Shown piece after piece: positions 1 to 64,000 of a stretch of 64,000 nucleotides of DNA. The DNA comes from Squalus acanthias. Its lineage: Eukaryota. The translations under genes were made by a program, and so were the position numbers. The stretch lies in NCBI GenBank assembly GCA_030390025.1, contig CM059432.1, forward strand, positions 52,516,001 to 52,580,000, in the 5' to 3' direction. The notes below the pieces were generated by a model. That model did no database searches, had not been told where the DNA came from, and worked only from the letters and a program-made list of their open reading frames with translations. Numbering within the stretch: position 1 is the first letter of the stretch; each line of letters starts with the position of its first letter.

Positions 1-991
1 CACCACCCTGTGCATCTCCCTTCCATACATAAAATCATCTAACTTCTTTTCTGATCTGCGTTTACTACATTTTTGCTTGTTGCCTGTTTAACAACACAAG
101 AGCACATTTAATGCCTGCTCCCAGGACTGCTGATGCCTGCTTTAACAAATTGTTTTGTCTCATGTAAGCAAACATTGTACCAGCTGTGTAGGTGTGTGAA
201 AAGCCTACCCCTGCAAGATCCTGCATTCATCAAAAACGAATCCATGCACCTTTTCCTCATTATCATTTAGTATTTTCATGTTAGGTTTAAATAAATCAAT
301 TAAAGTGTTAATAAATCTAAATGAAATTTATTTAATGAACATTGCAGCCAGTCATCCCAGTTCTAGCTCAAATCAACAATACTGAGCAATTTGTGAGTTC
401 TATGTTGGGCATTAGATACAACAGAATAATTGCTATGATCAGATTGTATAGCATTAGTGTAATAAATTAGACAATTTAATATGCCAAAGTGAATTATTGA
501 AGCAACTTATTTTCTTCATAGGCCAAATATTTTATACTACTAATAGATCTGCCATGGCATTGCTCATGAGTAGTTTCGGCGTATAGAGTTCTATACATAT
601 TACCTATACTGAGCTGGTGTTGCTGATTTTTTTTTCATTAAGGTTATCTCTTGAGGACATTATCTGTCAGGGCATCAGTTGGACTAGGAATATTTAGGTG
701 GACTTCAGGTCTGTGAGGCTAAGGTCAGGCAGATGTGACTAGTGCTGCTTGTGGAGCACTTTGTGCTTTCTAGATGGAAAATATCTGAGGGTTTGGGAGA
801 TTTCACTATTGGTGGGTTCACCTGTCCATCTCAAGAGATTTAGGCCCACTGGAAGAGCTGCTCTGTGGCCCCTTCGTAACTGTGTCTCTTTTTCCTTCTA
901 TGTTTTTCTCTCTGTTACTCCATCCTTTTCTCTCTCTTTCTCTCTTTTTTTTTACTAGTTTCTCTTACTGTTACTCTCCCTCTTTCTCTGT

Positions 992-1164
992 GGGTGAAAT
1001 TGATCAGTAGCGCGAAATGTGTTTGTAGCGAATTGGGAGCCATTTTATACGGCACCTGATATTCTTTTCCACTTAAGTCAATAGAAAAGAAAATCAAGCT
1101 TGGTGTAAAGCTGCCAATTCACTATGAACACATTCTGTTCTACTGACTAGGACCAATTTCACTC
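992..1164. mobile_element. Small palindromic MITE
   Basis: Ends GGGTGAAATTG...CAATTTCACTC with imperfect internal self-complementarity. Similar termini occur at 59880-60008. Confidence 0.55.
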
Positions 1165-1940
1165 CCTCTGTTTCTCCCTTGATTTTTGTGCACGGTCACA
1201 TCTTTTTTCTCCATTAATCTATCACTGTGCCTCATGTTACTCTCTCCTCTCTTTTGTTTGTTTCTCTCCCTGCTACTATTTGTGTCTTTGTTACTCTGAT
1301 TCTTTCTCCTTGAGTTTCTCTATTTGTTATTTTCTTCCTGTGTCTCTATACAGTCGCCCTTTTTCTGTGTTTATCTCACTGTTATTCTCTCACTGTACCT
1401 GGTGTTCTCTGTTATTCCAGTGATCTCGGTGAACTGCATTCTTTTTCTTGCACTGATCTGCAATTGCTGCCTTTTCCTCTGATGATCTATCGCAATGGAA
1501 TCTGCATGAGGGTTCAAGCAAGAGAGTGCAGCACAGCTAGTGTCAGGGCTTTGCGGAGAGCCATGCAAAGGAGTAAGAAGGAGAGCGTGGATCATCAGAG
1601 ATGGCACTGGAGGGTGGGGAAGGATGGAGGCATTAGCACGAGCATGCCTTTGACCTTTTGTCAGGTTACACTCCTGTGAAGCGTCTTGGGATGCTTTACT
1701 ACATTAATGGCTCAATATAAATGCAAATTGTTGTTGCTGCTGCTGCACACACTTTTTCATGTTGGCCAAAAGATGTCAGGCAATGGAGTACAGAGGTGTG
1801 GGTGGATATGGTGGTGTCTACTAACCGGAAGGGGTATATCTATAGACCAGGTTGTTGATTTGAGTGGGGGAGTAGAGGAAGGCACTGGGAGGTGAGATTG
1901 GGAGGCTTATGGGTAAGCTTTCAACATTTTTTGTCAATTA

Positions 1941-2701
1941 ATGGCCCGTAATTTCCGATAGGAGGCTTCCTGCAAGCGATGCCTCCTATTGGGAAAAACT
2001 CTACGCCCTTACCTGAGGGCTCCTGAGGTCCGGCCATTTCCGATCCTGGGCCTCTGCTCTATGAAATGCGCAGGGCCCACGAATCCCAGGGGCACATGCG
2101 GTTCACAAGCGTCCCTGGGATCACATGGGCCAGGCGAGCCAATGGGAGAAGGGAATCCCCCCTTCATACTTTTGACAGATAGACCTGTCAAAAGTATGAA
2201 TGGGATCACTGAAAAAAGACATCAAAACATTAAATAAATTTAAAAAAAACATGTTTTTAAAATGAGTTAAAATTACATTAAATTAAATATTTTAAACAAA
2301 AATTAAATTTTTTGAAAAAAATAATTACAGTTTTTTATGGGGCTAAAAATAAACTTACCTTTTTTAAAAGTATTTTTAAATTATAAATGAGTGAAAAATA
2401 TATTTTAAAAAACTTTTTAAAACTCTTATGTTGGTAAAAGCAGGCCTTATGCCTGCTTTTACCAGGCGTAAGATTTTTAAGTGATTTCAGCGGGCATAGG
2501 TTCTGCAGAAAGCGGAACTATCCGCCCGCAGAGGCCCTTCTCCAGGGCAGGCGTCCTGATCTGTCAAGAGGATTCTTGACAGATCGGAAGTGCTGGTTTT
2601 CAGCGCATGCGCTTCACATGCCTGAAACCGGCATTTCCGATGTCCCTACAGGTGTGTACACACCTTCTACACACCCGTAGGGATCGGAAAATACAGGCCA
2701 T
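1941..2701. mobile_element. Non-autonomous DNA transposon (MITE) with multiple internal hairpins, copy 1
   Basis: TIRs TGGCCCGTAATTTCCGAT / ATCGGAAAATACAGGCCA. Collinear with the copy at 40381-41126. Confidence 0.8.
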
Positions 2702-3461
2702 CGTTTTTGATAACATGTTAATTATGTGAGGAAGTTTATTTGCACAGGTTTACAGTGGGGTGGGTGAGAAACTATTATGGTGGCGGCATCTCAGAGAATT
2801 GTTTATGTTGCAGTGTGATTGGGCAGAAGTTCTTTTGGAAGGAGAAAGGTTTTGTGCAATAAGATTGATGAAGAATGAAGTAGAAAATAACCACTTAGAA
2901 AGGAGATGAGGAAAAAATAAATTGATGGACATTCAAATAATAAAGTTCAATGCTGTTGATGATAGATACTACAGTCATGAAATTAACTGGAGCCATGATA
3001 TTTACTGTAGACACAAACCTTTTTATTATATGGATAGAAAGATGTGTTATGCAGGTTCTCATACTTGTCAAAATGATTGTTGAAAGCTTTGAAACGTTAT
3101 TAGACGTACCAAAGCAAACAATATCCTGCCTAACACATGCCAGTACAAAACCATTGCTTACATAGAGTTTTATACTCTTTTACTTTTGAATATGTGATGC
3201 TATGTGTTAGAGGTCAGAGCATTGAGTAATTTTGCTTTGTATTCCTGTCTATTATAGGAACAGACACATCTTATTCATTGTTTTGAACCTTGCTTGTTGT
3301 CATGTTAAATGTTGAGCAAAAACATGTTCTTGCATCTCTTTCCTTGTTCTTTGTTTATCTTGTTTGTCTTCATTTCTTCATCCTTGAAAAAATGAAGTAT
3401 CTCTTGTTGCACAAACAGAGCTGTTCATGAATGCCTGATTAATTACTTTATTTAACTCTAG

Positions 3462-3896
3462 GAGGAGGAGTGCCTCATGGTGTGTTTCCTGAACAAAGTG
3501 GTAACACTGATGGACTAACAGAAAGCTGTGCACGCTGGGATGGCAAGCATGAGGCATCTCAGCCCGCACGCGACTCTTTACTAAGTTGTGATGCTGTGCT
3601 TAACAGACACTCGCTGCCCACTGGCTATGATAATTTGCCATGCACAGAACCAGATACACCAAAGGAGGTAAATGCAGAGCGGACAAGCAAGTCTAAACTC
3701 AGAAGTCCAAAGGTACAAGACATACACGAGGAGGGTCCAAAGATACAAGATAAGCATGAGAAGGGCCCAAAAGTACAAGATATGCACGAGGAGGGCCCAA
3801 AGATACAAGATAAACATGAGAAAGGTTCTAAGGTACAAGATAAACATGAGAAGGGCCCTAAAGTACAAGATAAGCACGAGAAGAAGGATAACCTAG
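3462..3896 (+). CDS. MYOM1: Myomesin-1 EH-segment cassette exon (435 nt, phase 1-1) with 6 decapeptide repeats
   Basis: Acceptor ...tttaactctag|GAGGAGGAGTG and donor CTAG|gtgaga. The translation GGGVPHGVFPEQSGNTDGLTES..KHEASQPARDSLL..RHSLPTGYDNLPCTE resembles the mammalian EH segment as recalled (GGGVSPDVCP..GGLTAS..VHEASPP..DALL..PSLPSSSQNLGQTE). It lies directly before the My7 exon. Confidence 0.88.
3707..3886 (+). repeat. Coding 30-bp tandem repeat x6 (P/S)K(V/I)QD(K/I/M)HE(E/K)(G/K)
   Basis: Units read directly: PKVQDIHEEG, PKIQDKHEKG, PKVQDMHEEG, PKIQDKHEKG, SKVQDKHEKG, PKVQDKHEKK. Confidence 0.97.
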
Positions 3897-4552
3897 GTGA
3901 GAAAACAGGGAAACAATATTAAAGTTAAACAGATAAAGAGATGCAATCATATTCTGAGAAGAACTGATCTGCTCTCAGTAAATGTGATTGATGCACTTGA
4001 TTCATTGTTAAGGAGGTTTGATGAATGATAACAAAAACTATTTGCACTTTATCATCTCTCACATCCAAGGATGTCTCCAAACACTTTACGAGGGGCGAGA
4101 AGCACACTGAGCAGGAGGTGGGAGTACATTGGAGGCAGAACCAAAACATGGTTTAAGAAATCAGCTTTAAGGGGACTTTGGAAGGAAGATGGAGAGCCAT
4201 ATCAGTGAACTGTTTTCGGAGAGAATTCCGCGGAGCAAGGGTCTAGTAGCAGAAAGATTGGACTCAAATGGTCAAATAGAACATGAGCAGTAACCTAAAT
4301 TCAGAGGAGTGGGGACTATGGGGGAAATATACAGCTGGAGAAAGCCATGAAAAAATGTGAAAATGAGACAAGGACTTTGACATTCAGGGATGGGGGCCAG
4401 TGGAGCTTAGGAAAGAAAGGAGTAAAATCGTAATGTGCTCATAGCTGTTTTGTTGGAAATGAGCTTTGTGTGTATTGATTACACACTCAGTCTCATGAGT
4501 TGAGAATAGACCAGTTTAACCAGAAACACAGTTGAACAGGTTATCACAGAAT

Positions 4553-4837
4553 CCCCACAGTGCAGATAGAGGCCATTTCGGCCCATCGAGCCTGCACTGA
4601 CACATATCCCACCCTATCCCCGTAACCCCACGTATTTAATCCCCCTAACACTAAGGGTCAATTTATCATAGCCAAATCAACCTAACCCGCACATCTTTGG
4701 ACTGTGGGAGGAAACCGGAACAAACCCACGCAGACAATGTGCAAACTCCACACAGACAGTCACCCGAGGCCAGAATCGAACCCGGGTCCCTGGCGCTGTG
4801 AGGCAACAGTGCTAACCACTATGCCACCGTGTTGCCC
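4553..4837 (-). mobile_element. HE1-like (V-SINE) tRNA-derived SINE
   Basis: The reverse complement has a tRNA-like head (GGGCAACACGGTGGCATAGTGGTTAGCAC...GGTTCGATTC), a V-domain-like core (TCCGGTTTCCTCCCACAGTCCAAAGA) and a CR1-like tail. Confidence 0.8.
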
Positions 4838-6379
4838 GTGTTATCTTTTTCACTTTGTGCTAAGAGGCAATTGCTGCCATTCATGAAGCCCAGCACAACA
4901 GCTGTCACCCTTTTCAGTAAGCCATCACTATTCCTCATGGTATTACTTTCAGAATTCCATTAAAATCAAAGCTATGTGAGAGCTGCGGCATAGATTATTC
5001 TGGTACTTCATTTAGTAAGAACCATTTAATTTGCAATGATAATCATTTTTATTTGTTCTTTGGATGTGGGCAACACTGGTAAAGCAGTATTTATTGCCCA
5101 TGCCTAGTTGCCCTGAGAGAATAAAGTCATCTGAGAGAAAAAAATAACGTGCGACTGGAGTTGCATGTAAGGACATCAGTGAGCCAGGTGCTTTTACAAA
5201 AATGCAATCACAATGTGCTCAAAGCTGTTTTGCTGAGAATATGCATCCAGCAGCTTTCATTGTCATTTTTTGTTGCCAGCCCAGAAATGAACAGATTTAT
5301 TAAATTCAATTTCCCATAACTTGCCATGGCTGGATTTGAACGTCCAATTATACGATTTCAGCAAACAAAATGATTCTTTAAATATGGGGTACTAGAATTC
5401 TTTTTCTCTCCTGGTTCCATCAGTTGTTAGGAAGGGATAAATGCTTGATGGCTATTCTTGATAGATTTGTGTTGAATGGTGACATACTGAGAGAGATACT
5501 GTTATCTTGTACCACTGAATTCTTCCCACGTTTTCCAAGTGTGTTTATTAGCTTGCGATTTGTAGGTTCCTTGAAGATTCTGACTAGTTGATATGCCCCT
5601 ACTTTACAGCAAAATAGCTTACAAAGTGGTAGCTGCTGTGAATATTTATGGTACCTTAATTTTATTAAGATAGGGCTTGATTTAATGTTTACCGTGCATT
5701 TCAGTCTTCGGGCAAAGCTTGTATTCCTACTTGGTGCTGGACTGCAAACTTTCTATTTTATTTCTTTCCAAATATGTAAACAGTAAGGAGAACTGTAAAA
5801 GACTTAAGGAAGATGTAGACAGGTTAGCAGAATAGATAAACAGGTGACAATTGCAATTTAATGTGGGTAAAAGTGAGGAATGGGAATACATACTTAATGC
5901 AAAGACACTCAAGAGTGTGGATGAACAGACAGTTTCTTGCAAGTGTGAGTGCAAGTGGATAAAGCCATAGAAAAAGGCCAAGAGAATTTTGAGTTTTATA
6001 AATAGAAGCACAAGAGTAAGGAAGTAATTTTTTTTTTACAAAACATTAGTTAGGTCACAGAGTAACGTGTGTAGTTTTGGGCACCGCATTATAGAAAGTG
6101 AAAATTCACCCCATTATTTTTAATTAAGAAATAATTTGTTGCTTTCTAATCATTGAATTCTATAGTTACTCAGCACAGGTTCTATGAAGAAATGCAAGGT
6201 GGCTGCTTCATTCTACATTTGATTGTGGGTCTGAATCCTGATCATAGCTGAAACTACAGACTGAAGAACCATACTTGTGATAAGATTTAGTAGCACCGGC
6301 CAAACAGGTTCAGCTTCTCATTTTAGGGACAAATTCAAATTCTGTTTGTATTATCCTTTGTTAATCTCATTTTGTTCTA

Positions 6380-6830
6380 TCATCACCCCTGTGCTCACTG
6401 ACCTACATTGGCCCAATCCAGCAATGCCTCAGATTTAAAATTCTCATTCTTGTGTTCAAATCCCTCCATGGTCTCGCCACTCCCTGTCTCTGTAACCTGT
6501 TCCAGTCCTCCTGCTCCAGCCCTACAGCCCTCCAAGAACTCTGCGTTCCTCCACTTGTGGCCTCTCCGCATTCCCGACTTCCTTCGCTCCACCACTGGTG
6601 GCCGTGCCTTCCGCTGTTTACGCCCTAAGCTCTGAAATTCCGTCCCTAATCCTCTCCACCTCTACACCTTTCTCTCCTCCTTTAAGACACTCTTAAAAAC
6701 CTACCTCTTTGATCGAGTTTTTGGTCACCTGTCCTAATGACTTCTTCTTTGGCTCAGTGTCAATTTTTTGGTCTGATTACATTCCTGTGAAGGGCTTTTG
6801 GACGTTTTACTACATGAAAGAAATTGTTAT
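6380..6830 (+). mobile_element. L2 LINE 3' fragment
   Basis: Decayed ITPVLTDLHW...FKILILVFKSLHGL, homologous to the L2 at 60350-62965. Confidence 0.75.
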
Positions 6831-8169
6831 TATTATAAAATATAATCATTTTTTGAATAATTTTTTGTTCCAGCATCTAGTATCAATTTTATCGTGGGGT
6901 TTCTGGCTTAAAGCAATTACTGAGCCTGACAGTTGAGGAACTAAATAAACAGTATAGTAGATATACAACTTTGCAGCTAGGAATAATTCAGCATTAGCTG
7001 TGTATGTTAATTCAATTCCTTCAAATGTGTCAGACTCAGTAACCAAATACTCCTAATAATGCCATAAGACTCAACATTTAAACAAAACTATTTTGAAATT
7101 TGAGCAAAATGATACAACTAAATAAAAAGGTGATGTTGTTAGTCAGGATTTTTTATAATCGTTTGAGTTCTGCTAGTGAGAGATATATATATATATATAT
7201 TTTAATGGTGTGGATGTTAATTTCACTATCGAGTAATGTGATAACTTACCAATGTGTTTCTCACCTTAGTACAATTCTCCATGGAAGAAGTCAAGTATTG
7301 AAGTATTGACAATGCATTTATAGATGTTTTTTCACTTGTGTGAAACACCTTTGTAACTCATGAACACGATATCGATATTTGGCACTGTTAAGTGAATGAT
7401 TCTAACACACTATCCACCAGTGTGATAGCCTGGATCAATTTGTATTATGTTTTCAAACCTATACATTTTTTCTTGAATATGTTTGTTTTCCTCCAATTTG
7501 AAAAATGTGCAGTTTTCTTCTTTCAATATCCTTATGTATCTCAGCACTCCCTAACTTCCAAGCACTCTGTAACTGTCTGGTGGGAGATGAGAGGGAGCAT
7601 CCCTGGATGTCTCCCCATATGATATTCCCTCATTCTCTGTGGAGAAGTACATAGACTCCACTCTGCCACTTTCTGATGGCACTTTTGAGCTGGAGAACTT
7701 GCTAATGAGGAATCATGGGTGTGACCCTTATGTGGGTATTAAATCTTATTTGCAATGAGTTTGTGCCTCCTTTAAAGTACTGGACAGAGCAATGACATCG
7801 GAACCTGCTAAGTATTCCGTGGCTAATATTAATAGTAACTTCTAGGCTTAGATCACAATTTTGTGCATTTATTCTTTTAATTTCTAAGCTGAAAGTTAAG
7901 TGGAGTTTGATTCTCTATGTGATCTAGTGATGTCTCACTGGGTTTGCAGTCAGTATTAAATTAAGAGAAATGAATGCTGCCTGAGTAATGGCAGCGAGCA
8001 GGGACACCACTTTAACAGCTGTAAATGAAGGAGCAAATACTGTGGTTTCTCTCAAATTACACTGTTAGTTATCCTATTTACTTTTTCACTCTAATAGAAT
8101 GTTTAACTGGCACCAAGGTGTAACTTGGAATCTGAGTTTATGAAGACTGGTTCTGATAGAAGTATAGAT

Positions 8170-8590
8170 GATTATTTTTGTAGCCAATCTTTCCCCCCCC
8201 CTTTCTCTTCTCCTCTGAAGTCATTGACTTCTACTCAAGTTACGGTTCCACGGGCACTGACAGCCCCCTCTACCTTGCGAAACATACATTCTTCATGTGT
8301 GAGCGGAGAAGTGTCAGCAAGCTATTGGACCTTGGGGAAAATCAGAACTGAGTTTGGACTTGTCTTCATCTGACATCCACACACACACGCTTTCCAGCAG
8401 AGGTCACAGGATGGTGGTCAAGAATGGGAACCTTGGCTGATGTTCCCTGCACTAACTGGGGGCACGGAGGCCAGTTTTTATACTCCAATTGCTGCCCCGG
8501 CTGAGATCAGCTTACTCAGCACAGACTGAGGATTAAACAGGGGACTTTCTGGTCTGTATAGCTCAGTTACATGTTGGTTTTACCAACTTA
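8170..8590 (-). mobile_element. tRNA-derived SINE (possibly LF-SINE-like)
   Basis: Contains GCTGAGATCAGCTTACTCAGCACAGAC. Related pieces recur at 13555-13690 (+) and 13740-13990 (-). Confidence 0.45.
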
Positions 8591-9249
8591 CCGTTCCAGG
8601 AAGCTCAAGAGGTGGTCTTTTTAATTTTGGTACATGTTCTACTGTATACCAATAATTGCACAGCACATGTCATACATTGCCTTCCATCCTTTTTTGCATA
8701 ACACTGAGAAATATTTGAATGACATTGCACTACGTGATATTAGTAATGAATCCATTAATTCATTTGTATGTACACTCTTAACAAAGGTGTTAACACATTC
8801 ATTACTAATACCACACAAAGGGATTTCAATCTATTGGAGTACAAATGCTCTTGTCCTTTGCAGGAACTGAATTGTAATGGTATTCTGAGGTTGTACATTC
8901 AAGAAAGAGCCACTGCCTAGTTGTTGTCTTTGTTTCAGTAAGGGATGTCAAATTGAAGAGAGTATGAGACATTTGCTGAGCTTAAATTTTACTGGCGTTC
9001 CTTGTTATGATTCCATTCTAATATAAAATTCCATACCAATTGCAGTTTAAAGTTATAACCAATACATTAAATACAAAGCTCATTGTACTGATCAGATCCA
9101 AGTTGACTTGAGACATTACTTGTACAGTATACAGAAGACTTCCTTTATGTCATAGCACATAAATGATCCAAATGGTAAGATTTTTTTGGAAAAATTTAAA
9201 CTGTCAAATGGAATCAAATATTAACCCAATGTACTCTACCTTCAAACAG

Positions 9250-9446
9250 CTTCTCCAGCCCCACCTTATGGAATTACAGTTCTTGAAAGTGTCCATGACT
9301 CTATGGTGTTAGGATGGAAACAACCCAAGTTCCATGGTGGTTCTGACATCACTGGCTACTTTGTGGATTATCTTGAAGTTATTGATGGTATCCCTGGAAA
9401 ATGGAAAGAAGCCCATATCAAAGCTGTCACTGAGCGGGCGTACAGA
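9250..9446 (+). CDS. MYOM1: Myomesin-1 exon, FnIII My7 N-half
   Basis: aaacag|CTTCTCCAGCC ... TACAGA|gtaggt; ASPAPPYGITVLESVHDSMVLGWKQPKFHGGSDITGYFVDYLEVIDGIPGKWKEAHIKAVTERAYR. Confidence 0.96.
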
Positions 9447-9844
9447 GTAGGTGAAACAAGGCTTACTTCCTGATCATGTTTTTAGAAGTTGTAAGGGAGA
9501 ACTTTCAGTTCAATATACTTCTCAAATGTCTATCTGAAAATAATGTAGGAATAAATATATCTATCACTTGTACTGAAATAACTTTGATTTTGTTCCCCAC
9601 CATTTCGGGTCTCCATTCCTCCAGAGTCACCCATTTGCATCAGTTATGCAGGGGGTGCTCCCTGCATCCTGGAGCAACACATATTCATTTCAAAGGCAAT
9701 ACATTGCCACTGGATACTGGTGCATAATCAGCAGGCCACGTGCATCTACAGGGTCGAGCAGCATGATGTTGGAAATTGTTTGGAATCTGGCTGTATAGAA
9801 TTAAACGGATTTAAGCTTTACCGTAACAATATGTCAATCAATGT

Positions 9845-10302
9845 GAAAGAGTAAATTAAAATGCTGGAAATACTCAGCGGGTCAGGCAGCATCTGTAGAA
9901 AGAGAAACAGAGTTAACGTTTCAGGTCGATGACCCTTCGTCAGAACTGGAAGATGTTAGACATGAACAGATTTTAAGCAAATACAGAGCCAGGGAAAGCG
10001 AGGCAGAAAAGAACAAAAGGGAAAGGTCTGTGATCAGGTGGAGGGATTACAAGGAGGTGATAATGGGACAAGTATAGTGAAAAAAGATGGGTCCAGAGGA
10101 GGTGTTAATGGTTACACAAAAATAGCAGAGCAGGGGAGAAACATGGAAAATCTGGAAAGCGAAGAGGGTTGCCATGGCCCGGGACCTGAAACATTAACTC
10201 TGTTTCTCTCTCTACAGATGCTGCCTGACCTGATGAATATTTCCAGCATTTTCTGCTTTTATTTATGATTTCCAGCATCCACAGTATTTTGCTTTTGTTT
10301 TA
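9845..10302. mobile_element. Non-autonomous Penelope-derived element with inverted arms and a hammerhead motif
   Basis: The arm AAAATGCTGGAAATACTCAGC...GTTAACGTTTCAGG and its reverse complement are flanked by ATGT(C/T)AATCAATGT direct repeats (9831-9844, 10303-10316). The arm is similar to the PLE terminus at 63575-63665. Confidence 0.75.
9911..9947 (-). ncRNA. Minimal type I hammerhead ribozyme motif
   Basis: Reverse complement: AGUU-CUGACGA-A-GGGUC-AUC-GACCU-GAAA-CG-UU-AACU (stem I, core, stem II, palindromic ACGU stem III). Confidence 0.75.
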
Positions 10303-10369
10303 ATGTTAATCAATGTATCTGGTGTACTGTCTTCCTCTAATTCTTGATCTTGCTACTTACTTACTACAG

Positions 10370-10496
10370 ATCCATGACCTAAAGGAAAACATGACATATC
10401 AGTTCCAAGTCCGTGCAGCCAACCTGGCGGGAGTTGGTATACCATCACTGCCAAGTGACGAGTTTAAGTGTGAAGAATGGACCATTGCTGTTCCAG
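10370..10496 (+). CDS. MYOM1: Myomesin-1 exon, FnIII My7 C-half (GC donor)
   Basis: ctacag|ATCCATGAC; IHDLKENMTYQFQVRAANLAGVGIPSLPSDEFKCEEWTIAVP. The frame requires the donor CCAG|gcaggt. Confidence 0.94.
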
Positions 10497-10571
10497 GCAG
10501 GTCTACTAACTCTCTGAAACAATATACTTATAATGGTGATGCAGAGTAATAAAGCAAGAATAAGAGACACT

Positions 10572-11326
10572 GGGGGAGAAATTTGGTATCGCCGCATTTT
10601 GGGCGCTAAATTTTGAAAGCTGGAAAAATTAGCGCCAGGCGCTAACGATTCTCAGCTTTCTCTAAATTGGGTGTTAGCGCTCCAGGAAGAAAGTGGAGCG
10701 CTAAATCAAGCAGTACCACTTCCCTTCTGGAGCGCTAAACCACGCAGGAGGGGACGGTAGAGGTGCAGTGCTGCACAATGTCCCGTGCAGCGCTGCCGGG
10801 ATCTGAGGCTCCTTCCCTCCCTTAAAGGGAACGGCCATCGCTGCAGGCTCTGCATTTCAACGATGTCCCTCGTTACCGACGGCAGCCGGGATCCGTGACG
10901 ATCAACCCCAAGCACTCTAACAGAGTGCAGGGCTGATCAATCGCAGCAGTTAAAATTTTTCAAACAACAACCTAAGGGATGGAAACAATTTTTTTCTGCA
11001 GACCAGCAGCCTTGCCTTTAATTACCACCCATCGAAGCTCCCAGCCTCCCTAACAATGCCTCCTGCAGCTGTCTGTGTTATTGCCTGGCGATGCTGCAGG
11101 GGGTGGAACCGAATTTCGGGTCTGGGGCGCTACCGGGGCGCTGCGCACGATCTCCAGACGCAAGAGATCGTGGTGCTAGGGCTTACCGCCACCACAAACC
11201 TCCAGGTGAATTTCGTGGGCGACGGTAATATCGCCGCCCCCGGGAGGTAAGTCGTTAGCACCCGTTATCGCCCCCCGCCCCCCGGGGTTGCTAACAGGAG
11301 GTGCAATGGAGGCGAATTTCTAGCCC
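10572..11326. mobile_element. PIF/Harbinger-like MITE, family A copy 1
   Basis: TIRs GGGGGAGAAATTT / GAATTTCTAGCCC, 3-bp TSD ACT, repeated GCGCTAA subterminal motifs. Related copies at 24321-25212 and 30241-30989. Confidence 0.75.
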
Positions 11327-12224
11327 ACTGTTTATTAGAAAAAATTGTGCTTGGGATCGAGGCACGAGAACAGGCTGGCAGCGGGACGGAAGATTTTTGC
11401 GGGGATCTGAGGAGCTCTCCTGCTGCTCCTGGTCCAACAAAATCTTAAAAAAAAACTAACTTTCTGGAGCGGCCTCCAGCGGTCACTTTAAGGATCGCCA
11501 GTTAGGGCTCTCAACGCCTGGAGAAATGGAACTGACATGCGCCGTGCATGCTCTACCCATTTCTATTCGTAAGTTGCAATCGGGGTTTTACAACAGGCGT
11601 AGGACCCTGATTTGTATAACTAAACGACCTCCATTTAAACACCTGCCTGAAAGTTGCTTCAGGTGGGCAAATGGGTGCACAAGTTCCCCACCAAACTATC
11701 AACTGCCGGTCGCCCGTTTTTCAGCGAGCGGCCAGCAGTAGAAAGTCTCCTCCTTGGTCTGTTGTCTATTGTACACAGAGAAAATAAAAACGAATTGCTG
11801 TGTAGTACTTTGTAGTATACTATATTGTTTGCGCAGGCTGGGCTTCTTAATTGTCAGCACTACTGCTAAGCATATGACAGACAGGTCACACTGCTAACTA
11901 TATGATTAATATACTGTGGCAACAATAGATAAAACAAAATATCATTAAGCACAACCAACCATGGGCAAGAATTTGTCTGGTTGCTATTTCTCGAAGAACA
12001 TGTTTACAATTACACTAGAAATACCCAGCAGAATTCAGTGAGGATGTTCTTACACAAAGGGATTTTTTATTCACATGTACTACACTTTAATAAATTACAG
12101 GATATAACATTTGGAGAGGATACCAATTGGTAACGCTTAAAACATTTACTATAAGTGTGCTATCATTACCATCATGTTCTGGCTACATTTTGTGTGAAGT
12201 AATGCATTTTACAATCTAATGCAG

Positions 12225-12409
12225 GGCCACCTCATGATGTTATGTACACTGAGGTCAGAAAGAACTCACTGGTACTCACCTGGAAAACTCCAGTGTATAC
12301 AGGCCGTAGTGAGGTGACTGGGTTCTATGCTGACATACGGGAGGCAGATGCAGATGAAGAAAAGTGGAGAAGTGTCAATGAAAAGGAAACATCAAAGAGA
12401 TACATAAAG
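12225..12409 (+). CDS. MYOM1: Myomesin-1 exon, FnIII My8 N-half
   Basis: atgcag|GGCCACCT ... ATAAAG|gtaaag; GPPHDVMYTEVRKNSLVLTWKTPVYTGRSEVTGFY...KRYIK. Confidence 0.96.
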
Positions 12410-13029
12410 GTAAAGGGCAGATTATAATTCTTATTCTCTTAAATTAATTTTATGATCACACTTGTTTGAACTGCTTTGTAGCGCGGCAACATTCCCAATT
12501 TACAAAATGAACTACATATCGATTACTAAAAGCAACCATCTAGTCCTATTCTTAAGCTGATATTTCAGTTATTTTAACAAACTTCATTCTTGTACAGCTG
12601 TTGGCCTAGAAAGGTGCTAAATGGTCTCCTAAGCCTCCAATATGGCAGGTAGGAAGTGCACGCTCATTACAAGCCAGAAGTGCGTCGCCTGCCATATTGG
12701 TAAAGCCAAAGAATCGGTGTGCAGTGCCCATGCCTGAAACAGGCATTAGGCTCTTTGCATATGCAACTAAGGGGCCTAACGCCTGTTTGAGGCCCCCACC
12801 ACAAAACTACTGGGCCTCTCCATTCAGACGCAGAGATCGTTTACTGGGGATGCAAGGATCTGAGGGGGAGGGGGAGGAAGAAGATGGGTATTTTGTGGCA
12901 TGTGGAGAGTTGGCAAGCAACTCGATGTTCTCTATCATATTCATTGGTGGAATGGTAATAAAAAGGGACCGACAAGGTTAACTTTTAAATCATCCTGAAG
13001 TCTCACCAATACCTTAACATTGCCAACAG

Positions 13030-13144
13030 GTACAAAATCTGAAAGAAGGTGTGAGCTATGTTTTCCGTGTGCGGGCTGTGAACAGGGCAGGTGTTGGAAA
13101 ACCATCAGATTTAACAGAGCCGGTCACCGCAGAAACAACCCCAG
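13030..13144 (+). CDS. MYOM1: Myomesin-1 exon, FnIII My8 C-half
   Basis: caacag|GTACAAAAT ... CCAG|gtttgt; VQNLKEGVSYVFRVRAVNRAGVGKPSDLTEPVTAETTP. Confidence 0.96.
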
Positions 13145-14377
13145 GTTTGTTTTGTCAGTTTGCAGAAATGACTCAAAATAGAAAAATTATCTTATTCACA
13201 AGGGGTGGATTGAAGTGAAATGAAGTAAGTGAGTTTTGATTATAACTGTCACTCTGTACATTCACTTGCTTCTGTAAAATAAAACAGCTCAATGATTCGT
13301 ACCTGGCCTTATCTCATTCAGGTGCAATCAGTCCACCTCCTAAAAGAAGTGCAGTTGAAGGCAAGTGTGAAAGACACAATATCCAGTTCAGATCGCAAAG
13401 GGGTACCATCATTTCCCCCACCCCCCCACCCGGGTTCCATTATTGTATGATTAGACATTGGGCAGTGTGCACACATTCCTCAACATATTAGACAGACTGA
13501 CCGGCACCACTAAACCCGAGAAAATATCTAAGGCAAATCCAAAAATTGTAGCACACTGTCTATGTTGAGTTAGCTGATCTCAGTTGCAGCAATAAGATAT
13601 TGCAATTAACCCGAATGCCCCTGAGAGAAGAAATTTGACCAGGGTTGTCCTCCTGATAGCTACCCAGCTGGAATTATTTTGTGTGCAAGCAAGGCTCGGT
13701 TCTGATGCACTGTGAGGTTAAATAGCTTACTGACACTAGCTAGCCTCCCATGTGAAGAATGTACACTTGGGTAAGGTGTCAGAGGGTGCCCGGGATCACT
13801 GAAATTGAGCCAAGCAGAGATCAAATGCCTTAACCCTGACTGATATTTCCCTGCTTGGCCCAAAGGCACCAAGGCCAGTTATAGCATCCCTCATACCACT
13901 CTAACTGTCTCATCTCTGTCAGCACAGGCTGAGAATCAAATCTTGGACTCTCTGGTCTCTATAACTCAGGTTGACCTTACCAACTCAGCCAATGAGCAAG
14001 TTTTCCAGTATTTTCTGCTTTTATTGCAGATTTCCAATTTTTTTCTATTCTCTTGTAATATAGCTGACCTGCAGGGCTATCAACTTTGGACAAATCCTAG
14101 TGCTCAGATTTTCAGTTGTGAGCCACATCCCTGAGGCATCATCTCACAGAAAAAAACATAAATGTGGTTTAAATTACCGTGATGTGCTCATCAGAGAGCT
14201 AAACAAGCCTTTCGTTAATTTCTTCAGACAAAAGAGCACATTTCAGAGAGAAGCAATGAAATTCTATAGTTTATTATTACATGAAACCTTCATTATCTGC
14301 CACATTGGAGGGAACCCTCTGCTAGATAATGGAAATTGGTGGATAATTGAGAACGCCTAATTTTTGGTCTTATAGAA

Positions 14378-14805
14378 GAAAAAGAAAGACTTGCATTTAT
14401 ATAGCGCCTTTCACAACCACCGGATGTCCCAAAGTGCTTTACAGCCAATTAAGTACTTTTTGATTGTAATGCAGGAAACGTGGCAGCCAATTTGCACACA
14501 ACAAGCACCCACAAACAGCAATGTGATAATGACCAGATAATCTGTTTTTAGTGATGTTGATTGAGGGATAAATATTGGCCAGGACACTGGGGATAACTCC
14601 CCTGCTCTTCTTTGAAATTGTGCCATGGAATCTTTTACATCCGCTTGAGAGCGCAGACAGGGCCTCGATTTAACGTCTCATCCGAAAGACGACACCTCTG
14701 ACAGTGCAGCACTCCCTCAGTACTGCACTGGAGTGTCAGCCTAGATTTTTGTGCTCAAATCCCTGGACTCAGAGGCGAGAGTGCTACCCACTGATCCACA
14801 GCTGA
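14378..14805 (-). mobile_element. SacSINE1/DeuSINE-like SINE
   Basis: L2-type tail (TTGCATTTATATAGCGCCTTTCAC), Deu-like core (CAGTACTGCACTGGAGTGTCAGCC) and tRNA-like head (GAGTGCTACCCACTG) on the reverse strand. Confidence 0.75.
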
Positions 14806-15633
14806 TGCATGGTATTACAATACGTCAGGGAAAAAGGACAACTATAAATATATATACTATTAATAAACTATTCTATAAATAAAGAAATATTAGCAAATTC
14901 TCTGAAATGAGGCAATGTTTTCTGTAAGGCTTCTTCCCATGAACATCCAGATAGATAATCAGGAATGTGGATAATTGTAATGTGGATAACAAATGTTCCA
15001 TTGTACGAATCTGCCTGACCAACATGCTTCAGATTTCTTTAACTCCTGCGCACAATATTGCAACACTTACTCTTATTTCACTGGAATCATTTGTGTAACA
15101 TGTAAAACCATTCTCACTTAAATCTAATGGTAAATCAAACAAGCATCCCTGTGTTCAAAGCATCAACACTCTGGGACACCAGCAGAAAATTGTAACTCAG
15201 GCTGGGTAGAGAGAGGCAGCAGATCTCGGGTGGCTGGAGATAGTTAACAATAACATTGGGACCTAGGCAGCAGATGAGAAGAAACAGCAGTAGCATAGAG
15301 ACTTGAGCTTCTGTTTTCAAAAAGCCAGCCAATCCCTGTATGTATCACCAAATTTCATTTCTCACAGTGCCGAGCAGCTCATATAACATATAGGGCCTGT
15401 CTGTCCAGCTCCGCTCAATAGGAAAAGCGGTCCTCCTGCATAGGTGTGGGATTGCAAGAAGTGAAATCATGTGAGACTCCCACCAAATGCACAAGAGTTG
15501 GTGTATCTGCTGAGCTGGCAGTATTTGAACAAAAAGTTCCAGTCTGCAAGCATTGACATTGTCAGATTGATCAGCAACAAACTTATAAGGAAAATTGGAA
15601 TTCGGCAAGCAATCTTTTATTGTCTTTTTTCAG

Positions 15634-15790
15634 GTACCAAAGAGATGGTGGTAAATGTGGATGACGATGGGGTTATTTCTCTGATCTTTGAAAGTGCTGT
15701 CATGGCTGAAGGTTCGAAGTTTATTTGGTCTAAGAATTATGAAGAACTGATTGACTCATCAAGAGTTACTATGGAGACCAAAGGCGGAAA
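15634..15790 (+). CDS. MYOM1: Myomesin-1 exon, Ig My9 N-part
   Basis: tttcag|GTACCAAAG ... GGAAA|gtaatt; GTKEMVVNVDDDGVISLIFESAVMAEGSKFIWSKNYEELIDSSRVTMETKGG. Confidence 0.96.
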
Positions 15791-16733
15791 GTAATTACAT
15801 TTTTCTGTTATTACAATATAATAGGGGCCCTTGCTGCCTCTCTTGTCTGATTCTTTCGGGGAGATCCTGACCCCCTTTTTTTACCAAGTTTAGTTGTAGT
15901 GCTGGATACAGCTGGCGAAAGGAAAAGCAGCTTATTTAGGCAGAGAAGAGGATGCTATCAACCAAAGTAGCCGTGTTATATACGTTGCTGGAAATAACCT
16001 CAAATATGTGGAATCAAAATGTTTTGAATAGGCTCCACTCTGCATCAGTGTATTCGCCAATGTATTTATTAACTATACCAGAATATTAGTAAACTAAAAG
16101 GATTATTGAGGCATTTTGTTAATTCATCAATACTTTGGTCGTGGTAATATTCAACTTGATTTATACACTGGTTATCCGATGCCCTCGCCGACAGGTGCAC
16201 TATTGTTAGTTTGATATCAAGTGCTGATTGCTTCAACAAATTTTGTCGCACCATGTTGCATCATATCAAAGTTTAATCATTATATTAACAACATTTCATG
16301 GAAAAGTCATATGGTAAACACGTAGCATATCAGTAAGAAACTAGAAAAGACGCAAACAAATTTTCTGGATTTACGCAAATAATGTGCTGCCGCAGACTTA
16401 CGCCCAAAAATTTAGGTGCAGCGCAGCCCGAAGTCACCTGGTATCGGCGTAACTGAGATTTCTTGAGTTTGATAGGGATTTCCTTTGCAATTTATTTTGA
16501 TTTTTCCTTGCTGAGCCAGGCACTATACTTAGCCAAAGTGCTGTCAGTCTCAGCGCACCTGAAAATTTTCATCCCCTCATCCCCTCCCATGTGTTCAGAA
16601 AGATGAAGCAGCTGGAATGCCCTTCCCATTGGGCATACCATGCATAATAACGGAAGAGAAAGAGGAGCAAGAGAGACCAGAGGCTCTGGGAGTAAGGCGC
16701 CATGGTAAAAGACAGCAGCCTATAACTTATTAC

Positions 16734-16872
16734 CAATGTTCCCCGTAATTTTTTTTTTGGTTGCGTGGCCCCTTTAAGGGGCTGCGCGGGCCAATCACAG
16801 TTTCGCGCATACGCGAACTTTAACATTGCAAAAGCCGGTCCTGGGCTGTGCAGCCGCTTATAGGGAACATTG
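16734..16872. mobile_element. 139-bp hAT-type MITE
   Basis: TIR CAATGTTCCC / GGGAACATTG with a perfect 8-bp TSD CTTATTAC (16726-16733, 16873-16880). Nested in a larger palindromic element at ~16360-17050. Confidence 0.85.
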
Positions 16873-17462
16873 CTTATTACCCTACTGATGGCACTGCATT
16901 TGCCCTTGTTTTATGCTGGTTTTTAGGATCCAGCGTAGGCAAATGAGCTCCGCAGCAAATTTTGGCTGAAGTTCTTGTCGCAAGATCGGCCCAGAAACTA
17001 GGGTAAATTTTGGCGTGATTTCTGCGTAAATTGAATTCAGGAAATTCAGGGTCATTATGTCAAAAGAAAAGCATGGAAAGATAGTACAATACATTGAGCT
17101 CCAGAACCCCATGCCTGTGCATTGATAGGCCACAAGTTAATCCCACCATTTCCTACGTAATGAGTGCTTGATCTTTGCTGTGCATTGTAGGAGGTGCAAG
17201 ACAGAGGTATGTCTTCTCAGGAAGGGAAGGAGAATCAGAAAGAGTCATTCCAGTAATGCACATCTCTTGGTAACGGGTTACTGAGCAATATTTTTAAACA
17301 TAGATAACTTTCTACAGTATGGTCCATGGCATTGGCAGATCTAGAGAGGGGAAAACAAAAAGGAAATCAACACAACAAATACAAAAGTATACACGGAATA
17401 TGCTGCTCAACAGCAAATATACAATGTGCTTAAATATCTTGAATTACTTCTTTCTCAAATAG

Positions 17463-17569
17463 GACACAGCTCATTTTCAATGACCCAGGGAAGGAAGATT
17501 TGGGTGTATACTCTTGTGTTGTCACTGAAACAGATGGAGTTTCTTCCAGCTATACCATAGATGAAGCAG
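17463..17569 (+). CDS. MYOM1: Myomesin-1 exon, Ig My9 C-part
   Basis: aaatag|GACACAG ... GCAG|gtatat; KTQLIFNDPGKEDLGVYSCVVTETDGVSSSYTIDEA. Confidence 0.95.
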
Positions 17570-17953
17570 GTATATTCAATTATGTTTACAAATCCAATTT
17601 ACAGAGAAAGCTACTAAAAGATTTTTAAAATGGTGATTGGAATCACATCTGAAGCTAATTTCTCCACTGGTATTTTGGGCTATTGCTCACAACCATAAGC
17701 ACTAAACCCTGTGGAAAATATTAAAAATTGAGGTAGGAGTAGCAACTGGCACTACATGCAGAAGTTTGGTTTCTCTTGTCAGAATTAAACAGGCAGGAAG
17801 GACACATGTTCGGAACAGGCAGGGTCCTTCTTTAAATATGCAGATTGGGCTCTGATGACATAATCGAGGCCCGACTGCAATTTTAACCAGTGGCCTGAGC
17901 AGCAAAGGCATTAGGGGGAATTTTAACCCCCAAAATCAGGTGGGTTGGGGTCG

Positions 17954-18395
17954 TTTCTTTTTATTCGTTCCTGGGATGTGGTTGTCGCTGGCAAGGCCAG
18001 CATTTATTGCCCATCCCTAATTGCCCTTGAGAAGGTGGTGGTGAGCCACCGCCTTGAACTGCTGCAGTCTGTGTGGTGAAGGTACTCCCACAGTGCTGTT
18101 AGGGAGGGAGTTCCAGGATTTTGACCCAGCGACGATGAAGGATCGGCGATATACTTCTAAGTCAGGATGGTGTGTGACTTGGGGGGGATCTTGGAGGTGG
18201 TGCTGTTCCAATGCGCCTGCTGCCCTTGTCCTTCTAGGTGGTAGAGGTCACGGGTTTGGGAGGTGCTGTTGAAGAAGCCTTGGCAAGTTGCTGCAGTGCA
18301 TCTTGTAGATGGTACACACTGCAGCCACGGTACGCCGGTGGTGGAGGGAGTGAATGTTTAAGGTGGTGGATGGGGTGTCAATCAAACGGGCTGCC
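17954..18395 (-). mobile_element. LINE 3' end (RTE-X-like), inserted into a GC-rich element
   Basis: ORF2 C-terminus ...YRRSFIVAGSKSWNSLPNSTVGVPSPH...HHHLLKGN* plus 3' UTR. The host element resumes at ~18393. Confidence 0.8.
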
Positions 18396-19239
18396 CACTT
18401 CCAATTTTAATGGGGGCGGGATGGAGGCTGGCAGCCAACCCCCTCACAGGAGGCGGGTTGGCACTATAAATATTATAATGAGGCTCCGTGCTTCATGGTG
18501 ATCCGCCATTTTAAATTTAACTCTGGGCAGGACAGTTTCCCAGGCCTCAGGGAACCTGCCAGCTAAAGGAAGCCGAAGACTGCTGGATCCAGGAGGTAAA
18601 TGCTCTTCCACTTACCTGCTGGATCCAGCGTTCCTGTCTCGCCAACCCCACGCAATCGGACATTGATCCTTCTGATCTCCCCCCTGAGGCCTCCGACACC
18701 CCCCACGAGGCCTCCAATCTCCGATCCCCCCTCCGGCCCCCCATGCCCCTTCGGCCTTCCGACCTCCCCCTCCGGCCCCCTATCCCACTCTAGCCTTCCG
18801 ACCTCCCCCTCCAGCCCCCGATTATCTTCCGACCTCCCCCTCTGGCCCCCAATTAGTGTCAGAACCTTTTGGGCAGCATTAGCTGCTGTAGTCATTTAAC
18901 AAATCTGTATCTGTGGAATATGCAATACTGGTAAAGGTCTGGTAAAGTAAATGTAGTAGCAGCTCCTTATAACATTGCAACCTGATAATTTTCTAATTTG
19001 GATAATTAATAGGATTAGCGTAGCTCCCTTTCAGATTTGTACTGAAAAGTAAAATGTACTATGCATCATTTATGTTGCCAAGGGGTATCATTCTTGATGC
19101 AGGTAACAATGTAATTGTGGATAAATTAATACTTTATTTGGCACAAAGTGTTGAGCTAATGTAATTTAAAACACAGATTTATATAATGTGCTTAAAAATA
19201 AATAACAATGATGGCAGGATGAGCACTAAACCATGAAGG

Positions 19240-19685
19240 AATTTAAGCACGTGGATGAGAAATTTAAAAATGAGACGTTGGGGGACCAGGAGCCAATGTA
19301 GGTCAGTGAGCACAGTTGTGATGGCTGAGCAAATTTGGTGAGGGATAAGATATGGGCAGCAGAGTTTATGGATTAGCTGAAGTTTACGGAGGGAGGAGGA
19401 TGGGAGGCCAATCAGGGGAGCATTGGAGTAGTCGAATCTGGAGGGGACAGAGACATGGCTGAGGGTTTTGGCAGCAGATGGGCTGAGGCAGGGGCAAAGA
19501 CAGGCAATGTTAGGGAGAGGTTATGGGGTCGGAAGCTCATATTGGGGTCAAATAGGAGACCGAGGTTGCAAACAGTCTGTTTGAACTGAGATGGTGGCTG
19601 GGGAGGGGGCTGGAATCGATGGCAAGGATACAGAGATTATGGCAGGGGTTGAAGATGATGGCTTTGGGTTTCCCAGTGTTTATAA
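19240..19685 (-). mobile_element. L2 LINE fragment
   Basis: Similar to 60720-61200 (GGAGCCAATGTAGGTCAG..., GATGGCTTTGG..TTCCCAGTGTTTA). Confidence 0.7.
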
Positions 19686-19856
19686 ATGCAAGTTGTTGTT
19701 GTTTTTGTGTCATTTGATCCATTCTATTAGGTTATAGCCTAAATTTATGGTTTGGGATTTAATTTAACAATTTGGGAGGAAATTTACAAAAATATTCATG
19801 CAGCTTTGTCAAAAATTGTTAAAGTTGTTTGAATCTGTTTTCTCTTCTCTTCGCAG

Positions 19857-19901
19857 AGTTGCTGCGTCTGCTCGAACTGAGTCATGAACATAAATTCCCA
19901 G
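19857..19901 (+). CDS. MYOM1: Myomesin-1 exon, My9-My10 helical linker
   Basis: tcgcag|AGTTG ... CCAG|gtaagt; ELLRLLELSHEHKFP. Confidence 0.95.
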
Positions 19902-20032
19902 GTAAGTATTCTAAGCCTTATCATCATCTGGAGTTATGCTTGTTACTATCCTTTGATTTAATGCTGTAATCCTATTTAAAGTAACGTAAAATCTGACAGA
20001 GTGACACATGATGATATTACCTGTGTTGACAG

Positions 20033-20169
20033 TTGTACCTCTGAAGTCAGAACTAGCAGTTGAGCTACTGGACAAGGGACAAGTGCGCTTCTGGTTGGAG
20101 GCTGAACGTCTCTCTCCAAATGGACAATGTAAACTTGTATTTAATGACAAGGAGATTAAAAATGATGAG
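20033..20169 (+). CDS. MYOM1: Myomesin-1 exon, Ig My10 N-part
   Basis: tgacag|TTGTACCT ... GATGAG|gtgagt; VVPLKSELAVELLDKGQVRFWLEAERLSPNGQCKLVFNDKEIKNDE. Confidence 0.96.
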
Positions 20170-20413
20170 GTGAGTTTCTTACTAATTTCTGAAGCTCAAA
20201 TTTTAAAGGAATGTGTTAACGATTCCACCAGAAATAGCAAACACAGGAAATTGTCATCAACACACTTACAATGCTGAGACACATAGAGCAGAGAAATTAT
20301 TACCTGAAGGTTTCAAATGTGACCCAGGAATGAAGTAAAAACATCTCCTAGTTAGTTTAACTATTTTGAATTTACAAATCATAATAACAGTATTTACTCC
20401 AGAAATATCTTTT

Positions 20414-23400
20414 TAAATGCGTGGCTGGAGAGATGGTGCAGGAGGGAGGGCTTTAGATTCCTGGGACATTGGGACCGGTTCTGGGGGAGGTGGGACCTGT
20501 ACAGGCCAGACGGGTTGCACATCAACAGTGCTGGGACCAATATCCTCCCTAGTGCTGTTGGGGAGGACTTAAACTAACTTTGCAGGGGGATGGGCACCAG
20601 GATGTAGCATTAGAAAGGATTGGGAGAGACAGATAGCACTAAAGTAAGAAATAGTACGGTATTAAGTGGGGACAGACTAAGAGAGAATACAAGAAGGTTG
20701 AAGATAGGTTTACAGTGCATGTGTGTAAACGCACGAAGCGTGGTAAATAAGGTTGGTGAGCTGCAGGCGCAAATAGCCACATGGGAATATGATGTCGTGG
20801 CGATAACGGAGACCTGGCTCAAAAAAGGGCAGGATTGGGTACTAAATATTCCTGGATGTAAGGTGTTCAGGAAAGATAGGGAAGGAAAGAAAGTAGGTGG
20901 GATAGCAGTTTTGATTAAGGAGAATATTGCAGTGCTGGAGACAGAGGATGTCCTGGAGGGGTCAAGGACAGAATCTATTTGGTTAGAGTTAAGAAACAAT
21001 AGAGGTGCCATTACACTACTAGGTGTATTCTATAGGCCACCAAGTAGTTGGAAGGATTTAGAGGAGCAGATCTGCAGGGAAATTACAGAGAGGTACAAGA
21101 ACTATAGAGTAGTGATAATGGGGGCTTCAACTATCCTAATATAGACTGGGATAGTAATAGTGTAAAGGGCAGAGAGGGGGAAGAATTTCTGAAGTGTGTT
21201 CAGGAGAACTTTCTTGATCAGTACATTTCTGGCCCAACGAGGAAGGAGGCATTGCTGGTTCTGGAGAATGAGGTGGGTCAACTGGAGCAAGTGTCAGTAG
21301 GGGAACATTTAGGGAACAGTGATCTTAGTATCATAAGGTTTAGATTAGCTATGAAAAAGGACAGGAAGCAATCTGGAGTAAAAATACTTAATTGCAGGAA
21401 GGCCAATTTCAGTGGGTTGAGAATGGATCTGGCCTGGGTAAATTGGAATCAAGGATTGGCAGGCAAAACTATAATCAGACAATGATCTGCCTTTAAAGAG
21501 GAGATGGTTCGGGTAAAGTCGAGGTGCATTCCCACGAGAGGGAAAGATAGGGCAACCAAAGTCAGAGCTCCCTGGATGATGAAAGAGATAGAGAGTATGA
21601 TGAAGCAGAAAAAGGGGGCATATGACAAATGTAAGGTTGAGAATACAAGTGAGAACCAGGTTGAATATAGAAAGTTCAGAGGGGAAGCGAAAATGGAAAT
21701 AAGAGGGGCAAAGAGAGAATATGAAAATAGAGTGGCAGCTAACATAAAAGGGAATCCAAAAGTGTTCTATAGGCATATAAATAGTAAACGGTAGTAAGAA
21801 GAGGTTCTAAATTAGTACTTTGTATCTGTCTTCAACAAGGAAGAGAATGCTGCCAAAGTCATAGTAAAAGAGGAGATAGTTGAAATACTGGATGGGATAA
21901 AAATTGATAAAGAGGAGGTACTAGAAAGGTTGGCTGAACTTAAAGTAGATAAGTCACCAGGACCGGATGGGATGCATCCAAGGACGCTGAGGGAAGTAAA
22001 GGTGGAAATTGCAGAGGTACTGGCCATACTCTTCCAATCCTCCTTAGATACGGGGGTGGTGTCAGAGGACTGGAGAATTGCAAATATTACACCCTTATTC
22101 AAAAAAGGGTGTAAGGATAAACCCAGCAACTACAGGCCAGTCAGTTTAACCTCGGTAGTGGGGAAGTTTTTAGAAACGATAATCCGGGACAAAATTAAGT
22201 CACTTGGACAAGTGTGGATTAATTAAGGAAAGCCAGCATGGATTTGTTAAAGGCAAAATGTGTTTAATTAACTTGATTGAGTTTTTTGATGAGGTAACAG
22301 AGAGGGTTGATGAAGGCAATGCGGTTGACGGGTGTACATGGACTTCCAAAAGGTGTTTAATAAAGTGCCACATAATAGGCTTGCCAGCAAAGTTGAAGCT
22401 CATGGAATAAAAGGGACAGTGGCAGCATAGATATGAAATTGGCTAAGTGACAGGAAACAGAGAGTAGTGGTAAACGGTTGTTTTTTGGACTGGAGGAAGG
22501 TACACAGTAGTGTTCCCCAGGGGTTGATACTAGGACCACTGCTTTTCTTGATTTATATTAATGACTTGGACTTGGGTGTACAGGGCATAATTTCAAAATT
22601 TGTTGAAAACACAAAACTTGGAAGTATAGTGAACAGTGAGGAGGATAGTGATCGACTTCAAGAGGACATAGGCAGGCTGGTGGAATGGGCGGACAAGTTG
22701 TAGATGAAATTTAACGCAGAAAAGTGCGAAGTGATACATTTTGGTAGGAAGAACAAGGAGAGGCAATATAAACTAAACGGTACAATTCTAAAGGGGGTGC
22801 ATGAACAGAGAGACCTGGGGGTATATGTGCACAAATCGTTGAAGGTGGCATGGCAGGTTGAGAAAGTGGTTAAAAAAGCATACGGGATCCTGGGCTTTAT
22901 AAATAGAGGTATAGAGTACAAAAGCAAGGAAGTTATGATGAACCTTTATAAAACACTGGTTCGGCCTCAACTGGAGTATTGTGTCCAATTCTGGGCACCG
23001 CACTTTAGGAAGGATGTGAAGGCCTTAGAGAGGATGCAGAAAAGATTTACAAGAATGGTTCCGGGGCTGAGAGACTTCAGTTACGTGGATAGACTGGAGA
23101 AGCTGGGGTTGTTCTCCTTAGAGCAGAGAAGGTTGAGAGGAGATTTGATAGAGATGTTCAAAATCATGAGGGGTCTAGACAGAGTAGATGGAGAGAAACT
23201 GTTCCCATTGGCGGAAGGGTCGAGAACCAGAGGACACAGATTTAAGGTGATTGGCAAAAGGCGACATGAGGAAAAACTTTTTATACAGCGAGTGGTTAGG
23301 ATCTGGAATGCACTGCCTGAAAGGGTGGTGGAGACAGATTCAATTGTGGCTTTCAAAAGGGAATTGTATAAGTATCTGAAGGAAAAAAAATTGCTGGGCT

Positions 23401-23512
23401 ACAGGGAAAGGGCGGCGGAGTGGAACTGGCTGAAGTGCTCTTGCAGAGAGCCGGCACGAGCTCAATAGGCCAAATGGCCTACTTCTGTGCTGTAACTATT
23501 CTATGATTCTAT
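20414..23512 (+). mobile_element. 5'-truncated CR1 LINE (ORF1 esterase tail plus disrupted APE-RT ORF2)
   Basis: ORF1 end NAWLERWCRREGFRFLGHWDRFWGRWDLYRPDGLH; APE motifs NARS, VAITETWL; RT motifs KSPGPDG, NYRPVSLTS, PQGLILGPLLF; TTCTATGATTCTAT tail. Several stops and frameshifts. Confidence 0.93.
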
Positions 23513-24320
23513 TAGATACTGCAGCCGAGGAAGTTCCTAGCATTCATCGTTTACCTGGAAGGGCAGAACTATGGACTTCAGCATGGTGATTGTGATTGGC
23601 TGACAGGAAAAGCACTTGCAGTGGACAAGCCCAAAATGTCAGCTATTCCCTCCCCACCACTTCATTCAGTAGCCAAGTAAATGCTGGCCAAATTTCCTTG
23701 TAGCAATAGTTGCAAGTTGCGGAGTGACAGGCACCCCATCTATGCAAACCATGAGACTATCTGTTACAAGTCTACTTATTTTTGGAAAATTACATTGGAG
23801 TATTGATGTTTGAAGTATTATAGAAGAAGGAAGAGAGCTAGTAAATGATTCCAATGTTAATTAATACTGTGCCATTTTGAAAGAATTTTAATGTTTTTAA
23901 TTGTGAGTTATCATGTAAGAAACTCAGGCTAGGATTTGGTGGAATCCTCGTGCATTTTGGTTGGGACTGAAGGTTCACCAGCCTCAAACCCAGGCCTATT
24001 TTCTGAGGTCAGTCTATTTTGAATATGTTAGGCAGGCGTAGAATGCCTTTGGCAAATATTTCACATCTGCCGCAGTGTAACTTGGTAAGCAACCTTAGAA
24101 CTGCCTATTTAAAAAAAAACACCTTAACATGTGCAATTGATCACTCTGCGATGAACTGCACAGGCCCAGGTGGACCTCCAATTTTTTAATTCCCTTCTGC
24201 ACAAGCATTCCTAGCACTCGCTGTTGCTAAAGTGAAAATGAAGGGAAATATGTTAGATGATATATTTCAGTCAGTTGATTGTCATTATAATACACTGGCC
24301 TATGTTTGGGTGGAGATATT

Positions 24321-25212
24321 GGGGGGAAAATTCAGTTGGTTGCGCCTCCCGTTAGCGCCTTAAGAGGGCGCTAATGGGGCGCAAAGCATCTAGCGCCCAG
24401 GCGCGGCGAAGTTTGCGCCGCTCGCGAAATTAACTAGACATTTTGCGGCGGCGCTAAACACTACCGCCACGATCTCCTGCGCCGGCAGATCATGACATCA
24501 CTCGAGTGCTCAACGCCCCGGTATCGCCCCGGAGCGGATATTGAGTGGCGCCCCCTGCCTTACCGCCTGACGCTAGCAACGACAGGTTGAGGGGAGCGTT
24601 CTGCAGTCATGAAGGGAAAGGGGGAGCGCTATTTAAAGGTGACCGCTTCCTGCCTTTTATTGTTGGTGCCATTTTTGAGCTACGCATTCTGAGAGAGAGA
24701 GGGAGAGACTTCTGGAGAGATTCAACGTTGTGTGAAGGAGTTTTGGGTATGAGCAGCACTTTGCAGGGTCATTTTGATTTGCCATTCCTTGTATCGATTT
24801 AGCAGAGACTGTGGGGGCTGCACTCTGAGCTCTTTGCCTGGTACTCTCCATTGTTCTTTCTAGCACATTTGATGTGCAGGTCTCTCCAGGCTGAGATTCA
24901 AGGCTGCAATGAGCAGGATGTGGATGGAAAGCAAGATTAACCATCCCCTTTAAGAACTGGCCCGTGCCATTGTGTGTGTGTTCCATTGCTGACTGACATC
25001 ACATGAGCTTCGCCAGCGCTCTGAGGTAGCGCCTCACTCCTCGGCCTTTGCGCCTTAAGACAGGTGTGAAGCACCTGATTTAGCGCTGCAATCACCTCCA
25101 GGGGCGATAAAAGTCAAGTTTGCAGTCGGTGGCGATAATTAGCGCCAGGTGCTAATCTTTGTGCCCGGCCGATAATTGCGCCCCAAATGGGGCGATACTG
25201 AATTTCTCCCCC
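24321..25212. mobile_element. PIF/Harbinger-like MITE, family A copy 2 (inverted relative to copies 1 and 3)
   Basis: TIRs GGGGGGAAAATTCAG / CTGAATTTCTCCCCC with TTAGCGCC motifs. Confidence 0.7.
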
Positions 25213-25642
25213 ATCATACCTACCCTGTCACTTCCAGCACAAAATCTTGGAAGTGGTGGAAGACAGCAGGGAACCAGTACAGTGTCTTCTGGAGAATTTC
25301 CTGCCGCATCCTGCTGAGAAATCTCAAACAGAAAACTCTGCCCTCAAAGTCTGGAGATCAAAGCAAGCCCGAAAACTAGTGCCACAAAATGGTGAGATAC
25401 AGATTGATGCCAGTAGTTCCCACATATTGAGCTTTCAATCTCAACTGAAGAACTGAGAGAAGGTCCGAGCAGAGGGAGGAAGGAAAGCCGAACGGCAAAT
25501 CACCTCCCTGTCGGTGGTTGCAGAGCAGCACTGGCAGAAATCTGAGCGTCCTTCCTTTAGTTGCAAAATGGTTCACAGAATGAGGAGACCTTTAAATAAA
25601 GCTGCTTTTTATTTTGTTTCAAACTTCCTTTCTGCTTTTCAG

Positions 25643-25787
25643 AAATATAAAATAACGGTGGATCATAAAACTGGTTTAGTGGAAATGATAATGGAGAAAT
25701 TGGAGGATATAGATGAAGGCACTTTCACTGTACAGCTCCAGGATGGTAAAGCAAGTAACCAGTCTAGTCTGGTTCTGATTGGAGATG
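25643..25787 (+). CDS. MYOM1: Myomesin-1 exon, Ig My10 C-part
   Basis: tttcag|AAATATAAA ... GATG|gtgagt; KYKITVDHKTGLVEMIMEKLEDIDEGTFTVQLQDGKASNQSSLVLIGD. Confidence 0.96.
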
Positions 25788-27234
25788 GTGAGTCTTTTTA
25801 CTGCTTTTGTCTTCCTGAAAACAAATGCCAATCACAAACAGCAGAAATAGGACCCCATGGATGCACTGAGCATTTCTACACTAAAGAAGATTCGAATTTT
25901 AAATGCTACAATTATTAATGGCACTTATAGATCACCTCCAAGTGTTTTTCTAAAAATGTTGTACTTACAGTCTTTGTTTACAGTGCCCAATTTATGACTT
26001 GTTGGCCGAATGCAGATGACTCCAGCATTTCATCCTACCTGCCGTGCCTTTACACTTTGTGGCCTGAAGAGTAGTTCTTGGTTCTCAGTAAGCACCACCT
26101 GGTACAGTTTGCCCTGCCTCTTTTCCCCTGAGCACCGTGTCCTTAGGGTTGTTGTGTGGCATGATAATGAGCTCACAGAATCAGATGGGAAAATGAAGCA
26201 GAACAATGGCGCAAATGACTACCATTTGCACAGCACAGCCCCCCACCCCCCCCACCCCAGCACCTCCCAGCCAAGATCCCAGTGTGCCTCCTCTTCCCCA
26301 TGTGCAAGGGGCCAATCCAGTTTTTTTTCAAATAACCTTTTCTTGGGGTGTCCAGTCCTTTGACCCTTCAGTGGGACCCACTTGTGCCCCTGTGGAGGCT
26401 GATGCACCTCATCTTATTTAGCATTCCAGCCTCAAGTACTACGCCAGCTCCCAACTGTGCCTGGGAAATGCAGACTCCCGGTGTAGCAGTTCCTGCCCCC
26501 GGCTCCACTCACAGACCTCTCCGCCCCAACACCACATGTAGTGGGTGAGCAGAGGTTCTGTCCCTTACAAGGCTGACAGAGAAATGCTCGAATTGGCAGC
26601 AGCCCAGCAGATCCAGGTTCTGCTGATTTTTCGATGGATTTTAGTGGACAGTAAATAAACAGCAGCTCTGACTAGACGTAGATGTTACGCCCTTCGAATT
26701 GTTTTTAAGTTGAGCAATGTTTCAAATGCTTTCATGGGGAAATAAAGGTCCAAACATTAGCAAGTTCTTCACAGTTTTTTTCTCTCTTTTTCATTGTTTA
26801 CACATCAATTCATTTGCAAATGGGAGGAAATTAATGCAATACTGCAATTTTAAGGGAATTTACAAATAGCTTTGCACCTTTTTTGTAATGGTTTACACCA
26901 TGAATAAAATACAGGTCATTTTGACTATGTATATATATATATGTAGATTTAGAGAGAGAGAGAATTCGAGATTATGCAACTATCTATTCCAAAAATTGTC
27001 AAACATCTGAGTAACTCTGTAAAAGACTTCAGTGACACTAATATTAAAGGGAGGAAATTTATTTATAATAACACAACTGCTGCAAAATTTGAAAGTGTAT
27101 TTCAAGCATAATTATTCGACGTCACATTGATTAGTTTTAACAGTGCAAAATGTGGTTTCTTTAATGTGTATAAGAGAGTTTAGTACAATGTTTACAATAT
27201 TCTGGTTTCAAAGTGTTTTTCCTTTTCTTTTCAG

Positions 27235-27294
27235 TGTTTAAGAGTCTGCAGAAAGAGGCAGAATTCCAGAGAGGAGAGTGGATCAGGAAACAAG
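27235..27294 (+). CDS. MYOM1: Myomesin-1 exon, My10-My11 helical linker
   Basis: tttcag|TGTTTAAG ... CAAG|gtaatg; VFKSLQKEAEFQRGEWIRKQ. Confidence 0.96.
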
Positions 27295-28316
27295 GTAATG
27301 GCAAAATCTGATTCATATATTGAGCAGCAGTTAACATATTCTCCTGTATTAATCAATAAATGAAGCCACGATGGGGGCAATGTTAACCCTGCATGCTTGG
27401 TGCAAACCAGGCTGATGGTTAAAATTGCCCAGGAGATTTATCTGCCTATGATCTGCTCTCTTCCCGCAGTCTTCAATTTTAACCTGCTCTTCTGAGCAGG
27501 CGGGAAGGACACCTGCCAGAATCTGGCGGGGTCTTTCTTTAAATATGCAGTTCGGGCTCCGATGATATCATTGGGGCCCGACTGCGATTTTAACCAGAGA
27601 CCTGTAGCCATTGTGGCTTTCACACCATGCCAACCCAGCAGTGAAGAGGAGTCTGGGCTAAAAGAGGCCCGAAAAGGAAACGAGTTTAACTTTCCATGTG
27701 AGGTCCGGAGGAGCTGGCTTGCTTTTCTGGTCCCCACAAAGGAAGGTTAGGGCACCCGTGCCCCGGGATTCCCCCTCCCCGATCGCAAGGCCCTCCCGAA
27801 CCTTCTCCCTGCGACTTAGCAGAGTGCCGAGGTCCGTTCCTTCAGTATCTGGAGGCGTCCTCCTGCCGCCCGACATACTTCTCCCACCCACCGACCAGAT
27901 GCAGCTTCCCACAGGAACCTGACTCCGCCTACACAGATGAAGTCCAGGAGATAAAATCTCCCAGGCCTCACGCTGCCGAGGTGAGAATGATTTGCCGCTC
28001 GCCTCGACCGCCGCCCACACGACTACCGGCCCGAGTTAAAATCGGGCTATTATCCCTACTCCTCAAATCTGGTACGATACGGCTGTTTGTGAAAACCACT
28101 TCATATAACATCATTGCTTCTTATGCAAAACATTATCTACTGGCAAAAAACAAAAATATTAAGAAAATCACTAATGGGCTGTCTTCGAAGGTTAAGCCAA
28201 GATTTAAACTTCGATAGGTGAATTCCATATTTACTAAGTCGGTGTGATAAAGATGTGAATTGATTTTTTTTATTTTGTGCATTTTATTTGTAATGATAAA
28301 TCTTCTATGCGAACAG

Positions 28317-28384
28317 GTCCTCATTTTGTTGAGTACCTTGGATGGGAAGTTACTGATGACTGCAGTGTACTTTTGAAATGCAAG
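28317..28384 (+). CDS. MYOM1: Myomesin-1 exon, Ig My11
   Basis: gaacag|GTCCTCAT ... TGCAAG|gtaaaa; GPHFVEYLGWEVTDDCSVLLKCK. Confidence 0.96.
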
Positions 28385-30169
28385 GTAAAAACAATAATTC
28401 TTACATGTGGTTTAGTTTTCATAGAACATTATTCTAAAAAAACAGTTAATGCTTAAATGTTTAGAGGGCAGCTGGGTATCTTGGCCTGAATAGAAAGATG
28501 GTAGTAGTTTAAAAAAAATAATAATTTGGTTGTAAATTTCCACGTAAAAGTGTTCATGACAACACTAAGAACACTGAGGCAGGGAATTTTCCTCTTTAGT
28601 GGGGACAGAAAATTGCATGGGCATCGGTTTTGCCTGATCCCTCTCCCATTTCTGCGCCAGATGCATTTTCTGCCAGATGTGTCCATCCAAATATGGGTGG
28701 GCACATTTAAATGAGGCAACAGTAAGATCATGCGTCACATTTTGTTATTATGCCCTTAGCAATGCTGGAAGCTAGTAATCCTTGTATATAACAGGTATTT
28801 AGTATTGCTATTGGAGGCACAACAACAAATATGGTGTAAATAACCAAAAGATGATAATAAATGTAATGTGGGGCAACGGATTGGCAGTTCTGCAGTATTT
28901 CCCCCATCTACTATGTGTGTTACCACCTCAAAGAATTGTATGAGATTTATCAAGCACAATCGTCCCTTTTGAAATCCGTGCTGGCTACTTTTAACTATTT
29001 TCTCTATCGAGATTCATGGTAATTTCATCCTTAATTAAAGACTCTAAAAATTTCCCTACCACGGATGTTTAGGCTTCCTTTAAAAAAAATAGGTGTTACG
29101 ATGGCCACCCTCCAGTCCTCTGGCCCATATCCACACTCAATAGAACCCTAAAATAGAATTTCTGGGGTCTCAGCAATTTCCTCCCTCATCTCCCTCAAAA
29201 TCGTAGGACTTTGGCCCTAATCTAAAATTTTCCTTTTATCCATGATAATATTGCTCATCTGCACCTTTAAGCTGCTGCATGCCCCGTCCCCTCCAACGGC
29301 AATCATTTCCCACACCAACCCCACCCCACCCCGCCGCGTCCCCATGGCGAGCCCCAAACATAGGCTAAAACACTAGGCGCGCACCCAAAAATTTCAAAGA
29401 GGCGGAATCCTAGAAATAAGGTCAGTGATGGGGTAAACATCCAGGTGCAAAGCCCACAACTCCAACTTAATGCCAGTGATCCTGCCAAGAGGAAAATCTA
29501 TGCTTCAAAGCATGGGATAACACCGTTTTGAAGTGTAGAACACTATGGAGTTTCAGCAGCTTCAGTAGTTCTACCTCAAGTAGCAGGATGCCTGTGAGTC
29601 TGCGTTTGTAGTTAGTCAGTGGATCAAATTTACCATGCTTCAGGGAAGTGCCCATTAGTCCCCACAAGTACCTAGAGCACAGGAAATTTGAATCTGCTGA
29701 TTTAACTGATAATAAGGCTTCATGTTTGCAGTTTTGCATGGTCCATCACCTGATTACTCTGAGTGGAGTGTCCAAGGTTCGGGATTTTGATGCGCAATGT
29801 ACTCCAGATCCAGGACGTCCAACCTTTAGCTTCAGTAAACAATGGGGTGCTCTACATTTTGGTTATGATTGTGAGGACAACTCCAATCCCCCTGTTGGAG
29901 CCATCTATATGAAGTATGAACTCCTGGGCAGAAACAGAACCTGTGCACAAGCATCCTACAGCTGTTTGAAAGCATGCTCATTGCTTTGCAACTAGGTCAC
30001 CTGATTTAGTGGCTGTTTACTTGTGAGGTCTATTAACAGCAAGGTTTTGTTGTTATATCCATGTGAAGTTTTATTAATAGCCTGCAATTCTAAAAAAAAA
30101 TTGATAACACAGGAGGGAAAATCAGTTCCTATTAACTATCCACTGACCATGATAAAAAGTGTCCAACAG

Positions 30170-30206
30170 AGTTAACGTTTCAGGTCGATGACCTTTCATC
30201 AGAACT
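30170..30206 (-). ncRNA. Minimal type I hammerhead ribozyme motif
   Basis: Reverse complement: AGUU-CUGAUGA-A-AGGUC-AUC-GACCU-GAAA-CG-UU-AACU. Confidence 0.75.
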
Positions 30207-30240
30207 GGAAAAAGTTTTGTACAATCATACCTTTTGTATG

Positions 30241-30989
30241 GGGCTAGAAATTCCCCTCGAGCCCCGTTTGGGGCGCTAAATCAGAAAAGCTGAAAAAATG
30301 AGTGCCAGGCGCTAACTTCTTCCGGCCTTTCTAAAATTTCCACTTTTTGCTCCAAGAGGGAAGTGGAGCGCTAAATCAAGCACTCCACTTTCTTTTTGGA
30401 GTGCAAGAGTGGGGAAAGTTCGTGACACGGGGCGCACCCTGGGCAATGTGCTCAGCAGCGCCACACACTGGGCTGCGTGGTGCTGACGCGTTGCAGGGGC
30501 TCTTCCCTGAATTAAAGGGAAGGGCCCCATGCTGCGAACTCTGCAGTTTGTTTTTTTAACTTACCTGCAGCACCAGGGAGCGGGCGTGCCGCGCGATCAC
30601 GGCACGGACCCTGCGCCCGGAGCAAAAAAAAACATTTTTCAAAAAAGCCAACATTTTTTTCAGGGCAGCCGGCCACCTCACCTTTATCTTCCGCCCCGCT
30701 AGCGGCCGGCCGCCCTGCTCACGTTCCCTGCAGCAGTCGCTGCCATTGCCCGGCGCTGCTGCAGGGGGCGAAGGGGAATTTTTCTGCCGGCGCGCTACCG
30801 GGTCAATGCTCCCGGAGATGATGTCATGATCTCCGGGCGCATGAGATCGGGGTGCAACCCGGTAGCGCCGCTGCTAACCTCTTGTGGAATTTGGCGGGAG
30901 GCACAGTCAGCGCCACGGCCAGGCGAAAAGGCCTTTGCGCCCCGTTAACGCCCCCCATGGGAGGCGCAAAGGAGGGGAATTTCTCCCTC
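30241..30989. mobile_element. PIF/Harbinger-like MITE, family A copy 3
   Basis: TIRs GGGCTAGAAATTCCCCTC / GAGGGGAATTTCTCCCTC. Sits between two inverted Penelope-derived arms. Confidence 0.75.
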
Positions 30990-31240
30990 TTAATCTCTCC
31001 TGTCTTCCAACCTATCACAGACCTTCCCTTTTATTCTTTCCTCCCCTCCCCCCTTTCCCTGCCTCTGCACTTGCTAAAAATCTGTTACATCTCTAACTTT
31101 TTCCAGTTCTGACGAAAGGTCATCGACCTGAAACGTTAACTCTGTTTCTCTCTCCACAGAAGCTGCCTGACCTGCTGAGTATTTCCAGCATTTTCTGTTT
31201 TTATTTCAGATGTCCAGCATCTGCAGTTGTTTGCTTTTGT
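30990..31240 (+). mobile_element. Penelope-derived terminal repeat arm
   Basis: Reverse complement of the 9856-9960 arm, ending GCATCTGCAGTTGTTTGCTTTTGT. Confidence 0.75.
31105..31141 (+). ncRNA. Minimal type I hammerhead ribozyme motif on the MYOM1 sense strand
   Basis: AGUU-CUGACGA-A-AGGUC-AUC-GACCU-GAAA-CG-UU-AACU. Confidence 0.78.
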
Positions 31241-31637
31241 ATAAAAAGTGTGCATATGCATTGGATCTTGGGTAAGGATGGGACCAGGCTTGGCTGTGAT
31301 GCTCTCCATTGTTTAATAACCTGCTGACAGTCAGGCCACAAAATTGCATTAGCCATGATCCTAACATTCAAGCTGGGACTATGTCCACCAGAAGCCTGCA
31401 GCGCTGACCTAGTCGGAGTATGCGGGGTCAGTGGGAGGTCCTGTAATATAAGTATGGCAGGCACACTTGCTACTAAGGCTGCATCTTGGCCACCTGCCAG
31501 CCAACACTGGCCAGGAAGTCTGGCACCTGCTACCATCCTTCCGCCCCCACCTGCCCCGCCCCCCCCCCATGCCAAAAAAAGTGGGCCATTAAAAGCAATT
31601 ACAAAATGAATTACCTTTGTTCAAGAGTTCAGGCCAC

Positions 31638-32122
31638 TTGGAGTGCAGCTCCAACAACACTCAAGAAGCTCGACACCATCCAGGACAATGCTTGATTGGC
31701 ACCCCATCCACCACCTCAAACATTCACTCCCTCCACCACCGGCGTACCGTGGTTGCAGTGTGTACCATCTACAAGATGCACTGCAGCAACTCTCCAAGGC
31801 TTCTTCGGCAGCACCTCCCAAACCTGCGACCTCTTCCACCTAGAAGGACAAGGGCAGCAGGCGCATGGGAACACCACCACCTCCAAGTTCCCCTCCAAGT
31901 CACACACCATCCTGACTTAGAAGTATATCGCCGTTCCTTCATCGTCGCTGGGTCAAAATCCTGGAACTCCCTACCTAACAGCACTGTGGGAGTACCTTCA
32001 CCACACGGACTGCCGCGGTTCAAGAAGGCGGCTCACCACCACCTTCTCAAGGGCAATTAGGGATGAGCAATAAATGCTGGCATTGCCAGCGACGCCCACA
32101 TCCCATAAACGAATTAAAAAAA
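31638..32122 (+). mobile_element. LINE 3' end (RTE-X-like)
   Basis: SAAPTTLKKLDTIQD...HHHLLKGN* with 3' UTR and an A-rich tail. Same family as 17954 and 55604. Confidence 0.8.
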
Positions 32123-32344
32123 ACTAACATGGTTATTGGAGATCGACTGGTGGTCACAGAACCATCGCCCAACATGTGTCAGCATCAAGGGGTAACAAAA
32201 AGGAATTGTTTCATAGAAAATTTGGACAAGGGAACAAAATCAAATACAGAAGTCAAATGCCATTTGCATGAGTTTTTTGTGGAGTATTTCAGAAGGAAAA
32301 ACCAAACAAACCTGTGCTGTAACTTCCCTTTTCTTTCTATTTAG

Positions 32345-32458
32345 GTGGCTAATATTAAAAAAGAGACGTCAATCATCTGGTACAAAGATGATCGAGAGAT
32401 AATGTTTGATGAGAAGCATGACTTCAAGGATGGTGTGTGTACTTTGCTGGTTCAACAG
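32345..32458 (+). CDS. MYOM1: Myomesin-1 exon, Ig My11
   Basis: atttag|GTGGCT ... CAACAG|gtacag; VANIKKETSIIWYKDDREIMFDEKHDFKDGVCTLLVQQ. Confidence 0.96.
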
Positions 32459-32704
32459 GTACAGAAATAATGTTTAACTACATCACTGAGGCTAACACCT
32501 ATATGTCTGTCAGTAGAAGACATCTGAGCTTCATATTGTTCAACCAAATAGATAGTATTATCGCTCCTTAATTTAACCAATCTAGAATAGAAACCTTTGT
32601 CCATCAGTAAGAGATGAAACCAAGGGCCAAGGACACAATGTGGAGTAAAGAGGGTGAGAGAGGCTCAGCAGAGACCATAATTGGGTGGGACCTGGAAGCA
32701 CTGG

Positions 32705-34498
32705 GGGCTGGATTTTGCCGGCGCTCAGAGGTCGGGTTTGGAGGCGGGTCCACTGTCAAAATAGCAAAGATTGACAACGGGTAGAAAACTCGCTGTCAAC
32801 CCGCCTCCACGCGAGCCTCCCAGGTGTCGGGTCTGTCAGCGGAGAACTGACCCGACACCAAGCTGCGGGGGAGACAATGGAGATCATTAAATGGCTTGTT
32901 AAGAGCCAATTTAATACTATTTTGAGGCTTCCTTCCCATTTTACGTGCTCCCCCACAGGTTAGCCGCTGCTCGGGGAACATGCCAGCTCACCCTGGCATG
33001 AGTTGAGTCTGCTCTGATGTATCTGATAAGCTGACAGCTGCAGAAGTGGTGTAAAGGATGCCATGTTGCAGATGGTTAGTTTCAGAGCACAGAAACTGTT
33101 GGTTACTGCATCTGTAAGACTTATAGAGATTTCTTTAGCTTGCAAGTGTTTAGAGGCAACTGTATGTCCAGTGCCGCCTCATTGGAACAACCTCTCTCAC
33201 CATTGACAGATCGCTTCTCTCATCTCACCTGCGGCTGACAACTATTGCAGCAACATCGGTGCCCTAGAAACTATCTCACCTTGCTCCTCTGATTCCTTCC
33301 ACGCTCAGCCCCAACACCAACATCACCAGGCACACCAGCAGCACCAACAACAACACCAACCTTCTCCGCCATCACCTGATGCTGCACAGGACACAGAGCA
33401 TCATCTCCTGACAACATTGCTGCCTGGGAGGCCAGGGTTGGTCTTTCCATGACCAGATTTACTTCACTTGATGCTGCAAACCCTGGCTGCCACATGATGC
33501 GCCAGGTTGACACCATTCCACACCAACACCATAAAGCATCCCTTTAATGTCCAAGCCATTCCATGCACACTCATCACTATATCGGGGTGGTGGGGGGAAG
33601 TTATGTCTCAACATTCACTGGAACTCAGTAAGACACTTCTCAAGGTGCGCACAGATCTGTCCAATAAGGGGCAGTGTTGAAAATATAGATTTCACTGTAT
33701 GACAACACATTACCAGAAACTTCACATGGACATTGGCTAAACCTCTCAAGTGCCTACCCTTGTGTGTTGTTAGTTGGTATGCTTGCAGTAGGATGAGGGT
33801 GAGTGTGAGGGGTGGCTAGTGAGATGGGGAAGTGATAATGTAGATAGAAAGGGATGGGTGGAGGTGCAAGGTAAGTTGGTGTGAGTAAGGATGTGCAGGA
33901 GAAGGGTATGGAAGGCAGAGTGATGGGGATGTGTTGAGTGGCACAGCAGGGTGAGTTTGAGTGTGGTTTTGCAGTAACGTTTCGTGATCCACTGAGATCA
34001 TTGAAAGGTTGGCACCACTGCAGCCAGGGACCCCTGATGACATTCCTGCCTTTGCCCTCCTGTGCAATGTGCAACCAGGCTGTATTGGTGTCCTGGGGAG
34101 GTCTCTTCTGCCCTTGGAAGGGAAGAGAACCTCGCTGCATGCTGTGACTCCCACCATAAGCATATGGAGGGAGTCATTGGAGAGCCTGGGTGCGAGCGTT
34201 CACCTTTGTGCAGTGCTTGTCAGTCTTTGCAGCACCTCAATGCTGTCAAACACTGACAGGACAACTGTCAAACTCAATGTGGCCGTGGTCCCTTTAAGGA
34301 AACTGGCTGATGACGCGTCATCAAATGACGTCATCAGTCCCGCTTCCTGTTAATTGGCTGGGAAGCCAGCAGGACGGGCTTAACAAGGCCAATCAAGGGA
34401 AAGTCCCTTTGACAGAGCGGCTGCAGCCGGGAGCGGGACCGGAACCCGGCATCCAGCTATCCCGCTACCATCCCGCCTCCACTGGGAAAATCCAGCCC
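32705..34498. mobile_element. PIF/Harbinger deletion derivative with a decayed Myb/SANT-like gene
   Basis: Perfect TIR GGGCTGGATTTT / AAAATCCAGCCC and 3-bp TSD TGG. The minus strand at 33980-34195 encodes a frameshifted APRLSNDSLHML..EVLFP..KRPPQDTNTAWLHIAQE..W..FNDL (Myb/SANT-like). Confidence 0.82.
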
Positions 34499-35438
34499 TG
34501 GGTCTCCATGCAGAAGGGCAGCTGGGGCTAATTCCTGCTGGGACATGATGTGGGCAGAGATTCTGTCCAACCCGTAGAAGGTCATGATTTCAAAAGGAGG
34601 GGGCGGAGCTGATGGAATGGTTTAACCCCACTGGGTTTCCGGCAGTTCCTGGCTTCTTTGCACCAGGCAACCTGGGTGCCAGCAAGTTACCAGTGTCCAG
34701 GTCAATGGATAGGTAGGAATGGGGCCCACAGGAGTCTCCAGGCCAAGATCGTGGCCTGGAAGGCTCCTGAAAGGTTTTAATTGGCTGTCAGCAATGGTCT
34801 TTTAAGCTGCTCATCAGAACATTTTTGAAGTGCCATTTGTTTTTCACCCCTTACACAGCAGACACCTGAGAAAGAACTACTAATCAAACATGAATACATA
34901 TAAAACCCACAAAATGCTTCCATTTGAATTGAATGGTTTGGCCTCTCCATCAGAGACCTGACCAAATAAAGGCCTGTAATTCTGCTGGAGTTTTCCTGGT
35001 CTCTGGCTGTAACTTCAGCGGGAACCCCAAGGAAAAACATAAATGGCTGTTTTCAACCATTTATGCCATTTCCCTAGTGGCTTCAACAGTATCCTGTTGG
35101 AGTTACAGCGGGAATCCAATAGAACCTTCACAGAATTTAGAGCCAGAGGGGTTAATCCTAACTGCCCCCTGCCTGGTAGAAACTGGGTGGTGGGGGGCAC
35201 AATTAAAATGCAGATGGGGATTTATCCACTCCATTCCCACCCCAATCTGGCCAAGTGCAGTTTTAAATTGCAGACAGCACAGACAGTTGCCCCAGCTCTT
35301 TAAATATGCAGATTGAGTTCAGATGACATAATCTGGCCAAGCTGCTATTTTTACCCATCGGGGGAGCAGTGATGGCTTCCCTGCCAAACTTCCTCCAAAA
35401 AGTTAATGCACTGAAAAGCACACAGAGGAATCCAGTAC

Positions 35439-36084
35439 TGTAATATATGTAGTTTCTCGACAATGTCTTCAAAAGACACATCCTTCGCTTTCCCTGGCGT
35501 GAGTAGGTTTGTCAGTGTTCTGTAGACATCTGGCCCGATCTCTGTTAGAAAAATTGCTTTTTTGAGCTTGAACATTCTAATCTGCACCTTTGGTCTCAAT
35601 AATGTTATTGGCCTTAAAAAAACATCTCCATCCGTTCAATGTAAGAACTGAGCTCGGTCATACATGTCGAGGCTTCAAATGAATCCCGTAGGTGTGGCCA
35701 TGATTGTCCCGATCCCGTTGAACAGTGACTCAGCACGCTACCTGTGAGAATCATCACTGCTGTTGCTGTGTATATATACACACGAAGGCGAAGCACAGAT
35801 GATTCTGCATCAGCATTAACAGTAAAACATTGCAAAAATTCAGTTTAGGTGTCACAAATTCACCTTAAACTTTTCCACTTGAAGGTTGAACACTGTGTCC
35901 TTCCATGATCCCTAAAAATGGCTTTGGGATCCCATTCTCATCACCAAAAATGTAATATATGTGGGTAGAACAAATGAAGGACAGAGACACGAGTTTCTAG
36001 TTCATGTGCTTGCTTTACTAGGCCAGAGCGAACTGAGCATGCTCATACCAAACCATGTGACAAACCATGTGATAATACATTACA
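35439..36084 (-). mobile_element. Internally deleted Gypsy LTR retrotransposon
   Basis: 134-bp LTR TGTAAT...ATTACA (35951-36084), PBS-like TGGTGATGAG, gag N-terminus (SSYIERMEMFF; KKAIFLTEIGPDVYRTLTNLLTPGKAKDVSFEDIVEKL), a 12-bp remnant of the other LTR and a 5-bp TSD AGTAC. Confidence 0.85.
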
Positions 36085-36236
36085 AGTACGAGCACTGTAA
36101 TCGTTCATGTGGGAACACTGGAGGTCAGAAATTATAGCCCACTATTTCCAATGGCTTCTGACAGTTTGAGTATAATTATGATGTGTATAACCAGCTACGA
36201 TTGTTCCATTAGTCCTGATTTAACATTTGCCAACAG

Positions 36237-36324
36237 TTTTCAAAGAAGGACGCTGGTGTTTATGAAATTGTGTTGAAAGATGACAGAGGAAGAGATTCAA
36301 GTGTGCTCAAACTGCTTGAAAAAG
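36237..36324 (+). CDS. MYOM1: Myomesin-1 exon, Ig My11 C-part
   Basis: caacag|TTTTCA ... AAAG|gtacgg; FSKKDAGVYEIVLKDDRGRDSSVLKLLEK. Confidence 0.96.
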
Positions 36325-36351
36325 GTACGGTTGGCAGACATTAACAATGAG

Positions 36352-37580
36352 GGGATTTTTGACCTAAGAAAATGGGTGGGTTGGGGTTGTGGGTTAGTTA
36401 AAGTATTAAAAATCTGAATCCCGAACTTAACCCGCCTCCAACCCGCCCACTTCCGGTTTTAAGGGAGGCGGGACGGGGGTTGGGCAGCCAACCCGCTGCC
36501 AGGAGACGGGTTATCTATTTAAATATTATAATGAGGCTGGAAGCCGCTGCTTTAACCACCATTTTGTATTTAACAGTGGCTGGTTGGGTTTTGCACGCCT
36601 TGGGAAACCCGCCAGCTAATGTAAGGCGAGAACTGCTGGATCCTGGAAGCAAGTGCCTTTACACTTACCTCCTGAATCCACGGTCCCTGTCTAACCGTTC
36701 CCCCGTGATCATAAACCCCACCATGAGGCCTCCAATTCCCCCACCCCAGGCCTCCGATTTCCCCCCCATGAGGCCTCCCCCGGCCAAGCCCTCCAATCCA
36801 CCCACCCCAGGCCTCCAATCCCCTCCCCCTGGATACCCCCTCAGCCTCCGATTCCCTCCCCCAGGCCTCCGATCTCCCCCATGACGCCTCCCCCCGCCCC
36901 AGGCCTCCGATTCCCCCCCCCCGCCGCCCCCGGCCTCCCCACGATCCCTTCAGACCCCCCCTTCTCCCCCCCCACCCCGTGCAGCTCCCGGCCCCAAATC
37001 TTCTTCCGAAGACCTTCCCACTGCTGCTGCGGCTGCCCCCCAACCCCTGATCCTCCTCGGTTCCCCCCCCGCTCCCCTACGGGCTGCTGCTGCAGCCACC
37101 CCCTGACCCCCACGCAATCCCTCCCTCCCTCTTCTGCGGGAGGGGATTGGAGGCCTGGGGGGGTTTGGAGGTCTGGGGGTGGTTTGGAGGTCTGGGGTGG
37201 GGGGATCGGAGGCCTCGTTGGGAGGGGGGGGTGCGTGGTTATGATTACGGGGGTTGGGTCAAAATTTGCAGATGACGCAAAACTTGGAAGTATAGTCAAC
37301 AGTGAGGAGGATAGTGATAGACTTCAAGAAGACAGGCTGGTGGAATGGGCGGACACGTGGCAGATGAAATTTAACGCAGAAAAATGCAAAGTGATACACT
37401 TTGGTAGAAAGAACGAGGAGAGGCAATATAAACTAAAGGGTACAATCCTAAAGTGGGTGCATGAATGACCTGGGGGTATGTGTGCACAAATCGTTGAAGG
37501 TGGCAGGGCAGTTTTTTTTATTCATTCATGGGATGTGGGCATCGCTGGCAAGGCCAGCATTTATTGCCCATCCCTAATTG
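36352..37580. mobile_element. Composite: GC-rich element with C-rich minisatellite and inverted G-rich segment, then CR1 RT fragment, then LINE tail
   Basis: GGCCTCCGATTCCCCC repeats at 36725-36960, reverse-complement copies at 37140-37225, CR1 SKFADDAKLG..WQMKFNAEKC at 37258-37510 and an RTE-X-like 3' end at 37515-37580. Confidence 0.65.
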
Positions 37581-37888
37581 GCTAGATATTTGAGGGATTG
37601 ATAGGTATTAATTGAAATCTATGTAAACCCTGATCAGTAGGCTTGCAATTTTCCGACCAGTGCTCCCTGTGAGTGCTGTTTCATGCTGGGAGTGCCCATA
37701 TTGGCTAATCAATACTTATATATCTAACGGTAATGCAGAGCGGGGGGCGGAGGGTTATTAAGATGCAGGATGTGAAGCACATTTGAATGTACCATTGCAA
37801 CAATGAATGTAGGGTAATTGTGACAGAAAGAATATCAATGTAGCCATGAAATCTGCTAGATCAAACTCATTTAATCTTAATTTTACAG

Positions 37889-37927
37889 CTTTCAGTGATG
37901 TGTTAAGTGAAGTTTGCCGTGTGGCTG
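37889..37927 (+). CDS. MYOM1: Myomesin-1 exon, My11-My12 linker
   Basis: ttacag|CTTTC ... GCTG|gtaagt; AFSDVLSEVCRVA. Confidence 0.93.
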
Positions 37928-38024
37928 GTAAGTGTTCTCTGAAGAACGTCGTGCAGTATATTTTCATCGTTTTCTGGTGGTTATTAATTGGGATAGAAAC
38001 TTAGTGTTTCTGTTAACATTACAG

Positions 38025-38130
38025 CTCAGACTGCAACAGAGGTGAAGGTACAGAGTACAGAACATGGTATCAGACTCTACTCCTTTGTTACTTACTATCT
38101 GGACGAATTGAAGATCATCTGGTACCACAC
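38025..38130 (+). CDS. MYOM1: Myomesin-1 exon, Ig My12 N-part
   Basis: ttacag|CTCAG ... CACAC|gtaaga; AQTATEVKVQSTEHGIRLYSFVTYYLDELKIIWYH. Confidence 0.95.
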
Positions 38131-38412
38131 GTAAGAAATCACTTTCTTCAGTACATTTGGCACCGGAAAATTGGGAGCAATGCGAATTGGACAGGCTGAC
38201 CTCTGTGTCCAATTCACCGACCCGTGCTTCTAACAAGTGAGGCTCACAAAACCTACCCCTTTCCTGTATTTGATTTTCACAGAGAAAGGGTAGAGAGGTC
38301 TGAAGTTTTGCACCTGTTATTGGAACTGCCATCTTATTATATTGTGGGGAAGCTAGAAATAATGCACAGTCTAAGTTTAGATTGTTTTAAAATGCTTGTT
38401 GTCTTTCTCCAG

Positions 38413-38576
38413 AGACACAAAGCTTGCGTCCACAGAGAGAGTAAAGAGCGGTGTTACAGGAGAGCAGCTCTGGCTGCAGATTAATGAACCCACTGAGAAG
38501 GATAAGGGCAAATACACTCTTGAACTCTTTGATGGAAAAGAAGGACACAAAAAATCAGTTGAATTGACAGGGACAG
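38413..38576 (+). CDS. MYOM1: Myomesin-1 exon, Ig My12 C-part
   Basis: ctccag|AGACACA ... ACAG|gtaaga; DTKLASTERVKSGVTGEQLWLQINEPTEKDKGKYTLELFDGKEGHKKSVELTGT. Confidence 0.96.
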
Positions 38577-40263
38577 GTAAGAAAAACATCTACTTCTGTT
38601 CACGCTAATTTTAAAACTGTAATAAAATGTTGCTGTTGATCCATCCACGCGCTGATACCAGCCCAGAACTTCTGGGGGAGGCCTTTTGGGGGCAGATCTG
38701 GGACAAGGCAAAACTTCAGCTCCCCCATGGATATGGTCCACACCCCCATATACTGGGTTCAGGAACATTTACACATTGCTGGCAGGCGTCCGTGCCATTT
38801 ATGGCGCCAATGAGATGCGCATGTCAGGTGGGAGGGAGGGATTTAGCTGTGCACCCAACTGCAGCATAAGTGACTCTTTCATTGCTGGCTCACGATGATT
38901 TCAACATTTTAAAATGCAGTCGTTTTCGATTTGAATCTAGAATCCCACTTGTTTTAATCTGTTTGACCCGATGTGCCTCCTCGTTAGTCACAAACTCATT
39001 GATGCTATTTTCTCACCAAATGAGCATTGAGACCATGTGATTTAAGGGTTGGGAATTGTTGGTGTGGCACATTGTGCGGGATCTGAGGTGACATTTCAGG
39101 CAATAATAACGAGCTTCAGCCAAGAAGGCATTACAAGTACCTCCACTGTCATAGAATCCTAGAATGATACAGCGCAGAAGGAGGCTATTCAGCCCATCGT
39201 GCCTGTGCCGGCTCTTTGATAGAGCTATCCAACTAGTCCCACTCCCCCACTCTTCAATTTAGATAGCCGGGTCCATGATTACTAATCCATTTGAAAAGAG
39301 GTCCTTCAACCAAAAATGTTTGGGAACCACTGATTTAGTACTACCACCCACAGAATGAGTTAACTAGTTAAAGCTACGCCATGCATACAGGGCAAAGTTT
39401 AAAATGCCTATCAGTTGCTTATTACGTGTGAAAATATTTTTTCCTTTATTATTAATAGCACAGTAAAACACCAGAATTAATGCTACTTATAGGCCTCTGT
39501 TAAGATAGAACCTTTTTCTGATTCCTGTGCACTATGTATTGTGCCATGCACTTCAAATTCCTCAGTATGCGAGGCTTATTAGCACGTCTGACCAGATGAG
39601 GACCATAGAACCAGGAGTAGGCAATTCAGTCAATTGAGCCTGCTCCACCATTTTGTGCACCATATTACACTAAAGCACTTGCCCTCATTTAAATCTCTCC
39701 ACACCATCTGGCTTTCCTCAGCTCAGGACAAGCAAATGACCTGTGCCAAGGCCTCTGCTCTGTAACCAGCTGTATTAGGAGTGGTCTTAGATGAGGATGG
39801 TTCTTCTTCTATTAGGGAGGTGCTTAACCTCAGTTTGATGACTTCAATTTTCTCCTGATCCCACGTCATGTGGGCATGAAGTTGTATACCTATAATTTCA
39901 TGATGAGTTGGTGTAGCGCTATAGAACATTACCGGACTGTCTTCTTTCAGTTATCAAATCAGAGGTGTGACCTGTGAAAACAAATGAAATGCAACAGCAG
40001 CCGCAGTGATAATGTAAACATATTTGGGTATATTTTCAACTTGCCATCCGGGTGTAAAATTGGCGTTGCAGATTGGCAGCTTGTTGGAATCGATAGAAAT
40101 GAAAATCGGGCAGTTCCTATGACGGGCAGCTGATCTGCAATGCCAGTTTTGTGCCCAGGTAGGAAATTGAAAATCTACCCCATTGCAATTGTTTTCATTA
40201 CAATTCAGTTGCTGAACTAATTGTCACACATTTAACAACCACTACTGTCTCTTCTTTTTAAAG

Positions 40264-40300
40264 TATTTGATGAAGCCTTTACAGAATTCCAGAGGCTCAA
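40264..40300 (+). CDS. MYOM1: Myomesin-1 exon, My12-My13 helix
   Basis: ttaaag|TATTTGAT ... CTCAA|gtaagt; VFDEAFTEFQRLK. Confidence 0.95.
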
Positions 40301-40380
40301 GTAAGTACACCGATTTTACTGAATACTGTATGTGTGCATTTTTTTACAATGATTTTTTTCTCTCCTCTCCTAAAGACATC

Positions 40381-41126
40381 GGGACGGATTTTCCGATCGG
40401 AGGCTTCCTACAGGCGGATGCCTCTGATTGGAAAAAATCTATGAACTTACCTGCTGGCTCCGTAGGTCCCGAGGCTTGCGATCCTGGAACTCTCCACTAC
40501 GAAATGTGCAGAGGCCCAGGTATCCCAGGGGCGCATGCGGTTCGCAAGCGCCCCTGAGATCACGTGAACCATGGGGAACCAATCAAAGAAGGGAATCCCC
40601 CTTCACACTTTTGACAGGTCTCTACGCACAGATCTGTCAAAAGTATGAATGGGGATCACTTAAAAAACACAGTAAAACATTAAATATATATTTTTTAATA
40701 ATCACATAAAATTAGTTAAAATTACATTAAATTAAATATTTTAAACAAAAATGTAATTTTTACAGAGCCAAAAATAAACTTAACTTTTATAAAAGTATTT
40801 TTAAACTATAAATGAGTGGGGGAAAAAATGATTTTTAAATTTTTTTTAAACTCTTATGCTGGTAAAAGCAGGCCTTATGCCTGCTTTTACGAGGTGTAAG
40901 ATTTTTAAAGATTTTCAGCGGGCGGAAGTTGTGCAAAAAGCGGAACTCTCCACCCGCGGAGGCCCTTCTCCCGGGCAGGTGGATGATCTGTCAAGAGAAT
41001 TCTTGACAGATCGGAAGTGCCGGTTTTCAGCGCATGCGCTTCGCATACCTAAATCCGGCACTTGCGAGGCCCCTATGGGTGCGTACACACCTCGTACGCA
41101 CCCGTCGGGGTCGGAAAATCCGGTCC
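40381..41126. mobile_element. MITE with multiple internal hairpins, copy 2
   Basis: TIRs GGGACGGATTTTCCGA / TCGGAAAATCCGGTCC. Collinear with 1941-2701. Confidence 0.8.
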
Positions 41127-42867
41127 GTTGACTCCTTGCTGGAGTGCGGTTCCACAGGTGCTGGTTTCCTTCACTACTTCACCTAAGTGGCCATTCTTTA
41201 CGTGTGAGGTTAGACAGGGCGTTACAGGCATACACACTGCATGCAAACAGACACACTTTTTATCCTCGTGAGGTGGCAATACATGTGGAGTATGACTCAA
41301 CATCTATTATGATTTAACAATGTTAAGTGGGTTGCAGCATTCCATTTCATAATGCATTGAAAACATCTCGATCAAGTGACACTTATGGCATTTTCCATTA
41401 CATTTATCTAAATGCCTATTATGCCTGTAGGTGGTGCTATGACAGTGGTTTTCAGTGTTATTTGCTAACTTTAGTAGCACCTCACTGTGGTAACTCATTG
41501 GATGGCCATGCAACAATTTTTGTCCTTTTTTTTGGATTGGAGATCATGTGGTTTCCTGTAAATGTTTTTGGCCATACCATCAATTCATACAGCAGAACTA
41601 TGCCCACTCTCTGGCTGCCACAGCCATTGTTTCACCTTCTTGCATGCATTCAAGTGGTTACACAAGCAGCAATTGTCTGTTGAATACGGTTAAACCTAAA
41701 TGCCATTTATTTTTCATATTTTTAAAATAAAAATCTAATAATTATGAAGAAACATGAGTGTTTTAAAATTAACCATAATTTACCAATTTTGAATGTTCAA
41801 CATTTTGGGGGAAAATGTGCCCCTTGACTATCTTAGAAACCTACTTAACAATGGATGGGCGGGGTGGGGGGGGGGGGGGCGGGTGGCGGGAAGAGGAGGC
41901 ATTTGAAATAAATGTGTACAATTCTAAATTTGCAAACTACATCTCTGAGATTAGACAGTATCAGTAGTTTATTCAATCTGATCCCACCTGATGTCCATGC
42001 ACGTGTACTTCCAACAGGTGGTAGTTCAAAGCGGCAGCATGTTCAATTATCCACTTCCTAATCTTAGCACCCGTACCACTGCCCATGCCTGGTCTGTTTG
42101 AATGATATACTCATACGAACGTACATATGGACATACAAAGCATCAGACAATAAAAGACCCTGGTTCATCTAGCCTGTCCCATACAGTTGTGATGCCTTAT
42201 GCATCACATCAAGAGACTCCATACCCTTTAGGTGCTATGTAGTCTCCTGGGAGAAACGGAAAACCAGATCAAAAACCCAACGCCAAGTAGAGGAAAAAAG
42301 TCTGGAAAATTCCCCTCTGATTCCTTTAGGCAATTGTAACTAGTCCAAGAGATTACAGTGACCATGACTTTTAATATTTGGGACCTCCCTCTTGTAAATG
42401 TGATCAGTGTGTTCAGCAACTGGGGCATCAGGGAAGCACTGAGCAGTTTTTTACTGGTTTGTCATAGAACTTGCAGTAACAGTAAATTGGTAATAACTAT
42501 AAGAAAGTAAAGCATTTATTAAAAATTATGTTCACCTCACAGAAATGCCATTTGTTACCAATATATTGTATATGTATCTTGATTTAAAAATGCCGACATG
42601 GTTAGTCTCAAGAGTTTCTGCATTTAGTCAGTCACAAGGAACAAATAATATCACCACACCAATTACTTCCCCTTTCTTTTTTTAATGGAATTCTATTTTT
42701 AATACCACCAATAAAAATCAAACAAAAGCTTGTTTTATGGCATCACAGTTATGATATCAAAAAATCTTTATAATTCTCAATGTGTATGTATAGAATTATT
42801 TTATATGTAGATTAGCAAAATTTACCTTAATTTCTTTTTACTTTCTTTTTGAATCGTTAATAAACAG

Positions 42868-42890
42868 ACAGGCTGCAATTGCCGAACGAA
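42868..42890 (+). CDS. MYOM1: Myomesin-1 23-nt micro-exon, My12-My13 helix
   Basis: aaacag|ACAGGCTGCAATTGCCGAACGAA|gtgagt; (K)QAAIAER(N). Its phases fit both neighbouring exons. Confidence 0.94.
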
Positions 42891-43444
42891 GTGAGTATTA
42901 CGTTCTCAGATGTTGTATAAATATATTAATATTTTTATGATAAGTTAAATTGGAGTTTTAATAGATGGATTGCTGAGATAACTGGCATAGTTGTACTTAA
43001 AATTGTAATTCTTTTATGAGGGTATAAATTCATTTTTTTTTCTCAAAACACCACAATTTTGCTGGGCCATACATAGGTGCGTAGGGACAGGAGGAGGACA
43101 TTCAGCCCCTTGAGCCTGTTCCACCATTCAAATAGACCATTTCAATTACATATCAGCAGCTCTGCAATTCCTTTCCAAGGTACCCACTCGGGGGCATGAG
43201 AATGTCCTGTGATTGACTCACCCTTCAATTTTTCACAATCCCAGGTTGAGAAAGCACCTAATTCCCAACTGGGCTCTCCCCAAAGTGACACAGTTGAGAG
43301 CGGGAATCCTCCACTGTCTGGTGCTGACCACACTGGGTTACTGTGGCACTCATAACTGTACCATTTCAGTATCAGGAGATTCGCACTTGGAGACGTGCCT
43401 TCATGTCATAATGCCTAAGAGAATTTGATGTTTCTTTCTGTTAG

Positions 43445-43500
43445 ATCGTGCTCGTGTTATCGGAGGTTTGCCTGATGTTGTTACAATCCAGGAAGGAAAG
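43445..43500 (+). CDS. MYOM1: Myomesin-1 exon, start of Ig My13
   Basis: tgttag|ATCGT ... GGAAAG|gtaaat; NRARVIGGLPDVVTIQEGK. Confidence 0.96.
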
Positions 43501-43506
43501 GTAAAT

Positions 43507-43558
43507 AAAAGCAGAAAATGCTAAAAATACAGCATCTACAGTATTTTGCTTTTGTTTT
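43507..43558. mobile_element. 52-bp collapsed Penelope-derived insert with 14-bp TSD
   Basis: AAGGAAAGGTAAAT at 43493-43506 and 43559-43572. The insert consists of the two outer ends of the 9845-10302 element family. Confidence 0.8.
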
Positions 43559-43922
43559 AAGGAAAGGTAAATGTTGTGGTGCTGCTGGCTGGCAGGTATG
43601 ATGCTGTGTTTCTATATTTTAACTCTGGTCTTTTAGAATAAAATGAAACAAAACAATTTGAGGGCAGAAATTGAGCATTACTAATACAATATCAGACTTC
43701 TTATCATGGTAGACATTGAATCGCTTTAGTTTGTCAATGATCAACAGAAGATCTGTAAGAGCTGATTACAAAAATATCTAATCCCAGTTTAAATGGGTGT
43801 AACCACACACTAAAATAAATAAAATGTTTTTAGAGTTGGAAATAACTACATTTTACTGTGTAATGTCTCTTTTTGGGCTTGTTAAGAAAAATGATTGAAT
43901 TTTTTTTTAAATTTCTTTTTAG

Positions 43923-44207
43923 TCACTTAACCTTACCTGTAATGTCTGGGGAGATCCTGTTCCTGCAGTTTCCTGGCTGAAGAATGACAGGGAACTTGTG
44001 GGAGATGCTCATATGATACTGAAGTTTGAATCGGCAAAATTTGCTTCCTTCACCATCACCGATGTCAGAACCGCAGACTCTGGCAAATACAGCATCCTCG
44101 TGAAAAACAAATACGGCACTGAGACGGGCGACTTTACTGTAAGTGTGTTCATACCTGAGGAAGAAGAAGAGCAAGCTGTACAGGAAAAAGCAGCAAAGAA
44201 AAAGTGA
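43923..44207 (+). CDS. MYOM1: Myomesin-1 last coding exon, Ig My13 (dimerisation domain) to stop
   Basis: tttag|TCACTTAAC; SLNLTCNVWGDPVPAVSWLKNDRELVGDAHMILKFESAKFASFTITDVRTADSGKYSILVKNKYGTETGDFTVSVFIPEEEEEQAVQEKAAKKK*. The VSVFIPEEE ending is MYOM1-like. Confidence 0.96.
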   Translation, partial: SLNLTCNVWGDPVPAVSWLKNDRELVGDAHMILKFESAKFASFTITDVRTADSGKYSILVKNKYGTETGDFTVSVFIPEEEEEQAVQEKAAKKK

Positions 44208-45215
44208 GGCAATTGTATTGAGGAAGATAAGAGAAAGCAAACAAGCTCAGGCTAACATATATTATCAACAGTGTGTAAGTTTTGATGTGGAGGATAGTTT
44301 ACTGTTACTTGAAGAATGGTGAGACTAGAGGAATGATTTTCAAGCAGCAGTTTTAAAGACTTTCATTGGCTCTACTAAACTAGTCACTGAGTGCATCTGA
44401 AGCATTGAGTTAGAGAAGTAGAATTCCTATAGATAAGTTGTTAGCCAATTGATTTTGTTTTGTGTCCCAAATTTCAATGTGAACACCAAATGATGTCGAT
44501 GCTGTAATGAATAAAATCCCATAGCAATACACTAATAAATGGTGCACATATCCTTCACACTTACCTCCACCTTGTTCCACTGTGTCTTCTTTCGAGGAAT
44601 GTTGTCACTTTTTTTCACCACTTCTTTCTAGTTCGTCAGCTTCCATGTTGTATTTAAAGTTTCAGTGTCCCTTGCCCAGCTTAACTTTATCCATTTAAAT
44701 GAATACTCCTACACTGCCAGGCCCATACTGGAGTGAATCTTGTATGGTTGCCATTCAAGGGTGAGGTCTGTACTTCAACCTTTTTTGTAGTACTATCATG
44801 CAGTGGGCTCTGTCTCGCGTGTCTCCAGACAACACCAGTTTGATGAGTTGAAGTCACTACTCTACCATCTTTGGTGTAGTCCTTTGTGATTGGATTTGTA
44901 AGTTCTGCAGTATGTTGCCATGCTGGGGCTCCAGACATTGAATTAGTTTCTGGAGACAGCTTACTGAGTGACTCTGGATAACTTTAAAAAACACCCAGAG
45001 CTAGACTACTGCAACAAAATGTACATAACTATTACAAGAAGAACAACTTCTGCAAGCCACTGATAAAGATTCAAATATGTTAATTGCTTCCAGAATTCAG
45101 TAATAGATCAATACCAATGCCCAAAAGAGACACTGTAATTTTAACATGTTCAACATGGAGCAGCAAGTAGCTCGAACTCACATGGGTTAACTCTTGTTTG
45201 TCACTGGTAATTCAT

Positions 45216-45280
45216 TGTATGAATAAACTTAAGCAATGCTATTTATCTGTCAGTGGTTTCATGTGGTAAGTGTGGTTTAG
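45216..45280 (+). terminator. Probable MYOM1 polyadenylation signal
   Basis: TGTA (45216), AATAAA (45222-45227) and a downstream GT-rich tract. More proximal AATAAA hexamers at 44510 and 44534 are alternatives. Confidence 0.55.
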
Positions 45281-46012
45281 CCTACTTGCATGGGGTGTTC
45301 CATGTAATTGGTACTGAATTGAGAGTATTCCTTTGTGCCAAAATGACAGACAGTTTAGCGTTAAAATTTCAAGAGAGGAAACATTGGTGGTTGTTATATT
45401 ACTCAACTCTTGATTATTAAAACCATTACTGACTGCACTCCTATTACTACAATAATGATTTATTCCTGCCAGCGTGAAGCAGAGGTGTTCCTTGATGTGA
45501 AAACCTGACTAAACTCACCTTTTGTTGATTATGAAACACAAACACTTTGTTGGCACTTTCACATGCATGTACTAATCTTTCTTTATTGTTCATGAGGCAA
45601 ACTTCAATTCACATGATATTGAATGTCCATTAAGTACATGATGTAGAAAGTAATTTTTGACAAGATTTAGAAAATTAATTAAGGGAATAAGGCAGTGATA
45701 GTGGCAGTTCTTACATTGATTTGCATTAATAAATCCTCTACGAGAATCATTAGTGAAAAGTAAACAGTAAATTTCAAAGTTATACTAAGTAATACTTACA
45801 TAATACATACAATCTTGGAAACTGCTGTTACCTTAAGGCGTGATGATGGGATCAGACAGAATTGACATTGGTCTGTCTTACCGTATTTAAGTCAGTAAAA
45901 TTGAATGTAATAAGATGTGATTGCATTAATTAATGGACCTGAGACCCAACTAGGACTGTTTTTGTAAGAACAGACTTATCATTATTTATTCACAGTAGTC
46001 ATTTGGCATTAA

Positions 46013-46753
46013 TGGCCCAAAAATTGCTGGAAAAATAACGGTGAGTTCATGGCGCATGCCATTATTAGTGTGTAAATATCCAACAATTTGTGGCAAGGAA
46101 GAGATATGCGATGAGTTGCGAATCGCCACAAATTGCTGGACAATTTGCCGTTAGCCTCGCAAAATCAGGAGCTCTCTGTCAATCTCCCCATGAGTGTTAA
46201 GACATTGCTGGTAACCAGTCCACAAAGAAATCTCGTTGTATTTCATGTCGCAAGGACCCTGTTAATGACGTGATTTATGGTCCTGACAAGCCACTTGACT
46301 TTGGAAGCCCAGAAAGAGAACAATTGAAACTGTGGAGTCTCACTACTGCAGGTAGTAAATTGTTCCTAGCGGTTGTTAAAAGTTAACATTTTTACATTTT
46401 CTTCTGACTTATCCTTTCTATCTCTCTCCTATTTTCTCTCTCTCTTAATTCAATCTTCCTTTCCCTCCTTTTCTTTCTCTTTCTGTATCTAATTTGACTC
46501 TAATTCACCCTAGTCCCTTCTCCAGTATCAGCTCTGTTTCTTTCTATATCCTTAAATTTCATTGGCTAAGAAAATAGACCACTGGACCTTGCGTTCATGA
46601 GGTCCCAGATGCCCTGTTGACCTCATCGCGCCATTCTCAATTCATATTTCCAGCATTTTGCGGCGCAGAAATAATACGACCTGAAGAATTAGGTAAAAAA
46701 TCCAATTTATGGTGCTTGGCATGAGATGTGCCACTCCAGCAATTTCTAGTTCA
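46013..46753. mobile_element. MITE (Harbinger-like TIRs)
   Basis: TGGCCCAAAAATTGCTGGA ... TCCAGCAATTTCTAGTTCA. Confidence 0.55.
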
Positions 46754-48979
46754 ATATTTACATATACTTACTTCAGAGTCCTATCGCAATTTCATGACTC
46801 TGACAATCCGCTGTTGCTAATGTGAAAGTGTTCACCTCCGTAAAATAAGCAATTATTTATTAAGAAGAGAAATTTGAGGTGATTTTTCAGCATTCATCTG
46901 TATTTGGAGAGAGCTGTTTTGGGAGCAGCCTCCAGTCCAATGGTTGGGACACTCAAGGCCAAGTAACAATAGGTGGAGCGTGCACAGTGCATGGTCTATC
47001 CATTTGTACTGGAAATTGCAAACAGGATCCTACAAGTAACGTAGGAACCTGATTTGCATAGCCAAGTAGGCTCCTGCCTGTTTTGGGCAGGAACGCTGGC
47101 CATTCATTTGCTGGACTGCCTAAAAATTGCATCGGGAAGGCCTAAGGTGGTCAACGGGTGCCGTCGCTCTGTTTATGCTGCAAAATGGGGTAGGTGGCAG
47201 TTGCACTGTGGGAGCCCGATTTAAATATATGAATTAGTGTCCCACCTCTCCGTGGCAGGACACTCGGATGCTCTGATACCCGTCGCCGTAAAACCTCTTT
47301 AACCCCCGCCCAACCCTCTCCTGCTGGCCGTGGGGAGGTTAATATCAAAGCCATTGTTTTAGGTAGATGGAACAGACTTATTTTCATCTGTGTGCATAAG
47401 CTGATGGACCATTCTAAACGCAAGGCTTCCACAACAAAGAAAGCAATCTACTGGTTGTATTTCCAAGGTGATTATGTGCAATTTTGTTTGTTATTGACCT
47501 CAAAGCCTTACGTCAGTGAAGTGCTGTCCTATTATTTTTTCTGGGGAATTTCAGTGTACAAATATAGACCGAGGGAGGCACAGGGAAATGAGGGAAACCA
47601 GGTTTTTGTCACTAAGGGATACCTGAAGTGAATAGCATGCTGGAGATGTTGGCAAAGTTCACTGTATACAATGATTGGAAGAAAAATATTCTATCATTCT
47701 TTCTATAAATTTTTTTAAAAGCTTGGCAGCACATTTAGCAATCTGTGAAAAGAGCAAAACAACACCTGGCACTAAAAAACTTACAGATGGGCAACAGCTC
47801 TGCCTAGGACACAGTACCAGTCAAACTAATTTGCCCAGTTACTCTTTATCAGTCTTTGGAGCTATCTCAAGTGATTGAAGGTCGACTCATGTTGGAGTAC
47901 GGATCCACAGATGTCCGACATCTGCCAGTGCCTTGCCCAAGAGATCATTGTTCATGTATGAGCAATGAGTATCGGCCGGTGATTCCATTGTGGGGGACAT
48001 TACCATCAAGCCCAATATCGTCCTTACTCAGCGCCCATAAATGTACACTTTTCAGCACAAGTCACCCGTTGGCATTTAGGAGTGGGAACCTTTCTGTGGT
48101 CATAATGCAATCCTTGGTCTTTGCTGAATTAGCTAATCACAGCTTTGGCAGTAGTTGGAGTCCACGAAAGATTTTTATAGGCCACAAAATGATGACCTGC
48201 TTTTTTTTGAAGTGCTTTTAAATGTTCAGCAGTTCAATTTATTTAAAATAGCTTCTAAAGAACATAATACCTAATACCTTCCATCATGCTGAACATTCAC
48301 AGAAAGAGAAGCTGCCAAATTTACTTTGCATGGTGTAATACAGCCTTCCACTGCAATACTAGAACACTCAGGAGAAAACGCATTCTGTGGCATGGGAGTG
48401 GAAGGAAGGGCAGTGGGTGTATTATTCTACTGAAGTGTCCCCAGATAATGACCTTTGAGATCTGAAGTATATCAATGCATTGCATTCCATTTGAGCAGTC
48501 TAGAACTTAATTTCAAAACACTACTACAAAAGATGGATTTGTGTTTCTTCTCACTTTAACAATTCCATTAGTTGGCATTAGCAAAGACCCACGTTAGCAG
48601 ATAATTTGGCAGGAGTAGTAAATTCTCCAGAGTATTTTAAACTAGTAGTCGTAATCTAACATTCCATACAGTGCAACGCACATTGCAGTCATTTCTTTGC
48701 CAAGCCATCTGTCCGCAGGGGAACCCAAACCTCCTTCTACTGTTCGACGTAGCCCAAACTATCATGTCAGAGCATCAAGTCTAGGTCAATTGTATGTAGC
48801 AGCAGTTGTTATTTATTGTATTAAATGCAAGAATGTGGGTTTGCCAAAAATGCATGCAATCTAACTCTTGCACAGGGCTCATGTATACTAGGCTGACCAT
48901 ACAATGTCCTTGGAAGAGTCCCCGGTTCTGGAATCTAGTCCCCATTATTACAGGTGCAGCTGATGTTTCAGCAACCTTG

Positions 48980-49216
48980 GTCGTCACGTGCTGGAGGCGC
49001 CACCCACCATGTCATCAAACCAGGGTGACTGATGATTGATGGCGGAACTGACCAATCAAAGCAGGGGGAAATTGAGCTGCATCTACATCATAAATAAATT
49101 AGGCGAATAAAGTGCAGGCAGAGGCAGGATTATCCGGTGAAAGAGGGAGGGCGTATGGGTGGTGTATTTATGAAACAATGGAGCCAAGACAGCGTGCCAA
49201 ATTTAAGAAAGTAAGT
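48980..49216 (+). promoter_or_regulatory. Candidate promoter and first exon of a downstream gene
   Basis: E-box CACGTG (48985), CCAAT (49052), TATA-like CATAAATAAA (49089), strong Kozak acaATGG (49178) reading MEPRQRAKFKK into the donor AAA|gtaagt (49211). Confidence 0.35.
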
Positions 49217-49319
49217 TTATTTAACCAGTATTTTTAAAGAATCTTTTAAGCACTCGCAAATGAACAGAATCCGAGCGTCTTATGCAAGTTGCATTTGCTC
49301 TGTGAAAACCCCTCGGGTG

Positions 49320-49775
49320 CAGTAGATAGAGCAGGAGGTAAGGGAGAAACTAGAGAAAGACATGGGTTCAGGGTTAGGGCACAGGGGAGCCTTGGGAGAG
49401 GTTTGGGGGGTGTGGCAGAGGCGGATGAATAGATGGTCTTAATCTTTGCAACAAACAAGTCTGTGAGCTCCTTCCACATGTTGTTGGTGAGAACATTGGA
49501 ATCTCCATAATACATACACTGGAGAAAATTTTGAAAGCTGAAAACCCTCAGCTATAGGAGGGAAGGTGGGCTGAAGCAGGAGCAGAGATGGGCAATGTTA
49601 CGGAGGTGGAAGTGGGCAGTCGTTGTGATGGAGGGGACTATGGAGTTAGAAGTTCAGTTCAGGGATGCTGCAGTAGCAAACCATTTGGTTCAACCTGAGA
49701 TAGTGGCCAAGGAACAGAGAAGGAATTGGTGGCCAAGGAACGGTGTCTGTGGTGGGGCTGAAAACCATGGCTTAG
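49320..49775 (-). mobile_element. L2 LINE fragment (host of nested CR1), left part
   Basis: Homologous to the 60950-61180 and 62040-62170 L2 sequence. It continues at 52395. Confidence 0.7.
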
Positions 49776-52394
49776 ATATATGGAGAAGGGTGATGTAGGC
49801 ATAGAAATCAGGCAGGGGGATTGTGATATACTTGAACAAATTAGTATTGAGAGGGAGGAGGTACTAGCGGTTTTAGCAGGCTTAAAAGTGGATAAATCCC
49901 CAGGCCCTGACGGGATGTATCCCAGTCTGCTGTGTGAGACAAGGGAGGAGATTGCAGGGGCTCTGACACAAATTTTCAGAACCTCTCTGGCCACAGGGGA
50001 GGTGCCAGAGGACTGGAGAACAGCTAACATAGTACCATTGTTCAAGAAGGGTAGTAGGGATAAACCAGGGAATTACAGGCCAGTGAGCCTAACATCAGTG
50101 GTAGGGAAATTATTGGAAAAAATTCTGAGGGACAGAATTAGTCTCCACTTGGAGAGGCAGGGAGTAATCAGGGATAGTCAGCATGGCTTTCTCAGGGGGA
50201 GATCATGTCTGACCAATTTGATTGAATTTTTCGAGGGGGTGACTAGGTGTGTGGATGAGGGTAGTGCAGTTGATGTAGTCTACATGGACTTCAGTAAGGC
50301 TTTTGACAAAGTCCCACATGGGAGACTGGTCAAGAAGGTAAGAGCCCATGGGATCCAGGGCAATTTGGCACATTGGATCCAAAATTGGCTAAGTGGCAGG
50401 AGGCAGAGGGTGATGGTCGAAGGTTGTTTTTGTGACTGGAAGCCTGTGTCCAGTGGTGTACCGCAGGGATCGGTGCTGGGTCCTTTGCTGTTTGTAGTGT
50501 ACATTAATGATTTAGATATGAATGTAGGAGGTATGATCAGTAAGTTCGCAGATGACACGAAAATTGGTAGAGTGGTAAATAACGAGGAGGGAAGCCTCAG
50601 GCTACAGGACGATATAGATGGGATGGTTAGATGGGCAGAACAGTGGCAAATGGAATTTAACCCTGAAAAGTGTGAGGTGATGCATTTTGGGAGGACAAAC
50701 AAGGCAAGGGAATACACAATGAATGGTAGGATCCTAGGAAGGACAGAGGATCAGAGGGACCTTGGTGTGCATGTACATAGATCCCTGAAGGCAGCAGGAC
50801 AGGTAGATAAGGTGGTTAAAAAGGCATATGGGATACTTGCCTTCATTAGCCGAGGCATAGAATATAAGAGCAGGGAGGTTATGATGGAGCTGTACAAAAT
50901 GCTAGTTAGGCCACAGCTGGAATACTGTGTGCTCTCGAGGCAGTGCAAAAAAGGTTCACTCGGTTAATCCCGGGGATGAGGGGGTGGTCATATGAGGAGA
51001 GGTTGGGTAGATTGGGACTCTACTCATTGGAGTTCAGAAGAATGAGAGGCGATCTTATTGAAACATATAAGATTGTGAAGGGGTTGGATCGGGTGGATGC
51101 GGGGAGGATGTTCCCGATGACGGGTGAGACTAGAACTAGGGGACATAGTCTTAGAATAAGGGGCTGCTCTTTCAAAACTGAGATGAGGAGGAACTACTTC
51201 ACTCAGAGGGTGGTAGGTCCATGGAATATGCTGCCACAAAAAGCTGTAGAAGCTACATCATTAAATAAATTTAAAACAGAAATAGACAGTTTCCTAGAAG
51301 TAAAGGGCATTAAGGGTTACGGGGAGCGGGCAGGAATTTGGACATGAGTCTAGGTTCGGATCCGGTCATGGCCCTGTGGGTAGTGGAGCGGGCCCAGGGA
51401 CCGTGTAGCCTAATTCTGCTCCTATTTCATGTGTGCAATTCTGTTAGATGCAGGAGATGGTTCTGTGATAGATAGTAGATTGGCGGTTAGGATCAGATCA
51501 GCCATGATCTTATTGAATGGCGGAGCAGGCTCGAGGGACCGATTGGCCTACTCCTGCTCCTATTTCTTATGTTCTTATGTTCTTATGTTCTGGTCGCCAC
51601 ACTATAGGAAGGATGTGATTGCATTGGAGAGGGTGCAGAGGAGATTCACCAGGATGTTACCTGGGCTGGAGCGCTTCAGCTATGAAGAGAGACTAAGGAT
51701 AAGGGGTAAGCCATTTAGGACAGAAATGAGGAAGAATTTCTTCACCCAGAGAGTGGTGAACCTGTGGAATTCTCTACCACAGAAGGTAGTTGAGGTCAAG
51801 TCATTAAATATATTCAAGAATGAGTTAGATATATTTCTTAAAGCTAAAGGTATCAAGGGATATGGGGAGAAGGCAGGTACAGGGTACTGAGTTTGGATGA
51901 TCAGCCATGATCTCATCGAATGGCGGAGCAGGCTCGAGGGGCCGAATGGCCTACTCCTGCTCCTATCTTCTATGTTTCTATGACAGGCTGGGATTGTTTT
52001 CCTTAGAGCAGAGAAGGCTGAGGGGGGGTCTGATTGAGGTGTACAAAATTATGAGGGGCATAGATAGGGTAGATAGAAAAGAACTTTTCCCCCTAGTAGA
52101 GGGGTCAATAACCAGGGGGCATAGTTTCAAGGTAAGGGGCAGGAGGTTTAGAGGGGATTTGAGGAAAAACTTTTTCACCCAGAGGGTGGTTGGAATCTGG
52201 AACTCACTGCCTGAAAGGATGGTAGAGGCAGGAACCCTCATAACATTCAAGAAGCATTTAGATGAGCACTTGAAACGCCATAGCATGCAAGGCTACGGAC
52301 CAAGTGCTGGGAAATGGGATTAGAATAGACAGGGCTTGATGGCCGGCACGGACACGATAGGCCGAAGGGCCTCTTTCTGTGCTGTATAACTCTA
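49776..52394 (+). mobile_element. CR1 LINE RT region with two further CR1 3' ends nested inside
   Basis: Open RT ORF of ~385 codons (KSPGPDG, QHGF, DFSKAFD, PQGSVLGP, FADD) broken at 50930-51587 and 51693-51981 by other CR1 3' ends, each with its own (TTCTATG/TTATGTTC)n tail. Confidence 0.9.
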
Positions 52395-52530
52395 TTCCCA
52401 ATGTTTAACTGGAGTAATTTTTGGCTCATCCAGGGTTCGATGTCAGACAAGCAATCTGACAACACAAAGGCAGTGGAAGTGTTGAGAGAGGCAGTGGAGA
52501 GGTAGAGTTGGGTGTCGGTCAGTGTACAGA
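52395..52530 (-). mobile_element. L2 LINE fragment, right part
   Basis: LSDCLSDIEPWMSQKLLQLNIG, with upstream TDTQLYL matching the L2 YADDTQLYL region. Confidence 0.7.
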
Positions 52531-52904
52531 AAGCTTGGAACTAACGGGTGGATGCTGCTTGGTTGTACTTTGTGGTCATCAGTGTGCAAACAAAAGATAG
52601 GAACATGGGCAAACCGTCAGAGACTAGTGATGGTTGATGGAGGTTAATCTCTATGCGTATTCCACTAGCAGAAGCAGCAAAGTTGTCATGCCGGTTTTCT
52701 TTAAACGCAGAGATAGCACAGCAATCATTAATAAATCTGTGGAAAATAAATGACATGGGCAGTGATATGAAGAAAGATTTTCTGAATAGGCCGTATAGAC
52801 AGTGGGTACAAAAAACTGACGTTCCTGAACAGTGTTACTGTATTATTTATAAACGGTGTCTGAATGTGTTTCAATAGTGTGAAATCACATCCATGGTAAT
52901 TATG

Positions 52905-52953
<49 letters not shown>

Positions 52954-53233
52954 GGACTGCTAAAAAAATTTGCCTCACTACGCTGCGCAACCTAGATTTT
53001 CTGTCCTGGCTACTTTGCTGTGCTCACACCCTGTGTGTCTCCAGATTCGGTTTAGAAAATATGGTCACCCTAATGTATACATCAGTTGGGTTAGTAGCTG
53101 ACCCATTCATTGGCTAGCGCAGTATATTTCATACTCATTAATCAAGTGGACTAAAACATTTTCACAGTTGGACATCTACTTAATAAGCTGAAGCGCTTTG
53201 TAATCAATCAATTACCCATTGGTTCATATATGA

Positions 53234-54954
53234 TGGCCTAAAAATTGCAGTACGCCGGAAACCTGCCGGTGCCATCGCGGGCTGAAGTTTATGGCCGCCC
53301 GAGATCATAGCGCAGGCAGCACCGGTATTTTGGTGCTGCTTGCTAATTTTAATTAGTGCAGCGCTAAACCTACCATGCAAGACTGGTTTTCCGGTGCTAC
53401 TCTCAGCAGAAAGAAGGATGTGGGACCAGATCACCGAGGCCGTCACTGCCAGCAGTGTTGCCCCCAGGATCTGGCTCCGAACCCAAATAAGCTTCATGAC
53501 CTCAGACCAGTGGTCAAGGTCAGTGAATGCATCTTCCAAAGCTGTCACCTACCAACTGCACCACTCGCCTCACACACTGCTCATTGCAGGATGCAGGTCA
53601 GGCAGCATCTCAACCTGAGACATGAACTCTGTTTCTCTCTCCACGGATGCTGCCCGGTCTGCTAAGTTTTTTCAGCATTTTCTGTCTTTTCAGAGGCCTT
53701 CCTTCACCATTCAAGGCCTTGCAAGTGTCCAGTAGCACTCCCAGCACACACTGCACACTTTAAAAACTTTGAACATCTATTGCACCAAGCCACTACTTCA
53801 ATAAAATATGAAAGAAAGTCCAAAAGCTTAAATCCTAAGATGTGTGTGCCCCTTTAAGAAGCACTGACAGCGGGCTGGATTTTGTCTTGGGTTCGGGTTG
53901 GGGTCGTGTCATCCGTATTTCGTGTTCCCCCCCGACTCCAGATGAATGTGGATGAATGATGCAATTTTCACTTAATTGGGCGATTGAGTTCCAGCATGTG
54001 GGAACCCATGAACTAATTAGTGGTTTCAGTCTGAAAGTTGCCTCTGATGATGTCATCATTGCTGCTGCATTGCAGGTCACAGACTGCCTGCCTGGTCTCA
54101 GAGACTGCCTAGCTGTTGGTGAGAGAGGACCTGCCTGGCTGTGAGTGGACCTGGATGCAAAATGGGAATGGGGAGAGAGAGAGAGAGAGAGAGAGAATTT
54201 TTTTTTCCATCCAAGTCCTCTCACAGCAAAGGCCATGCAGTCTCTGCTTCAATGCAGCAGCATCAGAGGCGACTTTCAGATCTAATACTACTACTACCTT
54301 CATCACATCTCCGTTGTAATAGTGGACCAGCAGCTCATAGTCAGCTATCCACTTGTGCTCCCGCCAGGTTTCACTGGAGTGTTTAACATCAGGCGTACTT
54401 CACGTCGGAAAAGGGTTAAACTAGCTAAAACGTTTCAAAATGGCATTACAGAGCCAATTTACGCCTTGTTAAGGGCTTTAATGGCCTCTCCCGCCTCTTG
54501 GAGGCGGGACGGAGTCGGGAACTCCGTGACTGATTTTGTCAAAATTGCGTGGAGGCGGGATGGAGTCGGGATGGGGTCGGGACCCCCGACCCCGCAAATT
54601 TAACCCCCCACACACCTCCAAACCCGACTCCACGGGTCATTCAAAATCCAGCCCAGCGTCTCTGCAGGGCTGCTTCATGCACGCTTTTCTGAGCATGCTT
54701 AGGGCCTGGTGGTAAACTCAGTGAAAAGGTCAAAGTTTGCTGACGTGGCATCAAGTCGGCGTGCAACACTTACTGACGTCATGCTCTGCTAATTTACATT
54801 TCTGGGGCCAGCGCTGCTAACACCAGCACTATGGCCCTTACCAAAATGGCAGCTGCCGAGTCCCATGCTGAAGGCGGGCAAAAGTGAAGCAGCCGCCTTT
54901 TTTTCCCCAAATCGGGCCTTAACGGCCAAGGTAAGACTGCAAATTTCTAGGCCA
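53234..54954. mobile_element. PIF/Harbinger derivative with a Myb/SANT-like remnant
   Basis: TIRs TGGCCTAAAAATTGCAGT / ACTGCAAATTTCTAGGCCA. 53410-53520 encodes RRMWDQITEAVTASSVAPRIW..(K)LHDLRPVVK followed by gtcagt. Confidence 0.7.
53872..54654. mobile_element. Nested Harbinger MITE
   Basis: TIR GGGCTGGATTTTG / CAAAATCCAGCCC and TSD AGC. Same TIR as 32705-34498, opposite orientation. Confidence 0.82.
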
Positions 54955-55603
54955 ATAACAAAAAAAACTTGATGCAGTTAGATTCTTTTGTCATAAGAGG
55001 CTTGTTGAAGTGCATTACTGCACAAGACAGGGCATTTGTCCACCAAACCATTAGGAAAGCACAAATGAGCTCAATCCACCCTAATATCTTATACAAACGT
55101 ATCTTTGTGTTAATAAAGGGTGGCCTTTATGCATAAAAATGGCCAGGTGATATGGAAGTTCTGACCCACCAAAGTTCACAGGGTATGGGGAAGGTCCTTT
55201 CATTTTCATTCAATTGCAGATACCTGCACCATTAGAGACACATTTAGGGGTCTCCTGTCTTGTGCAACAGGCTGCAAATTGTGGCAGAGGTTGCCAGCTA
55301 TGTGGAGTATTTTTCGGAAGGGGGACACATTGAAATATTTTTTAAAAAAGCAACATACCTAACAGGGAAAACACTTGCAGGGCTATGGGAAAAGAGCAGG
55401 GATGTGGGATTAGTTGGATAGCTCTACCAAAGGACTGACACAGACACGATGGGCTAAATGGCCTCCTTCTGAGCTGTATCATTCTATGATTCTATGAACA
55501 TACCCTTATCTTCACGGTCAAAGCCATGATGCCAGCTCAGTGGCGTCCACTGCAGCCATGTGGCCGATAGGTAGACCAGGTCCTAGCAGGTCTACCTATC
55601 GGC

Positions 55604-56137
55604 CAAAGTCAGGAGTGTGATGGAATACTCTCCACTTGCCTGGATGAGTGCAGCTCCAACAACACTCAAGAAGCTCGACACCATCCAGGACAAAGCAGCC
55701 CGCTTGATTGGCACCCCATCCACCACCTTAAACATTCACTCCATCCACCACCGGCGTACTGTGGCTGCAGTGTATACCATCTACAAGATGCACTGCAGCA
55801 ACTCGCCAAGGCTCCTTCGGCAGCACCTCCCAAACCCGCAACCTCTTCCACCTAGGAGGACAAGGGCAGCAGGCGCATGGGAACACCATCACCTGCAAGT
55901 TCCCCTCCAAGTCACATGCCATCCTGTCTTGGAAATATATCGCCGTTCCTTCATCGTCGCTGGGTCAATATCCTGGAACTCCCTACCTAACAGCACTGTG
56001 GGAGTACCTTCACCACATGGACTGCAGCGGTTCAAGAAGGCGGCTCACGACCACCTTCTCAAGGGCAATTAGGGATGGGCAATAAATGCTGGCCTTGCCA
56101 GCGACGCCCACATCCCATAAAAACGAATTTAAAAAAA
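55604..56137 (+). mobile_element. LINE 3' end (RTE-X-like)
   Basis: VMEYSPLAWMSAAPTTLKKLDTIQDKAARLIG...HLLKGN* plus tail. Confidence 0.82.
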
Positions 56138-58011
56138 GGCCCCTCTGACAACCGGGAAAGCAGGAATTTCTGCTGTAGGGAGTTCTGCATCTGGCCCCAG
56201 CCCACCTTATGCCAATGGACTTGTTTAGGGCAGGTGGAGGCTTTGGAATCCCCGATTACAGGCTGGGACCCAGCATAATTCAGTCCCAGAATAATTTGTA
56301 GTCCTGTCAAAGTTATGGTGTAAATGTACTAGAAGAGCTGCAGATTTTCGGTCCCTGAGAATTTACCTCTCAATGGTATTTCATGGGGTCTTCTTTATGT
56401 TATTGTGATGCAATTCTGTGATATTGTTTCTTTGATTCTCAACTGATTCAGAGTTCTGTCTTCAAAGGAATTAGGGATATAAACTTGAGAATTTTCAGTG
56501 TTAAGCAGTTCTGACATAGCATATATATCCATTTGCATGCATAGAACTCAATGAGCAATTGGGCTTCATATTCCACAGATGCATCAATCGTGCATCAATA
56601 ATTGGCAATAATAAGCAAACTTGAGGATTATGTATATTAATAATCTAGAAAATTACAACCAACATGGAAACAGAAAGGGAAGAATCTACTTCACCAACCT
56701 TGTTGACTTTTTTGACATCTCAAGTATTCAGAGGATGCCATATGATGTGGTATACTTAGATTTCTAGAAAGCCTTCAACAAAGGTTACCACCGAAACTGA
56801 AAATAATGGAAATTTGAGCTAAAATCTGTTTATGGATAAGAAATTGGCTTAAGGAAAGGAAGTGTTGGGTAGTTTTTTTAGGGGTCTGAAGCAGGGGGTG
56901 GGGAACGTATGAATGGAGTTCCCCAGAGATTGGTGATAACTGTCTTACACTTTGGGCTGTGTCAGTGCTGCCCAATATTTAACTATATGGTAGTGTACCC
57001 CCTTGTGGTTTGAACTGGATATCCATGTCTTTCACAGATGTGCTTCCTTAATCTGAAGGCAGACGAAACAAAAGCTTGGTGAGACAAGGCTACATATAAG
57101 TTATTCAGCTACTTTAATTCACACGTTGTAAACATGCAGTTATGATCAGATTTACTTTTTTCAGTAAGTACTTGTCTTCATGCAATAATGCAAAATAATG
57201 AGCATGCCACGCTTCTCCACGTCAGTGGGTCATCTTAACTTAAAGAAAATGACTTCTAACTGTCCTCTAGCATTAGACTCTTAGTCACAGCCTTTACTGG
57301 GCCTGACTGCCTTGCAGCTGTCATTTTCCAAAACTTGACTGACTTCATTTCTGTGTTTTATCTTTCTCTGTTCACTGCCAGGGGGGCATCAAAGACTTTC
57401 CAATACAATGGGTGCGAGGTGATTTTTGACTGCCAAGACAAGCTAACAAATTGCTTATTTACAGTCTATGGAGAAACATCACCAAAGCTAGCTCATTAGC
57501 ATCTTAACTACTCATCATCTAATACTTGATTTTTTTTAGTTTTAAAACATATTTAAAGGTAACTTTTTCTGACACCTCACTGTATAAAAAAAGGGCCAAA
57601 AATCCCCCAAAATGGCGAGCATTTAAAAATAAATTGAATCATTATTTGAAAAGGAAGAATATAAAAGGTTATATAGAAAGGGTACAACAATAGAATTAGA
57701 TTAAATAGCTCCAGTTGATGAGCCTGGTGCGATGGGCCAAATGATTTTATGTCCATCGTGTAGCTGGTGAGAAAACTGAGACTTAGGACAGCAGCTGCCT
57801 GAAGGCAATATCTGAAGGTTGGAACTGACGCCACGCACTCATAACTCCAGGTTTCGGTGTCTACTACAGAGACAACAGTTGCTGCTGTAGCTCCGCACCT
57901 TCAGCTGGTATCTGTCTACTCACATTACTTACAGCATTGCTTGTATTGCACAGGTTGTCTTGATGACTAGTGCTGCTCTACAAATGTCAACTGCTATCTA
58001 TAGATCTAGAT

Positions 58012-58751
58012 AGTACCTTTACACTTACCTCCTGGATCCTGTGTCCCTCCCTAACACACCCCCAGCGATCGGAGATCCCCCACGAGGCCTCAGATCCCCC
58101 CCCAGGCCTCCGATCCCCCACACGTAGCCTCCCCCCCCCCCCACCCCAGACCTCCAATTCCCCCATCCCCCCACGAGGCCAACCCACCCCCCAGGCCTCC
58201 GATCACCTCCCCCCCGTCCGGCCCCGATCTTCACCTGACTCCCCACCCGCACCTCTGCTCCTCCAGATGTCAATCTTCACCCGACCACCCACTCCCCCAG
58301 TGCTGGTCCCGGCCCCGATCCTTCTCAGTCCCCTCCCCACTGGTCCCGGCCCCCGATCCTTCTCAGACCGACCCCCTTTCCCACCCCATGCTGGTCTGGG
58401 CCCCCGATCTTCAGCGACCCCCAGCCCCCATGCTCCTTTGGTTGCCTCCAGCCCCCGATCCTCTTCCGACCACCCCCGCCCCATGCTCCTCCCGCTACCC
58501 CCCTCCCCCCCCATCTCCCATGCGATCCTGCTCTCCCTCCTCTCTGCGGCCTCGTGCTGCAGGCCTACCCGCCTGGAGCCAGCCAGCCTTTCAATTTGGC
58601 TGGCTGCGGGTGGGAAACAGAGGCTTCCCATTCAAATCAGGCCCTACCGTTAAATTTGGCAGGGCCGGCGGGAAATCCGTTCTCCCAGGTTTCCTGACCG
58701 CTTCGGAGCCCCCTGCTCCCAACCTGCCTTCCCCATTAAAATTCAGCCCCT
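58012..58751. mobile_element. GC-rich non-autonomous element with C-rich minisatellite
   Basis: Shares CCTTTACACTTACCTCCTG and CCTCCGATCCCCC repeats with 18600-18850 and 36655-36960. Ends AAAATTCAGCCCC. Confidence 0.55.
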
Positions 58752-59293
58752 GGTATTAAGCATATGTTTTTCATTCATAATATTCTGAGGTTTTAAATAT
58801 TCCTCAAACTTGTCTATCAATAACTTATTAAATATATGATAATGGCTTGCTCTGTATGTTATTGATTCTAGAGAGTTTAATTTCCTATTTTTAGTGCACT
58901 GGTTAATGTATTTTCATTAAATTTCTGAGCTATGTTAATGCAGTCATTAACCCATTTTTTATAATGACTGTTAAAATAGTGCAGACAATAATTTGACATG
59001 AGTGTAATAACTAGTCCACTAAGAATAGCACAAAGATTAAACCAATTATACTTGACACTTAATCCATTTAACAGTAATATCAGGGGGAAGACTTTATAAT
59101 CCAGCACTCTTGGCAAGAAGTGGCACTTGCAGGAAGTGCATCTCAGGAAATCATCATGCACTGGGTGTGACTTTCTGTCCATTAAAATTAAATGCAACTG
59201 CGAACCCAAGATGCAATTCCAGTGCGTGTCACTCCCTGTTAGGAATGTAGAATCGCAAAATGATTCCTGATATTCTATTTGTTTACCATCTAC

Positions 59294-59595
59294 CCAAAAA
59301 TGTGCGGGTTAGGTTGATTTGGCTATGATAAATTGACCCTTAGTGTTAGGGGGGGATTAAATATGTGGAGTTACGGGGATAGGATGGGATATGTTAGGGG
59401 GAATTAAATACGTGGGGTTACGGGGATAGGGTGGGATATGTGTCGGTGCAGGCTCGATGGGGATTCTGTGTGAGAAAGCAGGGACAGGGTACTGGATTTG
59501 GATGATCAGCCATGATCGTATTGAATGGTGGAGCAGGCTCGACGGGCCGAATGGCCTACTCCTGCTCCTAGTTTCTATGTTTCTATGTTTCTATG
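59294..59595 (+). mobile_element. HE1-like SINE 3' part fused to a CR1 3' tail
   Basis: Reverse complement of 4580-4700 with an internal duplication, then GATCAGCCATGATC...(TTTCTATG)n. Confidence 0.7.
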
Positions 59596-60349
59596 AGTAA
59601 GTGTAATAGGAAGGTTTAACAAGCTAGTGCTTCAGGCTGACAGTGATGCCAAATTGACATTGGTAACTAATTGAATGTCATGTTGATCTGCTGCTTACAT
59701 AAACATGTGTGGCTTATTTGTTGCATTTAAGTAACATAGTCGAGATTATATCAGACCAAAACCAATGTTACAGAGAAGACAGGAAAAATATCTTTAAAGA
59801 AGTGAGGCATAAATGGATGTTTGTCTTGGGAAAATGCTCAAGACTATTAAATAGGATGCTATCAATTTCATTCTGAAGAGGGTGAAATTCAACATTGGTG
59901 GGGACGCAAAACCGCCTTCAATGGAAAGGAAAATCAGGCGGAGGTGGCTAACAGGTGGCCAATTCTCTATCACCTGTTCTGCGCCCCCGCCTTAGTTGAA
60001 TTTCACCCACAATGAGTGCAAAGTCCATAAGGAGCAATAAATCATGGCTTACAAATTGTATTTTTTAGTGAGGTAACTAGTGAATGAAGGCAATAAACAT
60101 GACCACTATCTGGATTTGACACGGACAGTCAGAATTTCAAGTCAGAATCCATTTGTCCATGCTTGCAATTGAAAATTAGTACCTTTCCCAGCTACCCCCT
60201 CAGGAGGTCAATTATCAGCCTCAAGGACACTAGAAACTACAATGTTCACATTGCTGATATGTACAGACTTTCTCCAAACTGTGGATAGAAAATTATGGCG
60301 TGCATCAGATAACATAATGAATTAGAATTATTCTAATGAATAAATGCAA

Positions 60350-62965
60350 ACAACAACAACAAATTATATTTATATAGCGCCGTTAACGTAGTAGAACATC
60401 CCAAGGCGCTGCGCAGGAGTATTTTAAGACAAAAAATTTGACACCGAGCCACATAAGGATAACTTAGGGCAGGTGACCAAAAGCTTGGTCAAAGAGGTAG
60501 GTTCTAAGGAACATCTTAAAGGAGGAAAGAGAGGTAGCGAGGCGGAAAGGTTTAGGCAGGGAATTCCAGAGCTTACGGCCTAGCAACAGAAGGCACGGCC
60601 ACCAAAGGTTGAGCGATTATAATCAGGGATGCTCAAGAGGGCAGAATTAGAGGAGCGCAGATATCTCGGTGGGGTTGTGGGGCTGAAGGAGATTACAGAG
60701 ATAGGGAGGGGCGAGGCCATGGAGGGATTTGAAAACAAGGATGAGAATTTTGAAATCAAGGCGCTGCTTAACCGGGAGCCAATGTAGGTCAGCGAGCACA
60801 GGGGTGATGGGTGAACGGGACTTAGTATGAGTTAGGACACGGGCTTCCGAGTTTTGCATGACCGCAAGTTTATGTAGAGTGGAATGTGGGAGGCCAGCCA
60901 GGAGTGCATTGGAATAGTCAAGTCTAGAGGTAACAAAGGCATGGATGAGGGTTTCAGCAGCGGATGAGCTAAGGCAAGGGCGGTGACGGGCGATATTACG
61001 GAGGTGGAAGTAGGCGGTCTTTGTTATGCTGTGGATATGTGGTCGGAAGCTCATTTCAGGGTCAAATATGACACCAAGGTTGCGAACAGTGTGATTCAGC
61101 CTCAGACAGATGTTAGGGAGAGGGATGGAGTCAGTGGCTAGGGAACGGAGTTTGTGGCACAAACTGAAAACAATGGCTTCGGTCTTCCCAATATTTAATT
61201 GTAGAACATTTTTGCTCATCCAGAACTGTATGTCGGACAAGCAGTCTGACAATAGACGCCGTGGAGGGATCGAAAGAAGAGGTAGTGAGGTAGAGCTGGG
61301 TGTCGTCAGCGTACATGTGGAAACTGACGCTGTGTTTTTAGATGATGTCACCAAGGGGCAACATGTAGATGAGAAATAGGAGGGTGCCAAGGATAGATCC
61401 TTGGGGGACACCAGAGGTAACGATGCGGGAGCGGGAAGAGAAGCCATTGCAGGTGATTCTCTGGTTACGATTAGATAGAAAAGAATGGAACCAGGCGAGT
61501 GCAGTCCCACCCAACTGGACGACGGTGGAGAGGCGTTGGAGAAGGATGGAGTGGTCAACCGTGTCAAAGGCTGCAGACAAGTCAAGAAGGACAAGGAGGG
61601 ATAGTTTACCTTCGTCACAGTCACAAAGGATGTCATTTGTGACTTTGATGAGAGCCATTTTGGTACTGTGGCAAGGGCGGAAACCTGATTGGAGGGATTC
61701 AAACATAGAATTGTGGGAAAGATGGGCACGGATTTGGAAGGCGACAACACATTCAAGGACTTTGGAGAGGAAAGGGAAGTTGGAGATGGGGCAATAGTTT
61801 GCAAGGACGGAGGGATCAAGGGTTGTTTTTTTGAGGAGAGGGGTGATGACGGCAGATTTAAGAGAGAGGGGGACAGTACCTGAGGAGAGAGAACCATTAA
61901 CAATATCAGCTAACATGGGAGCCAGAAAAGGAAGTTGGGTGATCAGCAGTTTGGTGGGAATAGGGTCGAGGGAGCAGGAAGTGGGTCTCATGGACAAGAT
62001 GAGCACGGAGAGGTCATGAGGGGAGATCGGAGAGAAACTGGAGAAAGATGTGAGTTCAGGGCTAGGGCAGGGGGGAACCTTAGAGGAAGTTTAGCCCAGT
62101 GGGCTAGGGGAAGGAAGGGAAGTGGCAGAGGCAGCTGAATGGATGGTCTCAATCTTAGAGACAAAGTTATCTGAGGTGAGGGTGGAGGAGACAGGGGAGA
62201 GGGGTTTAAGAAGACGGTTAGCAGTAGAGAATAGGAGCCGGGGTTTATCTTTGCATTCCAGAATGATTCTGGAATAGTGAGCAATTTTGGTAGACAAGAT
62301 CAGGGCCCGATAATGCTTTATGTGGTCCAGCCAGATCTGGCGGTGAATGGCTAAACCAGTTGTCCGCCATATCCGTTCGAGTCTGCATCCCTTGGACTTA
62401 AGGGAGCGAAAATGAGAGCTGTACCAGGGGGAACGGCCAGGGTGAGAGAGGGTAATTGTTTTAGTAGGGATTAGGGCATCAAAGGTGGTGGTGAGGGTGT
62501 GGTTGAGCAGATCGGTAGCTGCAGAAATGTCATGGTGAATGGAGGGCCAGAGGCTGGACAGTTGGGATTTCATAAGTGCAGTTGTATGTAAGAGAGTTGG
62601 GAGAGTGTTTTTTCCAGGGGCGGACACAGAAGGAAGAAGGGTTGGGGGTGGGTGGAAGGGGGATGTGGGTGGAGAGTGATACGAGGAAATGGTCAGAGAT
62701 GGCTTTATCTGCAATTGACATGATGGGAGTAGCGAGGCCACAAGAGATGGCAAGGTTGAGGGGGTGGCTGTGAATATGGGTTGGGGAGTTTACATGGAGC
62801 GAGAGATTAAGGGAGGATAGGAGGCTCGTGAACTCAGAGGAGAGAGAGCATGATGAATTGAGATGGAGGTTGAAATCACTGAGGATGAGAAGTCGTTCGG
62901 TGCAGAGGTTAAGGGAGGAGAACAGTGAAGATATCTCAGTAATAACATTTTTATGGTAATTTTCT
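60350..62965 (-). mobile_element. L2 LINE, 5'-truncated APE-RT ORF2 with frameshifts
   Basis: LILSDFNLH, SDHFLV, LDPIPT, QSGFR, LLDLSAAFDTVDH, VPQGSILG, MYADDTQLYL, LHWLPVKQR; (GTT)n tail at 60350. Confidence 0.93.
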
Positions 62966-63298
62966 GAGGCGCCACTAGTGTTGCAGAGCTCCCAGGGGCA
63001 TGGGTTGTGAAATGGGCTGCACAGCATTCATTTAATGGCTGGAAAATTGTAAGTATCGTGCGTGCGCTCAATTTTCTGACATGCTCCCAGCATATGAAGC
63101 TCTGCACAGGTGGCACTAAAGATGAAAATTTGCTCCATTGTTTGCTGTTTGTGGGAAAGATCTCAAAATGAAGGCAACCAAACTGAAAAGACATATTTCA
63201 GAACTATTTATGATGCGGAGATGCCGGTGTTGGACTGGGGTGGACAAATGTGAGAAGTCGCACAACACCAGGTTATAGTCCAACAGCTTTATTTGAAA

Positions 63299-63335
63299 TC
63301 ACAAGCTTTCGGAGCGCTGCTCCTTCGTCAGGTGA
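63299..63335 (-). ncRNA. Minimal type I hammerhead ribozyme motif in PLE terminal repeat
   Basis: Reverse complement: UCAC-CUGACGA-A-GGAGC-AGC-GCUCC-GAAA-GC-UU-GUGA (palindromic AGCU stem III). Confidence 0.8.
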
Positions 63336-63667
63336 AGTGAAGAGATGCATATAGGCACAGCATATATAGTCAGAGAACACTGCCAGATGATTACAGTTAA
63401 TCTTTCCAACTGCCCTTTATCACACCTCGGCAGAGAGATAATCACGGCAATCAAAGGTGTGGATGGTGTCCAAACAGGTCAGTCAGGAAAACATTACATC
63501 AAAGACAATGAGGTGGGGTCACAAGGGGTCAAATGTGGCAGATGCTGGGGTCTGTATGGAAAACAAAAAACTTTTTTTGCTGGAAATCATAGCAGGTCCG
63601 GCTGCATCTGTGTAGAGAGAACAAGCCAACGCCGACTCGAGTCTGGATGACTCTACGTCAGGTGAGG

Positions 63668-64000
63668 TTACATGTAGCGTGACATGAACCCAAGATCCCG
63701 GTTGAGGCCGTCCTCATGGGTGCGGAACTTGGCTATCAGTTTCTGCTCGATGATTTTGCGTTGTCGTGTGTCTCGAAGGCCGCCTTGGAGAACGCTTACC
63801 CGCAGATCGGAGGCTGAATGTCCTTGACTGCTGAAGTGTTCCCCGACTGGGAGGGAACACTCCTGCCTGGCGATTGTTGCGCGGTGTCCGTTCATACATT
63901 GTTGCAGTGTCTGCATGGTCTCGCCGATGTACCATGCTCCGGGGCATCCTTTCCTGCAACGTATGAGGTAGACAACATTGGCCGAGTCACATGAGTATGT
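63668..64000 (-). CDS. Penelope GIY-YIG endonuclease domain (partial, open to window edge)
   Basis: TYSCDSANVVYLIRCRKGCPGAWYIGETMQTLQQCMNGHR...PVGEHFSSQGHS...RKIIEQKLI...GLNRD. Confidence 0.85.
   Translation of the reverse strand, partial: TYSCDSANVVYLIRCRKGCPGAWYIGETMQTLQQCMNGHRATIARQECSLPVGEHFSSQGHSASDLRVSVLQGGLRDTRQRKIIEQKLIAKFRTHEDGLNRDLGFMSRYM

Follow-up and report, generated by a model that had tools for sequence, protein, structure and literature searches.

A shark orthologue of the myomesin-1 EH exon carrying six charged decapeptides, and a putatively longer and softer M-band spring

The myomesin-1 gene (MYOM1) of Squalus acanthias carries, on the forward strand of a 64,000-nucleotide stretch (hereafter the window), an exon at 3462..3896 which is best read as orthologous to the mammalian EH exon, with six charged decapeptides that make it about 50 residues longer, and which when spliced in would form a longer and softer entropic spring; a probability of roughly 0.8 is assigned to this reading. 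In mammals, the EH segment is encoded by MYOM1 exon 17a (human) or exon 18 (mouse). As far as the available portions of the papers go, EH is a 96-aa disordered insert between domains My6 and My7, ‘found in all species’ and PEVK-like in function (PMC8900313), and there are accounts of its tissue pattern and disease link (PMC7023976, PMC3032906) as well as of MYOM1 exon numbering and splicing regulators (PMC4413555, PMC8482499). The pattern that characterises EH is inclusion in embryonic heart and in slow or extraocular muscle, with skipping in fast muscle. No paper on the chondrichthyan EH exon, its repeats or a 6-aa form was found in the literature search, outside which the primary EH papers lay. 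The chondrichthyan exon is already present in public gene models (RefSeq), and this prior annotation limits the surprise.

The full cassette exon has 435 nt, a multiple of three, and adds 145 aa between My6 and My7. It is bounded by the acceptor ...TTTAACTCTAG/G at 3461/3462 (AG 3460-3461) and the donor CTAG/GTGAGA at 3896/3897, contains no in-frame stop codon, and joins the next exon at 9250 in frame, so that its description as a symmetric phase-1 exon in the first-pass annotation of this DNA is borne out (phase 1-1). Five elasmobranch myomesin-1 models out of 53 candidates share 69-78% identity with it, and Pfam returned no family for it at E up to 1. Its conserved N-part of 82 codons (3462..3706, plus strand) is followed by six 30-bp units encoding decapeptides of the PKVQDKHEKG type (3707..3886, plus strand). 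An internal donor, ATG/GTGTGT (GT 3480-3481), which the first-pass annotation had missed, defines a mini-exon of 18 nt (3462..3479, plus strand) that would add six residues, GGGVPH, through an in-frame junction. A further consensus-like GT, GAG/GTAAAT, lies upstream of the repeat (3668..3673, plus strand); its use would give 206 nt and shift the frame, and a segment ending there was seen in no elasmobranch model fetched. With a rough matrix built from the window itself, the internal donor scored 5.6 and the full donor 4.9, both at the low end, and the out-of-frame GT at 3668 outscored both. The intron stretch before the acceptor (3162..3461, plus strand) is rich in pyrimidines and TCTT, with nine TCTT in these 300 nt, where the other 20 acceptors of MYOM1 are preceded by 0-5; it is a candidate splicing-regulator site, perhaps of the RBM20/PTB type.

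Downstream, the exon at 9250..9446 (plus strand) encodes the first part of the Fn3 domain My7, as indicated by Pfam fn3, tblastn and the gene model, and a PDB search with it matched only Fn3 domains of titin, myomesin-1 and MyBP-C. The remainder of MYOM1 comprises 20 exons from My7 to My13 and the stop codon (9250..44207, plus strand), which splice into a model of 751 aa. This model is identical at 93.4% to Pristiophorus, 92.7% to Heptranchias, about 90% to galeomorph sharks, 86-88% to batoids and 82.5% to Callorhinchus. In a tree of 24 rows it falls within the elasmobranchs (99/97) and groups with two squalomorphs at 83/84, a placement that is not firm. The My6 exon was not found within the 64-kb window, and the My6 side is taken from the models of relatives; LPIN2 likewise had no match in the window. 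The frame between the My7 and My8 exons needs a GC donor, CAG/GCAGGT at 10496/10497, that is, a GC-AG intron. Inside the last coding exon, GTAAGT at 44139-44144 is a perfect donor at the tail branch point. Several chondrichthyan models (P0069, P0064, P0015, P0032, P0007) have a long alternative tail of about 117 aa after My13, which matches the long tails of two birds (E 3e-9 and 2e-8) and of two turtles; an exon for such a tail was not found in the window. By this likeness, the chondrichthyan tails would correspond to the long C-terminal (H) myomesin variant, which a passage of PMC8900313 says is known only from birds. Short non-coding tandem arrays, C-rich and G-rich, occur at 18720-18850, 36716-36935, 37142-37200, 58073-58121 and 59344-59441 and are probably parts of mobile elements.

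The likeness of the N-part to the mammalian EH segment, which had been noticed from the letters alone, holds under a profile made from 41 placental EH segments with flanks removed. The HMM scored 17.2 bits for the whole exon, a score reached by none of 2000 shuffled exons, 19.9 bits for the 82-residue N-part and -0.4 for the repeat part. Over 846 frames of the window, the frame of the exon was the best, at 20.6 bits against 5.7 for the next. Likewise, BLASTP matched the exon to 37 of the 41 placental segments (10 of 41 at E<1e-3), the best matches having 35-41% identity over 74-82 aa. The exon shares with mammalian EH the gene, the place between My6 and My7, the symmetric cassette, an annotated skipped form, the N-part motif GGG-x-x-x-x-V-x-PE...GLT...HE-x-SQ and predicted disorder; it differs in its length (145 vs 96 aa), its six-unit decapeptide polyampholyte C-part, its lower Pro content and its internal 6-aa donor. 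On every feature tested the exon belongs to the EH exon family, and on these comparisons its N-part is orthologous to mammalian EH. The N-terminal motif is also found in chimaera, sturgeon, gar, bichir, teleosts, coelacanth, frogs, reptiles (including a lizard) and birds, and gene models with and without the exon exist on both sides of the split between cartilaginous and bony fishes. Hence the EH exon predates that split, and the early dating of EH splicing in the first-pass annotation is upheld at the level of gene models. A search of the N-part against 1.84 billion representatives gave 10 matches (three chondrichthyan, one bird-type and six weak multi-stretch) and no recognisable jawless-fish match, an absence which neither shows nor excludes an origin of EH before jawed vertebrates. 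Seven elasmobranchs keep 65-72 of the 82 N-part residues of the window (79-88%). Such conservation is high for a pure spacer, and the N-part may also bind something.

The C-part is an open, regular array. Tandem Repeats Finder (TRF) gave a period of 30, 5.9 copies, 80% matches, no indels and a score of 207, in agreement with the six uninterrupted units first noted. The lag-10 identity of the encoded repeat is 37/50 and was reached by none of 20000 shuffles. Its composition (25% Lys/Arg, 23% Asp/Glu, 10% His and 8% Pro) is that of a near-neutral polyampholyte. The units differ from each other at 3-9 of 30 nt, and the pairwise differences fall at codon positions 1, 2 and 3 in the proportion 21/8/44. 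Changes from the majority unit comprise 10 synonymous and 7 replacement changes, and out of 20000 simulations under neutrality, a synonymous share of 10/17 was attained in 1 at kappa 2, 12 at kappa 4 and 35 at kappa 8; pN/pS among the units is 0.19. The six units are under protein-level constraint. Codons for the same residue differ between units in 39 of 115 cases (34%), and therefore the units are not fresh copies. The 60-bp higher-order pattern that had been described in units 1-4 is visible but weak. Units 1 and 3 differ by 4 nt and units 2 and 4 by 3 nt, compared with 5-8 nt between neighbours among units 1-4, and TRF matches are 83% at a period of 60 bp versus 80% at 30 bp; yet units 2 and 5 also differ at 4 nt only, and the pattern rests on three replacement positions. 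A recent duplication as its source was rejected, as the synonymous sites give no clear support: same-residue codons differ in 2/8 (units 1 and 3) and 2/9 (units 2 and 4) of cases against 2/6 in neighbours, and in 1/7 for three other pairs.

The repeat is not confined to Squalus. Of the named elasmobranch species, 12 have a full-exon model in RefSeq and every one of them carries it, for example Hemiscyllium (XP_060679595.1), Scyliorhinus canicula (XP_038665115.1), Rhincodon (XP_048452094.1) and Leucoraja (XP_055490178.1), which share the same exon and repeat family; no full-exon model from a squalomorph was seen among the models listed. Full segments in elasmobranchs measure 138-164 aa (median 143), and 10 of the 12 species keep 138-145 aa. 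The count across species, which the first-pass annotation had proposed to make, does return 6, 7 and 8 units, but mostly 6: six units in 10 species (three skates among them having a unit 2 of just 5 aa), seven in Scyliorhinus canicula and eight in Rhincodon. Counts are equal in Hemiscyllium and Chiloscyllium, among five non-skate batoids, and among three skates. The first, the last and the Ser-initial penultimate units recur among elasmobranchs, and the middle units turn over, with no one-to-one match between sharks and batoids. The array of the window is the most homogeneous, its within-array unit identity being 78% against 35-53% in the other elasmobranchs. As the repeat occurs in both sharks and rays, it is older than their split. 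That split dates back over 250 million years.

A separate repeat, also missed earlier, is found in the chimaera Callorhinchus milii, whose EH segment (XP_007899131) has 144 aa. It too has six tandem decapeptides and three annotated splice states, but the unit is different and sits in a different place: the segment holds one copy of the elasmobranch unit and, in its N-part, six copies of another decapeptide (lag-10 identity 24/50, reached by none of 20000 shuffles). In the alignment these form a chimaera-only insert of 50 residues at window 3509..3538 (plus strand), where the window has a single copy of the Callorhinchus-type decapeptide, DGLTESCARW. The extra 50 residues of Callorhinchus are acidic and more hydrophobic than the elasmobranch repeat. 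A common origin of the two kinds of unit was considered and rejected, as they occupy different positions and each lineage has a single copy of the unit of the other. Removal of five units from either lineage (145-50 and 144-50) leaves 94-95 aa, and lengths near 95 aa occur elsewhere, in coelacanth (97), bichir (97) and placentals (92-103, 41 segments). The EH segment of the chondrichthyan ancestor would thus have had about 95 aa and would have been lengthened twice independently, the chimaera side being one holocephalan species for which chance is a possible source of the 144/145 match. Lengthening of the spring in this lineage, as first proposed, is consistent with about 50 residues added to a segment of about 95 aa, but the presence of the repeat in 12 of 12 elasmobranch species places the event well outside the lineage of Squalus.

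A segment of 145 aa is long against mammals and ordinary among fishes, and its portrayal as unusual fails: Antechinus has 136 aa, platypus 135, and 40 hand-picked long forms of teleosts have 133-260 aa (median 152.5), mostly without repeats, in a summary that omits 12 rows of 46-219 aa, namely shorter or partial forms, a duplicate and a mis-anchored row (P0022, P0023, P0025, P0028, P0038, P0051, P0052, P0065, P0066, P0068, P0071 and P0077). Sturgeon, gar and bichir range over 97-111 aa, frogs have 89 aa, squamates 105-106 aa and birds 109-110 aa (11 picked full forms). In a periodicity test of 168 EH segments, 20 beat all of 300 shuffles, of which 16 were chondrichthyan and four were teleost rows. 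Other tandem periods seen are 8 aa in a moray eel (P0224) and 12 aa in Trichomycterus (P0042, a 260-aa segment) and in the tuna-like P0040 and P0065. Duplications apparent in platypus and Antechinus failed the ungapped test. Cartilaginous fish have a distinctive urea/TMAO physiology. As a cause of the lengthening it was rejected, for the coelacanth segment has only 97 aa and teleost segments are long.

Computational gene models of 23 chondrichthyan species, among those listed, include skipping in at least 15 species, the 6-aa mini form in at least 11 and the full form in at least 13. All three states appear in Chiloscyllium punctatum, Mobula hypostoma and Callorhinchus. The full form is absent in 10 of the 23 species among the models listed, and Heptranchias and Pristiophorus, the nearest annotated relatives, have only skipping and mini forms there (4 + 4). 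A skate myomesin-1 found in Logan only (P0127, 1551 aa on a contig of 5255 nt) runs from My6 through EH with the repeat to My7, and is taken to be a transcript because 5255 nt cannot hold the introns; a skate read-through ORF (P0266) leaves the exon at the NL/GE point, as in the window. Of 261 proteins fetched, 61 show the 6-aa form, a putative Gly-rich hinge; they come from cartilaginous fish, teleosts, a turtle and a monitor lizard, and long forms were favoured by the search used for mammals and birds. Judged from proteins, the Gly required by the internal donor occurs in platypus and wombat alone among 48 mammalian segments; the 45 placental segments examined, one of them out of register, all lack it. 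Chiloscyllium plagiosum has a 13-aa insert form (P0240, P0241, P0243), reflecting either a further donor or an assembly artefact. Intermediate lengths, such as 84 vs 96 aa in Pongo (P0225, P0226), 89 vs 109 aa in birds (P0160, P0162, P0163, P0167) and others in several teleosts, suggest more alternative donors near the 3' end of the exon. According to a portion of bioRxiv 10.1101/429704, cold acclimation alters the splicing of a set of genes in three fish, myom1b among them.

The 145-aa segment is predicted to be intrinsically disordered. AlphaFold2, run on the sequence of a relative (Hemiscyllium) with an 8-row alignment, gave pLDDT <50 for residues 97-241 of the My6-EH-My7 stretch (block means 21-30) and no secondary structure there, and folded the Fn3 domains with pLDDT 66-93. 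FoldIndex values are -0.22 for the window exon, -0.43 for the repeat and +0.15 for My7, so that the disorder prediction suggested by the first-pass annotation comes out the same way by both methods. With an assumed 0.38 nm per residue and persistence length of 0.4 nm, the full form would have a contour of about 55 nm versus 36 nm for a 96-aa EH, and a low-force stiffness of 0.28 vs 0.42 pN/nm, about one third softer. The earlier label ‘PEVK-like’ proves loose. P+E+V+K make up 53% of the repeat, 37% of the whole exon and 36-41% of two mammalian EH segments, and Pro is 8% in the repeat compared with 14-16% in primate and rodent EH. Titin PEVK has about 70% P+E+V+K, and its PPAK units are longer than 10 aa. 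The titin region gave no sequence match (Pfam, E up to 1), and the shark unit has 10 aa; still, the EH segment would work like titin PEVK, as a disordered, charge-rich, repeat-built and alternatively spliced sarcomeric spring, without being a PEVK repeat.

When spliced in, the segment would likely act as an entropic spring of greater length and lower stiffness between My6 and My7, softening the link between myosin filaments. Tandem duplication would have lengthened an ancestral segment of about 95 aa, at its C-part in the elasmobranch line and at its N-part in the chimaera, and slow turnover of the middle units may then have led to 6-8 units among species. The elasticity would most likely be tuned by the splice state in each muscle type, as in mammals.

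The alternative that deserves the most weight, though it is on balance rather unlikely, is tolerated drift: EH would serve as a free spacer, short units in it would expand by slippage, any length of about 90-160 aa would hardly matter, and the 144/145 match would be chance. The wide spread of lengths (frogs 89, placentals 92-103, birds 109-110 and teleosts 133-260 aa), the separate tandem repeats of moray eel (8 aa) and Trichomycterus (12 aa), the 5 aa of unit 2 lost in skates and the middle units, for which sharks and batoids lack one-to-one counterparts, all suit such a spacer. Drift does not easily account for the synonymous excess within the window array, the retention of 138-145 aa in 10 of 12 elasmobranch species, or the tight lengths within birds, squamates and placentals. 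It is a good deal less probable that the repeat serves mainly as a charge- or pH-sensitive binding or screening element beside My7 (e.g. for creatine kinase docking at My7-My8) rather than as spring length. Lys/Arg (25%), Asp/Glu (23%) and His (10%) do recur at fixed spacing under constraint, and MM-CK is described, in a portion of PMC8900313, as binding My7-My8 in a pH-dependent and charge-based manner. Yet in batoids the units of an array have drifted apart to 35-53% identity, the 50 residues gained by the chimaera are of an acidic and more hydrophobic kind, and most teleost extensions have no unit in common with the repeat; from this unlike chemistry it follows that the common feature is added length and not the elasmobranch unit sequence.

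A tuner of variable copy number, which the first-pass annotation had raised as a possibility, now appears improbable, whether its count were to differ from individual to individual or to change quickly between close species. Counts of 6, 7 and 8 occur among sharks, and the units of the window, 78% alike against 35-53% elsewhere, would fit recent homogenisation or slow evolution. However, six units are kept in 10 of 12 species, with equal counts in related genera, two gene predictions of the whale shark have the same eight units, and differences at 39 of 115 same-residue codons lower the chance of unequal crossover; copy number among individuals as a control of elasticity finds no support. Least credible is the view that Squalus uses only the 18-nt mini-exon or skipping and that the long exon is a relic. 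The full donor is weak, and the models listed for Heptranchias and Pristiophorus are of those two kinds only, but all 435 nt are open, the donor is intact at a position conserved in skate, 65-72 of 82 N-part residues are kept, and the repeat has its synonymous excess. The longer, softer spring is thus the reading that we retain.

EH-myomesin serves as a marker of dilated cardiomyopathy; as the textbook spring of the M-band, it is described in the available part of PMC8900313 as a 96-aa on/off insert. The present comparison dates EH to at least the jawed-vertebrate ancestor and makes natural length variants from 89 to 260 aa available. Sister lineages with 144-145 aa built from chemically unlike repeats offer a test of whether length alone sets the behaviour of the spring. 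One could go further, on a conjecture that is doubtful as a whole: most jawed vertebrates may have a three-position M-band switch (0, 6 and about 95-160 aa) whose middle position was lost in placentals, selection may independently have brought the long form of chimaeras, of elasmobranchs and of teleosts to about 145 aa, and a fibre's splice state might help to decide between the simple lattice of red and the superlattice of white shark muscle. According to the accessible text of PMC4280514, the superlattice occurs in the white and the simple lattice in the red muscle of sharks and rays, and myomesin isoforms, it is speculated there, could decide between them; the EH splice state would bear directly on this standing proposal.

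Follow-up and report, generated by a model that had tools for sequence, protein, structure and literature searches.

A short insertion, probably of a Penelope-like element, that duplicated a MYOM1 splice donor in Squalus acanthias

When a mobile element lands across an exon/intron boundary and leaves two identical splice donors behind, it has to be asked which of them the host gene uses, and whether the other gives rise to a protein of its own. Insertions near splice sites of NF1 are described as usually disrupting splicing (PMC3219598). The question is raised here by a locus in the window, that is, the whole stretch of 64,000 nucleotides of Squalus acanthias DNA that was analysed, in which a sequence spanning a donor of the myomesin-1 gene is repeated a short distance downstream.

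A repeated donor in the myomesin-1 gene

The host gene is the myomesin-1 gene (MYOM1) of a cartilaginous fish. Shark myomesin-1 proteins mapped along the window exon by exon in tblastn searches, including a coding exon of 56 nt on the plus strand (43445–43500; 18/19 identical) with which the immunoglobulin domain My13 begins. This exon ends in AAG/GT and joins in frame, as in shark myomesin-1, to the next exon of the same strand (43923–44207), which encodes the remainder of My13 and a short tail and contains an internal GT donor at 44138/44139. The best named matches to the latter exon were shark and ray myomesin-1, and it also matched human My13 (2Y25 residues 240–317, E 3.8e-35).

The sequence AAGGAAAGGTAAAT was found on the plus strand at 43493–43506, across the end of the 56-nt exon, and again at 43559–43572, with 14 of 14 positions identical and a spacing of 66 nt. 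An earlier note, made from the sequence alone, had reported both this repeat and two identical donors 66 nt apart; both were confirmed, the two donors carrying the same 9-mer and the coordinates being correct. No third copy with at most one mismatch was present in the window, for which 0.11 matches per shuffled window were expected by chance, and when the 1.2 kb around it (43000–44200) were shuffled 3000 times, 4 of the shuffles contained a comparable direct repeat. The two copies exactly flank 52 nt of element-derived sequence (43507–43558). The left copy contains the donor in use, AAG/GTAAAT, and the right copy a second donor (43566/43567) that is apparently unused. As the last 4–5 nt of the left copy (AAAT) also match the element, the duplication may be 9–14 nt long; such a match would be expected if that cut end had primed synthesis. 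Sequence comparison supports the reading of the repeat as a target-site duplication left by insertion of a hammerhead/Penelope-like element (PLE)-type family, as had been proposed, since the insert matches a repeat family whose sibling copies also have 14-nt duplications. No empty orthologous site with a single copy of the repeat was seen: organism H (run X18) carries the insert, and the orthologous pieces listed for X20 (organism I) leave 43204–44288 uncovered.

A two-part insert from an abundant repeat family

The insert matched the repeat family in two parts, one forward (E 2e-9) and one inverted (E 1e-6). The inverted piece (43502–43530, minus strand) corresponds to 31180–31207 and 10238–10265 of the window, and the forward piece (43530–43560, plus strand) to 10273–10303 (30/31) and 31215–31240, with 8 nt of the family missing between the two. 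The forward piece is the extreme 3' end of the family, and the inverted piece begins 36–41 nt upstream of that end; in the sibling copy, the inverted arm starts at 10260–10265 and the forward arm ends near 10301, with a tail of 30–40 nt on one arm only. What had been described as a 52-bp family remnant therefore keeps its length and its homology, but it cannot be called a simple remnant: the first half is inverted and the second half is the 3' tail.

Two sibling insertions were identified in the window, at 9831–10316 and 30152–31254, both with an inverted arm, a forward arm bearing the tail and a 14-nt duplication (13/14 in each case), the forward arm of the second also containing a hammerhead-like core (31109–31133). 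An inverted, 5'-truncated copy beside a forward copy is found in the insert and in these two siblings alike. The contig depths over the family tail summed to 25,042 in X18, compared with 13.6 for the single-copy flank, which indicates an abundant family, though depth is not copy number. All three sibling cores examined showed CTGANGA, one unpaired base, a helix II of 5 bp, GAAA and a palindrome; the insert itself lacks the motif. These cores are close to the minimal hammerheads described for PLEs, except that the first pair of helix II is A-U or G-U, against the conserved G-C given in that source (PMC4209133). Rfam returned no hammerhead at the gathering score or at E up to 10.

At the end of the window, on the minus strand, the end of a GIY-YIG-like ORF is directly followed by a relative of the family's 3' region (64000–63538). 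The frame runs from 64000 to a stop at about 63668–63670, and what follows is a diverged relative of the family (74–82%) and not a direct parent. The frame had an Atlas score of 0.95 to clusters in which 41–42% of the members carry PF01541, and Pfam gave no family match for it. This stretch is probably a PLE that the end of the window cuts off, with any telomerase-like reverse transcriptase lying beyond that end. A decayed hammerhead-like core also lies there, after the ORF end, and another hammerhead-like core, which belongs to a different sequence subfamily, was noticed at 63331–63307 (minus strand). Inverted 5'-truncated copies, a one-sided tail of 30–40 nt and short duplications are features attributed to PLEs (PMC8557442, PMC3846280). 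The assignment of the insert to a hammerhead/PLE-derived family, already made in the earlier note, is supported by the two-part homology, the hammerhead-like sibling cores and the GIY-YIG-like ORF beside a relative. Hammerhead repeats of sharks and rays are mentioned briefly in a preprint (10.64898/2026.07.22.740005).

As an inverted piece joined to a 3' tail is the usual layout of PLE and twin-priming products, the insert was probably born short, as a minimal PLE insertion. That a longer insertion was trimmed to 52 nt by a later internal deletion, selected or not, is rather doubtful. The siblings are 0.5–1.1 kb long, a short CAGCA motif occurs in both arms close to the junction, and inverted repeats are prone to deletion. 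However, the arms do not meet cleanly at this motif, 2 nt being missing, the insert has the same length in organism H, and heavy 5' truncation is presented as usual in PLEs (PMC8557442). With a longer insert, moreover, the decoy donor would lie farther from the exon, which would make the direction of selection ambiguous. No evidence was found for the former suggestion that the insert had shrunk under selection, as both of its ends are natural family ends, in the layout of an inversion product.

The contigs of four of the 22 listed runs were compared: X1 and X2 (organism A), X18 (organism H) and X20 (organism I). Organism H is about 3% diverged, and record 15 of X18 spans 43108–44600; it shows 40 differences and 3 gap letters, the gaps lying away from the site. 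The insert is ungapped in this organism, so that the insertion predates the split and its length has been kept. Within the repeat pile (about 43502–43560), where differences of organism H are visible only at 1% of depth or more, A>G was listed for X18 at 43523 and 43524 with a distance to end of 255, that of X1 and X20 being 7–9 there. Because a distance of 255 is possible only for the long X18 contig, organism H appears to carry TGG at 43522–43524, as the sibling copies do, and the TAA of the window would be derived; with TGG, the reading frame would continue 12 codons further, to 43558–43560. The two adjacent G>A changes at 43523–43524 relative to the siblings (and apparently to organism H) create both a stop and a branch-point-like heptamer. 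The differences of organism H from the window over 43108–44600 were skewed, with 17 C>T and 9 G>A among the 43 places listed.

Use of the two donors

X1 and X2 belong to one study and consist of contigs that are guessed to be RNA. Both showed the joints 42890 to 43445 and 43500 to 43923, with GT..AG ends and depths of 15.9 and 8.9, and their listed pieces had no differences from the window over the 43445 and 43923 exons. A 124-nt piece of X2 (depth 2) covers 43531–43654 without differences; organism A therefore has the forward half of the insert, and the piece reads through the second donor unspliced. Of the two junctions that the earlier note had set against each other, 43500 to 43923 and 43566 to 43923, only the former was seen in these contigs, and neither the latter joint nor a loose end of that kind was present among the 24 listed of 278. 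As contigs drop rare variants and cannot measure minor isoforms, they show the main splice form and not the absence of a minor one. The upstream donor still splices, which agrees with the proposal that the duplication rescued a gene hit at a splice site.

In human F7 intron 7, the most upstream of a series of identical donors is reported to be used alone (PMC1557585), whereas in model substrates two strong donors at least 45 nt apart gave almost wholly downstream splicing (PMC3413131). From the latter report, some use of the downstream donor would be a fair prior expectation. With identical donors 66 nt apart, the locus offers a natural test case at a point where these systems disagree.

If the distal donor were used, VNKSRKC would be appended before the TAA at 43522–43524, 42 nt before 43566, and most of My13, the domain that forms the antiparallel dimer of myomesin (PMC8900313), would be removed; the earlier note was right in both respects. 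It had further envisaged a possible lineage-specific, non-dimerising myomesin isoform, noting that stops so near the last junction often escape nonsense-mediated decay (NMD). That the distal donor is used in some tissue, the transcript escapes NMD and a non-dimerising myomesin without My13 has a role of its own is, in our view, very unlikely. The identical 9-mers of the donors and the downstream preference of the model substrates speak for it, and for a transcript with the short tail the distance of 42 nt falls inside the 50–55 nt rule as given in PMC1854916. Against it, the assembled transcript takes the upstream donor in both X1 and X2, where 43500 to 43923 is the sole junction listed, the downstream donor is predicted to be less accessible, and organism H, apparently without the TAA, does not share the peptide, so that the C-terminus would differ between close relatives, though My13 would be lost either way. 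None of 121 proteins compared had the read-through residues after EGK, but the search had used the last exon as query and would have missed proteins that lack it. The argument for NMD escape also fails for transcripts that use the donor at 44138, which have later junctions. In 8 of 127 homologs (six named sharks and rays) the sequence continues, directly behind GDFT, into a different and long tail, and the window has the intact donor 44138/44139 at this very point; in transcripts that use it, the 43923 exon is not the last one and the stop would be exposed to NMD. These tails are those of database protein models whose downstream exons lie outside the window, and a tblastn search of the window with them gave no credible match. 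The homologs concerned (P0025, P0026, P0051, P0052, P0081, P0117, P0122 and P0126) have a conserved tail of about 110 residues where the short tail and the last part of My13 would otherwise stand. If an isoform with changed My13 behaviour is looked for, the 44138 alternative tail may be the better candidate. A functional myomesin without My13 would, if true, matter for M-band mechanics; nothing here points to one.

The same letters could also be removed or used in other ways, which can hardly be credited: 43501–43566 (66 nt) might be spliced out as a nested mini-intron that regenerates the ancestral donor, or the AG at 43560–43561 might define a microexon of 5 nt (43562–43566), replacing the 56-nt exon in frame with a product 17 codons shorter. 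A mini-intron would fit the AG/GT duplication proposed as a route of intron gain (PMC3443670), and it would have GT..AG ends, a U-rich pyrimidine tract and a branch-point-like TGCTAAA at 43519–43525. However, there is no match to yUnAy, the heptamer needs the AA that is apparently missing from organism H, and just 24 nt separate the donor from the candidate branch A, which is too close. The microexon keeps the frame, but the upstream joint listed is 42890 to 43445.

According to the predicted fold, the tail of the element pairs with the second copy of the repeat and the next 13 bases of the intron, in an RNA hairpin (43530–43585, plus strand) that would bury the downstream donor. It is possible, though improbable, that the decoy silences itself in this manner: proximity would favour the downstream donor, the pairing of the tail would hide it, and the complementarity may have guided the insertion. 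The predicted hairpin has an energy of -19 kcal/mol (z -4.22, 0/200 shuffles, in a window chosen after the fold had been seen), the tail-target duplex one of -21.0, which was matched by 10 of 18,278 sampled windows, family copies included, and by 2 of 5000 shuffles, and the opening energy at 37 C was 7.8–8.1 at the downstream donor against 2.4–3.3 at the upstream one. On the other hand, the letters of organism H gave a downstream opening energy of 2.3–8.8, depending on the settings, tail and target fail to pair at either sibling (9564 and 1206 of 18,278; z +1.0 and -1.3), two of the 13 other MYOM1 GT donors had opening energies of 7.4–7.5, and 4 of the 22 plus-strand AGGTAA sites, this one included, reached at least 6.8. 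Pairing of tail and target as a rule of the family was rejected, being absent at the two siblings. The predicted hairpin may be due to chance, to a survivor effect or to a trace of target choice. That the insertion neutralised itself, its tail being complementary to the site, so that the dangerous donor copy was hidden at once and the pairing may even have chosen the site, is a speculative reading to which we give little weight. Were it true, a loosened hairpin would switch on a myomesin without My13; and if the hairpin were causal, it would illustrate a way in which a gene can withstand an insertion at an essential splice site.

A proposed course of the insertion and its parallels

The reading that we prefer, and hold to be quite probable, is that of a PLE insertion with a 14-nt stagger after which the upstream donor is used, the protein is normal, the decoy is nearly silent and no functional truncated isoform is made. 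An endonuclease-bearing PLE would have cut the target across the exon/intron boundary, at positions -8 and +6. One cut end would have served as primer for a copy of the 3' tail of the element, about 30 nt long, and the other, ending in AAAT, would have primed internally, 36–41 nt upstream on the element RNA, giving about 29 nt in inverted orientation; as the layout suggests, the two pieces would then have been joined and the stagger filled in. Such a course would yield the arrangement observed, in which the exon and positions +1 to +6 are restored upstream and an identical decoy donor lies 66 nt downstream. The upstream donor is the one used in the organism for which joints were seen, and the protein would be normal. 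The insertion, present in both the window and organism H, would have been fixed before their split. Most likely the decoy is used little or not at all, since the AU-rich insert reads as intron, possibly with help from the predicted hairpin. Extended pairing between the duplication and the priming site was considered as well and was not special: among 6 AT-T sites of one sibling the priming site ranked second, and among 4 of the other it was the weakest.

This course has parallels in PLEs. A purified PLE protein is reported to cut and extend both strands, and to initiate at two RNA sites that bound the tail (PMC11167929). Like the PLE insertions described (PMC8557442, PMC3846280, PMC11167929), the present one has an inverted piece 36–41 nt before the 3' end, a forward tail and a duplication, with a hammerhead-like core in the siblings and a GIY-YIG-like ORF beside a relative; unlike them, it is just 52 nt long and lacks both hammerhead and ORF. 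The duplications in the Adineta examples given are of 8–10 nt, against 14 nt here, and initiation in vitro is described at non-homologous sites, whereas target and primer share microhomology here. The locus is also reminiscent of twin priming by LINE-1, which produces oppositely oriented fragments with a small internal deletion (PMC2837659), a flanking duplication and microhomology at the 5' junction. It differs in that the insert has no poly(A) and is not L1, and in that the sibling at 9831–10316 has overlapping arms, which would need more than one pass over the template.

As regards the splice site, the closest parallel is that of merle in dogs, where a retroelement, a SINE, lies at an exon/intron boundary of PMEL and its 15-bp duplication includes the splice site (PMC7349775); that case, however, concerns an acceptor, is polymorphic and has a demonstrated effect on splicing, whereas none was seen here. 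The F7 minisatellite resembles the locus in its identical donors in series, the most upstream of which is used, but it consists of 37-bp tandem repeats without a transposon, whose copies share their whole context (PMC1557585). Intron gain at AG/GT likewise involves an insert flanked by AGGT at either end, which creates GT...AG (PMC3443670), but in the present case an intron boundary already existed at the site, and a stretch of 66 nt is probably too small for splicing by itself. The literature searched, in which subscription papers were mostly out of reach, held no report of this locus or of a shark MYOM1 case. The locus is a real and tolerated stump, probably of a PLE, that duplicated a MYOM1 donor, mostly an ordinary insertion, and it provides a clean, small example of the geometry of PLE insertion, with two priming sites and a 14-nt stagger.

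Some further features of the gene were observed. In the intron preceding the 56-nt exon, a 59-nt fragment of a very high-copy repeat was found at 43082–43140, with a summed depth above 1e5 in the large runs, and a 23-nt MYOM1 exon (42868–42890) was present in both of the spliced contigs (X1 and X2). A MYOM1 exon with a 10-residue repeat (3470–3898) was present in the homolog P0002 and absent from P0025 and P0026; it is probably an alternative elastic insert, which we take to be akin to the EH segment.
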